Positions 1-64,000 of a stretch of DNA of 64,000 nt are shown in pieces (positions within the stretch are counted from its first letter, which is position 1; every line of letters begins with the position of its first letter). Origin of the DNA: an uncultured Eubacteriales bacterium (GTDB lineage Bacteria > Bacillota > Clostridia > Christensenellales > Aristaeellaceae); NCBI GenBank assembly GCA_902764285.1, contig CACWVN010000022.1, positions 1,446-65,445 on the forward strand. The letters run 5' to 3'. The notes below the pieces were generated by a model. The model was not told where the DNA came from, did not search any database, and was given only the letters and a program-made list of their open reading frames with translations. A program made the translations under genes and the position numbers.

Positions 1-473
1 CTCCTGCTGTGCATTGCTTCGCTTTCATGAAGCTGAATTCGCTGGATGCGGCGAAGGAAGAGATGGAGAAGCGTGCGAAGTATGAACTGTATCTCGCCAT
101 CGTGCTGAAGGAGAGCAGCAAGGCCATCGGTGAGATTTTTGGGCATCCCGAAGGGACAGCGCCGGAAGATGAGACGATGGATACGTTCAGCCCGTGCTGG
201 ATGCTGAATTTGAATTATAGCGGTAAAGGTTACGCCTACGAAGCCGCCCACGCCTATTTTGACTACCTGTTCAATGAGAAGGGCATTAGGCGCATCTACG
301 CCTATACAGAGGATTACAATCTTTCCAGCCAGCGGCTGTGTGAACGCCTCGGCATGCGACGGGAAGGACTGTTCATGGAGTTTGTGAGCTTCATCAAAAA
401 TCCCGATGACACGCCACTCTATGAGAACACTATGCAGTATGCGATTTTGAAGAGGGAGTGGATGGAAAAATGA
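1..473 (+). CDS. GNAT family N-acetyltransferase (RimJ/RimL-like); 5' end lies outside the window
   Basis: The frame is open from the window edge to the TGA at 471-473. The translated SGKGYAYEAAHAYFDYLF and RLGMRREG segments resemble the acetyl-CoA-binding core of RimJ-type GNATs. The N-terminal ~30-40 aa are missing. Confidence 0.7.
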   Translation, partial: PAVHCFAFMKLNSLDAAKEEMEKRAKYELYLAIVLKESSKAIGEIFGHPEGTAPEDETMDTFSPCWMLNLNYSGKGYAYEAAHAYFDYLFNEKGIRRIYAYTEDYNLSSQRLCERLGMRREGLFMEFVSFIKNPDDTPLYENTMQYAILKREWMEK

Positions 474-1069
474 TGGATTTCAAATGGACAAGAGAGCCGA
501 AGGACTACAGCATCAACGAGAGCCGGATCACGATTACAACTGAGCCGCATACGGATCTATGGCAAAGAACATACTACCACTTCCGCAATGACAATGCGCC
601 AGTTCTGCAAATAGAAACAGAAGAGAAATTCTTTTCCTTCATCGTGAAGACAGACTTCACAGGTTCCCATCACCGCTTTGACCAGTGCGGCATTGTTATG
701 TATCTTGATTCCGAGAACTGGCTAAAGGGTTCGGTGGAGTACGAAAACGAGCGGTTCCAGCATCTTGGTTCCGTGGTCACCAACCACGGCTATTCTGACT
801 GGGCGACCACAGCCATTCCCGCCGATGTGAAGGTCATGTGGTATCGGTTCAGCCGCCGAGAGGATGATTACTGCGTCGAATGTTCGACTGATGGTGAGCA
901 TTTCAGCCAGATGCGAGTCTGCCATATGTGGGAAGGAGCCGGAAAGATCAGCTTCGGCATATACGCATGCAGCCCGGAGGATTCCAGCTTCACGGCTGTG
1001 TTTACCGATATGCGGATCACGGAATGCGAATGGAAAGCCCATGAGGGGCAAAAGCCAGATGAGGAGTAA
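470..1069 (+). CDS. DUF1349-type (concanavalin-like) domain protein
   Basis: ~200-aa ORF whose sequence (FKWTREP, TDLWQRTYY, FDQCGIVMY, GIYACSP) matches my recollection of the DUF1349 family. The ATG at 470 overlaps the upstream stop codon. Confidence 0.55.
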   Translation: MMDFKWTREPKDYSINESRITITTEPHTDLWQRTYYHFRNDNAPVLQIETEEKFFSFIVKTDFTGSHHRFDQCGIVMYLDSENWLKGSVEYENERFQHLGSVVTNHGYSDWATTAIPADVKVMWYRFSRREDDYCVECSTDGEHFSQMRVCHMWEGAGKISFGIYACSPEDSSFTAVFTDMRITECEWKAHEGQKPDEE

Positions 1070-1074
1070 CAGCC

Positions 1075-1491
1075 ATGTGGATGTGCCCTAAGTGTGGCCG
1101 CAGCTTTAAGAATGAGAATCAGAGCCATTACTGCGGAAAAGCCCCGGAGACGATAGAGGAGTATATTCTTGCACAGGACGAGGGCATCCGGGATCAGCTT
1201 CAGAGTGTGAGAAAAGCCATTCGTGATGAACTGCCCGATGCAACGGAGAAGATTTCCTGGTCTATGCCCACATACTGGCAGGGCCATAACATCATCCACT
1301 TCGCAGCGGCAAAGAAACACATCGGTCTTTATTCCGGCCCGGAGGCGGTGGAACAGTTTGCGGATAAACTGGAGGAGGCGGGTTGTAAATATAGCAAAGG
1401 CTCTATTCAGATCCCGTACTCAGACGAACTTCCCCTCGACCTTATCTCGGCGATTGCCGCCTGGTGCCGGGACACGGGGAATCACGCATGA
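1075..1491 (+). CDS. DUF1801/YdhG-like domain protein with an N-terminal CxxC zinc-ribbon motif
   Basis: 138-aa ORF with CPKCG...HYC at the N-terminus and an IHFAAAKKHIGLY segment typical of YdhG-like proteins. Confidence 0.5.
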   Translation: MWMCPKCGRSFKNENQSHYCGKAPETIEEYILAQDEGIRDQLQSVRKAIRDELPDATEKISWSMPTYWQGHNIIHFAAAKKHIGLYSGPEAVEQFADKLEEAGCKYSKGSIQIPYSDELPLDLISAIAAWCRDTGNHA

Positions 1492-1754
1492 TCCGCTGTC
1501 ACATCGTATTCTACGGCTGGGTGCAAGGTGTGGGCTTTCGCTACCGTGCCCGCCACGCAGCCAATCTGTACGGCTGCATAGGCGGGATCAGAAACGAATG
1601 GGACTGCAGCTTCACGATGGAAATCCAGGGAACCGAGGAGAACATTGACAAAGTGATCCTCGCCATCAAGCGCGGGAGCTATGTGCGAATCGAGAATATG
1701 GACAGCAGGACGATTCCCCTGGTCGAAGAGGAAACTGGATTCAGAAGAGGATAA
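1488..1754 (+). CDS. acylphosphatase
   Basis: 88-aa ORF with the N-terminal VQGVGFRY signature. Its start overlaps the upstream stop in an ATGA. Confidence 0.75.
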   Translation: MIRCHIVFYGWVQGVGFRYRARHAANLYGCIGGIRNEWDCSFTMEIQGTEENIDKVILAIKRGSYVRIENMDSRTIPLVEEETGFRRG

Positions 1755-1759
1755 AGGAG

Positions 1760-1810
1760 CCCAGTTGCTTTCTTGCTCACAGCGAGCGAGTTAGCAGCTG
1801 GGCCTTTTTT
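1760..1810 (+). terminator. Rho-independent terminator after the acylphosphatase gene
   Basis: Stem CCCAGTTGC...GCAGCTGGG with one G-U pair, followed by a CCTTTTTT run. Confidence 0.55.
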
Positions 1811-1822
1811 ACTTTCTACACG

Positions 1823-2590
1823 TTGCGACGGACCAGAGGGGGGTGCAAAGTATTCACCTTGCAAGATAACTCCTATGAAGCGATCATCGACCCGGAGACC
1901 TTCGAGATGGTCCAGCGGGAGCTCGCCAGACGGACCAAGGGCAAGAATCGCCACAGCGGTGTCCACCTGCTCTCCGGCAGAATCAAGTGCGGCGACTGCG
2001 GCGGATGGTATGGCTCAAAGGTCTGGCACTCGCCGGAAAAATGCAAGCGGACTGTCTGGCAGTGTAACCAGAAATACAAAAACGAGGTCCGTTGCACCAC
2101 GCCTTATCTCGACGAGGCATCGGTGAAGGAACGCTTCACGGTCGCTGTCAATCAGCTGCTGGCCGGACGGGATGCCGCCATTGCCGCCTACGAGGTTGGT
2201 ATGGAAAGGACCCTCGACACCACCGAACTGGAGTCCCAGCAGCAGGAGCTTCTTTCGGAGATGGAAGTGCTCAACGGAATGATCCAGCAGATGATCCGGC
2301 AGAACGCTACGGTCGCGCAGGACCAGACCGAATACAACCAGCGCTTCGATGCACTCAGCCAGAAGTTCAAGGAGGCTGAAGCCCAGAAGCATGCGGTCGT
2401 ACAGCAGATCAGCGACATCCGGGACCGGCGCGGCACGATGGAGGACTTCCTCCGGATTCTGAAACAGCAGGACGGCGAGGTCACCACCTTCAGCGAGAAA
2501 CTCTGGTGCGGCCTGCTGGACTACGCCACGGCCTACACAGATGGCCGCCTAACCTTCACCTTCAAAAACGGCTCAACCTTCGAGGGCTGA
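1823..2590 (+). pseudogene. large serine recombinase, C-terminal fragment (recombinase, zinc-ribbon and coiled-coil regions only)
   Basis: The translation has CGDCGG...WQCN cysteine pairs and a long Q/E-rich coiled coil typical of the C-terminal half of large serine recombinases. The N-terminal resolvase catalytic domain is absent and the frame opens abruptly after the upstream terminator. Confidence 0.7.
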
Positions 2591-2607
2591 ACCGGATAAA
2601 TGCAACG

Positions 2608-2642
2608 CTCCCGATCATCGGTTTTACGCCGGTGACCGGGAG
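2608..2642. terminator. hairpin shared by convergent genes
   Basis: CTCCCGATCATCGG ... CCGGTGACCGGGAG, a near-perfect 14-bp stem between the recombinase fragment (+) and the sirtuin gene (-). Confidence 0.45.
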
Positions 2643-2649
2643 CTGTTTG

Positions 2650-3636
2650 TTATTTTATCAGGTCAAGGATGACTCCTGCATCACCATCAAGACAAATCGA
2701 CTGCTTTTCTATTTGCTTTGGACAGAAGGCTTCATTGTAATTGAGACAAGCATAGACTGCCTTCGGGTTATCATTCGTCATCCGCCAGAAAGGATACTTG
2801 ATGATGACCGGTGTGTTTGCTCCTACACCAATTTCAAAATACAGGGTGTGCAAGTTTTCGTGCCTGAGAATGAAATCAGAGTAAGCTGCGGAAGCCCTGT
2901 GCCAGCCTTCATCCTCCACAAAGGAATCGTCAGCTCGAAGATTCATCGTCAACGGAGATCCATCGTCCATACACTTTGGTATCAGTGCAGCAGGAATCTT
3001 CATGACTACACCGCTTTGGGGAATTTGAAATATGCCTTCTGCATCTTTAATAAAGCCCTGTGCCCCCATTGCCTGCATGACCCATTCTTCATTATCATAT
3101 GTTTTCCGGATTGATGGGTTTACACTCTGAAAAAGGCCATAGTCGCCCTGTGTATAGAATAGTCGCTTTTTATCAAACCCCGCTTGCTGGAACTGATGAT
3201 CCACATTGGTGGTGATGACAAAGTAATCCTTACCGCACACACGCTCAAATAATTTCTGATAAACGGGCTTTGGCGCTTCAATGTAGCGATTGTAGTAAAT
3301 ATGCCGCGCCCACCATGCCCAGCGAGTCTCATCATCCGGAAACGGATAGAAGCCTCCGGAGTACATATCGGTGATGCCGAAACGCTCCTTGAAGTCTGAG
3401 AAATATTGATCAAACCGCTCACCGCTGTAGGTTAGACCGGCAGATGTGGAAAGGCCAGCTCCGGCACCGATCACAATCGCATCCGCCGTTTCGATTTCTG
3501 ATTTCAGCCTTTGAATGTTTTCTTCGCGGCTCCCGGTTCCGTAGGACAGACCGGAACGGAAGGAGCGGACAGCAGAGAGTCCTTTTTGAATTGACTCCTG
3601 ATATCCGTTTGGTCTGTTATTGTAAAAGCTGTTCAT
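2650..3636 (-). CDS. SIR2-family protein of the macrodomain-linked class (SirTM-like ADP-ribosyltransferase)
   Basis: Contains the IVIGAGAGLSTSAGL NAD-binding motif plus FVITTNVDHQF and TQGDYG motifs. It is directly downstream of, and overlaps, a macro-domain gene. The start could be 3636 or 3666. Confidence 0.7.
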   Translation of the reverse strand: MNSFYNNRPNGYQESIQKGLSAVRSFRSGLSYGTGSREENIQRLKSEIETADAIVIGAGAGLSTSAGLTYSGERFDQYFSDFKERFGITDMYSGGFYPFPDDETRWAWWARHIYYNRYIEAPKPVYQKLFERVCGKDYFVITTNVDHQFQQAGFDKKRLFYTQGDYGLFQSVNPSIRKTYDNEEWVMQAMGAQGFIKDAEGIFQIPQSGVVMKIPAALIPKCMDDGSPLTMNLRADDSFVEDEGWHRASAAYSDFILRHENLHTLYFEIGVGANTPVIIKYPFWRMTNDNPKAVYACLNYNEAFCPKQIEKQSICLDGDAGVILDLIK

Positions 3637-4423
3637 AGTATTCTTTGTCCTCATCCTTAAAAACATTGAAGATTACCCGGTCCATCTGACCAGCATGCAA
3701 GGGCAGCCACTCTGATACAGTCCGTACCGCGATCTGGGCAGCCCGCTTGTTGGGGAAACGAAAGACACCAGTGGAAATGCAACAGAACGCAACTGTTCTA
3801 AGTCCATTCTCCAAACACATATCCAGCGTATTGCTATAACAAGCTGCCAACTGTTCTTCCAGTTCTTTTGTCAATCCACATTCGACAATAGGCCCAACGA
3901 TATGAACCACCTTTTTCGCAGGGAGGTTGTAGGCGTCCGTCAGCATGGGGACAGCCGTCGGCTGCTCATAATTGCTGCCATACCGAATGCGGAGCGCGTT
4001 CATCTGCCGATTGCATTCCGCTCGAAGCTGCACGCCCGCAAAGGTATGGATGCAGTTGTCAATACAGGTATGCATAGGAACGAAGCAACCCAGCATCTGG
4101 GAATTAGCGGCATTCACGATGGCATCTACAGCCAGCCTCGTTATATCGCCCTGCCAGATGGACATTCGATCTCGGATTATCGGAATATCGGCAGGCTCCA
4201 CAATTCCGTTTTCACGGATGCGCTCCTGCAGATATTCATCCTGCACAGAAAGAACCGCCTCATCCATCTTTCGAGGCATTCGGATGTTCATAAGTGACCG
4301 CAAGATACGACGCTTTCCTTCAGTATCCTTTGGCATCTGCAAATCTTTATATTGAACAGAATCTGCTTTGAATTCTTCAACAAGATAATCCAGCCGCGCA
4401 TTCTGTGTCATTTTCTCATTCAT
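3617..4423 (-). CDS. macro-domain protein (protein ADP-ribose hydrolase type)
   Basis: Contains QGDITRLAVDAIVNAAN and CISTGVFRFP macro-domain motifs after a ~90-aa N-terminal extension. A GAAGG ribosome-binding site precedes the ATG at 4423. Confidence 0.75.
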   Translation of the reverse strand: MNEKMTQNARLDYLVEEFKADSVQYKDLQMPKDTEGKRRILRSLMNIRMPRKMDEAVLSVQDEYLQERIRENGIVEPADIPIIRDRMSIWQGDITRLAVDAIVNAANSQMLGCFVPMHTCIDNCIHTFAGVQLRAECNRQMNALRIRYGSNYEQPTAVPMLTDAYNLPAKKVVHIVGPIVECGLTKELEEQLAACYSNTLDMCLENGLRTVAFCCISTGVFRFPNKRAAQIAVRTVSEWLPLHAGQMDRVIFNVFKDEDKEYYEQLLQ

Positions 4424-4427
4424 ACGG

Positions 4428-5051
4428 TTACCTTCTTTCCACTGCGCTGACCGGACACACAGAGGCGCAATTTCCACAGTGAAGGCAGTGTTCCTGCCGG
4501 ATCACATGCGGGATGCTGTCCGCAACAATACAGTTCTGCGGGCAGACCTCTGTGCAGCTTCCGCAACCGATACATGCGTTTGTGATGTAGTACCCCTCTG
4601 TTTTCTTTTCTGCTCCGCCGAAGGTAAAAGAGGCACGCTCGATCGGCTTTTTCGACAGGTCAAACCATTCACCGGTGCCCTCATAGATTTGAAAAACGGT
4701 CAGCGCCTGCATGGACTCATCGGTCGGATAGATTTGGTGCATGTACGGATTTTTATCGAACAGCTCCGGGATCTTTCCACAACCAAGTTCGCGCACTTTT
4801 CCTCTGACAGAAAGGGCCACACTTGACATGGTGTCTTCACCCTTAAGCGCCGTAAAGGCAAGGAAACCACGCTTTATAAGCCGGTCATAAAACCCTTTCC
4901 CTTTTGCAGTAAGGAAGTACAAGCTGTTCTCATCGCAATCCATCATGTCGATGGCCGCCGTAACTGGAAGGCCTTCATCGTCCACTGTCGCCACTATGGT
5001 CGTGTGGATTTCATTTACAAGATAGCGGAAATAGGTTTCTGCGTTCAACAT
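4428..5051 (-). CDS. pyridoxamine 5'-phosphate oxidase-like domain fused to a 2x[4Fe-4S] ferredoxin domain
   Basis: The N-terminal half resembles PNPOx-like split-barrel proteins. The C-terminus carries CIGCGSCTEVCP and CLHCGNCASVCP cluster motifs. Confidence 0.7.
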   Translation of the reverse strand: MLNAETYFRYLVNEIHTTIVATVDDEGLPVTAAIDMMDCDENSLYFLTAKGKGFYDRLIKRGFLAFTALKGEDTMSSVALSVRGKVRELGCGKIPELFDKNPYMHQIYPTDESMQALTVFQIYEGTGEWFDLSKKPIERASFTFGGAEKKTEGYYITNACIGCGSCTEVCPQNCIVADSIPHVIRQEHCLHCGNCASVCPVSAVERR

Positions 5052-5238
5052 CGTTATTCTTTTCCTTTCAGAAGCGGTCTGATCCTTTTATACGAAAGCG
5101 ACTGCGGATAGTACCGCTACGGATGTCATGGTTCTGATGGATAATTGCTTTTTCATTTCCTGTCCTTCCTTTTGAAAAGGAGACTGAACCAGTTCGTCCA
5201 GCCTCCTTTGTTGTTAATCTCTATGTGTTGATGAACGA

Positions 5239-5808
5239 TCAGGCAAGCAGCCAGTCCACCATCTCGTCGGCGGCCTTCAAGTCTTCAGGCTTCTCCATGA
5301 TGCTGCCGGGAACGTTCGCATCACCTGCTACATGGGCTTTGTAGTCGCGGAATCCGGCGGTAGCAAAGCTCTTCAGATTGGTGTCCACCATCTGTGTGTA
5401 CACATCAACCGGGCCGAAACCGGCAAAGAAGTATCCGCCGAGCTTCTTGTCCTTACGTCCTGCCATGGAGAAATCGGGCTGGGTGAAGTCCATGAAGGAG
5501 TAGGTACGGTCGAGGAACGCCTTGAGCTGAGCGGGGAACTGATCCCAGTGCACAGGCGCAAGGATCAACATAGCGTCACAGGAATCGATCTCCGGGATCA
5601 GGGCGGTGAAATCATCCTTCTGGATGCAGTTGGGGGTATGCTGGCGCTTGCAACCGTCGCAGGCAAGACATACACGGACGTCTTTCTCACCAATATTGAA
5701 TGTGGTGACTTCCGCCTTGCCCTGAAGCTGCTCGGCGATGCGGGCCTCCAGCGCATAGGAATTACCCTTTCTTCTCTTGCTGCCGTTGACGATCAAAATC
5801 TTCTTCAT
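5239..5808 (-). CDS. flavodoxin-like fold protein (NADPH-dependent FMN reductase or iron-sulfur flavoprotein type)
   Basis: Starts MKKILIVNGSKRRKGNS, followed by CLACDGC cysteines. It is co-directional with the Rrf2 gene 6 nt upstream. Confidence 0.65.
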   Translation of the reverse strand: MKKILIVNGSKRRKGNSYALEARIAEQLQGKAEVTTFNIGEKDVRVCLACDGCKRQHTPNCIQKDDFTALIPEIDSCDAMLILAPVHWDQFPAQLKAFLDRTYSFMDFTQPDFSMAGRKDKKLGGYFFAGFGPVDVYTQMVDTNLKSFATAGFRDYKAHVAGDANVPGSIMEKPEDLKAADEMVDWLLA

Positions 5809-5814
5809 GATAGA

Positions 5815-6273
5815 TTACTCCTTTTCTTCATTCGATTCATTATTGACTGCCTGCCTCGTGTCTTCCACGATATCGGCAAGCGTTGTGGATCTGAGTTTCT
5901 CTTCCATAGCTTTCTGTGCATCAATGAGACGCTGATCCAACACCTTATGGATGTTTCTGCCCACAGGGCAGTCCGGATTCGGCTGCTCATGGAAATGGAA
6001 AAGGCCCTCCTCCGTATCTACACTGCCAACGGCTTTGTAGATGTCGTAAAGCGTGATCTCATCAAGCCGCTTTGTAAGCTCTGCGCCGCTGCTGCCACGC
6101 TGCGTCTGCACAATACCGGCTTCCCGTAACTGTGAAATGACTGTGCGGACGATGACAGGATTCACCCCGATGCTTCCGGCGAGGAATTCACTGTTCACCC
6201 GATCCATATCCTTGAAGTAGTCGATGGCCGTGATGATGTGAACCCCGATTGTAAATTTGCTTCCGATCTGCAT
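5815..6273 (-). CDS. Rrf2 family transcriptional regulator
   Basis: The N-terminal winged-helix region (FTIGVHIITAI...LAGSIGVNPVIVRTVISQLREAGIV) is typical of Rrf2/BadM regulators. Confidence 0.8.
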   Translation of the reverse strand: MQIGSKFTIGVHIITAIDYFKDMDRVNSEFLAGSIGVNPVIVRTVISQLREAGIVQTQRGSSGAELTKRLDEITLYDIYKAVGSVDTEEGLFHFHEQPNPDCPVGRNIHKVLDQRLIDAQKAMEEKLRSTTLADIVEDTRQAVNNESNEEKE

Positions 6274-6311
6274 TTTTCACCTCCACACATATTTTATCAG
6301 CTGACGGTTGT

Positions 6312-6340
6312 AATATATCACATTACAGCTAAGTTGTCAA
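6312..6340 (-). promoter_or_regulatory. sigma-A type promoter of the Rrf2 operon with an overlapping inverted repeat
   Basis: On the minus strand there is TTGACA (6335-6340), a 17-nt spacer, then TATATT (6312-6317). The TGTAAT-N7-ATTACA palindrome overlaps the -10 element. Confidence 0.45.
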
Positions 6341-6452
6341 TACCTATATTACATCTTTTGCAAAAAAAAGAAAGTTCTCAACCAACAGAATGGAATGTGC
6401 TTTTCCGAAGGCTCGAACGAGCTCTTTTTGCCCGAAAAACGAGCCCTCGCCA

Positions 6453-7650
6453 TTATGCCGCTGCCACCCGTATCAAAGACGTAGTGCAGTTTTCGAGGAA
6501 GGTCAGCGAGGCCAGTTTGTCCTGGAAGGCAGCCAGCTTCTGCTTGCGAGTGCGCTCTACGCCAATGGCCTTGATCTCGGCAAATTCCGCTTTGAGTCCG
6601 TCTAGGAATAAAGGATCGATGACCTTGTGGATGTTCTCAATGGAGGTATAGTGCATGCCGCCCTTGCGTCGGGTTTCCGGGTTCAGGGTGGATTCAAATA
6701 CCGCGCCAAAGATGGTTGGGCTGATCTCCGACCAGTCGAAGTCCTTGGAGGCCTTGGTCAGCAGCAGGTCGAAGATTTCCTCGTTCAGCGCGGGAATCTC
6801 GATGTTTTCATCGGAAAACAGGCCGCCGTTCACATAGGGGAACGCTGCCAGCTCCGGGTCGTCCTCCGCGAGATAGGGGTCTCGTGCGTGCTCGTCCTGA
6901 TCGAGCACCTTGAACAGGTCGATCAGTGCGCGGCGGGCGTTTTTCAGCCCGCGGTGCTTCATGTAATCGTGGAACATCAACCGCTTGCCAAAGATGCCCG
7001 CGTCCTCCGCGTACAGGCAGAACACCAGCCGCACGCACAGCGCGTTCAGGCTCTTTTGCGCGCGCGCTCTCCGGGTCCTTGTACTGCTTGTAGAAGGCGT
7101 CGTACAACCGCCCCACCAGCTCGCCGGCCTTGATGGAGATTTCCATTTCCTTCTTGAGGTTCTCGCTGCCAGTGTCCACCAGGAAGCTGAGACGGTGGTA
7201 TTCCTTTTCCAGGTCGCTGAGCTTCACGATCTCCGGCTCAGCGTTGGGCTGGTTCATGTTGTGGATGTGGAATTCCTGGAAGTTGGAGACCACGATCCAG
7301 CGCGGGTTCATGTTGTGGGGCAAGAGACCCGCGTAGCGCCGCGCCTGCTGGAAGGGTGAGAGTAGGCTGCCATCGCTCTGCCTATATCCTTTTTTCAGGT
7401 CAACATCGAGGCTCTTCTGCTCAATCAGCACGCTAGTTGCGTGTATGTAGCCGTCAATGAAGATCGTCGTGCCGGTCTGGTCATTCTTGACCTTGTACTC
7501 AAAGGAAATCTATTTCTCCGGAGATTCCACACCATAGACATCATGAAGAAGCTGACGCCAGAAATTCTGAGCATCTTGTTTCTCGTCTCCACGGTTAATC
7601 CAATCAGCTACAAATTGTTTTGCAGCATTCCGCTGCCGAACGTTATCCAT
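6453..7650 (-). pseudogene. MmeI-family type IIL restriction-modification enzyme, N-terminal remnant (in-frame stop, frameshift, 3' truncation)
   Basis: The translation parallels the MmeI N-terminal region (RLVFCLYAEDAGIF, LAAFPYVNGGLF, DWSEISPTIFGAVFES, MHYTSIENI, LASLTFL). It breaks off just before the expected DPACGxGNFL SAM motif. There is a TAG stop near 7511 and a frame change near 7058-7067. Confidence 0.8.
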
Positions 7651-7746
7651 GATCGCACCGCCTCTGCGAGTTGTGTGATTCCATTATAACTGAATCAAGG
7701 GGTTGAAGCAAGACATTTGGTAATTTGACACACAGACTCTAACCCT

Positions 7747-8064
7747 CTAGATATTCTCCGATGATAAAAAGCTTCGAACATAGCTTGAAGAATCCCCCTT
7801 TGCACCAGTCCCGATTGGCCTAAATAGCCATGAGTTATCTTCCTTAATAAACTCACATAAATTCATAATCTCTGTTGCCGGGAGGTTTTTGAATAAGAAT
7901 GGTTCAATCCGCCAAGGACCAAAGTTTGTAAACATATGGAAATGGTGCAATTGAGCAAAGCATTGTTGCCTACTGATCGCATCATAGATATATGCAAATA
8001 CTTGTATCCGTTTTGTGCTTGTCTTCACTTTTTTAAGCGTAATGATGATGCTATCATCTACCAA
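7747..8064 (-). pseudogene. TerD-like domain, C-terminal fragment
   Basis: AT-rich 105-aa ORF. The pattern KRIQVFAYIYDAISRQQCFAQL ... WLFRPIGTGAKGD resembles the last half of TerD-family stress proteins, and no N-terminal half is found upstream. Confidence 0.35.
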
Positions 8065-8209
8065 ACTAGCTTATCATGACATTGCCCCCTCAAACGTGGT
8101 GATTGTTAGTATACCATGGGGGAATGCTCTGGGAGTGACATGATTAGGGCATTCAAATGAAAAGATAAGCGCCAATCCGGGGAATTGTGGTGGTGTAGCT
8201 GATTTCGAT

Positions 8210-9067
8210 TTATGACTGAAACCTCCTTTCTAACGCTTGGAACCATGCAAGATACCGTTTCTCGTCGCTCCTGTGGCAGTAGCAAAAAAAGTGCTCCACG
8301 GCGGCATTGTCTGAGATGGGCACATAGGCGCGCTGGGGATTGCGCCCGTACAGGCGAAGCGTCAGGTCCGTGGCGAAGTGCGGCAGGGACGAGGCGCGGA
8401 CGAGTTCATGCAGCGCTTCCAGTCCGTTTTGCAGCAGGAAATGGGCGTTGGGCATCTGCTGACGGACGATGTGATCCCAATAGCCTACCTCACTGGCCAT
8501 CAGGAAGCTCTCGCCGTCCATGTCTTTAAAGGAACACTCCGACTTGTCGGCGATGCGGTGTTCTAACGGGACAGCGAAGAGCAGGTGCTCCGAACCGCAC
8601 GGATGACAGGACAGGCCGTCGTCATCCAACTTGTGATTGAGGATAATCATCTGGTAAATACCCTGATTGAGCCCTTCAAACAGCTCCTCCTCTGTGCGCA
8701 GCTCAGTGGCGATGGTCATGCCCGGGTAGAGGGAGGATAGCAGCGGGTTCAGCTCCATCATCGGCCCCGGCGAGATCATCCCCACCGCCAGCATGCGGGA
8801 TGAGCGATCCAATGCTCGAACGCGGTTCACCATGTCCTGCTCCTGCATCAAAATCTGCCGCGCACACTCCGCGGCCAGGCGTCCATTCTCATTGAGATGG
8901 ACGCGATTTTTTGTGCGCTCGAACAGTTTGACGCCAAAGATGTCCTCCAGCTTCTGCATGGAGCGCGTGAGGGTCGGCTGGGTCAGGTGCAGCTTTTCAG
9001 AGGCAGCGGAAAGCGTGCCGCACTCATAGACGGCGGTCAGCTGCTCCAGCAGATAGGTGTCGATCAT
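8210..9067 (-). CDS. LysR family transcriptional regulator
   Basis: N-terminal helix-turn-helix region (LEQLTAVYECGTLSAASEKLHLTQPTLTRSMQKLE) followed by a LysR substrate-binding-type C-terminus. Confidence 0.85.
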   Translation of the reverse strand: MIDTYLLEQLTAVYECGTLSAASEKLHLTQPTLTRSMQKLEDIFGVKLFERTKNRVHLNENGRLAAECARQILMQEQDMVNRVRALDRSSRMLAVGMISPGPMMELNPLLSSLYPGMTIATELRTEEELFEGLNQGIYQMIILNHKLDDDGLSCHPCGSEHLLFAVPLEHRIADKSECSFKDMDGESFLMASEVGYWDHIVRQQMPNAHFLLQNGLEALHELVRASSLPHFATDLTLRLYGRNPQRAYVPISDNAAVEHFFCYCHRSDEKRYLAWFQALERRFQS

Positions 9068-9083
9068 GCGCTCATCTCCTATG

Positions 9084-9100
9084 TATACGTCATACGTATA
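9084..9100. promoter_or_regulatory. LysR-box-like palindrome in a divergent promoter region
   Basis: Perfect inverted repeat TATACGT-CAT-ACGTATA located between the LysR gene and the divergent flavodoxin gene. Confidence 0.4.
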
Positions 9101-9191
9101 TTAGAATACGACATTTGCATTGTACTTTCCTTCAAGACCCTGTTAAAATATATACAAGTCAAGCATGGAAATTTCAAGGGAGGGCAACCGA

Positions 9192-9815
9192 ATGAATACC
9201 CTGATCGCTTGGTTCTCCTGGAGCGGAAATACCCGGGACATCGCGGAGCGTATCGCCCGGAAGACCCGTGGCGAGCTGTTCCGGATCGAACGCGAGGTGC
9301 CCTACAGCACGGACTACAGCATCTGCGCGTACAGGGAGGCCAGGGAGGAAGCTGACAGGCAGCTGAGGCCTGCCATCAAGGAACCGTTGCCGGAGATCGC
9401 GGATTACGACGCGGTGATCATCGCCTTTCCGATATGGTGGTACACCATGCCCGCGCCGGTCAAGACCTTTCTGGAGCGCTGGCCGGACTGGCAGGGCAAG
9501 CGGCTGTATGTGTTCGCCAACTCCTACACCGACGACAGGAGCCAGTTTATGAACGCTATGGTCGCGGCAATGGAATGCGCGAATGGCGCGGATGTGCGTC
9601 CTGGTCTATACAATAAAGACATCGACAAGCTCTGTAGTTGGGTAAAAGAGAATGGATTCACAAGGAGGCGGCAATATGAAAAAGCTGATAACGATGATCC
9701 TTGCGGCGCTGGCGCTGACCGTGGGATCGCTTGCGGAAGGAGCGGAGACGACCATGAAGATTCCCCAGACGGGCATGACGAAGCCTGTGCCCACGGCCTA
9801 TACCGCGCCGTCTGA
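9192..9815 (+). CDS. flavodoxin family protein (the ORF runs on into the next gene)
   Basis: Contains MNTLIAWFSWSGNTRDIAERIA and FPIWWYTMPAPVKTF motifs. Homology appears to end near WVKENGF, but no stop occurs until 9815. Confidence 0.6.
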   Translation: MNTLIAWFSWSGNTRDIAERIARKTRGELFRIEREVPYSTDYSICAYREAREEADRQLRPAIKEPLPEIADYDAVIIAFPIWWYTMPAPVKTFLERWPDWQGKRLYVFANSYTDDRSQFMNAMVAAMECANGADVRPGLYNKDIDKLCSWVKENGFTRRRQYEKADNDDPCGAGADRGIACGRSGDDHEDSPDGHDEACAHGLYRAV

Positions 9816-10641
9816 GCATCCCGGTACCGTCGTGCAGGTGGAGTACGATTCCCAGGACTATCTTCGGGGCGACGCGCCGGTGAGCAAGACCGCCTGGGTA
9901 TACCTGCCCTATGGCTACGACGAGAACGATACTGAAACCCGCTATGACATCCTCTACCTGATGCACGGCTGGGGCGGCGCTGCAGGGGAGTACTTCTACA
10001 TGGGCGACGGCATGATCAAAAACATGCTGGACCACATGATCGAGAATGGCGAGATCCGGCCCGTCATCGCCGTGTCCGCCACCTTCTACAACGCGAACAG
10101 CGACCGGGATTTCGGCGCTTCCGAGGACGCGCTGAGGGAGTTCCACAGGGATTTCACCGACCACCTGATGCCCGCGGTCGAGGGGACGTTTCACACCTAC
10201 GCCGCCTCCACCTCTCTGGAGGACCTGGCGGCATCGCGGGATCACCGGGCATTCGGGGGCTTCTCGCTGGGCAGCGTGACCACCTGGATGGAATTCTGCC
10301 ATGATACGGATTATATCCGGTACTTCCTGCCCATGAGCGGTTCCAGCTGGTACTACGGCACCTATGGCGATTTCCAGACCGTGCGCAATGTGGACTATGT
10401 CCAGCAGATCGTCGAGGAAAACGACCTGAACGAGCGGGGCTACTTCATCTACCACGCTGTGGGCACCGAGGATGTGGTCAAGAGCCAGACCCTGATGATG
10501 GCGGACGAGATGATGTCCAGGGACGGCGTGTTCCCGCCGGAGCACTACGTTTTCTACCAGAAGGAAGGCGGCCACCACGACTTCGACGCCGTACAGGAAT
10601 TCATGTTCAACGCCCTGCCGCTGTTCTTTCCGCAGGGCTGA
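9676..10641 (+). CDS. secreted alpha/beta hydrolase (esterase family)
   Basis: AGGAGG ribosome-binding site, signal peptide MKKLITMILAALALTVGSLA, and a GFSLG nucleophile elbow. Confidence 0.75.
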   Translation: MKKLITMILAALALTVGSLAEGAETTMKIPQTGMTKPVPTAYTAPSEHPGTVVQVEYDSQDYLRGDAPVSKTAWVYLPYGYDENDTETRYDILYLMHGWGGAAGEYFYMGDGMIKNMLDHMIENGEIRPVIAVSATFYNANSDRDFGASEDALREFHRDFTDHLMPAVEGTFHTYAASTSLEDLAASRDHRAFGGFSLGSVTTWMEFCHDTDYIRYFLPMSGSSWYYGTYGDFQTVRNVDYVQQIVEENDLNERGYFIYHAVGTEDVVKSQTLMMADEMMSRDGVFPPEHYVFYQKEGGHHDFDAVQEFMFNALPLFFPQG

Positions 10642-10970
10642 ACGATAGATCGAAAAGGAGGCAAACACCATGAAGAAACTGCTTACCGTACTGCTGATCG
10701 TTGCAATGCTTTTCAGCGCTCTTACCGCGCTCGCGGAGGAGGCGGATACTACCCTAAACCTTTCCGACATCGGCATGTTTTCCGCGGGCGGCACGGTGAC
10801 CGAACCCGTGGAGGGCGAGTACGACCCGACCCAGAACTGGATGGACGTGAACCGCCCAGGCAACACCGCCCATGTGGATCACGCCAACGTGCTCTACATG
10901 ACGCCTGCCAAGGACAACGGCAACCCCATCGTGTACCTGCACGGCTACGGCCAGAGTCGCATGGGCTGGC

Positions 10971-11059
10971 AAGGCAACCCTGCCGCTGGCAGGGTTGTCC
11001 CAGCCTGAAAGGCTGGGATGGCGCGTCACGATTCATAGAATCGGGACGTGCCACCTGAC
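10971..11059 (+). repeat. triple-hairpin element A
   Basis: AAGG; CAACCCTGCC-GCT-GGCAGGGTTG; CCCAGCC-TGAAA-GGCTGGG; 7-nt spacer; GTCACGATTC-ATA-GAATCGGGAC; tail GTGCCACCTG. Confidence 0.8.
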
Positions 11060-11235
11060 ACGCCGGACGGGCGCGACGGCTGGGCCCAGATGTTCCTGCG
11101 CAACGGCCACGCCGCCTATCTGGTGGATCAACCCGGACGCGGCGAGGCGGGCGCGGCGGCCTCCATGACCACGGACGGCTTCCTGGACGCCTGGGCCGAG
11201 GATTCCAAGGACTACAAGCCCGGTGACCAGGCCAG

Positions 11236-11326
11236 AAGGCGCGAAACCGAAGGTTTCGCGGTCTGGCGCATGGCGCCAGACTGGCTTGGCTGAATCGGAG
11301 ATTCAGGCAAGCCACCGCACACCCAT
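11236..11326 (+). repeat. triple-hairpin element B
   Basis: AAGG; CGCGAAACC-GAA-GGTTTCGCG; GTCTGGCGC-ATG-GCGCCAGAC; TG; GCTTGGCTGAATC-GGA-GATTCAGGCAAGC; tail CACCGCAC. Confidence 0.8.
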
Positions 11327-11821
11327 TTCCGCATCGGGCGCGTGGCCCCGGAGCGCTACGAGGGCAGTCAGTTCCCGGAGGGTGAGGCGGCGCAGGACCA
11401 GTTCTTCCGCCAGATGACGCCCAACACTACCACCTTCGACATGGCTAAGTCCGCCGCCGCGGTGTCCGCGGTGCTGGCGGAGGTGAAGGAACGCACCGGC
11501 AACAAGCCCATCTTCATCACCCATTCTCAGGGCGGCGCGGTCGGCTGGGACGTGGATGTAGAGAACATCAGCGCCATCATCGCCATCGAGCCCGGCGGAG
11601 CGCCCGAGGTGGACAGCGAGCAGTACAACAGGCTGCTGGAGGCTAAGATCCCGATCATCTTCTATTTCGGTGACTACATGGAGAACGGTCCCGAGGACAT
11701 CATGTCCAGCGGCTTCTGGAGCGGCATCAAGGCCGGTTCCTTCGCCTTCGCCGAGGCCTACAACGCCGCGGGCGGCGACGCCACCGTCATCGACCTGCCG
11801 GCCATCGGCATCACCGGCAAC

Positions 11822-11908
11822 ATGCGGTGCCGCGTCTCAAATCTCTGATTTGAGCCGTGGCAGTCTGGCCTTCGGCCAGACCAACCTTGCCTTTGGCAAG
11901 GTTGCCTT
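11822..11908 (-). repeat. triple-hairpin element C (inverted relative to A, B and D)
   Basis: Plus strand reads CTCAAATC-TCT-GATTTGAG; 8-nt spacer; GTCTGGCC-TTC-GGCCAGAC; CAACCTTGCC-TTT-GGCAAGGTTG; CCTT. The reverse complement gives the same AAGG / hairpin a / hairpin b / spacer / hairpin c / ACGCGGCACCGC order. Confidence 0.8.
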
Positions 11909-11993
11909 CACTTCATGTTCCAGGAGCTGAACAACCGGGAGATCGCCGACCACATCGAGAACTGGCTGGGCGAGCACGGCCTGAATTGATACG

Positions 11994-12800
11994 ATGGCAG
12001 AAAAGATAATGGCTCTACTGACAGCACTCATTCTGATAGCTTCCTTCGCGCTTGCGGAGGGGGCTGTCACCACGGGAAGTGTTGAGGATCGAGGCTTCGT
12101 GCTGAACAACGTGCTGCACGACCCTGAGCGCGAAGACATTCACTTCAGTCTGTATGTCCCCGAAAGCTATGACAGCTCGCAGCCCGTGCCGCTGTACGTC
12201 GCGCTGCCGGGCTGGGAGGGGCTGTACTTCCAGGACGTGGGCGCGGACCTGAAATGGGAGACGATGCCCTTCGCCGCACGGGAATACGACCCGGACATGA
12301 TCATCGCCTCCGCACAGTTGAATGACTGGGGCATGACCTCCGCGCAGGATGCCGTCGCGCTTACAGAATATCTGATGAGTGCCTACAGCATCGACCCGAA
12401 CCGCGTCTACCTGAGCGGCTATTCCGGCGGCGGGGAGACGGGCTCCCTCGTCATGGAGCTGCGCCCGGAGCTTTACGCGGCCTACCTGATGATGGCCTCA
12501 CAATGGGACGGGGGGTTGGAGCCGCTGGCGGAGGCCCGGACCCCGGTCTACATGATCATCGGCGAGGACGACAGCTACTATGGCTCCGAGTCCCTGAAAA
12601 ACGCCTACGCCGAGCTTCACACGTTGTATGAGACAAAAGGACTTTCAGACGCGGAGATCGACGACATTCTGGTATTGAATGTCAAGGATGCCGACTGGTT
12701 CAAAGAGCGTGGTATTTCCGACCAGCACGGCGGCGGAATGGCCTTCCCGGAGGAACCGGGGCTGCTGGAATGGTTTTTCTCGAAGACAAAGAAAGGATGA
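11994..12800 (+). CDS. secreted alpha/beta hydrolase (esterase/depolymerase type)
   Basis: Signal peptide followed by a GYSGG nucleophile elbow. Confidence 0.7.
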   Translation: MAEKIMALLTALILIASFALAEGAVTTGSVEDRGFVLNNVLHDPEREDIHFSLYVPESYDSSQPVPLYVALPGWEGLYFQDVGADLKWETMPFAAREYDPDMIIASAQLNDWGMTSAQDAVALTEYLMSAYSIDPNRVYLSGYSGGGETGSLVMELRPELYAAYLMMASQWDGGLEPLAEARTPVYMIIGEDDSYYGSESLKNAYAELHTLYETKGLSDAEIDDILVLNVKDADWFKERGISDQHGGGMAFPEEPGLLEWFFSKTKKG

Positions 12801-12806
12801 TATGAA

Positions 12807-13346
12807 ATGAAGAAGATTATCGCTGTAATGCTTATGTGCCTGCTCCTCGTTCCCGCCGCCCTGGCGGAGAACGCCATCGTCGTATACTTCTCCGCCACCG
12901 GCACGACCGAACAGATTGCCAATGGCATTGCGGCACAGACCGGCGCCGATATGTTCCCCATCGAGCCCGTGGTGCCCTACACCGACGACGACCTGAACTG
13001 GCGCGACCCCGATAGCCGGGTCTGCGTGGAGCACGAGGCTGGTGAGGCGCCGGTGGAACTGGTGTCCGTGGAGGTGCCCAGCTGGGCGGATTACGATACC
13101 GTGTACATCGGCTATCCCATCTGGTGGCAGGACGCCTCCTGGGTGATGGACAATTTCGTGACCGCCAACGACTTCACCGGCAAGACGGTGATCCCCTTCT
13201 GCACCTCCCAGGCCTCCGGTTATGGCGAGAGCGGTGAGCGCCTGGCCGCGAAGGCCGGAACGGGAAACTGGATCGTCGGCGGAAATTTCTTTGGCGAAGC
13301 CGCCGATGAGGAGATCTCTGAGTGGCTGAACGGATTAGAGAAGTGA
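12807..13346 (+). CDS. flavodoxin with an N-terminal signal peptide
   Basis: MKKIIAVMLMCLLLVPAALA followed by VVYFSATGTTEQIA and YPIWWQDASW flavodoxin motifs. Confidence 0.7.
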   Translation: MKKIIAVMLMCLLLVPAALAENAIVVYFSATGTTEQIANGIAAQTGADMFPIEPVVPYTDDDLNWRDPDSRVCVEHEAGEAPVELVSVEVPSWADYDTVYIGYPIWWQDASWVMDNFVTANDFTGKTVIPFCTSQASGYGESGERLAAKAGTGNWIVGGNFFGEAADEEISEWLNGLEK

Positions 13347-13365
13347 GCATGAAGGGGGTTATGTC

Positions 13366-13998
13366 GTGAAGAAATCAAAAGCGCTTCTATTCATCGTTCT
13401 CATGTTGAGCGTGCCTCTTTCCGCCATGGCGGAGAGCCTGGGCAATTCCATCATCATCTACTTTGACTACAGCGAGAACATCGTCACCGACGGTCTGGAC
13501 GTGGACGCCGTCAGCTCGGCCAGCGTTGCAGAGGGCCCGGGCGTGAGGGATATCGGCAATCTGCTGGTGATGGTCGACCTGATCGAACAGCGCTCCGGAG
13601 CTGCGATCTATCCGCTTCATATCACGGAAAAGTACGCGCCGATGTACATGGACATGGTGGACGGCGCGCGTGCCGACAAGGAGAACGACCGGCAGTTCAC
13701 CTTTGAGGAATCCCTGCCGGACCTGTCGGACGTGGACACCGTGTTCTTCGGTTCTCCCATCTGGTGGTATGACATGCCCCAGCCCGTGGTCAACTTCTTC
13801 CAGCAGGTCGACCTGTCCGGCAAGCGCTTCATGTATTTCAGCATCAACCGCGGCAGCGGCAACAGCGGCGTCATCGAGCGCCTCAAAGAGTTCCAGCCCG
13901 GGCTGACCGTGGCGGCGGAATACTCCCTGGACGCCATGCAGACCAACGAAAGCGCTGCCGAAGAGTTCAACGCCTGGCTGGACTCCCTCAGCCGATAA
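13366..13998 (+). CDS. flavodoxin-like protein with an N-terminal signal peptide
   Basis: GTG start, signal peptide MKKSKALLFIVLMLSVPLSAMA, and an SPIWWYDMPQPV motif. Confidence 0.65.
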   Translation: MKKSKALLFIVLMLSVPLSAMAESLGNSIIIYFDYSENIVTDGLDVDAVSSASVAEGPGVRDIGNLLVMVDLIEQRSGAAIYPLHITEKYAPMYMDMVDGARADKENDRQFTFEESLPDLSDVDTVFFGSPIWWYDMPQPVVNFFQQVDLSGKRFMYFSINRGSGNSGVIERLKEFQPGLTVAAEYSLDAMQTNESAAEEFNAWLDSLSR

Positions 13999-14001
13999 TT
14001 C

Positions 14002-14949
14002 ATGAAGAAGCTGATGATATGGCTGGCGCTGCCAGCAATGATTTGTGCGCTATTCATGATGGCGGAGGCAGAACCGATGATCTGGGACGAGAATACGGGC
14101 ATCAATGAAGTGATTGCCTACTCCGGCTTCGGGGACTGGGGACGGCTGATCTTCCCGGTGGACGAGGGCTACTACAGCGGCAGCACGCTCAAGGACCTGC
14201 GCCTGACCTGGTACAGCAACATTCAGCCCGCAAAGACGGTGGAGATCGTCAATTACTTCAAAGAAATGGTCGACGTCGGCGAGACAGTTTTCTACGACAT
14301 CTACACCGACGCGGAGAAGGCCGCTGATCCATGGAAGGCGGACACAGGACTGTTCTTCTTCCGAGGCAATCCCGGCGCGAAGTTCGCCATCTGCAACGCG
14401 GGCGGCGGGTTTGCCTACGTCGGTGCCATGCACGACAGCTTTCCCCACGCGCTGGAGCTGAGCAGGAAGGGTTACAACGCCTTTGCGCTGATCTACCGCC
14501 CCGGCGCGCAGACCGCCTGCGAGGATTTGGCGCGGGCCATCGCGTTCATCCACGAGCACGCGGATGAGCTGGAAGTGGATGTCAGCGACTACTCCCTCTG
14601 GGGCGGCAGTGCGGGCGCTCGAATGGCGGCGTGGCTGGGCAGCTACGGCACGGCGGCCTTTGGCGAGGCGGAATATCCCCGCCCCGGCGCGGTGATCATG
14701 CAGTACACCGGCCTCGGCGAGGTCTACGGCAACGAGCCGCCCACCTACAACTGTGTGGGCACCAATGACGGCATCGCCAGCTACCGCACCATGGAAAGGC
14801 GTATCGCGACAATCCAGGGCAACGGCACCGACGCCATGATCGAGGTGTTCCCCGGTTTGTCCCACGGCTTCGGACTGGGCACCGGCACCGTGGCCGAAGG
14901 CTGGATCGACAACGCGGTTTCCTTCTGGGAAAGAAATATGAATCCATAA
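14002..14949 (+). CDS. alpha/beta hydrolase
   Basis: Hydrophobic N-terminus and a GGSAGA nucleophile elbow, in the same operon-like array as its neighbours. Confidence 0.7.
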   Translation: MKKLMIWLALPAMICALFMMAEAEPMIWDENTGINEVIAYSGFGDWGRLIFPVDEGYYSGSTLKDLRLTWYSNIQPAKTVEIVNYFKEMVDVGETVFYDIYTDAEKAADPWKADTGLFFFRGNPGAKFAICNAGGGFAYVGAMHDSFPHALELSRKGYNAFALIYRPGAQTACEDLARAIAFIHEHADELEVDVSDYSLWGGSAGARMAAWLGSYGTAAFGEAEYPRPGAVIMQYTGLGEVYGNEPPTYNCVGTNDGIASYRTMERRIATIQGNGTDAMIEVFPGLSHGFGLGTGTVAEGWIDNAVSFWERNMNP

Positions 14950-14966
14950 AGAGGGGGAGCATCAAC

Positions 14967-15329
14967 ATGAAAGAACAGGTTTTGAAGCAGTCTCAGGTAT
15001 TCTGGAAGGGGCTTGAAAGGGCCGATTCGGCGGCCATGCGTTCTGTGTGTGACGATAAGTGCATCTTTGTTCATATCGGCGGGAACTGCGATCTGGATAA
15101 GGAGATGGAAGCCTTTGAACAGAAGGTTTTCCAGCCCACAAAGATCACCCTGCACGGCCAGGAAGCCCGCCTGTTCGGCGACGTGGCCATCGTCATCAGC
15201 GACGTGGACTACGGCCTGCTGCTGGGCGGCCAGCCCACAACCCATCATTTCACCACGACGGAGGTTTTCCAGAAACAGGGCGACGAGTGGAAGCTGATCC
15301 AGTTCACTTTCACGGCCCTGGTGCATTGA
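14967..15329 (+). CDS. NTF2-like (SnoaL/DUF4440-type) protein
   Basis: 120-aa ORF whose size and sequence pattern are typical of nuclear transport factor 2 family proteins. Confidence 0.5.
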   Translation: MKEQVLKQSQVFWKGLERADSAAMRSVCDDKCIFVHIGGNCDLDKEMEAFEQKVFQPTKITLHGQEARLFGDVAIVISDVDYGLLLGGQPTTHHFTTTEVFQKQGDEWKLIQFTFTALVH

Positions 15330-15337
15330 GGCGCGAT

Positions 15338-16074
15338 ATGGACAGACCAAAGATCATCTGCCACATTCTGCAAAGCGTGGACGGAAACATCGACGGCGAC
15401 TTCTTCACCCTGCCTGAACTGAGCCCCGCGTACCGGGCGTTTTCCCGCATCCGGGAAGAATTCGCCTGTGATGCCGTTATCAGCGGGGCGACGACTGCCG
15501 CGGAGATCTATCGCGGCAGATTCGTGGACAAACTGCCGACGAGCTCCGAACGCTGGCCCCGCACGGACCGGAAAGCCGCAAGCGCGGAGAAGTACGCAGT
15601 TGTCATCGACGGCACAGGCACCGTTCGCTGGGAGAGCGGCAGCGTCGAGCGCAAAGGTTGCTTTGCCTTTGGCAAAGCAAGTCGCTTCGCGACTGGCGAC
15701 GGCTCGATTCTGCGAATCGAGACGCGCCACCGGACGCCTACATCAGCCACCTCCGCAAGGCGGGAGTATCCTATATCTTTGCCGGGAAGGACAGCCTGGA
15801 CCTGGCCCTGGCGGCGCGAAAGCTGAAAGAGTTGTTCGGCATCCAGTCCATGCTGCTCTCAGGCGGCGGGGTCGTGGACTGGTCCTTCCTGCAAGCCGGT
15901 CTGATCGACGAAATCAGCCTGGTCGTTCCCCCGGTGATCGATGGCGGGGTCAGGCTGCCCTCCGCCTTCGACGATTCACCGTTAGCTGTCGGCCACGCGC
16001 CGGTCGCGCTACATCTGACAGATGTGCAACGCATGGAAGGAGACGCCCTGTGGCTTCGTTATGTGCCCACATAG
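15338..16074 (+). pseudogene. RibD C-terminal domain / dihydrofolate-reductase-like protein interrupted by an 80-nt hairpin element
   Basis: The N-terminal part (MDRPKIICHILQSVDGNIDG) is in frame 2 and the C-terminal part (AYISHLRKAGVSYIFAG...LLSGGGVV...LWLRYV) is in frame 1. They are separated by element D. Confidence 0.7.
15654..15733 (+). repeat. triple-hairpin element D
   Basis: AAGG; TTGCTTTGCC-TTT-GGCAAAGCAA; GTCGC-TTC-GCGAC; 9-nt spacer; CTCGATTC-TGC-GAATCGAG; tail ACGCGCCACCGG. Confidence 0.8.
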
Positions 16075-16197
16075 TACTTTCGATATACGTGAAGTGTATA
16101 CTGGTATTGATAATAAGTAATGTACATTTGCCGGAAACTCTGGTATAGTATTCACATAGGCAATAGACAGCGTGAATATAAAGAGGAGGAAGCACTC

Positions 16198-16533
16198 ATG
16201 GCACAGAAACAGACCGCAGGCCGGGATTACCTCGGCAAGCTCGCGCCTCAGTTCGCGGCGCTCAATGACGACGTGCTCTTCGGCGAGGTTTGGGCGAGGG
16301 AGGAGCAGCTCTCTGCGCGGGACCGCAGCATGATCACCATAGCGGCTCTTTTCTCGGCGGGGCTGTACCCTCAACTGAAATCCCACCTGGTCCTGGGCAA
16401 GGCCCACGGCATCACGAAGCAGGAAGCGGTTGAGATCGTGACCCAGCTGGCCTTCTACTGTGGCTGGCCCAAAGCGTGGAGCACCTTCCCGATGATCGAC
16501 GAAGTCTGGCCGGAGGAGGGCGAGGCGAAATGA
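16198..16533 (+). CDS. carboxymuconolactone decarboxylase family protein
   Basis: GAGGAGG ribosome-binding site. The pattern LSARDRSMITIAAL...THLVLGKAHGITKQEAVEIVTQLAFYCGWP is typical of CMD/AhpD-like proteins. Confidence 0.7.
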   Translation: MAQKQTAGRDYLGKLAPQFAALNDDVLFGEVWAREEQLSARDRSMITIAALFSAGLYPQLKSHLVLGKAHGITKQEAVEIVTQLAFYCGWPKAWSTFPMIDEVWPEEGEAK

Positions 16534-17528
16534 ACAACCCCTTTGGACTCGTGTACGAGGGCGCCATTACTGAGAACCTTCCCGGCAGGGTGCAGATCCG
16601 CCCCGTGACCTATGAGGTGGAGGGGATCAAGGTCGCCGCGAATCTGTATCTGCCTGCGGACTGCGATGAAACCGGCGACGTGAAGTATCCCGCCGTGGCC
16701 GTTGCCCATCCCAACGGCGGCTGCAAGGAACAGGTGGCCGGGCTGTATACCCAGCGGCTGGCGGAATCGGGCTTCATTGCGCTGGTCTGCGATGCCCGCT
16801 ACCAGGGCGAGAGCGGCGGCGAGCCAAGGCTCAGGGACTATCCCGCCAACCGCATCGAGGACATCAGCGGCATGGTGGATTATCTGACGCTGCTTCCCAT
16901 GGTGGACGCCGGGCGCATCGGTGCGCTGGGTATCTGCGGGGGCGGCGGCTACACACTGGCGGCGGCGCAGACCGACAAGCGCATCAAGGCTGTGGCAACC
17001 CTCTCCATGTTCAATTCCGGGCGCGTGCGCAGGAATGGCTTTATGGACAGTGCCGTGAGCACCATCCAGCAGCGCCTGCGCCGCTCCGCGGAGGCCCGCA
17101 ATGAGGAACTCAAGGGCAACGTACAGTATGAGGGCTTCCTGCCTCCGAAGGCCACCGACGACGAGCTCCGGGCAAAGAGGGCGGAGCTTCCCGAAAACAC
17201 CCTTTATCGGGATGGCATTGAATACTACGGCCTGTCCCACAGGCATCCCAACGCCACAGGCAGCTACACCACGGCGAGCTTCATGAAGCTGATGGCCTTC
17301 GACGTGGAAGACCGGATGGGGCTGATCGACCAGCCGCTTCTGATGATCGCGGGCGAAAAGGCCGACACGCTGTACATGACGCAGGATGCCTTCGACAAGG
17401 CCACCGGCACGGACGACAAGGAACTCTGCCTGATCGAAGGGGCCAGCCACATCCGCACCTATTGGGTGAAGGAATATGTGAACAAGGCCGTAAGCAAGCT
17501 GGACACGTTTTTCAAGGACAATCTGTAG
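16530..17528 (+). CDS. alpha/beta hydrolase (dienelactone-hydrolase-like)
   Basis: ATGA start/stop overlap with the upstream gene and a GICGGGGY elbow. Confidence 0.65.
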   Translation: MNNPFGLVYEGAITENLPGRVQIRPVTYEVEGIKVAANLYLPADCDETGDVKYPAVAVAHPNGGCKEQVAGLYTQRLAESGFIALVCDARYQGESGGEPRLRDYPANRIEDISGMVDYLTLLPMVDAGRIGALGICGGGGYTLAAAQTDKRIKAVATLSMFNSGRVRRNGFMDSAVSTIQQRLRRSAEARNEELKGNVQYEGFLPPKATDDELRAKRAELPENTLYRDGIEYYGLSHRHPNATGSYTTASFMKLMAFDVEDRMGLIDQPLLMIAGEKADTLYMTQDAFDKATGTDDKELCLIEGASHIRTYWVKEYVNKAVSKLDTFFKDNL

Positions 17529-17537
17529 GAGGGCAAT

Positions 17538-18407
17538 ATGGAGTATATCACTTTGAACAACGGCATCAGGATGCCCCAGGAAGGCTTCGGCGTGTTCCAG
17601 GTCCGCGACAAAGAGGAGTGCAAACGCTCCGTGTTGGATGCGATCCGCGCTGGCTATCGACTGATCGACACGGCAGCTTCCTACACCAATGAGGACGCTG
17701 TCGGCGAGGCGATCCGGGAAGCGATCGCAGAAGGGCTCTGTACCCGCGAGGAGCTGTTCATCACCTCCAAGATGTGGGTGCAGGATATGCAGAACGAGCA
17801 GATGGCTGCCGCCGCCATCGACGCTTCTCTGAAGAATCTCGGCTTGGAATACCTGGATCTGTATCTGCTGCATCAGGCAATGCGGGACTATTTCTCGGCC
17901 TGGCGCGCGATGGAAAAGGCCTATAGGGCTGGCAAGATCCGCGCCATCGGCGTTTCCAACTTCTATTCGCACACCCTGACCAACTTCTGTGAAACGGTGG
18001 AGATCCGTCCTGCCGTCAATCAGGTGGAGCTGCATCCGTATTACACACAGGAAGCGGCGCTGGAGACCATGAAATACTATGGTGTGCAGCCCGAGGCCTG
18101 GGCACCGTTGGGCGGTGGACGCTACAAGCCCTTTGAAAATGAAATGCTTGCCGGCATCGCCTCAGCCCATGGAAAGACCATCGGCCAGGTGGTGCTGCGC
18201 TGGAATGTGCAGCGCGGCGTCGTGGTGATTCCCAAGTCCACGCACAAGGAGCGCATTGAGGAAAACTATGACATCTGGGATTTTTCCCTCACAGACGAGG
18301 AAATGAAGCAGATTTCCTCGCTGGACATGGGCTATCAGGGCACGGCCATCAAGCACTTTGATCCGGATTTCGTGCGCATGTGCACGGGGCGAAAGATTCA
18401 CGATTGA
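17538..18407 (+). CDS. aldo/keto reductase
   Basis: Contains GYRLIDTAASYTNE, LFITSKMW and LDLYLLH motifs. Confidence 0.85.
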   Translation: MEYITLNNGIRMPQEGFGVFQVRDKEECKRSVLDAIRAGYRLIDTAASYTNEDAVGEAIREAIAEGLCTREELFITSKMWVQDMQNEQMAAAAIDASLKNLGLEYLDLYLLHQAMRDYFSAWRAMEKAYRAGKIRAIGVSNFYSHTLTNFCETVEIRPAVNQVELHPYYTQEAALETMKYYGVQPEAWAPLGGGRYKPFENEMLAGIASAHGKTIGQVVLRWNVQRGVVVIPKSTHKERIEENYDIWDFSLTDEEMKQISSLDMGYQGTAIKHFDPDFVRMCTGRKIHD

Positions 18408-18431
18408 CATGAAAGAAACGGATTGTATTGA

Positions 18432-18722
18432 GGAGGATCATCATGGAATACGCCCATGGGGAAGCTCATGGTGACGATGCTGCTGGGTTTTGCCGAGTTT
18501 GAAAGGGACCTGATCTACGAAAGGACGCAGTCCGGCAGGGCTGCCGCGAGGGCCAATGGGGTCCGTGTGGATGGGCGCCCGCCGAAATATTCGCGGGATC
18601 AGCGTAAGCTCGCCATGGATCTGCTGGCGCAGGGAAAATCGTATACGCAAGTGGAGCGCATGACTGGCATCAGCCGGAGCACACTTGTGCGGGAACACAG
18701 GAAAGTCATTGCGTCCTCGTAG
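18432..18722 (+). pseudogene. small serine recombinase (resolvase/invertase), C-terminal fragment
   Basis: NTPMGKLMVTMLLGFAEFERDLIYERTQSG plus a C-terminal helix-turn-helix. The catalytic N-terminal ~90 aa are missing and the frame opens only at 18432. Confidence 0.7.
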
Positions 18723-18744
18723 AGGATGGTCCAATAAAAAAATA

Positions 18745-18770
18745 CGGAGGTTCCGATCATGGAACCTCCG
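18745..18770 (+). terminator. Rho-independent terminator
   Basis: 10-bp stem CGGAGGTTCC-GATCAT-GGAACCTCCG followed by a T-rich stretch. Confidence 0.55.
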
Positions 18771-18921
18771 CTTATTTCTGGGAAAAACTGGTTTTCCCAA
18801 TCGAGAAAACTCCGTGATTTTTCCCAGATTTTTCCCAGAAGCCTCTTGGGAAAGCACCGAACCACAATATATAGGGTTTCGACACCGGAAAGCCACGATA
18901 TAGTGGGGCTTTTTAGTCGAT

Positions 18922-18939
18922 CGGTTTCATCGTCGGGAA
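18922..18939. repeat. attL core (displaced original lysS 3' end)
   Basis: CGGTTTCATCGTCGGGAA. Read on the minus strand, it continues ...FPTMKPID-stop. Confidence 0.75.
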
Positions 18940-19057
18940 AACCCGGCAGATTTTCACATAAGTCCACGCATGTCTCCAAATGCCTCATACAGAGCGGGAC
19001 TATCCTGTCCACCCCCACGCATCTCTACGATTTCCAAACGTATTTCACCAGTCATTT

Positions 19058-19135
19058 GGTGTAAAAACGGTGTAGTAGTGTAGGTGTAGTGAAAACGTAC
19101 CGATTAGCCATCGGCGACTGCTGCCCTTGGTGTAG
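19058..19135 (+). repeat. GGTGTA(A/G) repeats (candidate integrase arm-type sites), integrase-proximal end
   Basis: Five copies at 19058, 19069, 19078, 19083 and 19129, just inside attL. Confidence 0.5.
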
Positions 19136-19161
19136 TGCCAATCCTGCGAAACGCCTTGCTC

Positions 19162-20391
19162 TCAGCGGATTCTGATCTTGCCCGACAGATTGGCGAATGA
19201 CTGAACTTTAGCGTCCTGAGTAGCCTCAGCGTACACATCCATCGTGGTTTTGATGTCCTTATGGCCGAGAATCTCCTGGATGACCTTCAGGTTCGTCTCA
19301 TTCTCACAGTAGCGGGTCGCAAAGGTGTGGCGAAGGTTGTGGCAGGAAAAGTGGGGGATAAGCAAGGGCTTGCGATTCTGCTTGTCCGCCCGTTCGAGTT
19401 CTTCTTCGTTGTAGGCGAGGGTGATCCGGGCGATGGTGCGGTTGATCGTTTGCGGGTTGTGCGGGCAGCCGTCTCGATTCAGGAAGATGAAATCGGTGTA
19501 ACCGTCCACAGTTGCCTTGCATTTTAAACCAACCTCAGTCTGATACGCCTTTTCGTCCAGTATGGCCTGCCTGACCTCTGGCAGCATCGGAATGATGCGT
19601 TTCCCAGCCGGCGTCTTGGGCGTTGTGACCGAATAGTAGCACTTGCCCATGTCGCGCTGGTAGTAGACCATGTTGTGGTTGATAGAGATCAGATTCCGCT
19701 CGAAGTCGATATCCTCCCAGCGCAGGCCGACAATCTCGGATACGCGGCAGCCCGTTCCCAGGAAGAAGGTGAACAGCGGCAGCCAGTGCCGGTACTTTGG
19801 CATCTTCGCGGTAAATTCGACGAACGCTTGCTGCTGATCGATGGTCAGAGCGTGACGCTTGGGCGTTTCATAGTTGTGTGCCCGCTTGATGTCGCCCAGG
19901 ACTTCATCCGTAGGGTTCAGGCGGATGTATCCATCCTCCACAGCCAGCTTGAAAACCTGATGCAGCACGTTGTGGATGGTCTCCAGCGTGTTTACCGCCA
20001 TCTTCTTCGCGTCCAACATGCCATTGTACAATCGCCGTACATCGGACTTCCGTATCTTCTGAATCCGCCTCTTGCCAAACTCGCCCATGACGAAGTGTTC
20101 ATACATATAGATGTAGTTTCCGAAGGTGGTCTGCTTCAAACCCTTCTTGTCCTTCTTCCACATCTCATAGACATCGTTCAGCGTGATGTTGGATTCCCCG
20201 ACACGGATGCCGTCCCGAAGATCGTGCAGTATATCGTCCTCTTTTAGCCGCAGTCCTTCAAGCGTCGCGTCATAGATCGTATGGCGCTTCTTGTCATCTG
20301 TCGTCCAGCGGTACATGTACAGCCCTTCGCTCTTGCGGTAGCTCTCGCCCTCTCGAAGTACTCTTCCCTTGGCATCTTTCCTCTTTTGCAT
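19162..20391 (-). CDS. tyrosine-type site-specific integrase
   Basis: GGAGGAG ribosome-binding site before MQKRKDAKG. The C-terminal catalytic region contains RVSEIVGLRW, HNLRHTFATR and LGHKDIKTTMDVYA motifs. Confidence 0.85.
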   Translation of the reverse strand: MQKRKDAKGRVLREGESYRKSEGLYMYRWTTDDKKRHTIYDATLEGLRLKEDDILHDLRDGIRVGESNITLNDVYEMWKKDKKGLKQTTFGNYIYMYEHFVMGEFGKRRIQKIRKSDVRRLYNGMLDAKKMAVNTLETIHNVLHQVFKLAVEDGYIRLNPTDEVLGDIKRAHNYETPKRHALTIDQQQAFVEFTAKMPKYRHWLPLFTFFLGTGCRVSEIVGLRWEDIDFERNLISINHNMVYYQRDMGKCYYSVTTPKTPAGKRIIPMLPEVRQAILDEKAYQTEVGLKCKATVDGYTDFIFLNRDGCPHNPQTINRTIARITLAYNEEELERADKQNRKPLLIPHFSCHNLRHTFATRYCENETNLKVIQEILGHKDIKTTMDVYAEATQDAKVQSFANLSGKIRIR

Positions 20392-20515
20392 TGATACTCC
20401 TCCTCTCAAGTTGTGAAGACTTCTATCCCCACGACTGTCGAAGAGGGTCCCTGTAGATATTATACCATACAGGGACCGTTTTGTGTGAGGATTAGGTCGA
20501 TTTTTACACATTTAT

Positions 20516-20716
20516 TTAGATGGAATATGCCTTTTCGATGTATTCATCCAGCTTTCTACGCTTAATCAAGCGGCGGGTGCCGTTCCACAGCACGAACGGA
20601 CAACGTTGATCATCGCTCATTTTGCGCAGCTTATTGATACCAATGCCGGAATAAGCCGCAGCCTCCTCCAGCGTCAGGTTACTCTTTTCCCAGACAGGAA
20701 CCATCTTTCTTTCCAT
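20516..20716 (-). CDS. excisionase / helix-turn-helix DNA-binding protein
   Basis: 66-aa ORF with an AGGAGG ribosome-binding site and an LTLEEAAAYSGIGINKLRKM helix-turn-helix, immediately upstream of the integrase. Confidence 0.7.
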   Translation of the reverse strand: MERKMVPVWEKSNLTLEEAAAYSGIGINKLRKMSDDQRCPFVLWNGTRRLIKRRKLDEYIEKAYSI

Positions 20717-20772
20717 TGATTCACCTCCTTCTTGCAAATAATAATACACTGTAAACATACTGTACCGTGTGT

Positions 20773-22092
20773 CTATAGGGAATGATAATCTCTTCGGGAG
20801 GCTCTGCGCTGCTGTGCCAGCAGCCGCTCCCGATGCTCGGCTTCCCGCTCCATCTGCTCTGCGGCAGCCAGCGCGTCGTCGACGGTCGGGTTGCCCAATA
20901 CCCGCCGGACGCGGGAGAGATCGTGCTCCGCTGTCCGCATCCTGCCCATCGCCTGTTCGTTCTCATCCTCCAGCCATCGGCATTTTCCCGCCAGCCGGTC
21001 ATAGTCCTCGCACTTGCTCTTGTAGAGTGTCACCAGCTGGTTGTACTTCCGTATCAGGTCTTTGAACTGCTTGTAGATATCCCGAAGTACCGTGATGATC
21101 TTCTCGTAGACGGGCTTCGCCCTCTTCTCTCGGTAGGTCTTTGCGGATTCCAGCGCGCCAGCCTCTGGCAGCACCGCCTCCGCGTTCTTGGAGTATTTGT
21201 CCGCGAAATGCTCCAAATCCTTGATGGACGGGGCAAGCTCGTTCACGCGCCGTTTCATCTCCGATTCCTGCTTCTTCGCGGCTTCGGCTTCTTCGATGGC
21301 TTTGTCTCGCTCCGCGAGCTGGGTATCGATCACCCGGCTGACTTTCTCCAGTTGCTCCTGGAGGATGCCGTTCGCGTTTTGAAGGCTGTCGTTTCTTTCT
21401 TCGAGCAGCTCCTTCCGTTCGGTAAGCTCGGATACCTCTTTTGCCCGTTCCTGCTTTTTGAAATCCAGAACGGACAGATGCTCTTCATGGGTGCCCTTCT
21501 GCACCCATTCGATGCCGTGTTCCCGCATGATCTCGGCCAGGTGGTGCTTTTCCGCACCCACCCATTGATTCCACTCCGTCACGCCCCGCGTGCCACCCTT
21601 GAAGCCCAGCGCCGCCAGCGCTTGCTTCAACGATACCCGCGTGTCCAGGCCGCGCTTGCTCCCGGTCGTGTAGGGGACGAAGTCGATGTGCAGATGCGGA
21701 GTGGCCTCGTCCATGTGCAGGTGTGCTGAGAACACCCGCAGCGTGGGATTCCGTTCCTGGAAGCCGCGCATGTACTCGTCCAGGATCTGCGCCGCTTTTT
21801 CGCCGTCCGGCGTGGAGGCTCCGCAATCGTCCCTGTTGCCGATCTGGAGGATCAGTTCATGGAACGGCTTTTCCTGCTTGCCGGAGCATATCTTCTCGTA
21901 GTAGTTGGCAATGCACCTGTCCTGCCGGGTCTGCCTGGCGTTATACCGCGCTACGGCCTCGTCAAAGAGTTCATGGTAGACGGCCTTGATATCCTCGTTG
22001 ATGTATTCCCGGTTCAGATGGGTTCTCGTCGGGTCGGTGTTCTTGGCGTTGAACGTCCTGCTGTTGTGGTTCACCGATCCCTTGCCCACCAT
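20773..22092 (-). CDS. MobV-family relaxase (Mob/Pre plasmid recombination enzyme)
   Basis: Contains the HLHMDEATPHLHIDFVP histidine-triad motif and a long coiled-coil C-terminus. The true start may be a non-ATG codon a few codons upstream. Confidence 0.8.
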   Translation of the reverse strand: MVGKGSVNHNSRTFNAKNTDPTRTHLNREYINEDIKAVYHELFDEAVARYNARQTRQDRCIANYYEKICSGKQEKPFHELILQIGNRDDCGASTPDGEKAAQILDEYMRGFQERNPTLRVFSAHLHMDEATPHLHIDFVPYTTGSKRGLDTRVSLKQALAALGFKGGTRGVTEWNQWVGAEKHHLAEIMREHGIEWVQKGTHEEHLSVLDFKKQERAKEVSELTERKELLEERNDSLQNANGILQEQLEKVSRVIDTQLAERDKAIEEAEAAKKQESEMKRRVNELAPSIKDLEHFADKYSKNAEAVLPEAGALESAKTYREKRAKPVYEKIITVLRDIYKQFKDLIRKYNQLVTLYKSKCEDYDRLAGKCRWLEDENEQAMGRMRTAEHDLSRVRRVLGNPTVDDALAAAEQMEREAEHRERLLAQQRRASRRDYHSL

Positions 22093-22139
22093 CGCGCTGA
22101 TCGTTCTCTTGATTTTCTATCACATCCTTTCGCCGCGCA

Positions 22140-22300
22140 GCGGCGGCCTTTGTTACTTTCTGCGAAAGTAACGCAAAAGCACTTTTGACAGCCTTCGTCC
22201 ATCAAAAGTGCTATTGCGCTCTCCGAGGGGGCTATCAGGGGCGCTGCCCCTGCCGCCTGCGGGCGGCGTACCCCGGCAGGACTGCCCTTTGAAAAGGGCA
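22140..22300 (-). promoter_or_regulatory. candidate oriT / relaxase promoter region rich in inverted repeats
   Basis: GTTACTTTC-TGC-GAAAGTAAC (22152-22172), an 11-bp stem AGCACTTTTGA...TCAAAAGTGCT (22178-22212), and CAGGGGC-GCT-GCCCCTG, all directly upstream of the MobV gene. Confidence 0.4.
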
Positions 22301-22491
22301 TCCTACGACCTCGCCTAAACTTCATTTGCTGCCGCGCCGTAACGCTTTTCTGCCCTGATTTCAGCATGGACGATCATAGCTGCGTCCTGCTGAAATCTTC
22401 CGTTCGGAAAACCTGACCTGCTGGCTTCCTCACGGGCAAAAGCGTTACATCTTCCGGCAGCTTCGGCATCCCCGGCAAACCGCGAAGGGTT

Positions 22492-22530
22492 TGCCGTAAA
22501 TGCCGTAAATGGAGTAAATGCCGTAAATGG
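22492..22530. repeat. 9-bp iteron-like array (TGCCGTAAA units), copy 1
   Basis: About four tandem units lying 12 nt downstream of the DUF3987 stop codon. Confidence 0.7.
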
Positions 22531-22541
22531 AAAATACGGCA

Positions 22542-24134
22542 TCACTCCGAGGACTCGTACACCGCTGGATTCACCAGCACCAGTATGTCCGGTCGGCGTC
22601 CCGGCGTGGGTTGCGTGTTCGCGTCTGTCTGCAATATGTAGCCGCAGCTTTGCAGCAGCTCCAGCGTCGGGTATAAATCCTCTGACTTCTTGAAGAACTT
22701 TCCCCGACACAGCTTCGCCAGCTCCCAGCGTTTGATCGAAGTGATCCTGTCCTTTTTCAGCTTTCCCAGCACGAACTGCGCTTTCTTGATGGAAAGATCA
22801 TTCCCCATCATGGAGTAGGCATAAGCCGAATGTGCCAGGAAATACCGTCCGATCTCAATAGCCCGCCGCATGGTATCGGAGGAGATTTCCACGTCCTCCC
22901 TGTCCGGCTCCGCGACGTGCAGCAGACCGGCGATCCGCAGCACCGCGCCGATGTACTTACTGGCCCAATCCGAAATCATCTGTCCCTCACCGGCCAGATA
23001 GATTTCATGTTCATGGAAGTGATGGGCGATCACATCCGTGGCATGAGGCGTGAGCGTCAGCACCGTGGGCTTGTCCGGCTTTGGAATCGCCATGAGCCGA
23101 TAGATCATCTCCTTGTAGGCCGTTCTGATTTCTGCTGGTATCTCCGGCGTACAGAACCGCCTGCCGCCGATCATGGACGGCGGCGAGGCGTACAGAAACC
23201 GGGCGATCAAGCCCCGTCCCGCCATCGTCGCGTTGGACATGATCTCGTCCAGGACCACCGGCTGAATGGTCAGGATCGCGGACAGCGCCGGATTCGGGAT
23301 GTACTCCGGCTCCCTTCCCAGCCGATCTACCCGAATCGCGTCGCCGCAGTGTCCTTTCAGCCATACATCGATGTTGACGCGGTTGTTGTACCGCCCCGCC
23401 ATGATGTCGAAGATGCCGCCTTCCGTGGAGATCACCGACAGCACGCCGTCGTTGTTTGCCAGCAGGTTGGTCAGAGCTTCGCTGGAACAGTCGTCCGCGA
23501 AAAAGCGCACTGGCTTCACGACGGGCATCTCCTCAAGCTGGGCCTCCATGTGCTGAAGCTCCAGCTCCAGCATTTCATCCATACTGTGCCGCAGCTTCTC
23601 CTGCAGGCCGGAGATATACCGTTCCAATGATTCCCGCTCCTGTCGGTTCCGGCGAATCTCCGTCTGCCGTCCCTCGTTGAACTCCCGTTCGTAGTCGTAT
23701 AGGAACTGCATCATGTCCCGCATGACGCTGGACTTGCGCTCGCCGGGCGGCGCGATGACCACCGTGTAGAGGCTCAACGGCTCCCGATAGCCGGGCGTGC
23801 CCTCCACGACGTATTTCCCTTGCAGGCAGACCGCCAGCACGCCCAGTCCGATCACCGCCGCCATGTCCACGGCGGTCTGGCTGTGCTCCGCGACGGCCCG
23901 CACATAGTCGCGCAGGACGGTGGGCAGACAATCAACGGGAAACGGTGGCAGGTTCTCTTCCTGCCCTTTGAGTGGTACGAGCGGCTGAAACCGTCTTTCA
24001 GTCGGCGGGCTTGCCGCTGCCGCTTCAACTGCGCCGGGTGGTTCTACGGCATTTGCGGCATTTACTCCATTTACGGCATTTACGGCAACACTGTGCGCGG
24101 GAGAGGGCGTTGTCGCGTTATATTCTCCCGCCAT
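22542..24134 (-). CDS. DUF3987 domain protein (putative replication/primase-associated ATPase of mobile elements)
   Basis: The LPPFPVDCLP...AVAEHSQTAVDMAA...VVIAPPGERKSS pattern is typical of DUF3987 proteins. A GGAGG ribosome-binding site favours the start at 24134 (MAGEY). Confidence 0.65.
   Translation of the reverse strand: MAGEYNATTPSPAHSVAVNAVNGVNAANAVEPPGAVEAAAASPPTERRFQPLVPLKGQEENLPPFPVDCLPTVLRDYVRAVAEHSQTAVDMAAVIGLGVLAVCLQGKYVVEGTPGYREPLSLYTVVIAPPGERKSSVMRDMMQFLYDYEREFNEGRQTEIRRNRQERESLERYISGLQEKLRHSMDEMLELELQHMEAQLEEMPVVKPVRFFADDCSSEALTNLLANNDGVLSVISTEGGIFDIMAGRYNNRVNIDVWLKGHCGDAIRVDRLGREPEYIPNPALSAILTIQPVVLDEIMSNATMAGRGLIARFLYASPPSMIGGRRFCTPEIPAEIRTAYKEMIYRLMAIPKPDKPTVLTLTPHATDVIAHHFHEHEIYLAGEGQMISDWASKYIGAVLRIAGLLHVAEPDREDVEISSDTMRRAIEIGRYFLAHSAYAYSMMGNDLSIKKAQFVLGKLKKDRITSIKRWELAKLCRGKFFKKSEDLYPTLELLQSCGYILQTDANTQPTPGRRPDILVLVNPAVYESSE
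24045..24087. repeat. 9-bp iteron-like array, copy 2 (inverted orientation)
   Basis: About five units (TACGGCATT). It is the reverse complement of copy 1 with 35/36 matches, and lies inside the 5' coding region of the DUF3987 gene. Confidence 0.7.
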
Positions 24135-24790
24135 GTTCTGAACCTCCGATTGTCGAATGGTCGTGTTCTTTTCGTTCAAGTATTGTCAACCTCCAAAAGT
24201 TTTACTTTTCATTTGGCGGCTGCTGTGCTATACTATTCTTGCAACGGGATAGCAAGCGCGGCAGCCGCCGCGCGGACTGTCTTTCAAAACGCTCTTGTCT
24301 GCCAGGACGAGAGCTTTTTGTTTTTATCCGCTGCCTCGTTGATGCTGAAACCAGCTTTGTATTCTCCCATTGCGTCACCTCCTTCCGCTGAGAGGATAGA
24401 CTTATCCCTTGGTGTGATTTTTGCTCCGTTCTTCCCACCCGCATCTGGCCGATGCCCACAGGCTTTCGCCTCCCCGCTCCCGCCGGGCTGTCCCCATTGC
24501 GTGATCCGCTTTCGCGGGCTGTGGCTGGACAGGAGTATCATTATCCCCATCATGCGTCCTGGCGATCAGGCCCTGCCGCGGACCCGACTGGCACCTCCGT
24601 GGATCGCTCCCCGCTTGTCAGCGGATCGTCGCGCCGGGATGCCTTCGCTCGGCATGATGGGAACGTAGGTTGGAGAACCTTATGAAGTTGTCTGTGATGA
24701 TGAACTCTACTGTTCATTATCACAGCTTGCATTATAATGTACATCTGTGTTCATGTCAAGAAGAAATGAGCAGTTACGCACATATTTAAC

Positions 24791-24819
24791 TTGATATTTG
24801 CATTACAGCCGTATATAAT
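24791..24819 (+). promoter_or_regulatory. sigma-A type promoter of the XRE regulator gene
   Basis: TTGATA, a 17-nt spacer, then TATAAT. The TTGCATTA motif recurs at 24727 and 24798. Confidence 0.45.
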
Positions 24820-24861
24820 GGAATCAGCGAAGAAACGGCACGAAACGGGGAGGAACGACCC

Positions 24862-25416
24862 ATGACGATAGGCGAGAAGATCAAGCGGGTACGCAAGTTC
24901 CGCAAGATGACGCAGGCGGAGCTGGGCACGGCGGTTGGCCTGGGAGAGAACGCCCAGAATCGCATCGCCCACTACGAGCGCGGCACCCGCGTCCCGCAGA
25001 AGGAGCTGCTGGACAGGATGGCGGAGGTGCTGGACGTGAACCGCTATATGCTCTATGATCTGACCGGGCAGAATAACAGCGAGTTCATTCAGATGATGTT
25101 CTGGATCGAGGAAGTCAATCCCGGTATCTTTAAGCTGTTCCAGCTCCAGAAGTTCCCCGGCGAGAAGTGCAACGAAAGCGACGATCCGGGCGTGTACTAT
25201 CACGACACCGACAATTGGCCCGCGCACCCGCCCGTGGGTATGTGGTTCTCCGGCGGCATCCTCAACAGCTTTATGAAGGAATGGCTGCTCCGCATGGAAG
25301 AAAAAAAGGCTGGCCTGATCTCCAAGGAAGAATACTTCGAATGGAAGATCAATTGGCCGGATACCTGTGACGACTGTGGGAAGTTTGAACCGAAGAAGCA
25401 GTGGAGAAAAGTATAA
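24862..25416 (+). CDS. XRE family helix-turn-helix transcriptional regulator
   Basis: N-terminal IGEKIKRVRKFRKMTQAELGTAVG helix-turn-helix plus a ~110-aa C-terminal domain of unknown function. Confidence 0.75.
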   Translation: MTIGEKIKRVRKFRKMTQAELGTAVGLGENAQNRIAHYERGTRVPQKELLDRMAEVLDVNRYMLYDLTGQNNSEFIQMMFWIEEVNPGIFKLFQLQKFPGEKCNESDDPGVYYHDTDNWPAHPPVGMWFSGGILNSFMKEWLLRMEEKKAGLISKEEYFEWKINWPDTCDDCGKFEPKKQWRKV

Positions 25417-25560
25417 AAAAGTGATGACATGGCTCCCGGAAATAATGCCGGGAGTTTGTCATGCAGTCTGAGAGATTTTTTGTTAATTTATTATGAATCG
25501 CTCCTAAATGCAATTCTGTAATATGACTCAATTGTATTATGCGTGAAAGGGGGGATGAAC

Positions 25561-26073
25561 ATGGAGCTGTCTCCGGCGCGCAGAGACGGTGTAATGGACG
25601 CTATGAAGCGGTATTCATCCATGGTCTATCGCCTGGCCTACGCGCGGACGCGCAATCATGCCGATGCGGAGGATATCTATCAGGAGGTGTTCCTGAAGCT
25701 GGCGAAGGCCGACATTTCCTTTGAGGATCAGGAACACGTGAAGGCGTGGCTGCTGCGGGTGACGGTCAATTGTTCGGTGAATTTCTTTCGGAGCGCCTGG
25801 CGGCGACATGTTCAGACGGTCGAGGCGCTTCCGGAGAGAGCCTCTCCATTGATTGACGATGCTCGCTATGAATCGCTGAACCGGGCATTGGACAGCTTGC
25901 CCGCCCGCTACCGCGCCGTCATACATCTATATTACTATGAAGAAATGTCCGTGGATGAAATATCGGCTGTATTAAACACCAAGCCCGCTACGATCCGCTC
26001 CCGCCTCGCGCGGGGCAGGGAACGACTGAAGCGGGAACTGACGCAGAACAAGGAGGCGAATCCGAATGCTTAA
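25561..26073 (+). CDS. ECF-type RNA polymerase sigma factor
   Basis: Region 2 (AEDIYQEVFLKL) and region 4 (YYEEMSVDEISAVLNTKPATIRSRLARGR) are both present. Confidence 0.8.
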   Translation: MELSPARRDGVMDAMKRYSSMVYRLAYARTRNHADAEDIYQEVFLKLAKADISFEDQEHVKAWLLRVTVNCSVNFFRSAWRRHVQTVEALPERASPLIDDARYESLNRALDSLPARYRAVIHLYYYEEMSVDEISAVLNTKPATIRSRLARGRERLKRELTQNKEANPNA

Positions 26074-27382
26074 AGACGAATACAAGGCCATCTACGATCG
26101 GATTCAGCCCAGCCGATCATTAGAAGCTGAAACGGAGGCTCAGATTATGGCACACTTTGATGGAAAGAAACTGGTAAAGCCCATCAGCCGGACCGCGGTC
26201 ATCGCCATCGCTCTGGCGGTGCTGCTGGTGGGGACGGCTATCGCGGCAACGTTGCAATCCAATATCCTGTCGAACCTGTTCCGCGGCAGGACGCCCAGCC
26301 CGGAGGCGGAGGCCGCGCTGGTTCGGGATGCAGGGCAGGTGTCCGACGCAGGCATCACCTTGAAGCTGGACGAGTACCTGGCGGATCAGAATACACTGAA
26401 TCTGTCTTGGACGGTCACCTCCGAACGGGACGAGCCCGTCTACTACGTCACCTGGGCGGAGGTCGACGACCACGGACTGACGGAGGCGGACGAAGCGCAG
26501 GGCTATGTGCCCGGCTTCCCCTACGGCAGCAGCGACGAGAGCATCGGCGACAACGCGCTGGTGCGCCTGGCCCCGGGTGCGAACGCCTATACCAGCGATA
26601 TGTCCCAGGGCTGGGCCCACGGCATCGACCGTCCGCTGACGGCGCGGGTATTTGTTCGGGCCTACACCACGGATCTTGTCATGAGGCAGACGGACTTTCG
26701 CGCCCCGGAGCTGTACTGTATGGAGCCCGGCGACGCAGCGAGCGCCGTGGTCAGGGACATCGAAGCCGCCGGCGGCATCCCCATGGCCTGCAACCTGCCG
26801 CTGTGCTATGTGGGCAGCTACGACGCCTATCAACAGGCGCTGGGCAATGGCACCGAGCCGGAGGAGATCTGCGACGCGCTGGCGGCATCCGGCCTGTTCC
26901 AGCCGCTGAAGGATTTGACGCTTGAAGTGGAAATTGCCGAACCAATCGATACCGCCGGCTTTGAATTGGGCGAGCCGCAGACCTTCGAGCTGCCCGGTAG
27001 GACGGTCGAGCTGAAAGCCATGAAGTTTGACATCGCCTCCACGTTGATCCGGTATGACGTCATTCTGGACAGCGACACGGACGCGAATGCCGCGACGTGT
27101 TGGTATTTGGTTGCAGGCCCGGATGGAAAGGTGAAAAATGTGGAGTGGTCGCTGAGCCTGAGTGGAAGCGAAGTGGAAACCATCGAGCACGACGGCAAAT
27201 CCTGCACCGTAATCCATTATGACCTTGGCAGCGATTCGCCGGTGACCGACCTGCCGGAAAGCCTGACCTTCATTCCGGTGAGCGATCTTCCCCGGCAGGA
27301 GGGCGAACCCTCGACGACCTACTGGCAGCGCGTCGCCGACCAGGCAAAGAAGGAGGATTGCTTTACTGTAAAACTGAAGTAA
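26066..27382 (+). CDS. anti-sigma factor-like membrane protein (DUF4179 type)
   Basis: Overlaps the sigma-factor stop. Has a single TM segment (AVIAIALAVLLVGTAIAA) and a large extracytoplasmic domain. Confidence 0.6.
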   Translation: MLKDEYKAIYDRIQPSRSLEAETEAQIMAHFDGKKLVKPISRTAVIAIALAVLLVGTAIAATLQSNILSNLFRGRTPSPEAEAALVRDAGQVSDAGITLKLDEYLADQNTLNLSWTVTSERDEPVYYVTWAEVDDHGLTEADEAQGYVPGFPYGSSDESIGDNALVRLAPGANAYTSDMSQGWAHGIDRPLTARVFVRAYTTDLVMRQTDFRAPELYCMEPGDAASAVVRDIEAAGGIPMACNLPLCYVGSYDAYQQALGNGTEPEEICDALAASGLFQPLKDLTLEVEIAEPIDTAGFELGEPQTFELPGRTVELKAMKFDIASTLIRYDVILDSDTDANAATCWYLVAGPDGKVKNVEWSLSLSGSEVETIEHDGKSCTVIHYDLGSDSPVTDLPESLTFIPVSDLPRQEGEPSTTYWQRVADQAKKEDCFTVKLK

Positions 27383-27718
27383 GGTCCTCGCACGTCTATC
27401 AATGCCTCGTTGCGAATGCATCGAGGCATGATACATGTACTGAGACACAGCCTTTAAAAATCCTTTTTACCAGTTGCAACATTGTTATCACAATATCTCT
27501 GTGTTATAATGTAGTGAACAGTTTCCTATTTGACGAGTTGTAATGTTTCTGCAGTTGATATGGTGGCACCGATCATGCCATCAAATAAGAAACGTATACC
27601 AGTGTGGGATGCTGTCTAGTAGCAGATTGACTGGGAGGGAATGTAATGAGTATCCATGATTTGGTGTAAACACATCGGGAAATTGCGTAACAATACAACT
27701 GAAACATAAGTTCTTATT

Positions 27719-28666
27719 ATGGAGGTGTTGGAATTGTATGGTATAAAACATATTCTTTCGCTGGTACTCATTGTTATGCTGCTCTCCTGCCCGGCTTACG
27801 CGATGACGGTACAAGAAGCCAAGGAAGCCGTGCTGACAAACGATCCCAAAGCAGCCAATGCCAAACAGTATTGGATGAACCAGTCCTCCGAAACGGACGG
27901 CATGTGGGTAGTATATGCCACCGGCATTGACAAATCGACGATGGATTTCGAAGGCGGAGCCTGGTTCGTTACTCCAGATCAAGCGGTATCCTTGGGATAT
28001 ACGCAATCGCTTAGCAGCTGGGACTTCTTCTCTTGTGAACCGCAGCCGCCTGTACCTGATGATTCAGATCAATCAAACGCCGCCGTCTGGCCCGCCTCAT
28101 ACGTCGCCCAAGGGCCGGAACTTATGGTCAGCAAGACCGATCATCTAAACGCTTGGAGGCTCGACCCCGCAAGCCATCTTCCTCAAAGGGTGGATACCGG
28201 AAAGCTGATTGCCATTGACAGCGAATATGGCCAGCTTCAGGGAATGGTAAAAGCACAGGACTGCAACTATGCCTTCCTTGTGATCGAAGGGGACGCGCTG
28301 CTGCAAATCGCAGCGACGCCGATAGAGGAAGCCATTGTGCGCAAATTCCCCGACGGATCAAAGCTGCTGGACCAGCTGTCTGCGCAGGGCTATGCCTTTA
28401 CCGGCTTCCTCTATCGCGCCGCCGTGCCCGGAAGCGTCGAAAAACTCAATGACCTTCCGAACGCCGCAGGCACCATTGCCGTCAATATGGAAAAGGACGG
28501 CCAGCCGTGGCATACCTATCTCTATTATTCTCTCGGAAAGGCGCTGAACTATATCGACGGCTCAGATTGGGGAAGCGAGGATGAACTGTGGATCGCTGCA
28601 TTCGAGGGCAAAGCATCCGACAGATTGGATGTCGGATTGGAAACGGTGGAAACTGTGATCCAATAA
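27719..28666 (+). CDS. secreted hypothetical protein (paralog of 44746-45609)
   Basis: Has a signal peptide and shares blocks with the chromosomal ORF (GMWVVYATG, LNAW, LLQIAATPIEEA, GYAFTGFLYR, DVGLE). Confidence 0.6.
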   Translation: MEVLELYGIKHILSLVLIVMLLSCPAYAMTVQEAKEAVLTNDPKAANAKQYWMNQSSETDGMWVVYATGIDKSTMDFEGGAWFVTPDQAVSLGYTQSLSSWDFFSCEPQPPVPDDSDQSNAAVWPASYVAQGPELMVSKTDHLNAWRLDPASHLPQRVDTGKLIAIDSEYGQLQGMVKAQDCNYAFLVIEGDALLQIAATPIEEAIVRKFPDGSKLLDQLSAQGYAFTGFLYRAAVPGSVEKLNDLPNAAGTIAVNMEKDGQPWHTYLYYSLGKALNYIDGSDWGSEDELWIAAFEGKASDRLDVGLETVETVIQ

Positions 28667-28863
28667 GGCAGTCATTGTATGGAATACAAAAGAGTTTGAA
28701 AGAGAGCCTATCTCATGCGTCAATTAATGCCTCGGTGCAAATGCGTCGGGGCATGCAAGCTTATGAAACCGCATCATAGATGACTACAACATATACCCGA
28801 GGGGCATGGCCAACGCCGTGCCCCTATTTAGCAACATTTTTATATGAACTTTTGATTTGCCTC

Positions 28864-28908
28864 TTGACATATATAGATAATCGATATATAATTGATATAT
28901 AGATAATC
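28864..28908 (+). promoter_or_regulatory. promoter with direct-repeat operator upstream of the PadR gene
   Basis: TTGACA (28864-28869), a 17-nt spacer, then TATAAT (28887-28892). The 14-bp direct repeat ATATATAGATAATC occurs at 28869 and 28895. Confidence 0.5.
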
Positions 28909-28929
28909 TATATAAAGGAGAGCGATATA

Positions 28930-29274
28930 ATGTCCATAGACCGTAAACTGATGATGGGGAACACGGATATGCTGCTCTTGAAGCTGCTGGCTCAGGAGGA
29001 CATGTACGGCTATCAGATCATTGATGAGCTTCGCAAGCGCTCGAATCATGTATTTGACATGAAAGCGGGAACGCTGTATCCGCTGCTGCACCATCTGGCT
29101 GAAAAGGGCTTTCTTACCACCTACGAAAAGAATGTCGGCGAGGTGAGGGTTCGTAAGTACTATCATCTGACCCGGAAGGGAGCGGATTATCTGGCTGAGC
29201 GGGAACAGGACTGGCGTATCTTTACGACTGCCGTACAGGGTGTGCTTAGAGGTGATGGTTGTGTTCTGGCCTAA
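28930..29274 (+). CDS. PadR family transcriptional regulator
   Basis: The LLLKLLAQEDMYGYQIIDEL...GTLYPLLHHLAEKGF pattern is typical of PadR regulators. Confidence 0.85.
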   Translation: MSIDRKLMMGNTDMLLLKLLAQEDMYGYQIIDELRKRSNHVFDMKAGTLYPLLHHLAEKGFLTTYEKNVGEVRVRKYYHLTRKGADYLAEREQDWRIFTTAVQGVLRGDGCVLA

Positions 29275-30583
29275 CGATTACCTGGATCGGGTTGCCCGGC
29301 AAATACGTGTTGTGCGCATCCGTGAACCGCTGACGGCGGAGTTGAAGGATCATATGCTTTCACAGAAGGCGGATTACATGGCTTCAGGGTTGTCTGAGGA
29401 TGAGGCCGAGCGCAGAACCACGGAGGATATGGGAGACGCGCTGCTGGTCGGCGGAGAACTGGACGCGGCGCACCGCCCCGCAACCCAGTGGAAGGGTATT
29501 GCGATTACGATGTTGCTTTTGGCCCTTGGATTGGGGATACAGGTGGTCAACGGCAGGCTGGCAGGTTGCTCCATCATGGATACACTGACCGGCAACCGTG
29601 CGCTCTTTACCGCGTTGGCCCTCGCACCGCTGTGCCTGCTTGCCCTGACGGATTATACGCATTGGATTCGATGGAGCCTGCCAATCATGGTCGCTTGGCT
29701 GATTTGTATGGCGCATCGGCTGATTCCGCTTCAACGCCTTATCGCATACGACCCAGCGATATTCCGTGTTCTGGTTCCACAGGTCCTGGCAGTTTCGCTT
29801 CCCATGGTCACAGCGCTGCTGGCCTGTCGCCTGCGCGGACGCGGTCAGGGTGCGTTTGCGGTGGGCCTATTCCCAGCCGCTTCCATGATGCTGCTGTGCG
29901 GGGAATACCGATATACGGGATTTGATATTGCACCTTGCATGCTGATGGTGGCCCTCGGGCTGTTAGTGCTGACTCTGGCCGTTCGGGATGGATTCTTCAA
30001 GATTTCCCGGCGTTGGGCTTATGTGCTGCTGATCAGCCTGATTGGCCTTGCGGTCATTTTCTCCGCTGCGCGGTTTAATCCTCAACCCAGCGACGGGGAT
30101 ATGCGCCGACTGATTGGCGCGATTCTCCGTGGTGCCAGACCTTTTGGACACTCGGCGAATGTCGCAGCCATCTCAGACGCTTGGAGGCGCTTTATTGACA
30201 TGGGTTATGGCATGGCGGATTACATGCTGCCGGGCATCGTAGCCTATGTCGGCTGGGTACCCTGTACGCTGCTGACTCTGGGTCTGGCTGCCCTGCTTAC
30301 TTGGTGTGTCCGCCGCTTCTCGCGCCTCGAAAACCGCATGGGCGCACTGTTGGGGATGACGGCTGCTCTGACGATGTGCCTTCAGGCGGTTATCTATGTG
30401 CCCGCTTCCTTTGGCCTGATCGGCGAACACCTCTGCCTGCCGCTTCTGTCCTACGGCCATGCCATTCTGATGGTGGACGCCGCCCTGGCAGGCATGATGC
30501 TGGGCGTATTGCGCGGAGAAACGCTGCCGGAGCCGGCTGTAGCTTTTCAGCGCTCGTGTCTTGTGATGACAAAACAAGCATAA
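29255..30583 (+). CDS. polytopic membrane protein with a PadR-associated N-terminal prefix domain
   Basis: Overlaps the PadR stop. The N-terminal soluble segment (ELKDHMLSQKADYMASGLSEDEAERRTTEDMGD) is followed by about 9-10 hydrophobic helices. Confidence 0.6.
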   Translation: MVVFWPNDYLDRVARQIRVVRIREPLTAELKDHMLSQKADYMASGLSEDEAERRTTEDMGDALLVGGELDAAHRPATQWKGIAITMLLLALGLGIQVVNGRLAGCSIMDTLTGNRALFTALALAPLCLLALTDYTHWIRWSLPIMVAWLICMAHRLIPLQRLIAYDPAIFRVLVPQVLAVSLPMVTALLACRLRGRGQGAFAVGLFPAASMMLLCGEYRYTGFDIAPCMLMVALGLLVLTLAVRDGFFKISRRWAYVLLISLIGLAVIFSAARFNPQPSDGDMRRLIGAILRGARPFGHSANVAAISDAWRRFIDMGYGMADYMLPGIVAYVGWVPCTLLTLGLAALLTWCVRRFSRLENRMGALLGMTAALTMCLQAVIYVPASFGLIGEHLCLPLLSYGHAILMVDAALAGMMLGVLRGETLPEPAVAFQRSCLVMTKQA

Positions 30584-30690
30584 ACACTTTTTTTCGTGTC
30601 GACGCTATGATTTCTTCCCGTCATAGCGTCTTATTAGTGCATATGCGAATGGGACAGGGTTTCATGAAATCCGAAATGGGAGTGAACCGC

Positions 30691-31149
30691 ATGACCGAGA
30701 GTGTGTTTTCCGAAAGGGTCCGGGCGTTGCAGGGACCGCTGTGGCGCATCGCCTGGGCGATCCTGCGTAACGGCGCGGATTGCGACGATGCCATCCAGGA
30801 GGCGTTGCTTCGGGCCTGGAATCGCATCGGCAGCCTTCGGGATGAAACGGTGTTTGACGCCTGGCTGATGCGCATATTGGTCAACGAGAGCAAAGACCTT
30901 CTGCGCCGTCGCGCTCGGCATCCGCAGACGTCGATGGAAGCCGCTCCGGAGTTGGCCGCGCCTGTAGAGAACACCGCTTTGCGCGACGCGATATTCGCCC
31001 TGCCGCTGTCGCTGCGCCTGCCGCTGCTGCTGCATTACATGGAGGGCTACAGCGTGAAGGAGACAGCGCGGATGCTGCACCTGCCGGAGACGACGGTTCA
31101 TTGGAGACTGCACGCCGCACGCAAGAGAATACGGGACGAATGGAATTGA
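30691..31149 (+). CDS. ECF-type RNA polymerase sigma factor (second copy)
   Basis: Region 2 (CDDAIQEALLRAW) and region 4 (YMEGYSVKETARMLHLPETTVHWRLHAARKR) are present. An alternative start lies at 30664. Confidence 0.75.
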   Translation: MTESVFSERVRALQGPLWRIAWAILRNGADCDDAIQEALLRAWNRIGSLRDETVFDAWLMRILVNESKDLLRRRARHPQTSMEAAPELAAPVENTALRDAIFALPLSLRLPLLLHYMEGYSVKETARMLHLPETTVHWRLHAARKRIRDEWN

Positions 31150-31164
31150 CGGGAGGTTGAAAGC

Positions 31165-32778
31165 ATGACGCGCAAGGAATTACAGAATCTGTTTCCTCCG
31201 GTTCCCGGTCACTTCCTCGACCGCATAGACCAAACCATGGAGGAAATTGAAGCCATGAATACGAATAGCATCAAGAGAATACGCCGGGTGAGCCGCCCGG
31301 TACTGATCGCGGCCATCGTTTTTGCACTGACTGCCGCCACGGCTTTGGCGGCGGTTCTGGGCCACCACGCACTGAAGGACGCGCTGAACGCATCCGGGCT
31401 GGAAGATGTCGCCGAACAGGTAAAGGATATCCAGGCGACAGACGCCTCGGACGGCTTCTGCCTGACGCTGGATGAGGCCGTGTGGGAGGGCGAAAAATTG
31501 TATTTATCCTGCACCGTCGCTGTGCCGGAGGATGGGAATACCTACCTCTATAGCCTGATGCTGCCGACGCTGAACGGCGGGCACGTCCCAAGTAATCTGG
31601 CCATATACTTCGATCAGCCCTTCGGGCCCTTCGTCTACCCCATCGGAGGCGCTTTCCCCACTCAGGCTACGCTGATCCTGCCCCTGGAATCGGATTCAAG
31701 CATGCTGTCAGGTGGGCCGGTGGAGCTTGGGCTCCGGGCAGACTTTTATACTACGAATCGCAAATTAGCTCCCATACCGGATGAAGAAAATATGGATGAG
31801 TATCTGGATGCGACGCGGGACGCCCTCGTCTACAAATCCTCCGACGTCCTCTATTACGCTGAAGGCAGCAACCCCGGCATTCAATTGACCGCTTATCGGG
31901 AGGTAGCCGATATGGACTGGCAGGGAAACGTGGATGGCTGGCTGTCCAGCGGCGCGGAACCGGAGAAAATCGCAGCAACCGGGCTGATCGACCTTCTGTC
32001 CACCCGGGAATTGCAGGTGCCTTTGAGCGAGGACATGCTTTCGGGCACCGTGATGAACAACTTGGATGTCCGTGATTTTACTTGGAAAGACGTAGCTTTC
32101 ACCGTTGAGCGCTTCCGCATGACCCATTTCAGCATGGAGCTGGTGCTGCATGCGGAGCAGAACGGCATTGCCAGGGACAACGCCTCTTGGGATGATAGGG
32201 ATGATGCCGAGCTCCAATTCCCGGAACGCCTGCACAACGCCAGGTTTGAACTGGTGAACGGCGACGGCAGTCCTCTCATGGACATCTACGGTGAGACCTG
32301 CACGGACTGCCGCATTTCGGACGCACCGACGGGCGGCTACACCGTGAAAATCACTGCAGAGGCATTATTTCCTGATGAGCCGGAACCGTTCATACTGTTG
32401 CCGCAGTATTGGGTGTCCGTGGAGAACGAGGACAATGAGAAGGAACTGGTGTCCGATACAGATGATCCCATTGTCACGCTGACGCCTGTGTACAGCGAGG
32501 AAGTCCATGAGACTGAGCTCGAAGAGCAGGAACGGTTTGAAGCCATTCGCGACTGGAAGCAGGGAGATGCAGCACAAACCGTCTACGCCACCGATCAGGG
32601 CAGCTATTATCACTACAAGCCTGATTGCAGTGGCATGATGGGTTCAAAGGCAGTTTCCATTGAGGATGCGCTTGCCGCCGGGAAACCCGCCTGCCCCGTC
32701 TGCATTGGCGGCCACAACAGTCGTGTGAGCACAGTAAATGACTCCGAAGCCTCAGGCCCATGGTCATCAGATAACTGA
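31165..32778 (+). CDS. anti-sigma-like membrane protein with a C-terminal Cys-rich motif
   Basis: Single TM segment (PVLIAAIVFALTAATALAAV), a large extracytoplasmic region and a C-terminal YYHYKPDCSGM...CPVC motif. Confidence 0.55.
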   Translation: MTRKELQNLFPPVPGHFLDRIDQTMEEIEAMNTNSIKRIRRVSRPVLIAAIVFALTAATALAAVLGHHALKDALNASGLEDVAEQVKDIQATDASDGFCLTLDEAVWEGEKLYLSCTVAVPEDGNTYLYSLMLPTLNGGHVPSNLAIYFDQPFGPFVYPIGGAFPTQATLILPLESDSSMLSGGPVELGLRADFYTTNRKLAPIPDEENMDEYLDATRDALVYKSSDVLYYAEGSNPGIQLTAYREVADMDWQGNVDGWLSSGAEPEKIAATGLIDLLSTRELQVPLSEDMLSGTVMNNLDVRDFTWKDVAFTVERFRMTHFSMELVLHAEQNGIARDNASWDDRDDAELQFPERLHNARFELVNGDGSPLMDIYGETCTDCRISDAPTGGYTVKITAEALFPDEPEPFILLPQYWVSVENEDNEKELVSDTDDPIVTLTPVYSEEVHETELEEQERFEAIRDWKQGDAAQTVYATDQGSYYHYKPDCSGMMGSKAVSIEDALAAGKPACPVCIGGHNSRVSTVNDSEASGPWSSDN

Positions 32779-32931
32779 GGTTCCGATAATGTATCATTAT
32801 AGTATTCTCTTTTGGGCTGTTCCATCGTGGACAGCCCTTATTCATCATTATCCTCTTTACATCATATCTTATTTGTGATAGAATACTATCAGTAAAAGCC
32901 AGATTAGCCTGTGATGTGAAAGGAGATCCCT

Positions 32932-33186
32932 ATGATTATCAAGCCCTCTTCTGCGTTGCGGAACAATTACAGCAGCATATCCACCATCGCGAAGGAGACT
33001 CAGGAACCGGTCTACATTACTGTGAACGGCGAAGGTGACGGGGTTTTCATGGACATGGTGGCGTTTGAGCGGCGGGAGCAACTGCTCAACCTGCGAGCGC
33101 GCATCCTTCAAGCAGAGGAAGATCGTCTTCGCGGCGCCAAAACCATGAGCATTTCCGAGGCACGGGAGGCGTTGAGAAAGCAATGA
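32932..33186 (+). CDS. type II antitoxin (Phd/YefM-like)
   Basis: 84-aa ORF (ALRNNYSSISTIAKETQEPVYITVNGEG) with a 4-nt overlap onto the toxin gene. Confidence 0.7.
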   Translation: MIIKPSSALRNNYSSISTIAKETQEPVYITVNGEGDGVFMDMVAFERREQLLNLRARILQAEEDRLRGAKTMSISEAREALRKQ

Positions 33187-33518
33187 GAGTCGAAATCCTC
33201 CCCTCTGCCTGGGAAGGGCTGGCACGGATCAAGTACCGTGTGCAGGCTGATTTCGGTGAGGATGTAGCTCTGAGTGTGGCTAATCGCATCCTTGACAGCT
33301 TGGAACGCTTGGAGCAGTTCCCAGATTCCGGCTCTATGACACCCGACCCTTGGCTGAACAACATGGGCTTCCGCATGGTCATCAGCGACAAGAGGAATGT
33401 ATCCATTTTCCGCAAGGTAGGCGAGAGCATTTTCGTTTACATCATTGCGGACACCCGAACAGAGTACACCAAGGTATTCAAGGATATGTTGTTATCTGAT
33501 CCAGGGGTTATCGGATAG
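33183..33518 (+). CDS. type II toxin (RelE/ParE family)
   Basis: 111-aa ORF, translationally coupled to the antitoxin, with a ParE/RelE-like pattern (LERLEQFPDSG...FRMVISDKRNVSIFRKV). Confidence 0.65.
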   Translation: MRVEILPSAWEGLARIKYRVQADFGEDVALSVANRILDSLERLEQFPDSGSMTPDPWLNNMGFRMVISDKRNVSIFRKVGESIFVYIIADTRTEYTKVFKDMLLSDPGVIG

Positions 33519-33636
33519 TAGACGAAAGTAATAAGCAATTGTAGAAAGAACAAATTGCTTCGATGTATACAAGATATATGAAATAACACTTGAGAGAGCT
33601 AAGGCTGACTACTGGTCATCTGAGGGAGAAAACGTT

Positions 33637-34896
33637 ATGGGAAACTCTCATTCATGGATTCGGAAGATGTATTATATACTTTCTTTATCTATGCTTTTGT
33701 TTATTTGTGGAGCCATAGTATCTATCAGTACTATTCAAACTCGGTTTGAAAAGTGTTGGATTGTTTTCCCTATAATTATTTATCTTGTGCTATATTGTAT
33801 AAAGCATTTTTCAAGAAGAACAAGCCTCTCTCGAATTCCCCTTGAAATAGTTGCGATTCTCGCTTCTATCTGCCTTTTCCTATTTCAAAAAGTGGAAGTT
33901 ATGCAACAATTTATTATTCAACATATTGAAGTGTTGGCCTTTTTCATTATTCTCAATTTCCTATTAAGCATAACATATTTTAAAAAAATAAGCGAGATAG
34001 ATACTATTCCATCTGAGGAAACAAAGGATAACAATCCATTGTTTAATATTTTCTATCTCAACACATCTAAAGCCCATGAAATAGCGATGCTTATTGATAA
34101 TCGTATTATGAAAACAGTTGAAAAAGAGCAGACTTCCGAAGCAATAATAAAACATCAGAATGCTATAAGACTTGGGAAAAGCGACTATCTTGCCTCAAAT
34201 GTTGAATATGCATCCGAGGATAGCACAAAGAAAAGAGTATATGAAAGCTTCGATGTCAAAAACACTAAATCAATAATGCTGAAAAAAATCTATGAAACTG
34301 TTGCAGGAAAAAGAATTAGTCAAGATCTTGGCGTAGGTCAATTAATTCTCTTTAAAGACATCAAACTAAAGCAACTCAATGTAGATGATACTGTGATGAT
34401 ACTTAAAATATTGCAAGAAAGCAAACTAAGGAATCAAGCTAACGATAGTATCGAAATTAACTTTAACAAGATGATGGAGAAAATGCTGGATGATTTTACG
34501 ATTGACTATTCTTTCACTTATTCCATGGGGAATGGAGACAAGAGTCCTTGTCTGATTCAACTACCATATAGATCCATAAGCAACTTTGAAAACGGATACC
34601 AACATAATGATTTACAGTTAGGACAACTCAGTCTAATTGGAATTTATAGAGGCAAAATCGACTTCAAACAACAAGAAAGCATTTCTTCGAGATTTCTCGA
34701 ATTGATATCAGACTCAATTAACCAAGAAATGCAGATAGAGACGCCTGGCATTGGAATGAGGCTAAGTGAAAAGAATACAATAGTAAATCAAGTTCCTTTC
34801 GAGTTTAAGCATAAGAAGCTAACAGAGGAATACCATCTTATTGACGTGATCGCGATAATACAGGAGATTCGTTTCAAGGAGACAAATAATGAGTAA
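33637..34896 (+). CDS. hypothetical protein: four N-terminal TM helices plus a ~300-aa soluble domain (candidate defence-module component A)
   Basis: AT-rich 419-aa ORF with hydrophobic segments at roughly aa 12-34, 40-56, 67-84 and 93-113. I recognise no catalytic motif. Confidence 0.6.
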   Translation: MGNSHSWIRKMYYILSLSMLLFICGAIVSISTIQTRFEKCWIVFPIIIYLVLYCIKHFSRRTSLSRIPLEIVAILASICLFLFQKVEVMQQFIIQHIEVLAFFIILNFLLSITYFKKISEIDTIPSEETKDNNPLFNIFYLNTSKAHEIAMLIDNRIMKTVEKEQTSEAIIKHQNAIRLGKSDYLASNVEYASEDSTKKRVYESFDVKNTKSIMLKKIYETVAGKRISQDLGVGQLILFKDIKLKQLNVDDTVMILKILQESKLRNQANDSIEINFNKMMEKMLDDFTIDYSFTYSMGNGDKSPCLIQLPYRSISNFENGYQHNDLQLGQLSLIGIYRGKIDFKQQESISSRFLELISDSINQEMQIETPGIGMRLSEKNTIVNQVPFEFKHKKLTEEYHLIDVIAIIQEIRFKETNNE

Positions 34897-36475
34897 GAAG
34901 CTATACCTTTACCATCCTGAAAGACTACATGAACTTCAAGGATCTTTGCAAGAATACTCTTTTTGCAGCATTTCCTCATTCATTTATCATTATGAAAGCG
35001 TTGAAAAGCTGATGGCGGAAGGGGACGATATTGATAATATAGTTGTAGATCTTTCAAGTTTGATTAAAGACGGGAATTTCTTTCGAGTTTTCACTGAACG
35101 GTATATTATGGCTCTTGCTGATCAAGGAGAAGAAGTTCATTTCTGCCTTATGCAGGACTTGTTTGATGCCTTTAATAATCAATATCCGTATCTGTTCGAT
35201 AATGAGGATATCGACAAGAAATTCTGTAAGTTTGAAGACTCTCAGATAGAAGACAAGTATCATTTCAAACCTTTTCAACAAGTACCTTTGTATATTTATG
35301 ACGCGCAGGAAATAGTGAATTCCATCATTCATGATAAGCATATAACATCCTTAGCCTGTCTTATTGACGATTGGGAGGGTGTAATCCTAAAATACAATCT
35401 TTCCGATATCATTATGCGATTAATGAAATCCGAGATTGAGTATATTGATATTTCTTCTGCACTTCGAACGATGAAGCTTCGAAGTGATCTAGTTTTTCAA
35501 TTCGAAATCCTTTTTCAGAAGATTGGTGAATCGACAAGTGTAAAGTACTGTGCAGATAGCAGTACTTCGGAAAATGCAATCGTTCTATTTCCTTTTGTTT
35601 TTTCGGAATTATGCGAAATGAGCATGATTGATGTAGCAAATCAAGATGCTCTTGATGAGCCAACCAAAGTTGATATCAATACTCTCGTGCAACAGGTCCA
35701 GCAGCAAGGAGATAAAATCTGTTCATTGCTAAAAGGACATAGTGTTTTTAAGACCGATTTCAGAGAAAGCCTACTGAAATTCTCTTTCTTCAATGTGATG
35801 AAAGAACAGAGTATCTTTTCGATCTTAATCTGTGGGGAATCTGGTATTGGAAAAACCGAGTTTGCTAAAATTGTTTCCAAGATCATTTATCCGGAGGAGT
35901 CATTAATTAAGATAAATTTTGGCAATTATTCAACAGAAGGTGTTCTGAATAGTCTTATCGGTTCGCCTTTGGGATATGTTGGTAGCGAAGAGGGAGGTGA
36001 ACTGATCAATAAAATAGCTTTATCTAGATCGAAAGTTATACTTATTGACGAGTTCGAAAAAGCCACAATGGGTGTATATAATTTCTTCTATGAATTATTG
36101 GAAGATGGTAAATTCACAGATAGGCATGGAATAGAGCATGATTTAAATGGATACATTATCGTGTTTACTTCTAACATGACTCAAAAACAATATCAAAGGC
36201 AAATTCCAGACTCTCTAAAATCAAGGTTTGATATGGTTTACTATTTTATCGAGTTATCACAAGAAGAGAAACAATCCTATATTATTGATACTGCAAATAA
36301 GCTTATTGATAAACTCAACATTCATTTTGGTGTTATAGTAGATATTAAAACAATAGAAAAAGAATTGAACGAACTAACAAAATATAAGAATCTTAGGGAT
36401 ATGAAAAAAGAAATTGAAGGGCTAGTTTTCAGTGCATTTATAAAACGGTTAGATGAGCAATCGAATAAACAATAA
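34889..36475 (+). CDS. AAA+ ATPase with a ClpA/ClpB D2-like module and a ~300-aa unknown N-terminal domain (candidate component B)
   Basis: 8-nt overlap with the upstream ORF. Walker A GESGIGKT (35834-35857), Walker B VILIDEFEKA, and LIGSPLGYVGSEEGGEL and GKFTDRHG...IIVFTSN segments collinear with the ClpB D2 domain. Confidence 0.75.
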   Translation: MSKKLYLYHPERLHELQGSLQEYSFCSISSFIYHYESVEKLMAEGDDIDNIVVDLSSLIKDGNFFRVFTERYIMALADQGEEVHFCLMQDLFDAFNNQYPYLFDNEDIDKKFCKFEDSQIEDKYHFKPFQQVPLYIYDAQEIVNSIIHDKHITSLACLIDDWEGVILKYNLSDIIMRLMKSEIEYIDISSALRTMKLRSDLVFQFEILFQKIGESTSVKYCADSSTSENAIVLFPFVFSELCEMSMIDVANQDALDEPTKVDINTLVQQVQQQGDKICSLLKGHSVFKTDFRESLLKFSFFNVMKEQSIFSILICGESGIGKTEFAKIVSKIIYPEESLIKINFGNYSTEGVLNSLIGSPLGYVGSEEGGELINKIALSRSKVILIDEFEKATMGVYNFFYELLEDGKFTDRHGIEHDLNGYIIVFTSNMTQKQYQRQIPDSLKSRFDMVYYFIELSQEEKQSYIIDTANKLIDKLNIHFGVIVDIKTIEKELNELTKYKNLRDMKKEIEGLVFSAFIKRLDEQSNKQ

Positions 36476-36518
36476 GAATAGAGCAGAGTAAGATGGTTGC
36501 CTTTACTCTGCTCTATTC
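36476..36518 (+). terminator. strong hairpin after the AT-rich module
   Basis: Perfect 16-bp stem GAATAGAGCAGAGTAA ... TTACTCTGCTCTATTC starting directly after the TAA stop. Confidence 0.55.
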
Positions 36519-36599
36519 TACACCACATTTCCACACCGCAACTCACTCAGGGACCCATCTTCGACGGTTTTTAAGAAAATTGGTGTAAATCTGGTGTAG
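36518..36599. repeat. GGTGTA(A/G) repeats, distal end
   Basis: CTACACC at 36518-36524, GGTGTAA at 36582-36588 and GGTGTAG at 36593-36599. The block TTGGTGTAAATCTGGTGTAGTA resembles the one near 19056. Confidence 0.5.
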
Positions 36600-36629
36600 T
36601 AACCGGCCTCTGCCAGTATCATTGTGCCT

Positions 36630-36656
36630 GAAAAGCCCCACACCGCAGGGCTTTTC
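36630..36656 (-). terminator. lysS terminator (element-derived side)
   Basis: GAAAAGCCC-N9-GGGCTTTTC located just downstream of the lysS stop. Confidence 0.55.
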
Positions 36657-36666
36657 GGCCTCCACA

Positions 36667-38133
36667 TCACTCCAGCGGTTTCATCGTCGGGAACAGCAGC
36701 ACGTCGCGGATGCTGTCGGAATTGGTCAGCAGCATCACGAGCCGGTCCACGCCGAAGCCCAGTCCGCCGGTGGGCGGCATGCCGTACTCGTAATCCACCT
36801 GGGCGCGGCTGGCGGGATCCAGCGCCTTGCGCTGGGCCACCTGCTTTTCGAAGCGGCCGCGCTGGTCCAGCGGGTCGTTCAGCTCCGAGAAGGCGTTGCC
36901 GAACTCGGTGGCGTTGATGAAGTACTCGAAGCGCTCGGTGAACATCGGGTCATCGCTCTTGCGCTTGGCCAGCGGGCTGATCTCCACCGGGTAATCGTAG
37001 ATGAAGGTGGGCTGGATCAGCTTTTCTTCCACAAAGGCGTCGAAGAACTCGGCCAGGATCGCGCCGCGGGTGGGCACCTCGGGCAGCTCCACGCCGTGGG
37101 CCTTGGCGGCGGCGATGGCGTCCTCGTCGCTCTTCCAGTCGGCAAAGTCCACGCCGCTGTACTTCTTCACGGCCTCCACCATGGTCAGCCGATCCCAGTG
37201 GCCGATGTCGATCTCGTGGCCCTGGTAGGGGATGACCAGCGATCCACAGACCTTCTGCGTCACGGCTTTCATCATGTCCTCCACCAGATCCATCATGCCG
37301 TGGAAATCGGTGTAGGCCTCGTAGAGCTCGATGGTGGTGAACTCGGGGTTGTGCTTGGTGTCCATGCCCTCGTTGCGGAAGATGCGGCCCACCTCGTACA
37401 CCCGGTCCAGGCCGCCCACGATCAGCCGCTTCAGGTAAAGCTCCGTCTCGATGCGCAGCACCATGTCCATGTCCAGCGTGTTGTGGTGGGTGTAGAAGGG
37501 CTTGGCGGCGGCGCCGATCTCAAACGGCGTCAGGATGGGCGTGTCCACCTCCAGATAGCCGCGGCCATCCAGGAAGGCGCGCAGTTCGCGCAGGATCCGG
37601 CTGCGCTTGACGAAGGTATCCTTCACCTCGGGGTTGACGATCAGGTCGACATAGCGCTGGCGGTAGCGGGTGTCGGTGTCGGTCAGACCGTGGAACTTCT
37701 CCGGCAGCGGGTGCAGGCTCTTGGTCAGCAGCTTCACCTCCGCGGCGTGCACGGAGATCTCGCCGGACTTGGTCTTGAACACCGTGCCGGCCACGCCGAT
37801 GATATCGCCGATGTCGAAATCCTTGAAATCGCGGTAGCTGTCCTCGCCCACGTCGTCCCGGCGGACGTAGATCTGGATCTGGCCGTCCGGATCCATCAGG
37901 TGGGCGAAGCTGGCCTTGCCCATCACGCGGCGGGAGAGCATGCGGCCCGCGATGCGCACAGCCTGTCCCTCCAGGGCGTCGTAATCGGAAATGATCGCGC
38001 CGGAGGTGTGGGTGCGGTCGTAGGTGGTGATCTCGTAGGGGTTGCGGCCCTGTTCGATGAGGGCGTTCAGCTTGTTCAGGCGGATCGCGTCCTGCTCGGT
38101 ATAGCCGGCGGGAGTCTGGTAGATCTGGGCCAT
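36667..38133 (-). CDS. lysS: lysine--tRNA ligase (class II)
   Basis: Full-length homology pattern including the FRNEGMDTKHNPEFTTIELY motif 2 region and YGMPPTGGLGFGVDRL motif 3. Confidence 0.9.
   Translation of the reverse strand: MAQIYQTPAGYTEQDAIRLNKLNALIEQGRNPYEITTYDRTHTSGAIISDYDALEGQAVRIAGRMLSRRVMGKASFAHLMDPDGQIQIYVRRDDVGEDSYRDFKDFDIGDIIGVAGTVFKTKSGEISVHAAEVKLLTKSLHPLPEKFHGLTDTDTRYRQRYVDLIVNPEVKDTFVKRSRILRELRAFLDGRGYLEVDTPILTPFEIGAAAKPFYTHHNTLDMDMVLRIETELYLKRLIVGGLDRVYEVGRIFRNEGMDTKHNPEFTTIELYEAYTDFHGMMDLVEDMMKAVTQKVCGSLVIPYQGHEIDIGHWDRLTMVEAVKKYSGVDFADWKSDEDAIAAAKAHGVELPEVPTRGAILAEFFDAFVEEKLIQPTFIYDYPVEISPLAKRKSDDPMFTERFEYFINATEFGNAFSELNDPLDQRGRFEKQVAQRKALDPASRAQVDYEYGMPPTGGLGFGVDRLVMLLTNSDSIRDVLLFPTMKPLE
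36676..36693. repeat. attR core (inside the current lysS 3' end)
   Basis: Identical 18-mer. lysS now ends ...FPTMKPLE-stop using element-derived sequence. Confidence 0.75.
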
Positions 38134-38164
38134 GTTATTCGTACTCCTCTCGATGGGGGATGGA

Positions 38165-38659
38165 TCAGCGCTTGCGGATGGACAGCACCTTCAGCCGGAT
38201 GATGCCGCCGGGGGTGTTGGCCTCGACGATCTGGCCCACGCGGGCGCCGGTGCCCTTGCCGTCGGTATCGCACAGCGCGATGCCGATGGGCGATTCGTTG
38301 CTGATGAACAGCTTGGCGGGATCGGCCTCGGTGAAGCCCACCATCGTGTATTCGTCCTCTTCATTGTATTCCATGTCCAGCACGCGCACCACGGTGCCCA
38401 GGGAGACGGTGCTGGTATCGGCCACGCTGTCGTCCACAAAGGTGGCGGTGCGCAGCTCGGCCTCGATGCGGGCGATGTTGCCGTAGACCTCGGCCTCCTT
38501 GGCCTTGGCGGCGTCATATTCGGCGTTCTCGCTGAGATCGCCGAAGCCGCGGGCGATCTGGATCTCCTCCGCGACGCGCTTTTTTTCCTCGTTCAGCTGT
38601 TCCAGCTGCTCTTCCAGCTTCTTCTTATCTGTAAAGGTGAGAATGCGACTTTCTGCCAT
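38165..38659 (-). CDS. greA: transcription elongation factor GreA
   Basis: Contains GDLSENAEYDAAKA and a C-terminal ISNESPIGIAL motif. A GGGAGG ribosome-binding site precedes the ATG at 38659. Confidence 0.9.
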   Translation of the reverse strand: MAESRILTFTDKKKLEEQLEQLNEEKKRVAEEIQIARGFGDLSENAEYDAAKAKEAEVYGNIARIEAELRTATFVDDSVADTSTVSLGTVVRVLDMEYNEEDEYTMVGFTEADPAKLFISNESPIGIALCDTDGKGTGARVGQIVEANTPGGIIRLKVLSIRKR

Positions 38660-38901
38660 GATGATAACCTCCCGGGTCATGTGTCCTGTTGACGCAATAT
38701 AGCCGAATAAAACAACACTGCGCCTTCAACGCACAGTGCCGGCTTATTCGGTCTGGGCTATTATACAACATCCCATGCCGGCTGTCAAGCCTCGCGGGCG
38801 AAGGTTGAGCGGAACGGGACAAATTCTAATTCATAATTAACCAAAGCGCCGGGGGAATGTGTTATAATAGAAAATGGATTTGTATGTACGGGGGATAATC
38901 G

Positions 38902-39504
38902 ATGTACGCGCACGTCAAGAGGATACTGGATTTCGCACTGTCGCTGCTGGCGATCATCGCGCTTTCGCCGCTGCTGCTGGTCATATCCGCGGCGGTGGCG
39001 CTGACGTCGCGCGGGCCGGTGCTGTTCTGCCAGAAGCGCGTGGGCCGGGGCAAGCGGCTGTTCACGATCTACAAATTCCGCACCATGCGCGTCGACGCCC
39101 CCAAGGACGCGCCCACCCACCTTTTGAAGGACCCGGCGGCGTACATCACGCCCGTCGGCCGGCTGCTGCGCGCCTCCAGCCTGGACGAGCTGCCCCAGCT
39201 GGTCAACATCCTGAAGGGCGAAATGTCCGTCGTGGGGCCGCGGCCCGCGCTGTGGAACCAGGACGACCTGATCGCCGCCCGGGACGCCGTGGGCGCCAAC
39301 GATGTGCGGCCGGGGCTGACCGGCTGGGCGCAGATCAACGGCCGGGACGAGCTGCCCATCCCCGTCAAGGCGCGGCTGGACGGCGAATACGTGCGGAAGA
39401 TGAGCTTCCTGTTCGACGCGCGCTGCGTGCTGGGCACGGTGTTGAAGGTGGCCCGGGCCGACGGCGTGGTCGAGGGCGCGCAGGAGGGCAAAGACCGTGA
39501 TTAA
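38902..39504 (+). CDS. bacterial sugar transferase (undecaprenyl-phosphate sugar phosphotransferase family)
   Basis: Contains KRILDFALSLLAIIALSPLLL, KFRTM, SLDELPQLVNILKGEMSVVGPRP motifs. Confidence 0.85.
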   Translation: MYAHVKRILDFALSLLAIIALSPLLLVISAAVALTSRGPVLFCQKRVGRGKRLFTIYKFRTMRVDAPKDAPTHLLKDPAAYITPVGRLLRASSLDELPQLVNILKGEMSVVGPRPALWNQDDLIAARDAVGANDVRPGLTGWAQINGRDELPIPVKARLDGEYVRKMSFLFDARCVLGTVLKVARADGVVEGAQEGKDRD

Positions 39505-40357
39505 CGTGCTGATCACCGGCGGCGGCGGATTCATCGCCGGGGCCGTCCGTTCGCGCCTGGAGGAATTCCCCGGCCGGTACCGCGTCGGCTGCGTCAGCCT
39601 GCGGGACGGCGCCTGGCGCGAAAAGGGCTTTTCCGGATGGGACTGCGTGGTGCACGCGGCGGGCATCGCCCACGTGAAGAACGACCCGGCGCTGGAGGGG
39701 GAATACCTGCGCGTGAACCGGGATCTGACGCTGGAAGTCGCCCGGCGGGCGAAGGCGGACGGCGCGCGGCAGTTCATCTTCCTCAGCAGCGTCATCGTCT
39801 ACGGCGATCCGCCGCCCGCGGGCGCGCGGTTCACGATCGGCCCCGATACCCCGCCCGCGCCGGCGAACGCCTACGGCCGCAGCAAGCTGGAGGCGGAGGA
39901 GGGCCTGCGGGCGCTGGCGGATGAGGGCTTCCGCGCGGCCGCGCTGCGGCTGCCGATGGTGTTCGGCCGGGGCTGCAAGGGCAATTACAACGCGCTGGCG
40001 GCGCTGGCGCGGAAATCGCCGGTGTTCCCGCGGTTTGAAAACCGGCGCGGCGTGCTGTACGTGGAGAACCTGGCCGAGTACATCCGCCGGATCATCGACG
40101 CCGGCGAGGGCGGGCTGTTCTTCCCGCAGGACGAGATCGTCTCCACGGCGCAGCTGGCGGCGCAGATCGCCCGCGCCCACGGGCGGCGGCTGTCGCTGCT
40201 GCGGGCGCTGAACCCGGCGGTGCGGCTGCTGGGGCGGCGGGGCATGGTCCGGCGCGCCTTCGGCGATATGGCCGCGGACCCGGCGCTGGCGGCCCGGTTC
40301 GAAAAATGGCGCCGGTATGATTTTGAAGCATCAATCCGCAGGACGGAAATAGAATAG
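39497..40357 (+). CDS. NAD-dependent epimerase/dehydratase family protein
   Basis: GTG start overlapping the upstream gene. Contains a VLITGGGGFIAG Rossmann motif and YGRSK catalytic residues. Confidence 0.8.
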   Translation: MINVLITGGGGFIAGAVRSRLEEFPGRYRVGCVSLRDGAWREKGFSGWDCVVHAAGIAHVKNDPALEGEYLRVNRDLTLEVARRAKADGARQFIFLSSVIVYGDPPPAGARFTIGPDTPPAPANAYGRSKLEAEEGLRALADEGFRAAALRLPMVFGRGCKGNYNALAALARKSPVFPRFENRRGVLYVENLAEYIRRIIDAGEGGLFFPQDEIVSTAQLAAQIARAHGRRLSLLRALNPAVRLLGRRGMVRRAFGDMAADPALAARFEKWRRYDFEASIRRTEIE

Positions 40358-40390
40358 CAGCACGATCCATCGTGCAAGGGGGAGTTTGCC

Positions 40391-41254
40391 ATGAACATCA
40401 TCGAAATCTTGAAGGCCGTACTGTTCGGCATCGTGGAGGGCATCGCCGAATGGCTGCCCATCAGCAGCACCGGCCATATGATCATCCTGAACGAGATCAT
40501 GCCGCTGAAGGTGTCCGATGCCTTCTACAGCCTGTTCGAGGTCGTCATCCAGCTGGGCGCCATCGTGGCGGTGATCTGGGTGTTCTGGGACAGGATCTGG
40601 CCCTTCGGGAAGAAGGACAACCGCTTCCCCGCGGCGAAGGACGGCCCGCTTGCGTGGGTGAAGATGGATAAGATCCGGCTGTGGCTGAAGGTCGTGGTGG
40701 CCTGCGTGCCCGCGGCCGTGGTGGGCGTGCTGTTCGACGACGTGTTCGACCGGCTGTTCCACAACTACGTGTGCGTGGCCGTGGCGCTGATCCTGTTCGG
40801 CGTGGCCTTCATACTGGTGGAAAACTACCGCCGGGGCCGCAAATCGAAGATCCGCAGCCTGGACGCGCTGGATTACCGCACCGCAGCGCTGATCGGCGTG
40901 TTCCAGCTGATCGCCGCTGTCTTCCCGGGCACGTCCCGCTCCGGCGCCACCATCGTCGGCGCGCTGCTGCTGGGCGTCTCCCGGCGCACGTCGGTGCAGT
41001 TCACGTTCATACTGGCCATCCCGGTGATGCTGGGCGCCAGCCTGCTGAAGCTGGTGAAATACGGCGCGCCGATCTCCGGCGGGGAATGGGCGATCCTGAT
41101 CGCCGGCATGGTCACGGCCTGCGCGGTGTCGCTGCTGGTGATCCGCAGGCTGCTGAACTACGTGCGCCGGCACAGCTTTAAGCCGTTCGGCTGGTACCGC
41201 ATCGCCCTGGGCGTCGTGGTGCTGGCGTTCTTCCTCATCCGCGCGGCGGTTTGA
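40391..41254 (+). CDS. uppP: undecaprenyl-diphosphate phosphatase
   Basis: Contains GIVEGIAEWLPISSTGH and PGTSRSGATI signature motifs in a polytopic membrane protein. Confidence 0.9.
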   Translation: MNIIEILKAVLFGIVEGIAEWLPISSTGHMIILNEIMPLKVSDAFYSLFEVVIQLGAIVAVIWVFWDRIWPFGKKDNRFPAAKDGPLAWVKMDKIRLWLKVVVACVPAAVVGVLFDDVFDRLFHNYVCVAVALILFGVAFILVENYRRGRKSKIRSLDALDYRTAALIGVFQLIAAVFPGTSRSGATIVGALLLGVSRRTSVQFTFILAIPVMLGASLLKLVKYGAPISGGEWAILIAGMVTACAVSLLVIRRLLNYVRRHSFKPFGWYRIALGVVVLAFFLIRAAV

Positions 41255-41265
41255 CGGCAGACGGG

Positions 41266-41302
41266 AAGCGGGAAACGGGGCGTCCCTCCGTTTCCCGCTT
41301 CA
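41266..41302 (+). terminator. terminator after uppP
   Basis: 14-bp stem GAAGCGGGAAACGG-N9-CCGTTTCCCGCTTC. Confidence 0.5.
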
Positions 41303-41331
41303 TGCTTTGATCAGGTACGGGAGGTGTTTCC

Positions 41332-44300
41332 ATGCCCCGTTGGACGGACGAACAGCTGCGGGCCATCCAGGCGCGCGGGCGGAACATCCTGCTCAGCGCC
41401 GCGGCGGGCTCGGGCAAGACCACCGTGCTGGTGGAGCGCGTGCTGCGGCTGATCGTCGAAGACGGCGCGGACGTGGACCGCATGCTGGTGGTCACGTTCA
41501 CCCGCGCGGCGGCCTCCGACATGCGCGCCAAGCTGACGCGGGAATTGAACGCCCGGGCCGCGGCGGGCGACGGGCGCTGCCGGGAGCAGCTGTTGAAGCT
41601 GGACCGCGCCGCTATCTGCACGCTGCACGCCTTCTGCGCCGACTATCTGCGGGCGAATTTCGAGACCGCGGGCGTGGACCCGGCCTTCCGCATACTGGAC
41701 GACGCGGTGGTGGCCCGCCTGCGGGACGAAGCGCTGGACGGCGCGCTGGAGGAGGCCTACGCCGCCGGAGGCGAGGCGCTGCTGGCGCTGGATTACGGCC
41801 GCGGGCCCTCCGGCGTGCGCGCGGCGGCGGAGCAGCTGTTTTTGCGCATGGAGGACCGCCCCGATCCCGAGGACGCCCGGCGGGCGATCGGCACGGCGCT
41901 GGTGCAGTTGAAGCAGGCGGCGTCGCTGCCCGGCTGCCCGCCCCACTATGAAGCGGCCATCCTGAAGGACGTCGCGGCGCTGGAGGCCATGCGGCGCCTG
42001 TCCGATTACGACGAATTGTACCGCGCGCTGGCGGATTACAGCCCGGCCCGGGCCTCGGGCGGGAAGAAGAACGCCGCCACGGACGAGGAAGCGCTGGAGA
42101 CGGTGAAGCGCCTGCGGGAGGCCGCGAAGCGGGCGATGGAATCGGTGGCGCTGAAGCAGCTGCCGCTGCCGCTGGCCCGGCAGGACGCCGCGGCGCTGTC
42201 GGAACAGCTGCGGGTGCTGGCGGACATCGCGCAGCGGGCTGCGGCGCTGTTCGAGGCGGGCAAGGCCGAGCAGTCCGGGCTGACGTACGCCGATCTGGAG
42301 CACCGCACGCTGCGGGCGCTGTCGGACCCCGACGCGGTGCGGGACGTGCGCGGCCGCTTTGATTACGTGTTCGTGGACGAGTACCAGGACACCTCCGACA
42401 TCCAGGAGGCGCTGGTGCGCGCCTTCAGCCGGGCGGATAACCTGTTCATGGTGGGCGATGTCAAGCAGTCCATCTATCGCTTCCGCTTGGCCGAGCCGCG
42501 GCTGTTCCTGGAGAAGTACGCCGCCTACGGGCGCGGCGAGGGCGGCCTGCTGCTGCCGCTGACGCGCAGCTTCCGTTCGAACGGAGAGATACTGGATTTC
42601 GTGAACCTGGTGTTCCAGCGGGCCATGACCGGCGGCGATTCGGAGATCCTCTACGACGACATGGCGCGGCTGAACCCCGGGCTGGAGCCGGCGGGGCCGG
42701 AGGGCCCGGCGGTTTTCATCGACCTGATCGATTCCGACGCGGCGCCCGACCCGGAGGCGGAGGACGACGAGGGAGAAGAGGACGTCGCCCAGCTGCAGGC
42801 CGTGGAGCGCGAGGGCGTGCGGATCGCCCGGACCATCCGCCGCATGATGGCGGAGGATGCTTCGCTGCGGTATCGGGATTTCGCCATACTCACGCGCAGC
42901 AAGGCCGCGCCCTTCGCCGCCATGATGCCGGTGATGCTGGCCCACGGCATCCCCGCCTACGCCGACGGACAGGCGGGCTATTTCGATTCCATGGAGATCC
43001 GCTGGCTGACGGCCATGCTGCGCCTGGTGGCCAACCGCCGCAGCGACGTGGAGCTGATCGGCATGCTGCATTCCGCGGCGGTGGGGCTTTCGGCGGAGGA
43101 GCTGGCCCGGGTGCGCGCCGCCTGCCGCGAAGGCGCCTACGCGGACGCCGCGGCGGCCTATGCCGAATCCGAAGGCGATGCGATCGCCGCGCGGCTGCGG
43201 GCGTTCTTCGAGCAGCTGTCGCTGTGGCGGCTGAAATCCGGCAGCGTGGCCCTGGGCGAGCTCGTGCGCCTGATCCTGGACGAGAGCGGCTTTTACGCCT
43301 ATGCCGGGGCGCTGCCCGGCGGCGCGCAGCGGCAGGCGAACCTGGACCGGTTCGTCTCCATCGCCGGCGGCTTCGACGCCGATTATTCCGGGTCGCTGAC
43401 CCGCTTTTTGCAGTACGTGGAGCACCTGCGCGAGAAGGGCGACGGCGACGCCGCGCACCTGCTGGGCGAGAACGACGACGTGGTGCGCATGATGTCCGTG
43501 CACAAGAGCAAGGGGCTGGAGTTCAAGGTGGTGTTCGGCGCGCAGCTGGCGAAGCGCTACCGGGTGGAAAAGAAGAGCGCGCCGCTGGTGACACACCGCG
43601 ACCTGGGCGCGGGCATGAGCTACGTGGACCCCGAACTGCGCACCCGCCGGGTGACGCTGCCCCAGGCGGCCATCATGGCCCGCCAGCGGCGCGAGGACGC
43701 CGCCGAGGAGCTGCGCATCCTCTACGTGATGCTGACCCGCGCCCGGGAAAAGCTGGTGCTGGTGGGCACGGTGCGCGACGCGGACCGCGCCATGAAGCGC
43801 TGGCAGGCGCTGTCCGCCGCGCCGTTCGCCGCGTCCAGCCACCTGGACGTGGTCATGGCGGCCCGCTGCGCCGCCGAGGCCGAGGGCCTGCCGCTGCATT
43901 CCGTCATGCAGGTCATCCCGGCGGAGTCGGTGCGGCCCGCCGCGGACGCGGGCACGGAACCCGCGCGGGCGGCCTTTGAGCGCATCATGGCCGATCCGGC
44001 GGCCAGCGCTAACCCCGACTTGGAGCGGCAGATGACCTGGGAATACCCCGACCCGCTGGCCTGCGACGCGCCGCTGAAGCTGACGGCGTCCGGGCTGCTG
44101 CGGGAATTGGAGGGCCCGGGCGAGATCCCGCCGCTGCTGGAGCGGCCGCAGTTTATGATGGAAGACGCGCGGCGCATGACCGGCGCGGAGCGCGGCACGG
44201 CCTATCACCGGGCGATGCAGCTGTTGGACTTCTCGGCGCTGGACGGGCTGTTCGGCGCGGCGCTTATTGCCGCGGTGGGCCGTCAGCTGGACGCCGCGGC

Positions 44301-44712
44301 GGACCGGCGGCTGATGTCGGACGCCCAGCGGGACGCCGTACAGCCCGGGATGCTGGCCCGGTTCCTGGAGAGCGAGACCGGGCTTCGGCTGCGGCGCGCG
44401 GAGACGGTGCGCCGGGAATGGCCGTTCAACGTGATGCTGCGGGTCTCGGAGGCGCTGACGCCCGGGGAAGCCGGGCGGTTCGGCGGCGGGGAGATCCTGG
44501 TGCAGGGCACCATCGACTGCTGCTTCATCGAGGGCGGCGAATGGGTGCTGCTGGATTACAAGACCGACCGCACCGACGACCCGGACGCCCTGCGCGCCCA
44601 TTACGAAAAGCAGCTGCACGTGTACGCGCTGGCGCTGGAGCGCATCACCGGCCTCCGGGTGAAGCAGCGGCTGCTGTGCCTGCTGGGCAGCGGGGGAATT
44701 CTGGAGGTATAA
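41332..44712 (+). CDS. UvrD/AddA-family helicase with a C-terminal PD-(D/E)XK nuclease domain
   Basis: Walker A AAAGSGKTTVL, the VDEYQDTS motif, and a C-terminal GTIDCCF...LLDYKTD nuclease motif, in a 1126-aa protein. Confidence 0.8.
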   Translation: MPRWTDEQLRAIQARGRNILLSAAAGSGKTTVLVERVLRLIVEDGADVDRMLVVTFTRAAASDMRAKLTRELNARAAAGDGRCREQLLKLDRAAICTLHAFCADYLRANFETAGVDPAFRILDDAVVARLRDEALDGALEEAYAAGGEALLALDYGRGPSGVRAAAEQLFLRMEDRPDPEDARRAIGTALVQLKQAASLPGCPPHYEAAILKDVAALEAMRRLSDYDELYRALADYSPARASGGKKNAATDEEALETVKRLREAAKRAMESVALKQLPLPLARQDAAALSEQLRVLADIAQRAAALFEAGKAEQSGLTYADLEHRTLRALSDPDAVRDVRGRFDYVFVDEYQDTSDIQEALVRAFSRADNLFMVGDVKQSIYRFRLAEPRLFLEKYAAYGRGEGGLLLPLTRSFRSNGEILDFVNLVFQRAMTGGDSEILYDDMARLNPGLEPAGPEGPAVFIDLIDSDAAPDPEAEDDEGEEDVAQLQAVEREGVRIARTIRRMMAEDASLRYRDFAILTRSKAAPFAAMMPVMLAHGIPAYADGQAGYFDSMEIRWLTAMLRLVANRRSDVELIGMLHSAAVGLSAEELARVRAACREGAYADAAAAYAESEGDAIAARLRAFFEQLSLWRLKSGSVALGELVRLILDESGFYAYAGALPGGAQRQANLDRFVSIAGGFDADYSGSLTRFLQYVEHLREKGDGDAAHLLGENDDVVRMMSVHKSKGLEFKVVFGAQLAKRYRVEKKSAPLVTHRDLGAGMSYVDPELRTRRVTLPQAAIMARQRREDAAEELRILYVMLTRAREKLVLVGTVRDADRAMKRWQALSAAPFAASSHLDVVMAARCAAEAEGLPLHSVMQVIPAESVRPAADAGTEPARAAFERIMADPAASANPDLERQMTWEYPDPLACDAPLKLTASGLLRELEGPGEIPPLLERPQFMMEDARRMTGAERGTAYHRAMQLLDFSALDGLFGAALIAAVGRQLDAAADRRLMSDAQRDAVQPGMLARFLESETGLRLRRAETVRREWPFNVMLRVSEALTPGEAGRFGGGEILVQGTIDCCFIEGGEWVLLDYKTDRTDDPDALRAHYEKQLHVYALALERITGLRVKQRLLCLLGSGGILEV

Positions 44713-44715
44713 AAA

Positions 44716-44740
44716 GGGGAACCGCCCGGAGGCGGTTCCC
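44716..44740. terminator. bidirectional hairpin between convergent genes
   Basis: GGGAACCGCC-CGGA-GGCGGTTCCC. Confidence 0.55.
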
Positions 44741-44745
44741 TTCGT

Positions 44746-45609
44746 TTATTGCCCGATTTCCGTCTGGATGACCTCCAGCCCCACGTCCCGGGAGGCGGTG
44801 CCCGGGCCCTTGAAGGTCGCCAGTTCGCCCTCCCAGCCCCGTATGGCGTACAGCCCGCCGTACAGCGGCTCTTCGTATAGGTAGGCGTGATAATCCTGCC
44901 CGTTTCGCCGCAGGTTCACGGTGATGACCCCGCCCGCGGCGGGCAGGTCGGCGGCGCCGTTGTCCTTCAGCGGGTCGGAGAAGCGGTACAGGAAGCCGGT
45001 GACCTCGTAGCCCCTGCCGCGCAGCTCCTCCAGGAGGTCGCAGCCGCAGTAGAAGCCGCAGACCGCCGCCTCGTCGATGGGCGCGGCGGCGATCTGTTTG
45101 AGCTGCCCGCCGTCCACGCACAGGAAGCAGTAGTCCAGGTCGTTCTTTCCCGCCAGCCCGTACAGCGCGCCGTGCTCGGCGCCCAGGTCGATCAGCCCGC
45201 CGGTGTCCAGCTCGACCACGCGGTCCTCCGGCGTGACGATCCAGGCGTTCAGCCGGCTCGCGCCGCCGGGCATGGTGCGGCTGGCGAAGATATCGTATTC
45301 ACGCTGCGTGGTGAAGAAATGCCAGTTGAGTATGGCCTTCGAACGGCCCAGGAGCACGCCCTCGGCGCTCACGTACCAGGCCGCGCCGGCGCGCGTCACA
45401 TAGTCCGGGTTCCAGCCGGTGACGTACACCACCCACGCGCCGTAGGAATCGGCGGAGGGATAAAGGAAGAAATCCTCCGCGTCCTTCGCGTCCGGATCGG
45501 CCTCCAGCACCACCTGCTTATCCCGAACCGCGGTGGTTCCCGGCGCGGCGGAAGCCGCCAGCAGCGCCATGGCCAGCAGCGCGACGGCCAGGATTTTCCC
45601 AATGTGCAT
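44746..45609 (-). CDS. secreted hypothetical protein (paralog of 27719-28666)
   Basis: AGGAGG ribosome-binding site and signal peptide MHIGKILAVALLAMALLAASAAP. Collinear similarity with the mobile-element copy. Confidence 0.6.
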   Translation of the reverse strand: MHIGKILAVALLAMALLAASAAPGTTAVRDKQVVLEADPDAKDAEDFFLYPSADSYGAWVVYVTGWNPDYVTRAGAAWYVSAEGVLLGRSKAILNWHFFTTQREYDIFASRTMPGGASRLNAWIVTPEDRVVELDTGGLIDLGAEHGALYGLAGKNDLDYCFLCVDGGQLKQIAAAPIDEAAVCGFYCGCDLLEELRGRGYEVTGFLYRFSDPLKDNGAADLPAAGGVITVNLRRNGQDYHAYLYEEPLYGGLYAIRGWEGELATFKGPGTASRDVGLEVIQTEIGQ

Positions 45610-45723
45610 GCGAACACCTCCTGTTGATTGGACGAAAGGCCGCCGGAAATGGTTCCCCGCCCTTGACAAAGCGCCGCGGCGCGCTTATGATAAGCGCAGA
45701 ATCCTACCAAAGAGGGGAAAGCC

Positions 45724-46380
45724 ATGGCGAAGAAGAAACGCAGGCGCGGCGGCATCCGGCCGCTGGCGCTGATCGTGGCGCTGGCGGTGCTGGGCGGCGT
45801 GTTCGGGCTGGGCTGGTATTGCGGCGTGCGGTCCACGCGCTACCACGGCAAGATCCTGCTGGTGAACGCCGAGCACCGGCTGCCGGCGGACTACGTGCCC
45901 GAGGGGCTGGTGAACCTGTACCAGATGCGCCATTCCTTCCGGCTGGCCAAGAGCGACATCTACCTGACCCGGGAGACCTACGAGGCCGCGGAGAAGATGT
46001 TCCACGCCGCGGAGGAGCAGGGCATGAACGGCTTCTACATCACCAGCGGCTACCGCAGCTACGAGCGGCAGAAGGAGGTCTACGCGCAGAGCAAACCCGG
46101 CGAGGCCCAGGAGCCCGGCGCCAGCGAGCATCAAACCGGCCTGTCCTTCGACGTGACCGCCGAGAGCAGCAGCGGCAATTTCGAGGAGACCGAGCAGTAC
46201 GGCTGGCTGATGGCACACGCCCACGAGTACGGGTTCATCCAGCGCTATCCCGCCAACAAGTCCGATATCACCGGCATCAGCTACGAGCCCTGGCACTACC
46301 GCTACGTGGGCGTGGAGGCCGCGACGCGCATCCGGGAATCCGGCCTGACGCTGGAGGAGTTCATCGAAAAGAACCGATAG
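45724..46380 (+). CDS. D-alanyl-D-alanine carboxypeptidase family protein (VanY/M15B-like)
   Basis: TM anchor plus SGYRSYERQ, SEHQTGLSFDV and EPWHYRYVG zinc-peptidase motifs. Confidence 0.8.
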   Translation: MAKKKRRRGGIRPLALIVALAVLGGVFGLGWYCGVRSTRYHGKILLVNAEHRLPADYVPEGLVNLYQMRHSFRLAKSDIYLTRETYEAAEKMFHAAEEQGMNGFYITSGYRSYERQKEVYAQSKPGEAQEPGASEHQTGLSFDVTAESSSGNFEETEQYGWLMAHAHEYGFIQRYPANKSDITGISYEPWHYRYVGVEAATRIRESGLTLEEFIEKNR

Positions 46381-46391
46381 GAGATCGAACG

Positions 46392-46919
46392 ATGGTCTAT
46401 TTGCGGGACGGCGGCATCGTCGTGCGCGATCTGCGGCGCCCGGACGCGGACGCCATCGCGGCGGCGGAGGTCGCCCAGGGCTGGGCGAACGCCTCGCCGG
46501 AGAAGTATCTGAAGCGGCTGGCGGACCGGGACGCGGGCCGGGCGATCGCCCTGGCGGCGGAGCTGGACGGCGAGGTCGCCGGCTACGTCAACGTGTATCC
46601 CGGCGGCAACGGCGGGGCCTTTGCCGGGCGGGGCTGGCCGGAGATCGTCGATTTCGGCGTACTGGAAAAGTTCCGGCGGCGGGGTGTCGGGTCGCGGCTG
46701 ATGGACGCCGCCGAGGCCGTTGCCGCGCGGTACGCGGATGCCGTGTACCTGGGCGTGGGCCTGCACAGCGGCTATGGCAGCGCCCAGCGGATGTACGTGA
46801 AGCGGGGCTACGTGCCCGACGGCAGCGGCGTCTGGTACCGGGACGCGGCGTGCGCGCCCTACGCGCCCTGTATAAACGACGACGAGCTGGTGCTGTACCT
46901 GTCGAAAAAGCTGCGATAG
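46392..46919 (+). CDS. GNAT family N-acetyltransferase
   Basis: Contains the FRRRGVGSRLMDAA acetyl-CoA-binding motif. Confidence 0.7.
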   Translation: MVYLRDGGIVVRDLRRPDADAIAAAEVAQGWANASPEKYLKRLADRDAGRAIALAAELDGEVAGYVNVYPGGNGGAFAGRGWPEIVDFGVLEKFRRRGVGSRLMDAAEAVAARYADAVYLGVGLHSGYGSAQRMYVKRGYVPDGSGVWYRDAACAPYAPCINDDELVLYLSKKLR

Positions 46920-47034
46920 CGCGCGGAATCCCTGCGCGCATCGCCGCATCGAACGATGTCCGTGCAGGGGCGCCGATGCGGCGCCCGCCCCAGCAAGCAT
47001 CCCCGCGCCATTCGGCGCGGGGATGCTGTCGTTC

Positions 47035-47994
47035 TCAATATCCCTTATTCCGGTCCACGCGCCGCCTGAGCGGCCGGCCGTCGCAGTAGTTGTCGAAGTC
47101 CTCCAGGAACATTTCCACGATCCGGTCGACCGTGTAGCCCAGCGTCATGTTCCCGGCCACGTGGGGCGTGATCAGCAGCCGCGGGCAGTCCCACAGCGGG
47201 CTGTCCGGCGGCAGCGGTTCGGTTTCAAACACGTCCAGCGCCGCGCCCGCCAGCCGGCCGTCCCGGAGCATCGCGGCTAGCGCGGCCTCGTCCACGGCGC
47301 TGCCCCGGCCCACGTTCACGAGATACGTGTCCTCCGGCAGCAGCGCCAGCCGCCGCGCGTCCATGATCCCCGCGGTTTCGGGCGTGCCCGGCAGCGACAT
47401 CACCAGCAGGTCGGTCTCCGGCAGCGCCTCGTCCAGCCGCGAAACGGGCAGCACCCGGTCGAATTCGCCGGGGTTTTTGCCCGACCGGTTCACGCCGGTG
47501 ATCGACGCCGGCTCGAACCCGCGCAGCCGCCGGGCGGCGGTGCGGCCGATGTCGCCAGCGCCCAGCAGCGCGATCCGGCTGCCGCGCAGCGAGCGGATGG
47601 GCAGGTCGCGCCGCCAGCCGCGCCCGGCGACGATCTTGTCGTAATCCAGCTGCCGGCGCATCAGTTCCAGCGCCGCCATCACGATGTGCTCGGCGATGGT
47701 CACGCCGTAGGCGCCGGAGGAATTCGTCAGCACCGCCTCCGGGCTGGCGTAGATCTCCGGGGACAGGTAGGCTTCCGCGCCCGCGCTGGGCACGCACAGC
47801 CATTTCAGCCGCGGCGCGGCCCCGGGCAGGGCGACGTCGGGCCCGAAGATGATCTCGGCGTCGGCGGCCTCGGCCAGCGCCTGTTCCCGGCTTTCACAGA
47901 ACACCGCGGCGAAGCCCCGCCGCGCGGCGGCTTCGGAGATCGCCGCGCGGTGGGCCGGGGTCAGCTGCGCGATGTCGACCAGTATTTTTTTCAT
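47035..47994 (-). CDS. D-isomer-specific 2-hydroxyacid dehydrogenase family protein
   Basis: Contains an LLGAGDIGRTAARRL Rossmann motif and ITPHVAG catalytic-His region. A GGAGG ribosome-binding site precedes the ATG at 47994. Confidence 0.8.
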   Translation of the reverse strand: MKKILVDIAQLTPAHRAAISEAAARRGFAAVFCESREQALAEAADAEIIFGPDVALPGAAPRLKWLCVPSAGAEAYLSPEIYASPEAVLTNSSGAYGVTIAEHIVMAALELMRRQLDYDKIVAGRGWRRDLPIRSLRGSRIALLGAGDIGRTAARRLRGFEPASITGVNRSGKNPGEFDRVLPVSRLDEALPETDLLVMSLPGTPETAGIMDARRLALLPEDTYLVNVGRGSAVDEAALAAMLRDGRLAGAALDVFETEPLPPDSPLWDCPRLLITPHVAGNMTLGYTVDRIVEMFLEDFDNYCDGRPLRRRVDRNKGY

Positions 47995-48008
47995 GGAGAC
48001 CTCCGCCG

Positions 48009-50000
48009 TTACCACAGCGCCTTCGCCGCGGCGTCGGCGTCGGCGAACGGCCCGGGCAGCGCCTCCGCGCCGCGGTGGCCGCCGAAGTAATCCCGGTCAA
48101 AGGTGATCGGCGTGCCGTCGGGGTTCTCGAAGGGCTGATCCGGCTCGAAGGCGCGGCCCAGCGTCTCGGTGGTGACGATCCCGCAGCGGAAGTCCCGCAG
48201 GTATTCGTACAGGTTGGTCTTCAGCGCGGGCCGGCCATCGCGCGCGTCCAGCTCCACGGTGATCTCCGCGTCCGGGTCCACAAAGCCGCCTTTTTCGTGC
48301 TTGCTGACGGTCGCGCCGTTGAAATAGGCGTTGCCCTCCACCCACGCGGGCAGGTGGCCGAAGTGGTACTGCGCCAGCGCGCCCATGTCCGGCTCGCGGT
48401 CCATCATGAAATTGGATATCCATTCCTCATAGCTGGGGAAGATGTCGAACGGCGCGGTGCCCACGACCGGGTAATCGCAGTCCTGGGGCGTCTTGGTCGC
48501 GTCGGCGACGGGCCGGCGCTGCACGAAGATGTTGTTGTAGATGCGGTCGTCGCCGTGCAGGATCGTCATGAAGCCCGCGACCTCCGTGCGGTGGCGGATG
48601 TGGTAGGGCGTGTAGCGCGGCTCGCGCTGGCCGTTCACGACGCTGTCCACGCCGGAATTGATCAGCCCGAAGCCGCCGCACATCAGGTTGTGCACGCAGG
48701 CGATGCCCTCGCTGGGCATGATGACGGACGAGGCGGACAGCAGCACGTTGTCGTCGATCAGCGTGGGGCCGTGGCCCACTTCGATGAACACGTCGCAGTT
48801 GAACATCGCGCCCCGGGCCTGGGCGAGGCCCTCGGGCCGCTGGTTGTTGTACATCAGGTTCTGGCTGACGCGCGCGCCCTGGGCCTCCCAGTCCAGCCAC
48901 ACGCCCATGATGCAGTCGTGGATGTGGTTGCGGCGGATCGTCACGTCGATGGCGGCGTGCAGCTTGATGCCGGCGGTCTCCGCGCCGCCCAGCTGCTGGG
49001 ACGTGCACACGTGGTGGATGTGGCAGTCCTCGATGGTGGAGAACACCGCGCCCATGCGGCCCACGATGCCGGTCTGCTCGCAGTGGTGGATGTGGCAGCG
49101 GCGCACGGTGTGGTGGCCGACGTTTTCCTTCAGCCAGCCGTGGTACTGGCCGCGGCACACGGCGTCGCGCTCCATCTGGGTGGGGCTCTTCACGTGCTTC
49201 GTGTAGAAGTACATGTCGTTTTCCGGGTCGCGGTACTTGCCCAGCGAGATGCCGCAGCAGCGGCTGCCCCAGATCTCGCAGTCCTCAATGATCCATCCCT
49301 TCGCCCAGTGCGGGCCGATCATGCCGTCCTGGTAGGCGGCGGGCGGCGCCCAGGTGGTGGCCGCCTTGTTGATGTCGAAGCCGGAGACGGTGATGTAGTC
49401 CACGCCGTTCTCCTCCGGCATGAAGCAGTTGCGCCGGGCGGTGATCTCCACCTTCCGGGCGTTGGGGTCCAGGCCGTGGAAATTGGCGTACAGCACGGTC
49501 TCGTTCCCGTCCTGCTCGGAATACCACTTCCACGTGGATTCCTCCGCGTTCCACGCGCAGGGGTCCGCCGCGCCGGCCAGACAGTCGTCCAGCGAATCGG
49601 CCTCGTACATCATTTTGTCGTCCAGGAACACCGCGCCGGTATGCCGGATCGCGGGCGCGAAGTACCAGTCGCCGCACACCCGGGTGGCGAAGGGGTTGTA
49701 ATCGCCGAACAGGCCGTTGTCCACCCGGCGGACCCATGTGTCGCCCTTGAATTTCTCCCAGCCGGAGAGCGGCTCCGCGCCGGTGATCACCGCGCCCAGC
49801 GGCTCCTCGGAGCGGTACACGATGGGCGCGTCCGCGCGGCCGGCGTGGCGGGGCGTCACCTTTTCGCGGTACACGCCCTGCGCGACGACGATCTCGTCCC
49901 CGGCGACGGCGACGCGGGCGGCGTCGTCGATGCGTCGAAAGGGCCGGGCCGGGCTGCCGTCGCCGTCCCGGAAGGCGTTGCAGTTCACGTAATAGCGCAT
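48009..50000 (-). CDS. right-handed parallel beta-helix repeat protein
   Basis: The N-terminal DGSPARPFRRIDDAARVAVAGDEIVV pattern and repeated H-rich turns (IHHC, IHHV, IHDC) are typical of pectate-lyase-fold proteins. An AAGGAG ribosome-binding site precedes the ATG at 50000. Confidence 0.65.
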   Translation of the reverse strand: MRYYVNCNAFRDGDGSPARPFRRIDDAARVAVAGDEIVVAQGVYREKVTPRHAGRADAPIVYRSEEPLGAVITGAEPLSGWEKFKGDTWVRRVDNGLFGDYNPFATRVCGDWYFAPAIRHTGAVFLDDKMMYEADSLDDCLAGAADPCAWNAEESTWKWYSEQDGNETVLYANFHGLDPNARKVEITARRNCFMPEENGVDYITVSGFDINKAATTWAPPAAYQDGMIGPHWAKGWIIEDCEIWGSRCCGISLGKYRDPENDMYFYTKHVKSPTQMERDAVCRGQYHGWLKENVGHHTVRRCHIHHCEQTGIVGRMGAVFSTIEDCHIHHVCTSQQLGGAETAGIKLHAAIDVTIRRNHIHDCIMGVWLDWEAQGARVSQNLMYNNQRPEGLAQARGAMFNCDVFIEVGHGPTLIDDNVLLSASSVIMPSEGIACVHNLMCGGFGLINSGVDSVVNGQREPRYTPYHIRHRTEVAGFMTILHGDDRIYNNIFVQRRPVADATKTPQDCDYPVVGTAPFDIFPSYEEWISNFMMDREPDMGALAQYHFGHLPAWVEGNAYFNGATVSKHEKGGFVDPDAEITVELDARDGRPALKTNLYEYLRDFRCGIVTTETLGRAFEPDQPFENPDGTPITFDRDYFGGHRGAEALPGPFADADAAAKALW

Positions 50001-50067
50001 GGGAAAACTCCTTTCGATGTCGTCAAATGCCAAAAGGCGGCGCGGGAAACGCCCGCGCCGTTATCTG

Positions 50068-51348
50068 TTATCGGATCTCGCTCTTGCCGCCCATGTACAT
50101 GCGCAGCGCCTCGGGGATGCGGATACTGCCGTCGGGCTGCAGGTTGTTCTCCAGGAAGGCGATCAGCATGCGCGGCGGGGCCACCACGGTGTTGTTCAGC
50201 GTGTGCGGCAGGTACTTCTTGCCGTCGGCGCCCTTCACGCGGATCTTCAGCCGCCGGGCCTGGGCGTCGCCCAGGTTGGAACAGGAGCCGACCTCGAAGT
50301 ACTTCTGCTGGCGGGGGCTCCACGCCTCCACGTCGCAGGATTTCACCTTCAGGTCCGCCAGGTCGCCGGAGCAGCATTCCAGCGTGCGCACCGGGATATC
50401 CAGCGTGCGGAAGAAATCCACGGTGTTCTGCCACAGCCGGTTGTACCACATCATGCTGTCCTCCGGCTTGCAGACTACCACCATCTCCTGCTTTTCGAAC
50501 TGGTGGATGCGGTAGACGCCGCGCTCCTCGATGCCGTGGGCGCCCACTTCCTTGCGGAAGCAGGGAGAATAGCTCGTCAGCGTCTGGGGCAGCTCGTCCT
50601 CGGACAGCATCTGGTCGATGAACTTGCCGATCATGCTGTGCTCGCTGGTACCGATCAGGTACAGGTCCTCGCCCTCGATCTTGTACATCATGTTCTCCAT
50701 CTCGGCGAAGCTCATCACGCCGGTCACCACGTCGCCGTGGATCATGAACGGCGGCACGTAGTAGGTGAACCCGCGGTCGATCATGAAATCCCGGGCGTAG
50801 GACAGAATGGCGCTGTGCAGCCTGGCGATGTCGCCCTTCAGGTAATAGAAGCCGTTGCCGGACGTGCGGCGGGCGGAATCCAGGTCGATGCCGTTCAGCC
50901 GCTCCATGATGTCCACGTGGTAGGGGATCTCCCATTCGGGCACCACGGGCTCGCCGAAGCGCTCGTTTTCCACGTTCTGGGAATCGTCCCTGCCGATGGG
51001 CACGGAATCGTCGATGATCTGCGGGATCACCAGCATGCGCCTGCGGATCTCCTCGGCGTAATCGGTCTCCTTCTGCTCGATGGCGGCCAGCTCGTCCTGC
51101 ATGGCCTTCACCTCGCCCTTGGCGGCCTCGGCCTCGTCCTTTTTGCCCTGGCCCATCAGCATGCCGATCTGCTTGGAGATCTTGTTGCGCTGGGAACGCA
51201 GGTAGTCCGCGCGCTGGATGGCCTCGCGGTTCTTCCGGTCGAAATCCAGCACCTCGTCCACCAGCGGCAGCTTTTCGTCCTGGAACTTCTTCTTGATGTT
51301 CTCGCGCACGAGATCGGGGTTGGTACGGATCAGATTGATGTCCAGCAT
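50068..51348 (-). CDS. serS: serine--tRNA ligase
   Basis: N-terminal MLDINLIRTNPDLV coiled-coil arm and class II motifs (FRKEVGAHG, SGDLA...). Confidence 0.9.
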   Translation of the reverse strand: MLDINLIRTNPDLVRENIKKKFQDEKLPLVDEVLDFDRKNREAIQRADYLRSQRNKISKQIGMLMGQGKKDEAEAAKGEVKAMQDELAAIEQKETDYAEEIRRRMLVIPQIIDDSVPIGRDDSQNVENERFGEPVVPEWEIPYHVDIMERLNGIDLDSARRTSGNGFYYLKGDIARLHSAILSYARDFMIDRGFTYYVPPFMIHGDVVTGVMSFAEMENMMYKIEGEDLYLIGTSEHSMIGKFIDQMLSEDELPQTLTSYSPCFRKEVGAHGIEERGVYRIHQFEKQEMVVVCKPEDSMMWYNRLWQNTVDFFRTLDIPVRTLECCSGDLADLKVKSCDVEAWSPRQQKYFEVGSCSNLGDAQARRLKIRVKGADGKKYLPHTLNNTVVAPPRMLIAFLENNLQPDGSIRIPEALRMYMGGKSEIR

Positions 51349-51361
51349 ATTCGTCACTCCT

Positions 51362-51612
51362 TTTTGTTTGCGCCTGAGAAAAAAACAATCCTCCGTTCCC
51401 TGCCTGGGACGGAAGATTCCGCGGTGCCACCCAGCTTGCCCGCCTGCGCGGGCCGCTTTCGGCGATGTAAGGGTCGCGCCCCTCCGGCGTTTCGCCGGAA
51501 TGCTCGGAAAGCGGAAGCGCGCCGTCCCCGCCGCCGGTTCCCACCAGCCACCGGCTCTCTGGACGCGGATCACGGCCGCCTTTTTCCTCAAACGCACGCT
51601 GTTCGATTGGCA
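51362..51612 (-). promoter_or_regulatory. T-box leader (tRNA-sensing riboswitch) upstream of serS
   Basis: On the minus strand there is an AGAGAG stem I motif, the conserved T-box GGGTGGCACCGCG, then a terminator hairpin plus U-run (51372-51415). The promoter is TTGCAA, 17 nt, TATAAT at 51643-51615. Confidence 0.7.
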
Positions 51613-51799
51613 CCATTATAGCGCGGCGCCGCGGGTTTTGCAAGTAAAGAATCGGGTGCAATCGCGCGGAACGGCGGGCAGCACGAATAATGCGTGCCTT
51701 TTTGCCAAAATGCCGCCCAAGACGGCGGCGCTTCGTTGACAAAACCATATCTTCATGGTATATTATAGCGCAAAACTATAGCTTGCGGAGGGAATCGCC

Positions 51800-52723
51800 A
51801 TGACGCTGCAGCAGCTGAACTACATCATCGCCATATCGGAGAGCGGCTCCATCAACCGCGCGGCGGAGAAGCTGTACGTGTCCCAGCCGTCGCTGACCAG
51901 TGCCATCAAGGAGCTGGAGAAGGAGCTGGGCATCGTGATCTTCCACCGCACGGGCCGGGGCGTGACGCTGACGGCGGAGGGCGCGGACTTCCTGCCCTAC
52001 GCGCGGCAGGTGTACGGGCAGTACCTGAACCTGATGGAAAAGTACGGCAAGGGCGGCGAGCGCAAACAGAAGTTCGGCGTGTCGTGCCAGCACTATTCCT
52101 TCGCCGTGAAGGCGTTCGTGGAGACGGTGAAGGCCTACGACGTGGCGAAGTACGAATTCGCCATCCGCGAAACCAAGACCATCAACGTCATCACCGACGT
52201 GGCCCGCATGCACAGCGAGATCGGCATACTGTACCTGAGCGACTTCAACCGCAAGGCCATGCTGAAGCTGCTGAACGCCAATGGCCTGGCCTTCCACCAC
52301 CTGATCGACTGCAACGCCTACGTGTACCTGTGGAAGGGCCACCCGCTGGCCGGCCGGAAATCCATCTCCTTCGAGGACCTGGCGCCCTATCCCTGCCTGT
52401 CCTTCGAGCAGGGCGACGACAGCTCCTTCTATTTCGCCGAGGAGATCCTGTCCACCAACGAGTATCCCCGCAGCATCAAGACCACCGACCGCGCCACCAA
52501 CCTGAACCTGATGACCGGGCTGAACGGCTACACGCTGTGCTCCGGCATCATCTGCGAGGAGCTGAACGGCTCCGATTACATCGCCGTGCCCTACGAGGCC
52601 GATTCCAACAACCCCAACAGCGTCATGGACGTGGGCTACGTGGTCCGCGGCAACGCCATTTTGAGCGCCATGGGCGAGCGGTACCTGGCGGAGATCCGGA
52701 GGTATTTGGGGATCAGGGAGTAG
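51800..52723 (+). CDS. LysR family transcriptional regulator
   Basis: N-terminal helix-turn-helix region MTLQQLNYIIAISESGSINRAAEKLYVSQPSLTSAIKELE. Confidence 0.85.
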   Translation: MTLQQLNYIIAISESGSINRAAEKLYVSQPSLTSAIKELEKELGIVIFHRTGRGVTLTAEGADFLPYARQVYGQYLNLMEKYGKGGERKQKFGVSCQHYSFAVKAFVETVKAYDVAKYEFAIRETKTINVITDVARMHSEIGILYLSDFNRKAMLKLLNANGLAFHHLIDCNAYVYLWKGHPLAGRKSISFEDLAPYPCLSFEQGDDSSFYFAEEILSTNEYPRSIKTTDRATNLNLMTGLNGYTLCSGIICEELNGSDYIAVPYEADSNNPNSVMDVGYVVRGNAILSAMGERYLAEIRRYLGIRE

Positions 52724-52868
52724 GGAGTAGGGAGTAGGGGAATGCGCCCTCTTCCCGTAGGGGCGCCGATGCGGCGCCCGCCCAAATTAAGAAGGGAACA
52801 GGCAACAGGGAACAGGAATAGTGACTGGTATTATACCGGATGAACCGTTATGAAAAGGAGACGCTGAT

Positions 52869-53339
52869 ATGCCAAGAACAGAATGGAGCAAGCTGTCATC
52901 AATGCAAATTGGTAGATACGGGGAATACTATGCAAAAATGGAGTTTACATCTTACGGCTTTGATGTCTATACTTCTGAAGTTGATGATCATGGTGTTGAT
53001 TTTATTGCAAAAGATGGTGTGGGCAACTATTACGAAGTACAGGTGAAATCGATCAGAAATGACAATTATGTTTTCATAAAAAAGAATAAAATAACACTTG
53101 ACGATAATCACCTTGTTTGTTTCATCAGGTTTTGCGACGGTCAACAGCCGGATTGCTATGTATTTCCTTCAACTGTTTGGGAAAAACCAGACAACCATCT
53201 TTTTACATCAAAAGAATATGAAGGATTAAAAAGCCAGCCCGAATACGGAATAAACATCAGAGGACAAAAAAACCTGGATAAAATGCAACAATATAAAGTT
53301 AGCACTGTACTCCCTGTTATTTGGGCGAAGAATAATTAA
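52869..53339 (+). CDS. small PD-(D/E)XK-like (DUF4365/Mrr-type) nuclease-fold protein, AT-rich orphan
   Basis: 156-aa ORF with an AAAGGAG ribosome-binding site. The DHGVDFIAK...YYEVQVKS pattern resembles the D...(E/Q)xK core of Mrr/DUF4365 domains. Confidence 0.4.
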   Translation: MPRTEWSKLSSMQIGRYGEYYAKMEFTSYGFDVYTSEVDDHGVDFIAKDGVGNYYEVQVKSIRNDNYVFIKKNKITLDDNHLVCFIRFCDGQQPDCYVFPSTVWEKPDNHLFTSKEYEGLKSQPEYGINIRGQKNLDKMQQYKVSTVLPVIWAKNN

Positions 53340-53361
53340 CGCAAACAGCCTTCCCTTGTGA

Positions 53362-53391
53362 TTGACATGTTCCCCGGGGAAATAATACAAT
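53362..53391 (+). promoter_or_regulatory. sigma-A type promoter upstream of prfC
   Basis: TTGACA (53362-53367), an 18-nt spacer, then TACAAT (53386-53391). Confidence 0.4.
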
Positions 53392-53497
53392 ATAGGTTGT
53401 GATTTTACGCGCAAAGGAGCGTCGCTGATGTTTATGCCCATTTAATGCCCCGCGTTGAACCCGCATTTTTGATTTCAACGACACAGGAGGCATTATC

Positions 53498-55071
53498 ATG
53501 GATCATCCCGAACTCGCGGCCGAGGTGGCGCGCAGGCGCACCTTCGCCATCATATCCCATCCCGACGCCGGCAAGACCACGCTGACGGAGAAGCTGCTGC
53601 TGTACGGCGGCGCGATCCGCCAGGCGGGCAGCGTGAAGGCCCGCAAGGCCGCGTTTCGGTCACGTCCTCCGCGATGCAGTTCGACTATAACGGTTATAGA
53701 ATTAATATCCTCGACACCCCGGGCCACCAGGATTTCTCCGAGGACACCTACCGTACGCTGGTGGCGGCGGACAGCGCGGTCATGCTGATCGACAACGCCA
53801 AGGGCGTGGAGGAGCAGACCATCAAGCTGTTCAAGGTCTGCCGGCTGCGCAGCATCCCGATATTCACGTTCATCAACAAGATGGACCGCACCGGCCGCGA
53901 CCCGTTCGAGCTGATGGAGGATATCGAATCGGTGCTGGGCATCCGCTCCTGCCCGGTGAACTGGCCCATCGGCATCCACGGCGATTTCAAGGGCCTGTAC
54001 CACCGCGACACCCGGCTGATCGAGCTCTATTCGGGCGGCGATCACGGACAGGGACAGGTGCAGGTGGAGACGATCTCCGTCGACGACCCCGGCTGCCCGG
54101 CCAGGATCGGCCAGAGCTACTACGACAAGCTGATCGAGGACATCGAGCTGCTGGACGTGGCGGGCGACGAGTTCGACATGGACAAGATCCTGTCCGGCCA
54201 GCTGACGCCCATGTTCTTCGGTTCCGCCACCAACAACTTCGGCGTCGAGCCGTTCCTGAACCGCTTCCTCAGCTACACCAAGTCGCCCACGCCGCGCGTG
54301 GCTGAAGGCGTCGGGCCCATCGACCCCGCGGACGCGCAGTTCACCGGCTTCATCTTCAAGATCCAGGCCAACATGAACCCCGCCCACCGCGACCGGCTGG
54401 CGTTCATGCGCGTGTGCTCGGGCGTGTTCGAAAAGGGCATGACGGTGTGGCATTCTTCCACGAACAGCCGCATCAAGCTGGCCCAGCCCCAGACCTTCAT
54501 GGCCCAGGAGCACGAGACCGTGGAGACCGCCTATCCCGGCGACATCATCGGCCTGTTCGACCCCGGCATCTTCCGCCTTGGCGACACCATCTGCACCGGC
54601 AGCCCCGTGAGATACTCGGGCATCCCGCTGTTCGCGCCGGAATTCTTCTGCCGCGTCAGCCCCGAGGATTCCATGAAGCGCAAGCAGTTTTTGAAGGGCG
54701 TCAGCCAGCTTTCCCAGGAGGGCGCGATCCAGACCTTCAAGCGGCCCAACATCGGCCGCGAGGAGATGATCGCCGGCGTCGTGGGCGTGCTGCAGATGGA
54801 CGTGCTGGAGTACCGGCTCAAGAGCGAGTACGGCGTGAACATCCTGCGGGAGAACCTGCCGTTCCGCTTCGTGCGCTGGGTGGTTCAGACGCCGAAGCCG
54901 CTGGAGAAACTGCGGCTGACGAGCACCACCGCCATCGCCGAGGACCGCGCCGGGCGGCCGGTATTGATGTTTGAAAACGAATGGTCCATCCGCCTGGCGG
55001 GCGAAAACAACGAGGGCCTCGTCCTCGCCGAGACCGCCGACCGCATGACCGCGGACGAGATGGACATCTGA
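53498..55071 (+). pseudogene. prfC: peptide chain release factor 3, with an internal deletion and frameshift in the switch I region
   Basis: The N-terminal 52 codons ([12 protein letters not shown]) are in frame 2 and the rest (VTSSAMQF...DTPGH...NKMD...) is in frame 1 from about 53656. About 15-16 codons expected between ARKAA and (I)SVTSS are absent. Confidence 0.75.
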
Positions 55072-55224
55072 TTTGTTGGACAAATCGGATGTCCAGGGAG
55101 CAGGGAAGAGGGAGAAGGGAGCAGGAAATGCCTGAAACTCCCGCCTTTGTTTGTTCCCTGGCTGTTTCTGCTCCCTGTTCCCTGCTCCATGAAAATTCCC
55201 TTGACCTGAAAAGAGGTAATTCCC

Positions 55225-57057
<1,833 letters not shown>

Positions 57058-57110
57058 GGAACTGGCGGGGGCCGCGGAGACATCCCGGCCGTCCGCAAAG
57101 GAAGCAAGCC

Positions 57111-58199
57111 ATGATCATCACCCGTGCGCAACTGAACGGATTCCGCAGCTACGAGGCCTGTGAAATCGCGCCGTGCGAAGGCGTCAACGTGCTTTTGGGC
57201 GACAACGGCCAAGGCAAGACCAACGTGCTGGAGGCGCTGTACCTGTGCTGCACCGGCCGCTCCCACCGCACGCGGCAGGACCGCGACCTGATCCGCTGGG
57301 GCGCGGATTTCGCCCGCGTGGAGGTGGACGCCCGTCGCCGCGACGGCAGCCACCGGGTGGAGATCGTGCTGCCCGCGCTGGGCCGGCGCCGGCTGAAGAT
57401 CGCCGGGCAGGAGGTTTCCCGCTCCGGCGAGCTGATGGGCCACGTCACCGGCGTGCTGTTTTCCCCGGAGGACCTGCGCACCGTGAAGGACGGCCCGGCG
57501 GAGCGCCGCCGGTTCGTGGACATGGCGCTGTCCCAGATCAAGCCCGCCTATTACTACGCGCTGCAGCGCTACAACCGGGCGCTGAAGCAGCGGGGCGAGG
57601 CGCTGCGGGCCGCGGCGGCGTCGCCGTCGATGCTGGCCACGCTGGACGCCTGGGACGAGCAGCTGGCCGCCGCCGGCGCGGAACTGATGGCCCACCGCCG
57701 GGCGTACGTGGCGCAGCTTTCGAAGACCGCCGCCGAGACCCACCGGGACATCTCCGACGGGCGCGAGGCGCTGGAGATCCGATACCTGCCCTGCGTGTCC
57801 ATGGGCGACGACGCGCGGTCGATACTGGACGCGCTGTTCGCCGCCCGGGAGGACGACGTCCGCCGGGGCGTCACCTCCGCGGGCCCGCACCGCGACGACG
57901 TGCAGATCCTGGTGGAGGGCCGCGACGTGCGCGCCTTCGGCTCCCAGGGCCAGCAGCGCACCGCCGCGCTGGCCATGCGGCTGTCGGAGCTGGAGGTCAT
58001 GCGCGACGAGATCGGCGAATGGCCGATGCTGATGCTGGACGACGTGATGAGCGAGCTGGACCCCGGCCGCCGCAGGCAGCTGGTGGGCCGCCTGGCGGGC
58101 ATCCAGACCTTCATCACCTGCACCGACGAAGACGACCTGGCCGGCGCCGAACCGGGCCGGGCCTGGCGCGTGGAAAACGGCGCGCTGCGGGAACTGTAA
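57111..58199 (+). CDS. recF: DNA replication and repair protein RecF
   Basis: Walker A GDNGQGKTNVLEAL and the SQGQQRTAALAMRL signature. Confidence 0.85.
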   Translation: MIITRAQLNGFRSYEACEIAPCEGVNVLLGDNGQGKTNVLEALYLCCTGRSHRTRQDRDLIRWGADFARVEVDARRRDGSHRVEIVLPALGRRRLKIAGQEVSRSGELMGHVTGVLFSPEDLRTVKDGPAERRRFVDMALSQIKPAYYYALQRYNRALKQRGEALRAAAASPSMLATLDAWDEQLAAAGAELMAHRRAYVAQLSKTAAETHRDISDGREALEIRYLPCVSMGDDARSILDALFAAREDDVRRGVTSAGPHRDDVQILVEGRDVRAFGSQGQQRTAALAMRLSELEVMRDEIGEWPMLMLDDVMSELDPGRRRQLVGRLAGIQTFITCTDEDDLAGAEPGRAWRVENGALREL

Positions 58200-58226
58200 C
58201 GCAATCCAAGATACGGCGGGGCCGCC

Positions 58227-58622
58227 TCACTGCGAGGCGGCCCCGTTCAGCTTCAGCACCTGCCCCGCCCGGATCAGCTGCGGATTGGCGTTTACCAGCG
58301 TTTCCAGCTGGATGCCCAGCCTTTCGGCGATGCCCGGCAGCGTGTCGCCCGGCTTCACGGCGTAGGTTTCGCAGGCGGCGAGCGGCACCGACGCGGGCAC
58401 GCGCAGGAACAGCCGCCGGCCGGGGAAGATCCGGTCCGGGTCGGCGATGCCGTTGATGCGCGCGATCTCCGCCGCCGTGGTGCCGAACAGCGCCGCGATG
58501 CCCGACAGCGTGTCGCCGTAGGCGGTGGTCAGGCAGATCAGCTTGGTCGGCGGGGGAGCGGGTTCGGCGGCGGTGAAGCTGAATCCCGGCGGCAGCGGCG
58601 CCGGCGCGAGGGTTTCGTCCAT
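58227..58622 (-). CDS. protein with two LysM domains
   Basis: Two LysM repeats: YGDTLSGIAALFGTTAAEIARINGI and VKPGDTLPGIAERLGIQLETLVNANP. Confidence 0.7.
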   Translation of the reverse strand: MDETLAPAPLPPGFSFTAAEPAPPPTKLICLTTAYGDTLSGIAALFGTTAAEIARINGIADPDRIFPGRRLFLRVPASVPLAACETYAVKPGDTLPGIAERLGIQLETLVNANPQLIRAGQVLKLNGAASQ

Positions 58623-58787
58623 TTCGATCACGACCTTTCGGCCTATCCTATGCGGCGGGGCGCCCGGGCAGAATCGCCCGCAAATCTTAACCCAATCTGC
58701 CGGCCCCGGCGGCTTGACCGCCGCGGGCCGCGGTGCTATAATGGTTAACGTGTTAATCGTAAACATGTTAACGAAGGAGGGACCTCC

Positions 58788-59267
58788 ATGGAGACGGACG
58801 GACGGTCCGCGCAGATCCGGGACGCCATCGACGTGCTGATCCACACCATGCGGCTGCACCACCGGATCGTGGAGCGCCGCATCGACGGCCTGGGCGTGCA
58901 CCACAGCCAGCACCGGATGCTGATGAAGGTGGCCCGGCTGGGGAAGAGCGCTTCCCAGAAGGAGATCGCGGAAGCGCTGGACGTCAGCCCGGCCTGCGTG
59001 GCCCGCACGCTGAAGCACCTGAGCGCCGAGGGGCTGGTGGAAAAGATCGGCGGCGCGGACGCCCGCCGCAACGAGATCAGCATACTGCCCAAGGGGCAGG
59101 CGCTGGTGGACGATTCGCTGGCGCTGTTCCGGCGGATCGGCGCGGAGATGTTCGAGGGCGTCTCCGGCGACGAGCTGGCGGCGGTCACCGGCGTGCTGCG
59201 GCGCATCCAGGGCAACCTGGCCGCGATGGAGCAGGCGGACGAAACGCACGGGGGTGAGAAAGAATGA
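58788..59267 (+). CDS. MarR family transcriptional regulator
   Basis: Winged helix-turn-helix region (SQHRMLMKVARLGKSASQKEIAEALDVSPACVARTLKHLSAEGLV). A near-palindrome GTTAACGTGTTA...TAAACATGTTAAC lies upstream at 58744-58772. Confidence 0.8.
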   Translation: METDGRSAQIRDAIDVLIHTMRLHHRIVERRIDGLGVHHSQHRMLMKVARLGKSASQKEIAEALDVSPACVARTLKHLSAEGLVEKIGGADARRNEISILPKGQALVDDSLALFRRIGAEMFEGVSGDELAAVTGVLRRIQGNLAAMEQADETHGGEKE

Positions 59268-61000
59268 AGATGAAGTGGTCCAAATACGTCAAGCCCTACT
59301 GGAAGTATTTCGTGCTGGGCCCGCTGTGCATGATCGTGGAGGTCGTGGGCGAGATACTGATGCCCCGGCTGTATTCCCAGATTTTGAACGTGGGCGTGGA
59401 GACGCACGACGTGGGCTACATCGTGGTCACGTGCCTGCTGATGATCCTGACCGCCTTGCTGATGATGGGCGGCGGCGTGGGCGGCGCGTGGTTCGGCGCG
59501 AAGGCGTCGGTGAACTTCGCCAGCGACCTGCGGCAGGACCTGTACGCCAAGGTGCAGACGTTCTCCTTCGCCAACATCGACCAGTATTCCACCGGGTCGC
59601 TGGTCACGCGGCTGACCAACGACGTCACCCAGCTGCAGAACTTCGTGAACATGCTGCTGCGCATGTTCCTGCGCGCGCCCGGCATGCTGATCGGCGCGCT
59701 GATCATGGCCATCACCATGAACCCGGAGCTGGCGCGGGTGCTGGCGGTCACGATCCCGGTGCTGCTGCTGGTGCAGTTTTTGATCATCCGCACCGGCTTT
59801 CCCCGGTTCACGAAGATGCAGGAGAAGATCGACAAGCTGAATTCCAGCATCCAGGAGAGCCTGACCAACATCCGGCTGGTGAAATCCTTCGTGCGCGAGG
59901 ACTTCGAGGAAGAGAAGTTCCAGAAGGCCAACGGCGATCTGAAGGAAGCGGCGCTGCGGGCGCTGAGCGTGGTGATCTTCATGATGCCCGTCATGATGCT
60001 GCTGATGAACTTCACGTCCATGGCGGTGGTGTGGTTCGGCGGCAACCAGGTGATCGCCGGCAAGATGCCCGTGGGCGATTTTTCCGCGTTCCTGACCTAC
60101 ATCACGCAGATCCTGATGTCGCTGATGATGCTGTCGATGCTGTTCATGAACTCCTCCCGCGCGCTGGCCTCCGCCCGCCGCGTGAAGGAGGTCATGGAGC
60201 AGCCCGTCGACCTGAACGACGATGCCGCCGCCCATAAGGACGCCCGGGTCACCCGCGGCGAGATCGAGTTCAGGAACGTCTCCTTCCGATATTATAAAAA
60301 CAGCGAGAACCGGGTGCTGGACAGCGTCAGCCTGAAGATCGGCGCGGGCGAGACCGTGGGCATCATCGGCTCCACCGGCTGCGGCAAGACCACGCTGGTA
60401 TCGATGATCCCGCGGCTGTACGACGTGGACGAGGGCCAGGTGCTGGTGGACGGCATCGACGTGCGGGATTACAGCCTGTACCACCTGCGCGAGGGCGTGG
60501 GCATGGTGCTGCAGAAGAACGTGCTGTTCTCCGGCACCATCGCCGATAACCTGCGCTGGGGCGACGAGAACGCCACCGGGGCGCAGATGGCCGAGGCCGC
60601 CAGCAGCGCCCAGGCCGACGGCTTCATCCGCAGCTTCGACGGCGGGTATGATTCGATGCTGGAGCAGGGCGGCGTGAACGTTTCCGGCGGCCAGAAGCAG
60701 CGGCTGTGCATCGCCCGGGCGCTGCTGAAGCACCCGAAGATCCTGATCCTGGACGACAGCACCAGCGCCGTGGACACCGCCACCGAGGCGTCCATCCGCG
60801 AATCGTTCCGCACCGAATTGAAGGATTCCACGAAGATCATCATCGCCCAGCGCATCACTTCGGTGCAGGAGGCGGACAAGATCATCGTGATGGACGAGGG
60901 CGCCATCACCGGCGTCGGCACCCACGAGGAGCTGCTGGCCTCCAACGAGGCTTACCAGGAGATCTACCATTCCCAGGTGAGCGGCAAGGAGGTGGCGTAG
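59264..61000 (+). CDS. ABC transporter permease/ATP-binding protein (exporter half, subunit 1)
   Basis: Six-TM domain plus nucleotide-binding domain with GSTGCGKTT, LSGGQKQR and ILILDDSTS motifs. Confidence 0.85.
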   Translation: MKMKWSKYVKPYWKYFVLGPLCMIVEVVGEILMPRLYSQILNVGVETHDVGYIVVTCLLMILTALLMMGGGVGGAWFGAKASVNFASDLRQDLYAKVQTFSFANIDQYSTGSLVTRLTNDVTQLQNFVNMLLRMFLRAPGMLIGALIMAITMNPELARVLAVTIPVLLLVQFLIIRTGFPRFTKMQEKIDKLNSSIQESLTNIRLVKSFVREDFEEEKFQKANGDLKEAALRALSVVIFMMPVMMLLMNFTSMAVVWFGGNQVIAGKMPVGDFSAFLTYITQILMSLMMLSMLFMNSSRALASARRVKEVMEQPVDLNDDAAAHKDARVTRGEIEFRNVSFRYYKNSENRVLDSVSLKIGAGETVGIIGSTGCGKTTLVSMIPRLYDVDEGQVLVDGIDVRDYSLYHLREGVGMVLQKNVLFSGTIADNLRWGDENATGAQMAEAASSAQADGFIRSFDGGYDSMLEQGGVNVSGGQKQRLCIARALLKHPKILILDDSTSAVDTATEASIRESFRTELKDSTKIIIAQRITSVQEADKIIVMDEGAITGVGTHEELLASNEAYQEIYHSQVSGKEVA

Positions 61001-61002
61001 GC

Positions 61003-62853
61003 ATGGCGCGCAGGCTCGAAACGCTGCAAAAGCAGTACAACCGCGCGGTCGCCGCGTCCCACCGCGGGCCGATGGCCGCCACCAATAACTTTAAAGGCAA
61101 GCCGAAGCACAGCCGCGCCACCCTCGGCCGCATCTTTTCCTATGTCGGCGCGTTCAAAAAGCGGCTGGCGCTGGTGCTGCTGTGCATGCTGCTGACCACC
61201 GTGGCCAGCCTGGCGGGCGGCTACGTGCTGCGGCCGGTGATCAACCGCATCGCGGACGCCTCCGTGTCCGCCGGCGAGCGCGTGTCCTACCTGGCGATGA
61301 TGCTGGGCGTGCTGGCGGCGATCTACCTGACCGGCGTCGTGGGCAGCTGGCTGCAGAGCCGGCTGATGATCGGCGTGTCCCGCAGCGCCATCCAGAAGAT
61401 CCGCGACGACCTGTTCACGAAGATCGAGCGCCTGCCGCTGAGCTTCCACGACAACCAGTCCACCGGCGAACTGATGAGCCGCTTCACCAACGACGTGGAC
61501 AACATCGGCATGATGCTGGACCAGTCGCTGATGAGCATGGTCTCCGGCATCGTCAACCTGGTGGGCACGCTGGCGATGATGATCTACACCAACATCTGGC
61601 TGACGCTGATCACGCTGGTGTTCATCCCGCTGTTCATACTGGGCAGCCGGTTTATCATCGGCAAGAGCCGCCGGTATTACTCCGCGCAGCAGGCGGCGCT
61701 GGGCGCGGCCAACGGCTACATCGAAGAGACCGTCACCGGCCAGAAGGTGGTGAAGGTGTTCAACCACGAATCCGAGTGCGAGGAGGAATTCGGCCTGCTG
61801 AACGACGACCTGCGCGGCAAGCAGATGAAGGCGGCCTTCTTCGGCGGCATCATGGGCCCCATCATGGGCAACACCAGCCAGATCAGCTACGCGCTGACGG
61901 CGGGCATCGGCGGCGTGCTGTGCGCGCTGGGCCGGTTCGACGTGGGCGGCCTGGCCATCTTCGTCAACTATTCCCGCCAGTTCTCCCGGCCCATCAACGA
62001 GATCTCCCAGCAGGTGGCCACGATCTTCTCGGCGCTGGCCGGCGCGGAGCGCGTATTCAGCCTGATGGACCGCGATCCGGAGACCGCCGACGCGCCCGAC
62101 GTGCAACGGCCGGAGAAGCTGGAGGGCCACGTGATTCTGGACGACGTCTCCTTCGGCTACGTGCCGGGCAAGACGGTGCTGAAGCACATTTCGCTGTACG
62201 CCAAGCCGGGCCAGAAGATCGCCTTCGTGGGCTCCACCGGCGCGGGCAAGACCACGATCACCAACCTGCTGAACCGCTTCTACGACATCGATTCGGGGAA
62301 GATCACCATCGACGGCATCGACGTGAAGCAGCTGCCCCGGGATTTCCTGCGCCGGAACATCGCCATGGTGCTGCAGGACACCCATCTGTTCACCGGCACG
62401 ATCATGGAAAACATCCGCTACGGCCGGCTGGACGCCACCGACGAGGAGGTCGTCGCCGCGGCCAAGACCGCCAGCGCCGACAGCTTCATCCGCCGGCTGT
62501 CCGACGGCTACAACACCGTCATCGAGGGCGACGGCGCGAACCTGTCCCAGGGCCAGCGGCAGCTGCTCAATATCGCCCGGGCGGCGCTGTCGAAGGCGCC
62601 GATCCTGGTGCTGGACGAGGCCACGTCCTCCGTCGATACCCGCACCGAGCGCCACATCGAAAAGGGCATGGACCGGCTGATGCGCGACCGCACCACCTTC
62701 GTCATCGCCCACCGGCTGTCCACCGTGCGCAACGCCAACGCTATCATGGTGCTGGAGAACGGCGAGATCATCGAGCGCGGCGACCACGACGACCTGCTGG
62801 CCATGAAGGGCAGGTATTACGAGCTGTACACCGGCAAGAGCGAGTTGACCTGA
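61003..62853 (+). CDS. ABC transporter permease/ATP-binding protein (exporter half, subunit 2)
   Basis: TM domain plus GSTGAGKTT, LSQGQRQL and ILVLDEATS motifs. Confidence 0.85.
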   Translation: MARRLETLQKQYNRAVAASHRGPMAATNNFKGKPKHSRATLGRIFSYVGAFKKRLALVLLCMLLTTVASLAGGYVLRPVINRIADASVSAGERVSYLAMMLGVLAAIYLTGVVGSWLQSRLMIGVSRSAIQKIRDDLFTKIERLPLSFHDNQSTGELMSRFTNDVDNIGMMLDQSLMSMVSGIVNLVGTLAMMIYTNIWLTLITLVFIPLFILGSRFIIGKSRRYYSAQQAALGAANGYIEETVTGQKVVKVFNHESECEEEFGLLNDDLRGKQMKAAFFGGIMGPIMGNTSQISYALTAGIGGVLCALGRFDVGGLAIFVNYSRQFSRPINEISQQVATIFSALAGAERVFSLMDRDPETADAPDVQRPEKLEGHVILDDVSFGYVPGKTVLKHISLYAKPGQKIAFVGSTGAGKTTITNLLNRFYDIDSGKITIDGIDVKQLPRDFLRRNIAMVLQDTHLFTGTIMENIRYGRLDATDEEVVAAAKTASADSFIRRLSDGYNTVIEGDGANLSQGQRQLLNIARAALSKAPILVLDEATSSVDTRTERHIEKGMDRLMRDRTTFVIAHRLSTVRNANAIMVLENGEIIERGDHDDLLAMKGRYYELYTGKSELT

Positions 62854-62869
62854 TCCGGGGAGGGCTTTC

Positions 62870-63673
62870 ATGGATCTGCACGATTACCGGGACGTGGCGG
62901 AGAACTACGACGCCTATCTGGACGTGATGTACGCCGAGCGCGACAACTACGAGGGCTTCCGGGAATTCTATCTGGAGCTGGCGAAAAAGCACGGCGGCGC
63001 GGGCACCGTCGACATCGCCTGCGGCACCGGCGCCGTGATGCTGTACCTGGCGCGGGCCGGGCTGGACGCGGAGGGCACCGATCTTTCGGAAGCCATGTGC
63101 GATGTGGCCCGGCGCAAGGCCGCGGCCATGGGTCTGAGCCCGCGCATCTTCCCCGCGAACATGACGGATTTTCGCAGCGACCGGAAGTATTCGCTGGCGA
63201 TCATCGCCCGCAGCGGCTTCATGCACCTGCTGACGCCCGAAGACCAGCGAAAGGCGCTGCTGAACATCCGGGAATGCCTGACGGACGACGGCGTGCTGAC
63301 GCTGAACACCTTCGCGCCGTTCCCGCCCATCCAGGCCCAGCAGATGCGCACCCGCCCCGACGATTACACCTTCCGGCTGGAATACACCAACGTCGACGGC
63401 TTCCGCGAGCGGATCTACAACGCCATCACCTACGATCCGGCCACGCAGATCATGTCCGGGAACTGGAAATTTGAAACCCTGGGCGCGGACGGGCAGGTGG
63501 TCGCCGAGCGCATCCGGCCGCTGAAGATGCGCCAGACCTACCGGCAGGAGATGCTTTACCTGGCCGAGTTGTGCGGCTGGGAAGTGACGGACATCTTCGG
63601 CGATTACCACGGCAGCCGCGAGGACACCGGCCGGTACGTGTGGGTGATGAGAAAGAAGGACGGTCGTTTTTGA
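62870..63673 (+). CDS. class I SAM-dependent methyltransferase
   Basis: Contains SAM motif I, VDIACGTGAV. Confidence 0.75.
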   Translation: MDLHDYRDVAENYDAYLDVMYAERDNYEGFREFYLELAKKHGGAGTVDIACGTGAVMLYLARAGLDAEGTDLSEAMCDVARRKAAAMGLSPRIFPANMTDFRSDRKYSLAIIARSGFMHLLTPEDQRKALLNIRECLTDDGVLTLNTFAPFPPIQAQQMRTRPDDYTFRLEYTNVDGFRERIYNAITYDPATQIMSGNWKFETLGADGQVVAERIRPLKMRQTYRQEMLYLAELCGWEVTDIFGDYHGSREDTGRYVWVMRKKDGRF

Positions 63674-63687
63674 CGGGATAAGGATTG

Positions 63688-63721
63688 GGCCCATGCCTTT
63701 TGAGGCATGGGCCTTTTTTTG
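63688..63721. terminator. bidirectional terminator
   Basis: GGCCCATGCC-TTTTGA-GGCATGGGCC followed by a run of 8 T. Confidence 0.65.
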
Positions 63722-63810
63722 TCAGGACAGGTTCGTCATCGTGCTGCCGCAGCGGGGGCACAGCGTGCTGCCGCCGGCGCACGTGGTGCCGCAGTTGGAG
63801 CACTGGCTCA
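63721..63810 (-). CDS. possible small zinc-ribbon protein
   Basis: My own translation of the minus strand gives MSQCSNCGTTCAGGSTLCPRCGSTMTNLS-stop, with two CxxC pairs. It is not in the ORF track (under 60 aa) and the start is uncertain. Confidence 0.3.
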
Positions 63811-64000
63811 TCCGCGCGGGCCGCACGGGCGTCGCCGGGCCGCAGGCATAGCAGCCGCCGGTCGCGCCGGCAACGGTGCCGCTGCCCGCCTCGGGCACTT
63901 CCTCGAACGCGCAGGAGGACTGGGGGAACAGGGGCAGAGAGAAAAATTCATTACACCCGCCATGCTATCCCTAATCTGTACAAAAATGATCGTGGTCGTC

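Follow-up and report, generated by a model that had tools for sequence, protein, structure and literature searches.

Three copies of a short palindromic repeat interrupt a single gene for a secreted α/β hydrolase in the 64,000-nt stretch of DNA analyzed here (the window). The repeat belongs to a family whose hosts form a clade of uncultured Clostridia from rumen and gut. We consider it likely that the inserts are non-autonomous palindromic repeats and that they have inactivated the hydrolase, leaving a young pseudogene within a decaying mobile accessory island. The family appears to be previously undescribed: a non-exhaustive search of the full-text literature found no earlier description of it, and Rfam holds no match.

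Anatomy of the interrupted gene

The features discussed below are as follows.

10670..11989, + strand: gene for a secreted alpha/beta hydrolase (Abhydrolase_6-like), interrupted by three elements
10971..11055, + strand: insertion 1, triple-hairpin core AAGG...CACC of 85 nt, net gain +84 nt
11236..11316, + strand: insertion 2, core of 81 nt, net gain +81 nt
11826..11908, - strand: insertion 3, core of 83 nt in inverted orientation, net gain +84 nt
15338..16074, + strand: RibD_C-family gene, a pseudogene in the window through a 46-nt deletion
15654..15731, + strand: fourth copy, core of 78 nt, within the RibD_C-family gene, found with the covariance model
15732..15733, + strand: junction of the 46-nt deletion, private to the window and directly 3' of the fourth copy

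A preliminary description of this DNA had recognized one gene, hit three times, whose four coding segments share a single frame. Alignment to intact, syntenic orthologs of 356 aa bears this out: the gene spans 439 codons as against 356 in the empty-site orthologs, and about 1056 nt of it align codon for codon, with no further stop and, apart from the insertions and single-nucleotide changes at their junctions, no indel. The signal peptide and the HSQGG motif are both present, as described, and so is H331, which we take to be a catalytic residue.

The dimensions of the inserts had been judged less accurately. They were thought to share a length of 87 nt, whereas their net lengths against the empty-site orthologs are 84, 81 and 84 nt. 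In insertion 1, one C of the target is missing 4-5 nt past the 3' end of the element, and in insertion 3 an extra nucleotide (T at 11823, + strand) stands beside the 3' end, so that both come to +84 nt; these -1/+1 changes accompany the 85-nt and the 83-nt core, respectively, and both lie at most 5 nt from the element's 3' end. Each insert does contain the reported TGA in the host frame (11006-11008, 11291-11293 and 11846-11848), to which insertion 1 adds a TAG, likewise in frame, at 11036-11038.

The junctions that had been proposed on removal of the inserts are partly wrong: THF is kept after insertion 2, and conserved residues are replaced at all three sites. Insertion 1 replaces L101-T102 at its junction, the codons TGG TAT/TAC that flank insertion 2 have become AGG...CAC (W161R, Y162H), and insertion 3 is accompanied by the loss of S330, the residue directly preceding the presumed catalytic H331. 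In 47 homologs of the hydrolase, W161, Y162 and S330 are invariant and T102 is nearly so.

All three net lengths are multiples of three, an outcome with a probability of 1/27 under a uniform model; if one allows for the 3n cores of about half the subfamilies, it rises to roughly 1/8. The earlier argument that such retention of frame is hard to reconcile with pseudogenization loses most of its force here, since the modal core of the family is 84 nt (28 codons) long and the host frame is kept mostly because the family's unit length is 3n.

A family of triple-hairpin repeats

A covariance model search of the window yields exactly four copies of the repeat, and more than 40 further copies are found at other loci, in rumen (RUG) MAGs, one rabbit MAG and JGI rumen metagenomes. 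Every copy is built of three perfect Watson-Crick hairpins in a row, bounded by 5'-AAGG and CACC-3'. Lengths across the family are 78-88 nt, and the z-scores of three-hairpin folds run from -6.6 to -7.6. Across 32 distinct copies, 98.2% of the cells are paired, just two cells are G-U, and double-sided changes occur at 27 of the 32 pairs. The family is found in either orientation, in intergenic DNA as well as in genes, and 54% of the element's reading phases are free of stops, which makes three closed hits in the hydrolase unremarkable.

Terminal inverted repeats are absent: the two ends, 5'-AAGG and CACC-3', lack reverse complementarity, and the inverted repeats are the internal hairpins. Likewise, there is no target-site duplication at the RibD_C site (filled versus empty) or at the PheS motif CKG^SGC, both of which are clean, while at the hydrolase junctions a few nucleotides were lost or gained in place of clean insertion or duplication. 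No conserved target motif emerges across six insertion sites, the three hydrolase sites and RibD_C being defined against empty-site orthologs and those in PheS and GltB being inferred; the left flanks end in TGGC, CCAG, AGTG, CGCA, GGGC and TGCG, without a consensus.

Searches for known relatives and for a mobilizing enzyme were negative within their respective scopes. In Rfam, neither the window and the region nor nine related loci gave a family, ribozyme or intron for the element; a match to Transposase-2 RNA was dismissed as weak (19 bits, E=0.48). Clustering of the ORFs at 36 loci with 8-kb flanks revealed no recurrent transposase near the copies, tblastn with approximate query sequences of IS200 TnpA and YafM found no match in 375 kb, and viral contigs scanned with the hairpin-3 pattern gave 0 matches. 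A peptide search with the translated element in a set of 5.8 billion proteins returned two matches only, P0121 and P0122, but as it missed even the GltB and PheS hosts, it carries little information on abundance.

Copies are physically clustered in several genomes, namely in the window and at the L019/L035, L036, L052 and RUG14130 loci, the last of which are mosaics of different hairpin modules. In the window, three copies fall into one 1-kb gene and none into the other 59 kb; starting from the positions of all four copies, we calculate a probability of ~1e-3 for this under uniform placement. The intergenic DNA of the window, about 6 kb, contains no copy. The three hydrolase copies represent unrelated subfamilies, each at most 72-78% identical to any other sampled copy. 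They are not each other's closest relatives, which rules out local hopping as the cause of the clustering.

Copies kept open in other genes

Stop-free, in-frame copies stand in GltB, GltD and PheS, where they recur in independent metagenomes and amount to a net insert of 28 aa relative to solved structures. Further in-frame open copies are found in an HNH gene, the RibD_C gene and a phage-like small ORF, and reverse-oriented open copies also exist. Judging from these reading frames, relatives tolerate the family as translated peptide inserts of 26-28 aa, even in essential genes; being open and in frame there, the copies would be translated and not removed.

The fourth copy in the window illustrates this. 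Its identical 78 nt are read in frame in relatives as KGCFAFGKASRFATGDGSILRIETRH; in the other carriers, the RibD_C gene encodes an intact protein of 260 aa that includes the element, and the copy is in frame in P0150 and P0168. Comparison with an empty-site ortholog shows a clean 78-nt insertion, so that we reject the possibility of a non-3n insertion at this site: the frameshift in the window results from the private 46-nt deletion, which is bordered by GCCACCG/GCCAGCG microhomology. This copy follows the same pattern as the hydrolase insertions described below, with an identical element on diverging haplotypes.

Alleles and their recent history

The preliminary description had listed very recent insertion among its options, and this is supported by three observations. 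First, the flanking segments have a dN/dS of 0.05-0.09 relative to intact orthologs, no different from that between intact orthologs. Second, the private changes of the hydrolase allele number 3-5 nonsynonymous to 15-16 synonymous. Third, the whole interrupted allele is 100% identical in at least eight independent metagenome assemblies.

The insertions are polymorphic, and alleles with no insertion, insertion 2 only, insertion 3 only, insertions 2 and 3, and all three coexist. Insertion-bearing alleles form a sizeable fraction of those sampled, in a gene with a dN/dS of ~0.06, and no stop-free form of any of the three insertions occurs among them. L058 is a clean allele with insertion 3 only; L006 (RUG12424) was rejected as another, its contig being chimeric or rearranged inside the element, and P0012 (337 aa) is not truncated by insertion 3 but has a 57-nt in-frame deletion instead. 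Each insertion is shared, at 100% identity, by haplotypes between which differences occur 7-25 nt away and whose flanks diverge by 5-8%; the probability of seeing no difference in an identical element with identical junction changes is ~0.001-0.01 per case.

Elsewhere in their sequence, alleles with insertions are altered at invariant sites (G41S, W147S and P86L). Their excess of private nonsynonymous changes (20:40 versus 5:24) is not significant (Fisher p=0.14). Carriers that are otherwise identical have independent deletions in LysR, esterase, flavodoxin and RibD_C genes.

Relation to known systems

The Rickettsia palindromic elements (RPEs; Ogata et al. 2000) are the published precedent for in-frame palindromic repeats, as PMC10969869 summarizes. 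RPEs share with the present family that they are small, non-autonomous palindromic repeats found in frame in unrelated genes, including housekeeping genes, where they are translated as additional peptide segments, and also in intergenic DNA; they differ in host, Rickettsia as opposed to rumen and gut Clostridia, and in length, ~100-150 nt as opposed to 78-88 nt. Furthermore, unlike RPEs, our family consists of three separate perfect hairpins, and the hydrolase copies in the window carry stops and break the gene. With the exception of these three, the family behaves like the RPE functional class, being multi-copy, present at unrelated loci and open in frame. It resembles RPEs in behavior; a relationship in sequence is not expected, and we do not claim membership in the Rickettsia RPE families proper.

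Similarly, the family is like MITEs (Correia, ERIC, BOX, RUP and Coxiella QMITEs) in being short, multi-copy, structured, non-coding and occasionally intragenic. Intragenic copies of classical bacterial MITEs give in-frame fusions or disruptions. Unlike these, our family has no terminal inverted repeats and, at the two clean filled/empty sites, no target duplication, and no parent insertion sequence was found in the 8-kb flanks. The lack of inverted ends and of target duplication, together with definition by hairpins and mosaics of modules, is reminiscent of REP/BIME-RAYT and IS200/IS605-derived elements, and single-strand hairpin recognition is a plausible route of mobility. However, the GTAG/CGTC tag at the palindrome foot of REP/BIME is absent from the family consensus, and the family is often intragenic, whereas REPs are extragenic; unlike IS200/IS605-derived elements, it shows no conserved 4-5-nt target 5' of the element at the six sites, and no Y1/HUH transposase turned up in the 375 kb.

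With bypass elements (T4 gene 60 and the byps of Magnusiomyces mitochondria), the hydrolase inserts have in common that a short structured insert brings an in-frame stop into an otherwise intact conserved gene. They differ in that matched take-off and landing codons spanning the element are lacking, that one of the copies is inverted, that pairing occurs at the DNA level and that the element is translated in relatives. Lastly, IStrons and group I/II introns are also mobile insertions within genes of Clostridia, and they can leave the host gene functional. Our elements are 10-20 times smaller and show no ribozyme (Rfam negative) and no splicing signature.

Fate of the hydrolase gene

The explanation that we favor combines these traits. 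The repeat would insert in both orientations, bearing no terminal inverted repeats and leaving no target-site duplication, and would probably move by a hairpin- or ssDNA-dependent route. As the unit mostly has a 3n length and some half of the six phases are free of stops, many intragenic insertions would survive as translated inserts of 26-28 aa. The three hydrolase copies would have landed in phases or in an orientation that read TGA or TAG, and also at conserved or catalytic positions, which together would inactivate the gene; translation is expected to terminate at 11006, yielding a product of 112 aa. Its otherwise intact look would have two causes, namely the youth of the insertions relative to the private branch, and the setting of the allele on a mobile accessory island that spread not long ago and is decaying in its turn. 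On the strength of its sequence, loss of function is most likely for the hydrolase, with the gene as a recent pseudogene.

Three aspects do not follow from this explanation. The ±1 junction changes look like the outcome of frame selection or of a mechanistic rule, for which a pseudogene model has no account, and such a model also leaves the clustering and the identical insertions on diverged haplotypes unexplained. Further points that weigh against it are the sizeable share of insertion-bearing alleles at a dN/dS of ~0.06, the lack of significance in their nonsynonymous excess, and the failure of the searches (36 loci with 8-kb flanks; 375 kb) to turn up a transposase partner. Homing-like copying with minimal co-conversion of the flanks and a frame-keeping rule would explain the identical insertions and junction edits on diverged haplotypes, with the hydrolase as a preferred target or switch and, at the extreme, as a gene that is still productive; we regard this as unlikely.

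Quite unlikely, in our estimate, is a history in which the inserts were first tolerated as stop-free translated segments, with the ±1 changes as relics of frame selection and the stops arising later. It would fit the compensating -1/+1 changes beside the 85- and 83-nt cores in a gene otherwise free of indels, the translation of the family elsewhere and the fact that insertion 1 is open throughout in another phase. Against this, the TGA of insertion 2 sits within a perfectly paired stem, and that of insertion 3 is the product of the family's conserved hairpin-3 sequence read in reverse orientation, so that both were probably present at insertion. Moreover, an insert of 28 aa is unlikely to have been tolerated before H331 or in place of W161-Y162, and stop-free variants of the three inserts are seen in no allele.

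Slightly less probable again is active targeting, through homing-like copying between alleles or site-specific re-insertion, which might make the elements a reversible on/off switch of the hydrolase. Targeted insertion had been suggested before, and some form of it, or a regional preference, is possible, considering the three unrelated copies in one gene and the identical insertions on diverged haplotypes. Both the sharing of element and junction changes by haplotypes that differ 7-25 nt away, which holds for the fourth copy as well, and the physical clustering in several genomes speak for targeting, but ordinary homologous recombination, in a population that recombines strongly and with mismatch repair restoring flanking SNPs, could yield the same haplotype pattern. 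In addition, no endonuclease or transposase is associated with the copies (36 loci with 8-kb flanks; 375 kb), the six insertion sites share no conserved motif, and the lost residues could not be restored by excision.

That the interrupted gene is functional, with the elements removed from the mRNA in an intron-like manner or skipped by gene-60/byp-like bypass, is very improbable. The flanks do bear a strong signature of purifying selection, the net lengths are all 3n, and alleles with insertions are maintained on several haplotypes, their segments otherwise open; in insertion 2, the TGA has a GGC before it and another one, in frame, 15 nt on, past the inner hairpin. Yet this pair would skip just 15 nt inside hairpin 3, leaving the remainder of the element in place, and insertion 1 has two different stops without matching take-off and landing codons: read directly, insertion 1 offers no in-frame GCC after its stops, and insertion 3 no CTC. 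Nor does the removal of any contiguous block rebuild the ancestral sequence, as T102, W161, Y162 and S330 are not recreated. The elements lie far below the size of self-splicing introns and are Rfam-negative for ribozymes and introns, while the avoidance of G-U in the hairpins and the inverted copy point away from an RNA signal and towards a DNA palindrome. Open in-frame copies in GltB, GltD, PheS and RibD_C would be needless if the elements were removed, and the changes at invariant residues of insertion-bearing alleles as well as the decay of the surrounding island also argue against a functional gene. The mechanism of removal or bypass that the preliminary description had envisaged is unsupported, and we find no support for splicing, bypass or excision. 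Stop reassignment is ruled against by the role of TGA as the commonest genuine stop in the window, where it terminates 15 of the 32 long high-GC3 ORFs, and by its use in the hydrolase orthologs; selenocysteine recoding, in which all in-frame stops would be TGA, with a SECIS element, does not agree with the TAG in insertion 1.

Finally, mis-assembly of repeats into the hydrolase gene has a negligible probability: RUG14130 contigs often end at repeats and L006 is chimeric within insertion 3, but the same 1320-nt allele comes from different assemblers and samples (SPAdes-type scaffolds, MEGAHIT k141 contigs, Logan), and partial-insertion alleles share the same junctions.

Significance

On the explanation that we favor, the outcome for the hydrolase itself is ordinary: an accessory gene was recently broken on a decaying mobile island. 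The coexisting alleles (none, insertion 2, insertion 3, insertions 2 and 3, all three) form a natural series in which the spread of elements between alleles can be studied, and annotators gain a recognizable cause for split genes and odd insertions in rumen MAGs. Above all, the family is a seeming Clostridial counterpart of the Rickettsia palindromic elements, with a 28-codon palindromic DNA module that would be carried as a translated insert by essential enzymes such as PheS and glutamate synthase, and it carries the phenomenon of selfish DNA inside proteins over to Firmicutes that are abundant in gut and rumen.

The interrupted hydrolase gene

The genes and element copies concerned are located as follows.

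10670-11008 (+): hydrolase gene, first coding piece
11048-11293 (+): hydrolase gene, second coding piece
11342-11848 (+): hydrolase gene, third coding piece
tail to 11989 (+): hydrolase gene, fourth coding piece
15338-16074: RibD_C-family gene, with a 46-nt deletion junction at 15732/15733, immediately 3' of copy 4
15654-15731 (+): copy 4 of the element

An ORF map places all four pieces of this signal-peptide-bearing alpha/beta hydrolase in one frame, in agreement with the preliminary description. Joined and used as a query, they retrieve thousands of homologs, the closest of which have 356 aa and up to 94% identity; two intact orthologs share the window's gene order of LysR, flavodoxin, esterase, hydrolase, S9 peptidase, flavodoxins. 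Read in frame, the window gene has 439 codons versus 356 in the orthologs, an excess of 249 nt, and a DNA alignment assigns net gains of 84, 81 and 84 nt to insertions 1, 2 and 3. Three insertions had been reported correctly, but not their equal length of 87 nt: the observation is real but was mis-measured. The same alignment bears out that the remaining coding sequence has no further stop or indel. The three TGA codons attributed to the elements are also present, but the count of one stop each was incomplete, as insertion 1 carries an additional in-frame TAG (11036-11038).

The junctions replace L101-T102 (insertion 1), W161-Y162 (insertion 2) and S330 (insertion 3). Across 47 homologs of 68-94% identity, W161, Y162, S330 and H331 are invariant and T102 is nearly so, and in the alignment of window and ortholog no contiguous deletion regains the ancestral sequence. 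All three copies read stops in the phases actually used, and TGA is the commonest genuine stop codon in the window. Taken together, this leads us to read the gene as inactivated, with a predicted translation end at 11006. Since the TGA of insertion 2 sits within a perfectly paired stem, and that of insertion 3 arises when the conserved hairpin-3 sequence is read in reverse orientation, both stops were probably already there upon insertion.

A family of palindromic repeats

Each insert forms three consecutive hairpins (fold z-scores of -6.6 to -7.6 versus shuffles), and a simple hairpin scan added a fourth such unit at about 15658-15724. Delimited by 5'-AAGG and CACC-3', the cores measure 85, 81 and 83 nt in insertions 1-3, the last of which is oriented opposite to the other copies, and 78 nt in copy 4; the family-wide modal length is 84 nt, with variants of 77 to 88 nt. 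The aligned window copies display many compensatory changes, and an unfiltered search with a covariance model based on this alignment retrieves these four and no others in 64 kb. Rfam scans of the window and the insert region returned no match for the family. Among 32 distinct copies, standard pairs occupy 98.2% of pair cells (slid controls: 32-42% paired), 27 of 32 pairs have changed on both sides, and G-U occurs in only 2 of about 1000 cells. Such Watson-Crick-only pairing, valid on both strands, argues that the hairpins behave as a DNA palindrome rather than an RNA-specific structure.

Two further window features were noted. On the minus strand, 24456-24544 matches the pemK RNA motif (RF02913; 42.5 bits, over the gathering score), which suggests a toxin-antitoxin leader, and 28869-28914 holds AT-rich overlapping short palindromes (TATATAGATAATCGATATATAATTGATATATAGATAATCTATATA) amid GC-rich sequence, with no relation to the element family.

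A degenerate hairpin-3 pattern detected 25 loci in species-representative genomes, all from uncultured Clostridiales or Clostridia of rumen (RUG14130, 14340, 14431, 14473, 12424) and rabbit gut, and 11 in JGI and other metagenomes; the covariance model confirmed full-length copies. In RUG14130, the 84-nt unit is one module in larger, repeated intergenic mosaics of differing hairpins (about 400-500 nt; loci L009, L012, L015, L016, L017, L021, L024, L029), many at contig ends, which have no Rfam matches and contain a second, AT-richer 77-nt variant, inverted, 45-135 nt away. In the rabbit-gut locus L025, a copy is found some 200 nt downstream of the RNase P RNA gene (920-1261 and 1468-1563); L014 and L028 of the same genome have its immediate flanks in common, so that the copy may belong to a larger repeat. 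Locus L006 (2177-2339; RUG12424) is a hydrolase ortholog with hairpins 3 and 2 of insertion 3 and an unchanged junction, beyond which a different long hairpin and AT-rich sequence replace the 3' end of the gene, so that the contig is either chimeric through assembly or rearranged between copies of the element.

Copies compatible with translation inside proteins

In RUG14473 and independent JGI rumen contigs, in-frame, stop-free copies lie in the glutamate synthase large chain, the adjacent GltD-like subunit and PheS, whose genes have a GC3 of 0.84-0.98. Compared with solved structures, the PheS insert comprises 28 aa between CKGKG and GCRMC, and the GltB insert a net 28 aa. Removing the 84-nt core from PheS yields the canonical motif C-x-x-C-K-G-S-G-C-x-x-C; the insertion is clean, without duplication. 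A peptide search turned up copies in an HNH endonuclease and in a 78-aa protein as well; the upstream ORF on the HNH contig holds a further copy, reverse-oriented and with an open frame. Of the six phases of a copy, 54% on average lack stops.

The phage-like contig L052 (SSB, HNH) has two copies at 1613-2193, 163 nt apart in adjacent genes and opposite orientations, both open in frame. The elements may travel with prophages; a scan of viral contigs for them was negative.

The identical 78 nt of copy 4 read in frame as KGCFAFGKASRFATGDGSILRIETRH in P0150 and P0168, RibD_C relatives of 260 aa instead of the usual 234, and the empty-site ortholog differs from the filled site, insert aside, by a synonymous change only. 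In the window, a 46-nt deletion with GCCACCG/GCCAGCG microhomology frameshifts this gene. It is window-only: seven of eight carrier contigs retain the 46 nt and, if their gene is complete, encode the intact 260-aa protein, and L048 also retains the 46 nt but has another deletion, of 77 nt, in the gene.

Recency and a putative mobile island

Nei-Gojobori dN/dS of the window hydrolase versus intact orthologs, 0.05-0.09, equals that among intact orthologs and resembles that of neighboring genes. Private changes of the window allele are 3:15 (nonsynonymous:synonymous), or 5:16 with more alleles, so that a neutral phase can account for little of the private branch, under about 10% by our own Poisson estimate on the 3:15 counts. 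Exact matches to the 112-aa N-terminal fragment came from 12 contigs of at least 8 independent assemblies, and the 1320-nt allele is 100% identical in 8/8 loci returned. The very recent insertion proposed earlier is thus supported, and presence/absence polymorphism was found as five allele classes.

Hydrolase allele classes among cluster members and their contigs
No insertion: L001, L003 (intact, 356 aa); L054 (57-nt in-frame deletion, 337 aa)
Insertion 2 only: L055
Insertion 3 only: L058
Insertions 2 and 3: L056, L057
All three insertions: window, L044-L051

Each insertion, with its junction changes, is identical across backgrounds that differ 7-25 nt away, the flanks differing by 5-8%. Some private changes of insertion-bearing alleles hit invariant residues (G41S, W147S in L056; P86L in L058), and the private nonsynonymous:synonymous count of these alleles, 20:40 versus 5:24 in intact L001 plus L003, hints at an excess but falls short of significance (Fisher p=0.14). 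The uninterrupted L054 (2933-3946) lacks 19 aa (window 11589-11645) and has a further invariant position changed (G84S); this allele, too, may be decaying.

At least 8 independent rumen metagenome assemblies share the block at about 8340-15733 (also 6200-15733) with 100% identity, and mismatches cluster only at its edges (5842-6199 and 8222-8333); in one carrier, L047, the genes upstream are instead HTH/transposase-like and phage-integrase genes. With its esterase, flavodoxin and reductase genes, the block has the look of a mobile accessory island that spread recently. Its otherwise identical carriers have undergone independent deletions, which indicates that this putative island is decaying, with the element as an apparent hotspot for deletion.

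Independent deletions in carriers (window coordinates)
L045: 68 nt, LysR, 8336-8403
L045: 40 nt, esterase, 10053-10092
L048: 54 nt, flavodoxin, 13061-13114
L048: 77 nt, RibD_C, 15585-15661, taking the first 8 nt (5' end) of copy 4
Window: 46 nt, RibD_C, just after copy 4

Discussion

We consider it probable that three hits by a new 28-codon palindromic repeat recently inactivated an accessory hydrolase. The repeat's in-frame insertion into proteins matches the behavior described for Rickettsia palindromic elements (PMC10969869); the likeness lies in palindromic repeats, here of a Clostridial family, that are tolerated in frame within proteins.

Some features call for separate explanation. The three copies within the one hydrolase gene belong to unrelated subfamilies; apart from copy 4 the remaining window, intergenic DNA included, has none, and copies also cluster at L019/L035, L036, L052 and RUG14130. 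The 100%-identity islands that hug elements on diverged haplotypes could stem from recombination with mismatch repair. A homing-like process, considered jointly with active targeting, site-specific re-insertion or an on-off switch, is improbable. A mobilizing enzyme was looked for and not found: clustered ORFs from 36 loci include no recurrent transposase, and tblastn with approximate IS200 TnpA/YafM queries had no hit in 375 kb. Also unlikely is the earlier suggestion that removal or bypass of the elements keeps the hydrolase working, given the conserved residues lost at the junctions and the failure of any contiguous deletion to rebuild the ancestral sequence.

The preferred reading of recent inactivation by three hits does not account for small edits beside the elements, the gene's only other indels: one C is missing 4-5 nt downstream of the 85-nt core and one base is added 2 nt downstream of the 83-nt core, each netting 84 nt. 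Because an insertion already brings a stop, selection for frame makes no sense here, and these edits may be a by-product of insertion chemistry, or chance. The part worth pursuing is the repeat family, not the broken gene.

Follow-up and report, generated by a model that had tools for sequence, protein, structure and literature searches.

What are the four compact clusters of hairpins that lie inside two genes of the window (the whole 64-kb stretch of DNA analyzed here), and what have they done to the genes that carry them? A first-pass annotation had taken them for a family of triple-hairpin elements and put forward three possible explanations: a new miniature mobile element recognized as a structure, a removable intervening sequence, and a translational-bypass cassette. 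The evidence favors the first. We consider it likely that the four, called A to D here, are copies of a small, nonautonomous family of selfish palindromic DNA inserted in the cargo genes of a mobile island.

We located the elements where they had originally been placed, to within a few flanking bases:

10971-11055, plus strand: element A, 85 nt, covariance-model score 80 bits; AAGG, hairpin a (10 bp), hairpin b (9 bp), T, hairpin c, CACC
11236-11316, plus strand: element B, 81 nt, covariance-model score 46 bits
11826-11908, minus strand: element C, 83 nt, covariance-model score 89 bits
15654-15731, plus strand: element D, 78 nt, covariance-model score 82 bits

The layout common to A to D is 5′-AAGG, hairpin a, hairpin b, T, a long hairpin c, and CACC-3′, and it does occur in either orientation as first described, with C on the minus strand and the other three on the plus strand. 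Hairpin c of element A spans 16 positions including one mismatch and one G·T pair; element C, which is antisense to its host gene, has the canonical hairpin c (CTCAAATC/GATTTGAG), and element B is the most divergent of the four. In RNAfold, each element folds as three adjacent hairpins with z-scores of −4.6 to −7.6, and none of 200 shuffled sequences folded as well. Three-nucleotide loops had been counted in 11 of the 12 hairpins; the loop length stands, and the count becomes 12 of 12 once pairing is maximized. The compensatory differences reported between copies are present in hairpin a (A versus C), hairpin b (B versus C), and hairpin c (A versus D and B versus C). When the 64-kb window was scanned for hairpin clusters, only A to D emerged as triple clusters, with shuffled sequence giving about one two-hairpin cluster in the same scan. 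Nor did the window yield a fifth copy when the covariance model was run on it without filters. Mutual identity among A to D is only 40 to 67%, compared with 89 to 99% among copies within one genome elsewhere, which differ mainly in their loops; the window copies are therefore not a recent local burst. The same sequence occurs, 100% identical, in at least nine independent metagenome assemblies, which rules out an assembly artefact or a planted sequence.

The host genes belong to an island that is an integrative mobilizable element, and the features relevant to their interruption are as follows:

10670-11989, plus strand: host gene 1, alpha/beta-hydrolase (Abhydrolase_6), carrying A, B, and C
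15338-16074, plus strand: host gene 2, RibD_C-family reductase, carrying D and also frameshifted in the window
15733-15734, no strand assigned: junction of a 46-nt deletion relative to L003, L005, and L013

Uninterrupted orthologs align with both genes without the elements, which bears out the proposal that A to D are insertions. At 94% identity, the uninterrupted hydrolase ortholog L001 (356 aa) lacks A, B, and C, and the allele L067 has C at the same site as the window and lacks A and B. In the window, the three elements split the hydrolase gene into ORFs of 112, 81, and 168 aa. In-frame stops are found in A (TGA at 11006 and a TAG), in B (TGA at 11291, within the stem of hairpin c), and in C (TGA at 11846, built from one loop base and two stem bases), and the gene has no frameshifts or stops besides those brought by the elements. 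With in-frame stops in all three elements, the hydrolase gene, as judged from its sequence, is most likely a pseudogene. Relative to L001, the net differences at A, B, and C are +84, +81, and +84 nt. The value at A arises from one C missing 5 nt downstream of the element (TGACCACG to TGACACG) and that at C from one extra junction base; the codons flanking B are altered from TGG TAY to AGG CAC (WY to RH). Element C adjoins the presumed catalytic His of the hydrolase (GNS/HFMF). An exact-match look-up of the gene at 11994-12800 returned no record.

For the reductase, orthologs without D are 234 aa and those with D are 260 aa, and L012 provides a clean 78-nt empty site. In relatives, D is in frame and stop-free and adds 26 residues (KGCFAFGKASRFATGDGSILRIETRH) to RibD_C; in the window, the 46-nt deletion, which begins 2 nt past D on its 3′ side, puts RibD_C out of frame. 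A to D have landed in two cargo genes of the mobile island and have most likely broken both.

With D at +78 nt, the net insertion lengths are all multiples of three, which simple gene-killing insertions do not predict. Every insertion in the window is frame-keeping, twice through a compensating 1-nt change no more than 5 nt from the junction, by which A (85 − 1) and C (83 + 1) reach +84. Whether A and C have their stops also hinges on what a 3-nt loop reads or which way round it lies, which bears on the reading, considered below, of a hydrolase that is still expressed.

Pattern scans and the covariance model, a search that the first-pass annotation had suggested, revealed about 35 further copies outside the window, in metagenome-assembled genomes (MAGs) of uncultured Clostridiales/Clostridia (RUG series, a "Lapin" bin, a Nepal sample) and in metagenome contigs. 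The genome pattern scan yielded 21 true copies in seven Clostridiales/Clostridia MAGs along with seven non-folding chance matches, the metagenome scan added eight loci, and still more copies, a 79-nt GAGG...CGCC variant among them, came from the covariance model. Several family matches sit at contig ends. No copies were found in viral contigs (searched with two patterns), phage records, or plasmid records. The family unit is 78 to 88 nt long and reads 5′-RAGG, two short perfect hairpins, a long hairpin with a conserved core, and CRCC-3′; hairpin c is conserved between genomes. The claim of conserved architecture with covarying stems extends to 19 family members, in which both partners vary at 9 of 10 pairs of hairpin a and 7 of 8 pairs of hairpin b; pairing in hairpin a stands at 99.5%, and none of 500 shuffles reached the observed covariation. 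The pairing is DNA-like: the stems are 97% Watson-Crick and show no G·T excess (internal G·T 1 versus A·C 6). Full-text literature searches found no description of this element family, and a three-hairpin repeat family of uncultured gut and rumen Clostridia is seemingly undescribed so far.

Where the copies lie revises the earlier picture in part. The statement that all elements are inside coding sequence holds for the four window copies and fails for the family, which has multiple copies in several uncultured gut and rumen Clostridia: about 16 of 19 copies in MAGs are intergenic, between genes confirmed with Pfam, and a minority of family copies sit in genes. These intergenic copies are embedded in REP/BIME-like mosaics of hairpin modules that may be present or absent (RUG14130, Lapin bin9), so the contention that the elements do not fit REP/BIME behavior fails at the family level. 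Gene-internal copies number 11, across seven different genes. The inserts in PheS, GltB, GltD, RibD_C, and a phage Minor_capsid_2 gene keep the frame and contain no stop (26 to 28 residues), and alignments of PheS and GltD to PDB entries are interrupted by an insert of about 27 to 28 residues. The GltD copy in L028 has uncompensated mutations and decayed stems with its frame still open. In-frame, stop-free copies in intact genes together with this decayed copy argue for translation through the element, and gene copies accordingly appear to persist as inserts read through as protein. A search of concatenated element translations against a protein collection gave one 78-aa match only; since it missed the known GltB and PheS carriers, the frequency of gene insertions cannot be inferred from it.

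L015, L022, and L024 carry the 79-nt variant; L032, L038, and L040 have a precise empty site instead, where CAGTTT directly adjoins TTGCGCC. Comparison of filled with empty sites for this variant and for D shows no target-site duplication, and the two ends, AAGG and CACC, do not form an inverted repeat. On this evidence, the units go in as discrete pieces with neither terminal inverted repeats nor target-site duplication. Nearly every independent site has its own four nucleotides at the end of the left flank, and no target motif is conserved there. In phmmer searches of all ORFs in about 8 kb per locus, using approximate probes for IS200 TnpA and the Escherichia coli RAYT, no transposase was matched near any true copy, the sole match being in a chance-match locus.

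We propose that an enzyme supplied in trans recognizes the unit folded as a single strand, above all by its conserved hairpin c; with its terminal GG and CC, the unit could form a closed four-way junction. Our best guess for the enzyme would be a single-strand transposase of the HUH type, of the IS200/IS605 or RAYT kind. Copying of a change from one arm to the other would keep the stems perfect, whereas loops would drift freely and could invert; orthologous copies of C differ by such a loop inversion (AAA to TTT). Lying in stop-containing frames, A, B, and C would inactivate the alpha/beta-hydrolase gene, while D added its residues to RibD_C before the adjoining deletion broke the gene in this strain. 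C and D have also spread between alleles via homologous recombination. In the 3′ 190 nt around C, the window and L067 have two differing sites against an upstream divergence of 8%, and D with its flanks is near-identical between RibD_C alleles that are otherwise about 90% identical.

There is a small chance that the units are instead functional host elements, such as REP-like transcript stabilizers, terminators, or protein-binding sites, with the gene copies as by-products. The conservation of hairpin c between genomes would suit such a role, as would intergenic copies that often lie just downstream of genes: the L014 copy is 25 nt past a stop codon in the orientation of its gene, and the L037 copy is 210 nt past an RNase P RNA gene. 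However, the hairpins lack a trailing run of T, mobility is evident from orthologous sites that are filled in some cases and empty in others and from landings in unrelated genes, and the window copies are inside genes, where three of four introduce in-frame stops.

It is very unlikely, in our judgment, that the elements are removed from mRNA as a new small intervening sequence or skipped by the ribosome, with the hydrolase still being made. We hold the same low opinion of the related suggestion that the hydrolase is still expressed and the elements are reversible structure-based switches or are skipped in decoding. The multiple-of-three lengths and compensating junction changes described above would speak for removal or skipping, as would a compact fold that brings both ends of the element together and a hydrolase frame otherwise free of lesions, with a dN/dS versus uninterrupted alleles of 0.05 to 0.06 and no visible decay. 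Yet precise removal or hopping needs no multiple-of-three length, and low dN/dS is also expected of very recent insertions; as C moved between alleles by recombination, dN/dS is unusable as a test of hydrolase function after insertion. Most family members are intergenic, and those in intact genes, even the essential PheS, GltB, and GltD, are open in frame, including the decayed copy. Nor was there any ribozyme or intron match, matched pair of edge codons, or RNA-type G·U excess. Both the removable-sequence and the bypass-cassette candidates are thus disfavored.

Several specific mechanisms and classes were rejected on their own terms. Selenocysteine or an altered code does not account for stops (TGA, TAG) that lie in loops or stems and not upstream of a hairpin, and other genes end in TGA. 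For programmed bypass of the T4 gene 60 or byp type, there are no matched take-off and landing codons at the junctions, and the stops lie 35 to 65 nt inside the elements, whereas such bypass has its stop immediately past the take-off codon. Group I or II introns, ribozymes, and other Rfam RNAs gave nothing at gathering score, and no splice motif was found. Rfam searches of the window and 20 related loci at gathering and permissive thresholds returned nothing over the elements or mosaics, the best sub-threshold scores being 19 to 20 bits against cut-offs above 40. A classical MITE would have terminal inverted repeats and a target-site duplication, and an integron attC site would be one imperfect hairpin bearing R''/L''-L'/R' boxes (RYYYAAC...GTTRRRY), not three separate hairpins with no R-box motifs seen in the sequences; the original exclusion of MITEs, attC sites, and recognized RNA families was therefore sound.

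We find it hardly credible that the clusters are sites for the island's own machinery, for example oriT-like or recombination sites. The island does encode Mob_Pre, a resolvase, and a Tn916-type integrase/Xis, and relaxases act on hairpin-flanked nick sites. Against this, family members occur in chromosomal MAG loci with no such genes nearby (a small sample), the island has its own hairpin-rich candidate oriT at 22131-22267, apart from A to D, and element-free alleles of these island genes also exist. Finally, chance palindromes or ordinary coding sequence, for which nothing speaks beyond a GC-rich background, have practically no probability left and are already refuted by the fold z-scores, shuffle controls, absence from orthologs, and related copies.

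In-frame palindromic gene inserts are best known from Rickettsia and are now seen in uncultured gut and rumen Clostridia. The compact, easily modeled three-hairpin unit is tractable for studying hairpin-DNA movement without inverted repeats or target duplication, and it is a case for how stems remain perfect while loops flip. In practice, the elements split ORFs in annotation, break metagenome assemblies at repeats, and mark decaying cargo genes on a mobilizable island. For mobile-DNA specialists, this is a worthwhile new family and not a new principle.

The closest known systems are the Rickettsia palindromic elements (RPEs), reportedly described by Ogata et al. in 2000. RPEs are short palindromic repeats found between and inside genes, where they form in-frame, stop-free peptide inserts, even in essential proteins. 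The present family similarly has both intergenic copies and in-frame copies in conserved, even essential genes. This likeness is an analogy and not membership in RPE-1 to RPE-8, as the hosts are Clostridia, a different phylum, and no sequence relation is known; the units are 78 to 88 nt compared with roughly 100 to 150 nt, have a fixed three-hairpin layout with RAGG/CRCC ends, and in three of four window copies (A to C) do break the frame. RPEs are also discussed in PMC1779305.

Like REP/BIME palindromes, the family has a conserved 5′ tetranucleotide followed by a hairpin, and its copies are oriented, numerous, mostly extragenic, and set in mosaics, with no inverted terminal repeats or target duplication. 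A REP is a single imperfect palindrome of 20 to 40 bp, tagged at one end with GTAG or CGTC, and the RAYT (Y1 HUH) gene is typically repeat-flanked. Here, the tag is AAGG, GAGG, or CAGG, the unit has three hairpins and is two to three times longer, copies occur inside genes too, and no RAYT gene was seen beside any copy in the sampled loci (about 8 kb each). REP/BIME palindromes, their GTAG/CGTC tags, and RAYT transposases are treated in PMC3733652.

Hairpins, strand orientation, and the lack of target duplication are also shared with miniature elements derived from IS200/IS605. Such elements (palindrome-associated ones, e.g. Nezha) are moved in trans by a single-strand HUH transposase and insert 3′ of a fixed tetra- or pentanucleotide, whereas the left flanks here are not conserved and the fetched loci of about 8 kb gave no TnpA match. 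BOX elements of Streptococcus pneumoniae, which are intergenic and consist of modules A, B, and C in varying number, are likewise modular Firmicute repeats with stably folding sub-modules, but they are unrelated in both sequence and layout. Mitochondrial double-hairpin elements, GC clusters, and "byp" elements, which Paquin et al. in 2000 and Lang et al. in 2014 are said to have described, resemble the present family in being tiny and invading coding regions. Byps are skipped by the ribosome through matched take-off and landing codons, whereas the gene copies here give no sign of skipping and are predicted to be read through.

Sequence reading and folding place four three-hairpin units, A to D, in the window as follows.

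10971-11055, plus strand: element A, in the hydrolase gene
11236-11316, plus strand: element B, in the hydrolase gene
11826-11908, minus strand: element C, in the hydrolase gene
15654-15731, plus strand: element D, in the RibD_C gene

All four follow the order 5′-AAGG, hairpin a, hairpin b, T, long hairpin c, CACC-3′. Stems span 9-10 bp in hairpin a and 5-9 bp in hairpin b, while hairpin c combines an inner stem of 6-8 bp with an outer stem carrying one mismatch or bulge. Fold energies lie 4.6-7.6 SD under those of dinucleotide shuffles. When we scanned the 64 kb for adjacent perfect hairpins, triple clusters were found only at A-D, and shuffled controls gave about one two-hairpin cluster; a covariance-model scan with filters off found no fifth copy in the window. 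The units described in the first-pass annotation were thus borne out by reading, folding and cluster scan, and every compensatory stem difference it listed was found in the sequence. Its count of 3-nt loops, 11 of 12, rises to 12 of 12. The interrupted arrangement is 100% identical across at least nine independent assemblies and is therefore neither the assembly artefact that the annotation had considered nor a planted sequence; samples holding this island include ERZ28615874, ERZ1038451 and ERZ27280001.

A, B and C interrupt an alpha/beta-hydrolase frame (10670-11989) and bring in-frame stop codons into it, two in A (TGA and TAG) and one TGA each in B and C. Orthologs without interruption are 356 aa long and up to 94% identical, and aligning the DNA with that of one such ortholog, L001, resolves A-C as extra segments, the net excess over L001 being +84, +81 and +84 nt. 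Because each element sits in its stop-containing frame, the window hydrolase is most likely dead; in other frames these elements are open. C adjoins the presumed catalytic histidine (GNS/HFMF). Three otherwise near-identical hydrolase alleles (P0008, P0009 and P0012) have lost about 14, 28 and 19 residues, respectively, through in-frame deletions. In P0009 the 28-residue deletion begins one codon 5′ of the point where B is inserted, after GDQ, and DQ...DQ repeats flank it.

A hydrolase allele with C alone, at the same site as in the window, was found in L067 (ena:ERZ27280610 k141_1358230, 643-1737), and A and B were seen only in the island allele. Since C occurs without A and B, it may predate them. 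Only 2 positions differ between the window and L067 in the 190 nt around C, against 8% divergence upstream, which indicates that C was transferred between alleles by recombination. Given such movement, the low dN/dS of the hydrolase (0.05-0.06) is not readable as function kept after insertion. The hairpin a loop of C is inverted in L067 relative to the window (AAA to TTT). In L067, moreover, C lies in an open frame, owing to the deletion of 1 nt some 240 nt upstream of it.

For D, relatives of the RibD_C-family host are 260 aa long with the element and 234 aa without it. Alignment with uninterrupted orthologs showed D to be absent from L012, a clean 78-nt empty site whose boundaries run exactly from AAGG to CACC if a synonymous CGA/CGC difference is allowed. 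The indications are that D, like C, moved between alleles by recombination. A 46-nt deletion at window 15733/15734, starting 2 nt 3′ of D, breaks RibD_C. In a different assembly (L011, ~5746/5747), the gene is broken by a 77-nt deletion that takes the first 8-9 nt of D and upstream coding sequence. Deletions may occur preferentially at the hairpins.

At each of the four window insertions, the 5 nt next to a junction hold one to three changes: one C lost at A, TGG TAY changed to AGG CAC at B, one base gained at C (A in the window, G in L067) and CGA changed to CGC at D. With these counted in, the net lengths of A-D are all multiples of three, a pattern that we noticed post hoc and whose chance is about 1 in 81 if the lengths are assumed independent. 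Such lengths make no sense for stop-carrying inserts. The stops in A and C depend on loop sequence and would be abolished by loop inversion; that in B lies in a stem. We give a switch or skipping mechanism for the window copies a small probability.

Both host genes are cargo of an island that also holds genes for a resolvase, a Tn916-type integrase, Xis, a Mob_Pre relaxase and a DUF3987 protein. Island cargo genes are decaying in several strains. Between two versions of the island, L004 (~5517-7835) and L003, small deletions shorten a LysR gene product from 285 to 262 aa in L004 and the first esterase from 295 to 183 aa. Between the Mob_Pre relaxase and DUF3987 genes, a hairpin-rich intergenic stretch (22131-22267), unrelated to the triple-hairpin family, is a candidate oriT. 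The Rfam pemK RNA motif matches 24456-24544 on the minus strand, in the mobile island region, at 42.5 bits, above its gathering score. Sharp changes in GC across 32000-50000 (0.35 at 34-36 kb, 0.65-0.71 at 38-50 kb) suggest a mosaic of horizontally acquired segments.

The family extends well beyond the window. With A, C and D as templates, a degenerate pattern had 28 matches in one-genome-per-species contigs, of which 21 fold as triple hairpins. The sources of these 21 are seven MAGs of uncultured Clostridiales/Clostridia: RUG14130 (nine copies), RUG14340, RUG14431, RUG14473, RUG13043, Lapin-001 bin9 (four copies) and a Nepal MAG. The remaining seven, from other phyla, do not fold. The same pattern yielded eight true loci in JGI metagenomes. 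A covariance model, R1, of the kind suggested in the first-pass annotation, recovered all of these together with B and extra copies, among them a 79-nt variant with GAGG...CGCC ends. In an alignment of 19 sequences, pairing in hairpin a reaches 99.5%, and both sides change at 9 of its 10 pairs, as they do at 7 of 8 pairs in hairpin b; the signal vanished when partners were shifted by one to three columns. Hairpin c is kept between genomes (CTCAAATC-NNN-GATTTGAG), and each genome has its own versions of hairpins a and b. Identity among the copies of one genome is 89-99%, with most differences in the loops; the window copies share only 40-67% identity with one another. In a prophage-like region, some 900 nt away from a canonical copy, is a weak 96-nt relative (L050 3406-3501, minus strand; 41 bits, CGGG...AACC ends, first hairpin branched) that may represent a more distant subfamily.

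Judged by codon-position GC and Pfam hits on neighboring ORFs, some 16 of the 19 MAG copies lie between genes, so the earlier statement that the elements occur only within ORFs did not hold for the family. In RUG14130 and Lapin-001 bin9, copies are modules of larger mosaics of several hairpin kinds, and mosaic copies differ in which whole modules they contain. The 79-nt variant is found in three mosaics and is exactly missing from three others (CAGTTT-element-TTGCGCC) without duplication, which marks it as a discrete mobile unit. Together with the insertions relative to orthologs, this favors the new mobile element proposed at first pass. The RUG14130 mosaic repeat of about 500 nt contains many hairpin modules (e.g. 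CGCTCAAAATGAATC-NNN-GATTCATTTTGAGCG) and has no Rfam match; it occurs at L015 1-330, L022 430-900 and L024 6950-7353 and in L016, L030, L032, L035, L038 and L040. It breaks assemblies, as several copies lie at contig ends. In Lapin-001 bin9 (L017, L020, L037, L039) the triple hairpin is surrounded by another, seemingly unrelated mosaic, built of palindromic modules such as GGAATCCCCACTGGGGATTCC, which in L037 lies 210 nt 3′ of the RNase P RNA gene.

The gene-internal minority comprises sense copies of 84 nt each in PheS, GltB and GltD and an antisense copy in a phage Minor_capsid_2 gene, all open in the frame of the host gene; the phage capsid copy of L050 is 86 nt long and open. The predicted element-encoded peptide in PheS or GltB is of the type LSPAEPGMATSQIK, and alignments of PheS and GltD to PDB entries are interrupted at an insert of about 27-28 residues. 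Such open frames point to translation through these copies. The GltD copy of L028 has lost stem pairing and kept its frame, as expected under translation and not of a spliced or skipped element. The family lacks the defining features of introns, bypass cassettes, attC sites and classical MITEs, and the removable intervening sequence and translational bypass raised at first pass find no support.

The units are oriented and polymorphic for presence, with neither inverted terminal repeats nor target duplication. Watson-Crick pairs make up 97% of their stems, G.T pairs are not in excess, and their loops are hypervariable, including the three-base inversion between orthologous C copies. A trans-acting enzyme would recognize the folded single strand. 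By analogy, this enzyme could be an HUH single-strand transposase, a candidate that we favor only tentatively and regard as less likely than not; the search proposed for an HUH/RAYT-like gene saw none in the fetched pieces of about 8 kb around copies, and the flanks of copies held no conserved target.

No match to the family was found among Rfam models or phage and plasmid records, and searches of full texts turned up no published description. The best analogy for its mobilization is the HUH single-strand transposase of REP/RAYT and IS200/IS605 systems. In its genic behavior the family resembles the Rickettsia palindromic elements, and in its intergenic behavior the REP/BIME mosaics.

Follow-up and report, generated by a model that had tools for sequence, protein, structure and literature searches.

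Closest described systems

Dodola, which consists of DolA (DUF6414) and DolB, a ClpB-like ATPase (Millman et al. 2022, as cited in PMC11514479), is an experimentally validated phage defence system (PMC11514479; bioRxiv 10.1101/2024.10.22.618286). PDC-M37, one of 145 candidate phage-defence systems reported by Payne et al., corresponds to cassette CAS_00135 (FAM_01269>>FAM_01309) and constitutes a computational candidate obtained by guilt-by-embedding (bioRxiv 10.1101/2024.01.29.577857). In the B. cereus group, gene pairs called PDC-M37 by PADLOC are called Dodola by DefenseFinder (PMC11811056, supplementary file 6). The literature searched contains no published account of a Dodola link or a membrane anchor for PDC-M37. 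Nor did it describe a mechanism for Dodola or PDC-M37, so that the analogy to Dodola carries no mechanism.

The locus described here lies within a 64,000-nucleotide stretch of DNA from an uncultured Eubacteriales bacterium (GCA_902764285.1 CACWVN010000022.1:1446-65445), referred to as the window, and all positions are counted from its first letter. The product of gene A matches the PADLOC profile PDC-M37A (PDLC04601) with an E-value of 2.6e-121, residues 45–413 aligning to profile positions 4–371 of 374; the product of gene B matches PDC-M37B (PDLC04605) with an E-value of 1.4e-141, residues 1–520 aligning to positions 1–514 of 518. On these profile matches, A and B are full-length members of PDC-M37, a PADLOC candidate defence system. 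Gene order and strand are identical to those of PDC-M37 and nothing structural differs, the long profile PDLC04601 already spanning transmembrane (TM) helices 2–4. An earlier reading made from the bare DNA (the sequence-only reading) had left the choice between a Dodola-like and a novel pairing. PADLOC-DB (v2) already lists the pairing as PDC-M37, so it is not new, and the Dodola-like option gains support from PDC-M37 membership, from the homology of B to DolB, from a bridge of intermediate sequences between A and DolA, and from the agreement with DefenseFinder. Among 27 genome loci of Bacillota (Lachnospiraceae, Oscillospiraceae, Clostridium, Paenibacillus, Veillonella, Gemella, and others), 25 have B immediately after A on the same strand, and all plasmid and metagenome loci that were inspected show this arrangement too; the co-occurrence on which the sequence-only reading had made its proposal depend thus holds.

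Layout and composition of the cassette

The cassette comprises the following features.

33519–33636, plus strand: AT-rich intergenic leader (GC 0.36) with a GAGGGAG ribosome-binding site ahead of the ATG of A
33637–34896, plus strand: gene A, an open reading frame of 419 aa (PDC-M37A, putative membrane-anchored DolA-like protein)
34877–34896, plus strand: coupling junction with the Shine-Dalgarno sequence of B, the ATG of B at 34889, and the stop codon of A at 34894–34896
34889–36475, plus strand: gene B, an open reading frame of 528 aa (PDC-M37B, single-ring ClpB-D2-type AAA+ ATPase)
36475–36519, plus strand: hairpin with stem 36475–36491 / 36503–36519, 17 perfect pairs and an 11-nt loop

The two genes overlap by 8 nt (ATGAGTAA), and an AAGGAG Shine-Dalgarno sequence for B is found at 34877–34882, within the end of A and 6 nt 5′ of the ATG of B. 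The open reading frames and this internal Shine-Dalgarno sequence agree with the coupled genes of 419 and 528 aa and the 8-nt overlap described earlier. The AT-rich character of the two-gene block is equally evident: its GC content is 0.33–0.34 (0.331 in A, 0.340 in B) against a background of 0.55–0.66 (0.552 in the remaining element, 0.655 in the right-hand chromosome), and GC3 is 0.32–0.33 in A and B versus 0.92 in lysS. With a composition this strongly foreign, the cassette is foreign cargo. Insertion of the AT-rich block as a separate unit was considered and rejected, there being no bounding direct or inverted repeats of at least 9 nt. The stem of the terminal hairpin begins at the final base of the stop codon of B (ΔG −26.6 kcal/mol, z = −7.2); the hairpin is perfect, as had been stated, and has 17 pairs instead of the 16 first counted. 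No U-tract follows it, and it likely represents the 3′ end or a stabilizing hairpin. A consensus scan of the leader (33519–33636) gave no convincing promoter, promoter and terminator consensus scans yielded scores not above those of shuffles, and no Rfam family was matched in 32700–36800.

This layout resembles that of Dodola, likewise a two-gene operon, in which a DolA-like gene precedes the gene of a single-ring ClpB-D2-type ATPase, often with an overlap. In the Dodola reference locus (L029), gene order and coupling are the same as here. Several differences exist in the size of the products. A has 419 aa and carries an additional 125-aa four-TM anchor, whereas DolA is a soluble protein of about 260–280 aa and the family members found here have 247–283 aa. 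B, with 528 aa, exceeds DolB (381 aa) by about 150, and no alignment to DolB is obtained for its first 300 aa.

The ATPase

The following features were assigned within B.

34889–35788, plus strand: residues 1–300, alpha/beta N-terminal region (AF2 secondary structure)
35801–36472, plus strand: residues 305–528, AAA+ large and small subdomains (Pfam AAA_2 and invariant columns)
35834–35857, plus strand: Walker A (sequence motif)
35972–35983, plus strand: GYVG pore loop (sequence motif)
36038–36052, plus strand: Walker B (sequence motif)

Pfam AAA_2 covers residues 308–439 of B (E 1.9e-27), the sole AAA_2 stretch of the protein. The top NCBIfam matches are the D2 halves of ClpB, ClpV, ClpK, and ClpA, with scores far under the family cutoffs (96 bits for the ClpB equivalog against a cutoff of 1232). 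No Clp N-domain, D1 or second ring, M-domain, or ClpB_D2-small was found with Pfam and NCBIfam profiles, in keeping with the single ClpA/ClpB D2-type module recognized by eye. The four ATPase motifs quoted at that stage (GESGIGKT, VILIDEFEKA, GYVGSEEGG, and IIVFTSN) all occur in B, and the family shows no variation in them. The invariant columns of B are G316–T323, G362/Y363/G365, D387/E388, N429, R446, and R503; family-wide, GxSGxGKT, ILIDE, GYVG, TSN, R446, and R503 are retained. A homologue search with B returned more than 2,500 matches at E ≤ 1e-3, mostly ClpB-type AAA+ relatives, the best 120 being full-length.

With the D2 ring of Hsp100/Clp proteins (ClpB, ClpA, ClpC, ClpV/TssH), B shares the AAA+ fold, Walker A and B motifs, the GYVG pore loop, sensor-1, the Arg finger region, and a sensor-2 within an LRD motif. 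It differs in having one ring in place of a two-ring layout with a Clp N-domain (and an M-domain in ClpB and ClpC), and in the absence of a ClpP-docking loop. The position of this loop (IGF/IGL) is taken from ClpA and ClpX; between the TSN and SRFD motifs of B, only about 12 residues are found, which leaves no room for it. An AF2 model of B (pLDDT 80) has ClpC, ClpA, and ClpB as its top Foldseek matches (E ~1e-15). With regard to the idea that the N-terminal region of B might be a degenerate D1 ring, Foldseek aligns about 590 columns of two-ring Clp chains with B, but the TM-score per query is about 0.41–0.45, no more than D2 alone would give.

Residues 1–300 are fast-evolving (33–35% identity), contain no P-loop, and have neither a Pfam match at E ≤ 10 nor a sequence relative in the PDB; residues 1–130 represent an extension missing from short forms of B. 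The PADLOC profile of DolB is matched with E 1.4e-31 by residues 310–521 (profile positions 167–371 of 375), the first 300 aa not being covered, and hhalign relates the AAA+ module plus lid to DolB with 98.9% probability. By these comparisons, this part of B is homologous to DolB; the PDC-M37B profile fits B far better than the DolB profile does. The two proteins also differ in the pore loop, which is of the full ClpB type in B (GSPLGYVGSEEGG) and shortened in the DolB of the reference locus.

In both NCBIfam and structure searches, B scores best against Hsp100 disaggregases and unfoldases, ClpK and ClpG included, as would be expected if the pair served stress tolerance. B would then work as an independent disaggregase in the manner of ClpK, ClpG, and ClpL, which are encoded on plasmids or islands, with A as a membrane quality-control partner. 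However, such a role is highly improbable for a protein with one AAA+ ring, no N- or M-domain, and a ClpB score so far below its cutoff, which is moreover obligately paired with a DolA-like gene and shows a patchy, foreign distribution on mobile elements.

The membrane-anchored partner

Two regions can be distinguished in A.

33637–34005, plus strand: residues 1–123, four-helix TM anchor (hydropathy, AF2 helices, and K+R count)
34024–34893, plus strand: residues 130–419, cytoplasmic DolA/DUF6414-related domain (family alignment and hhalign)

Hydropathy indicates four N-terminal TM helices, and confident AF2 helices (4–35, 43–58, 69–95, and 97–123; pLDDT ~70–92) agree with it and with the original description of the protein. 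All long homologues of A retain the four helices. A positive-inside count of 8.9 K+R on cytoplasmic segments versus 1.8 outside predicts an N-in/C-in topology, in which B and the DolA-like domain would share one side of the membrane.

The cytoplasmic domain bears invariant signatures (LFNxFYxNxSKxHEIxMLIDN and FENGYxxxDLQLG...GIYRG). At 90% identity, the homologues of A form 365 clusters. A matched no family of Pfam or NCBIfam, and the HMMs of DolA and DUF6414 (PF19952) gave no match to the A of the window at E ≤ 1. The profile searches proposed by the sequence-only reading therefore came out differently for the two proteins: AAA_2 was found in B, and DUF6414 was not found in A, where a family link emerges only through short relatives. 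A short PDC-M37A protein of Listeria matches PADLOC DolA nearly end to end (2.2e-5), and one short member matches Pfam DUF6414 (9.8e-4). As a group, the short TM-less forms match the DolA family in hhalign with 85% probability (E 6.9e-6), and they belong to the same family as residues 130–419 of A (hhalign E 3e-47). The profile of the A family by itself does not reach significance against the DolA family (E 0.017–0.035), whereas a merged profile of the A family and the short forms does so with E 1.2e-5, a score of 45, and 81% probability; control scores peaked at 21 in 40 column shuffles and were 23 with the reversed profile and 22 with an unrelated family. The match between A and DolA, obtained via intermediate sequences, spans about 100 core columns at hhalign probabilities of 81–85%, and the A domain and DolA share an F-x-N-x-Y-x3-D-L...G core. 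These profile comparisons support a remote relationship of the cytoplasmic domain of A to DolA/DUF6414 by way of short TM-less relatives; because the homology is recovered only through them, A is to be regarded as a remote relative and not as a DolA member.

The AF2 model of the soluble domain is poor (pLDDT 63), and Foldseek found no structural relative with this model (best E 0.4). Sequence and profile searches of the A family against the PDB gave no match. Weak leads towards an OB fold were noticed, namely SSB/OB Foldseek matches with a probability of at most 0.18 and one POT1 Pfam match; on such weak signals, the DolA-like domain could contain an OB-like nucleic-acid-binding fold.

Many family members have TM-less forms of A with an unchanged two-gene core, and in one lineage (L042) A carries an independent anchor of two to three TM helices and is paired with a short B. 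Co-variation of the TM anchor with the 130-aa N-terminal extension of B, as would be seen if the two docked, was rejected because soluble A occurs with long B at three loci (L041, L043, and L046) and A with two to three TM helices occurs with short B in L042. The membrane anchor on A is thus an optional module.

The four helices could be more than an anchor. They might constitute a latent permeabilizing effector that B restrains or, upon sensing phage, pulls open in the membrane, resulting in death or arrest by abortive infection. The conservation of the four-TM block with its near-invariant W41 and P45 in the family alignment is in line with such a membrane toxin, as are the intact pore loops of B, which make it a pulling motor, the independent anchor of the L042 lineage, and the toxin–antitoxin pair that adjoins A and B. 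Nevertheless, the reading is unlikely: many members of the family, and Dodola as well, lack TM helices yet have the same two-gene core, so that membrane damage cannot be the common effector. Furthermore, the TM block is fast-evolving and the least conserved part of A (20% identity across the family), as is more readily expected of an anchor than of a pore.

Mobile element and genomic context

A and B form the terminal cargo of a mobilizable element of 17.8 kb that resides in the 3′ end of lysS and has integrase, relaxase, and DUF3987 genes at its left end. Its remaining landmarks are as follows.

18922–18939: left copy of an 18-bp direct repeat
32932–33186, plus strand: Phd antitoxin (Pfam PhdYeFM, E 1e-10)
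33183–33518, plus strand: ParE-like partner of 111 aa, overlapping Phd by 4 nt (ParE_toxin, E 0.0033, below cutoff)
36676–36693, no strand: attR core, right copy of the 18-bp direct repeat CGGTTTCATCGTCGGGAA, within the lysS 3′ end

Of the Phd/RelE pair and attR that had been placed beside the block, Phd and attR are confirmed, and the partner is recognized by a sub-threshold ParE_toxin match. With a GC3 of 0.65–0.67, the Phd/ParE-like pair lies outside the AT-rich block. The position had also been likened to a defence island. Since no further PADLOC defence system was detected in this element, it is not a multi-system defence island. Carriage on mobile elements of Bacillota is shared with Dodola, whose reference locus also adjoins a RelE/ParE pair.

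Neighbours of homologues, recorded as individual occurrences, include serine recombinases, IstB, TnpV, and integrases on the one hand, and type II restriction enzymes and methylases (RM), BrxL (BREX), JetABD (Wadjet), Ppl, AbiEii-type ATPases, MADS, GmrSD, and HEPN on the other. In one lineage (P0042) the pair directly follows a large serine recombinase, and family members are also found on plasmids; the patterns searched for matched none of 50,697 phage records and nothing in IMG/VR. The contexts are therefore mobile elements and defence genes, not the housekeeping operons that the sequence-only reading had named as speaking against its proposal.

That the pair is always on or beside mobile elements, here as terminal cargo by attR and a Phd/ParE-like pair, in the P0042 lineage right after the recombinase, and elsewhere on plasmids, would also suit a function in element maintenance (addiction) or inter-element competition, for example by post-segregational killing or exclusion of rivals, in place of phage defence. 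Yet defence systems are typically mobile-element cargo as well, homologues are also located by GmrSD, HEPN, RM, BREX, and Wadjet genes, and phage protection has been shown by experiment for the distant relative Dodola. A role in maintenance or competition is distinctly improbable.

Proposed function

Taken as a whole, the block is probably an antiphage cassette of the PDC-M37 type that was acquired horizontally and whose two genes are translationally coupled, and, in evolutionary terms, an enlarged Dodola with a membrane anchor. The antiphage role of the A–B pair is suggested by distant homology to Dodola and by genomic context. In such a cassette, A would be held in the membrane by its four-helix anchor and would present the DolA/DUF6414-related domain to the cytoplasm. 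B would most likely form a hexamer and thread polypeptide through its central pore by means of the GYVG tyrosines; lacking a loop for docking a protease, it should act on proteins by unfolding or disassembly and not by degradation. A and B may associate as a complex at the inner side of the membrane, where infection would be sensed by the fast-evolving parts, i.e., the alpha/beta N-terminal region of B and/or A. The ATP-driven motor would then remodel a protein. The putative substrate may be a phage protein brought in by the DolA-like domain, resulting in direct interference with the phage, or A itself, which would be switched to an effector state. Since TM-less relatives, including the validated Dodola, share the core, the anchor would be a localization or tuning module and not a universal effector.

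A more specific version of this antiphage cassette can be envisaged: a membrane-resident immune unfoldase stationed at the site of phage genome entry, extracting or unfolding an ejected or membrane-associated phage protein captured by the DolA-like domain. This is quite a speculative proposal with a small chance of being correct. To our knowledge, no defence system has yet been shown to work by ATP-driven unfolding of proteins with no nuclease, protease, or NADase involved. If true, the unfoldase reading would constitute a new defence principle, and the TM-containing and TM-less variants would represent a natural experiment on the mechanism of Dodola.

At 50% identity, the wider superfamily around this locus comprises about 300 clusters, most of them unannotated, and it links PDC-M37 to Dodola. 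The superfamily is modular, with a core of a DolA-like domain and a ClpB-D2 motor with intact pore loops, to which membrane anchors and N-terminal extensions on the ATPase are optional additions. This architecture would argue for protein remodelling, and not a known enzymatic killing activity, as the effector step. An apt annotation is "PDC-M37 / Dodola-like candidate defence system"; some sources give "hypothetical protein + ClpB/ClpC".

Family assignment and gene pairing

The two genes of the AT-rich block, here A and B, encode a system already listed in PADLOC-DB as a phage defence candidate (PDC). A matches PDC-M37A (E 2.6e-121) and B matches PDC-M37B (E 1.4e-141), each end to end, so that the pairing, which the sequence-only reading had regarded as possibly new, is a catalogued one (cassette CAS_00135, FAM_01269>>FAM_01309). 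PDC candidates come from a computational search for genes located inside BREX, DISARM, and type I RM loci; their role in phage defence is putative (bioRxiv 10.1101/2024.01.29.577857). Within the literature searched, PDC-M37 is named only in a survey of the B. cereus group.

Features of the cassette and its borders (window positions)
18922-18939: 18-bp direct repeat CGGTTTCATCGTCGGGAA, left copy
33637-34896, + strand: gene A, ORF of 419 aa
34889-36475, + strand: gene B, ORF of 528 aa
36475-36491 / 36503-36519: hairpin of 17 perfect pairs, starting at the last base of the B stop codon
36676-36693: 18-bp direct repeat, right copy, in the lysS 3′ end

The genes overlap by 8 nt (ATGAGTAA), and a strong AAGGAG Shine-Dalgarno sequence is read within the end of A, 6 nt 5′ of B's ATG, which together make translational coupling plausible. 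The block is compositionally foreign: the GC content of A (0.331) and B (0.340) lies under that of the remaining element (0.552) and of the right-hand chromosome (0.655), and their GC3 (0.32-0.33) under that of lysS (0.92) and of the integrase and Phd/ParE-like genes (0.65-0.70). The picture of two coupled AT-rich genes drawn from the sequence therefore stands, as does the perfect hairpin behind them, albeit with 17 rather than 16 pairs; its delta-G is -26.6 kcal/mol (z = -7.2 vs shuffles), and it has no U-tract.

Homologous pairs co-occur consistently: among 27 genome loci retrieved with the A profile, B lies directly 3′ of A on the same strand in 25, while one of the remaining two ends at a contig edge and the other has a truncated B. 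At comparison locus L008 (11250-11579), an intact A homologue is followed by a B of which only the first ~110 aa are detectable, so that this copy may be decayed or disrupted. The pairs come from Bacillota, among them Lachnospiraceae, Oscillospiraceae, Clostridium, Paenibacillus, Veillonella, Gemella, and Peptoniphilaceae. Locus L001, from an uncultured rumen Clostridiales MAG (RUG12259), shows 99% identity and presumably represents the source. Pattern searches of 50,697 phage records and of IMG/VR gave no relative.

The membrane protein and the ATPase

Hydropathy and confident AlphaFold helices both place four TM helices at the N-terminus of A, as first read by eye. In 30 homologues, Lys+Arg number ~8.9 over the N-terminus, loop 2, and the segment after TM4, vs ~1.8 in loops 1 and 3; this asymmetry gives an N-in/C-in topology and places the other 290 aa of A in the cytoplasm. 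A matches no family in Pfam, NCBIfam, or PHROG; its soluble domain is poorly modelled (mean pLDDT 63), and neither Foldseek nor PDB sequence searches gave it a significant match. Grouped at 90% identity the A family forms 365 clusters, and at 50% identity ~298 representatives, none of them annotated.

B contains a single AAA_2 module (residues 308-439, Pfam E 1.9e-27), and Pfam/NCBIfam profile scans detected no Clp N-domain, D1, or M-domain, in agreement with the initial description of a lone ClpA/ClpB D2-type module. In NCBIfam it is closest to the D2 halves of ClpB, ClpV, ClpK, and ClpA, at scores far under the family cutoffs; the model (pLDDT 80) matches ClpC, ClpA, and ClpB structures at E ~1e-15. 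Walker A (G316-x-SG-x-GKT323), Walker B (I384-LIDE388), the pore loop (G362-Y-V-G365), sensor-1 (T427-S-N429), R446, and R503 are invariant in 28 homologues. The segment between TSN and SRFD, where ClpA and ClpX carry their ClpP-docking IGF/L loop, spans only ~12 residues in B and leaves no room for such a loop. B is predicted to be a motor with intact catalytic motifs and substrate-threading pore loops that lacks a protease-docking element. Its residues 1-300 are made up of alpha/beta subdomains, for which Pfam and PDB sequence searches gave no assignable family.

Relationship to Dodola

The suggestion of a Dodola-like system is upheld by both proteins, directly for B and through short relatives for A. 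B shares homology with DolB over its AAA+ module and lid (E 1.4e-31; hhalign 98.9%). By the defining HMMs, however, the pair is not a Dodola member: the window's A matches neither DolA nor DUF6414. In the reference Dodola on a Latilactobacillus curvatus plasmid (L029), DolA matches DUF6414 at E 5e-35 and PADLOC DolA at 1e-87, and DolB matches PADLOC DolB at 1e-137. The window's A and B are instead distant relatives of DolA and DolB. The long-form A profile alone does not reach significance against a 28-member DolA alignment (E 0.017-0.035). The A family also includes many short TM-less proteins of 261-330 aa, which align to A residues ~130-418 (hhalign E 3e-47). One of these, from a Listeria plasmid, matches PADLOC DolA over almost its full length (2.2e-5), one of 50 short members matches Pfam DUF6414 (9.8e-4), and the short forms reach 85% probability against DolA by hhalign (E 6.9e-6). 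A merged long and short profile gives E 1.2e-5 and a score of 45. Controls score lower: 40 column-shuffled profiles reach no more than 21.1, the reversed profile 23.1, and an unrelated family 21.9. Common to DolA and the A family is a core F-x-N-x-Y-x3-D-L with, after it, a hydrophobic strand that ends in G; its positions are invariant in both families.

An independent line comes from the B. cereus group, where protein pairs that PADLOC assigns to PDC-M37 are named Dodola by DefenseFinder (PMC11811056, supplementary file 6). From these comparisons we conclude that PDC-M37 and Dodola represent branches of one superfamily; the evidence for a link between PDC-M37A and DUF6414/DolA is new here. 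A structural paragraph in PMC11514479 describes "DolA" as a Clp-like hexamer and "DolB" as an unassigned protein, the opposite of Pfam/PADLOC usage (DolA = DUF6414), and the names appear to be swapped there.

Modularity and proposed mechanism

Architectures of the A/B pair
1: 4-TM A, long B (~515-530 aa); window and 25 genome loci in all
2: 2-3-TM A (363 aa), short B (382 aa); locus L042
3: soluble A (313-320 aa), long B (506-530 aa); loci L041, L043, L046
4: soluble A (261-268 aa), short B (385-400 aa); Listeria, Priestia, Halobacillus, locus L044

Co-variation of the membrane anchor with the N-terminal extension of B is refuted by these four architectures: in the second an anchored A is paired with a short B, and in the third a soluble A with a long B. 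The anchor is an optional module. The demonstration that anchor and ATPase extension behave, on sequence comparison, as independent modules is part of the added value of this analysis. The TM block (20% identity within the family) and the N-terminal 300 aa of B (33-35%) evolve much more quickly than the DolA-like domain (59%) and the AAA+ module (68%), as one would expect of a system whose variable regions determine localisation or specificity and whose conserved regions carry the activity. In the soluble-A/long-B variant of L046 (138-764) and L047, a 208-aa third gene lies 5′ of A and shares 8 nt with the start of A; its product lacks TM segments, has no Pfam match on record, and may be an accessory component.

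In the cassette, a DolA-like domain that faces the cytoplasm, membrane-tethered here, is coupled in a conserved pair with a single-ring ClpB-D2 motor. Since the pair contains no nuclease, protease, NADase, or other effector domain, immunity would rest on ATP-driven protein remodelling. By established AAA+ biology, B would hexamerise and translocate polypeptide, A may act as its adaptor or substrate, and the remodelled protein would be a phage protein or A itself. The main rival reading takes the cassette for a membrane toxin or abortive-infection device, but the same core occurs in TM-less relatives, including Dodola, which is protective in experiments (PMC11514479); the most likely task of the anchor is therefore to localise the complex, not to kill the cell. 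The literature searched describes no Dodola mechanism, so that the remodelling steps have no precedent to borrow.

Genomic context

Elsewhere, the pair is found on plasmids and, in one MobA/ParB/RepA_N element, at the end, directly 3′ of a large serine recombinase. In a raw listing of the 134 neighbours within +/-3 genes at 25 loci, mobile-element and defence genes stand out rather than a housekeeping context: serine recombinases, IstB, TnpV, and integrases on the one hand, and Eco47II and other type II restriction enzymes, EcoRI methylase, BrxL, JetA/B/D, Ppl, AbiEii-type AAA_21, MADS, PDC-S05, and PDC-S23 on the other. GmrSD and a HEPN protein adjoin the pair in two further metagenomic loci.

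The window's own pair closes the cargo of a mobilizable element of ~17.8 kb (about 18940-36693) bounded by the 18-bp repeat; its placement at the end of the cargo of an element that targets lysS is new here. The element also encodes a Tn916-type tyrosine integrase, a Mob_Pre relaxase, a DUF3987 protein, ECF sigma + DUF4179 pairs, and Phd. The supposed RelE partner of Phd is weakly ParE-like. Of the proposed defence-island position, the location at the element end near the right repeat holds; no other PADLOC system was found in the element, so that the pair is here mobile-element cargo and not part of a multi-system island.

LysS-type terminator hairpins (18888-18916 and 36629-36657) adjoin both repeat copies. 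GGTGTA..GGTGTAG-type short repeats just inside both ends (19060-19093; 36518-36534 and 36583-36599, the latter two being 17-nt imperfect inverted arms) may be arm-type integrase binding sites. Two cargo pairs (25543-27382 and 30634-32778) each consist of a putative ECF sigma factor and then a DUF4179-type putative anti-sigma membrane protein, the second DUF4179 match being weak (E 0.004). Left of the element, window 1-18900 has a GC of 0.556 (0.48-0.54 over 1-9 kb, 0.58-0.64 over 10-18 kb), close to the element and well under the 0.655 of the chromosome to the right, and may represent a further island or an element in tandem beside the lysS site. A RelE/ParE-type toxin-antitoxin pair (L029 3093-3452; window 32932-33518) directly adjoins both the reference Dodola and the window cassette, and at locus L030 an Enterococcus AAA ATPase lies 3′ of a RelE gene; the association of Dodola-type cassettes with such pairs may be recurrent.
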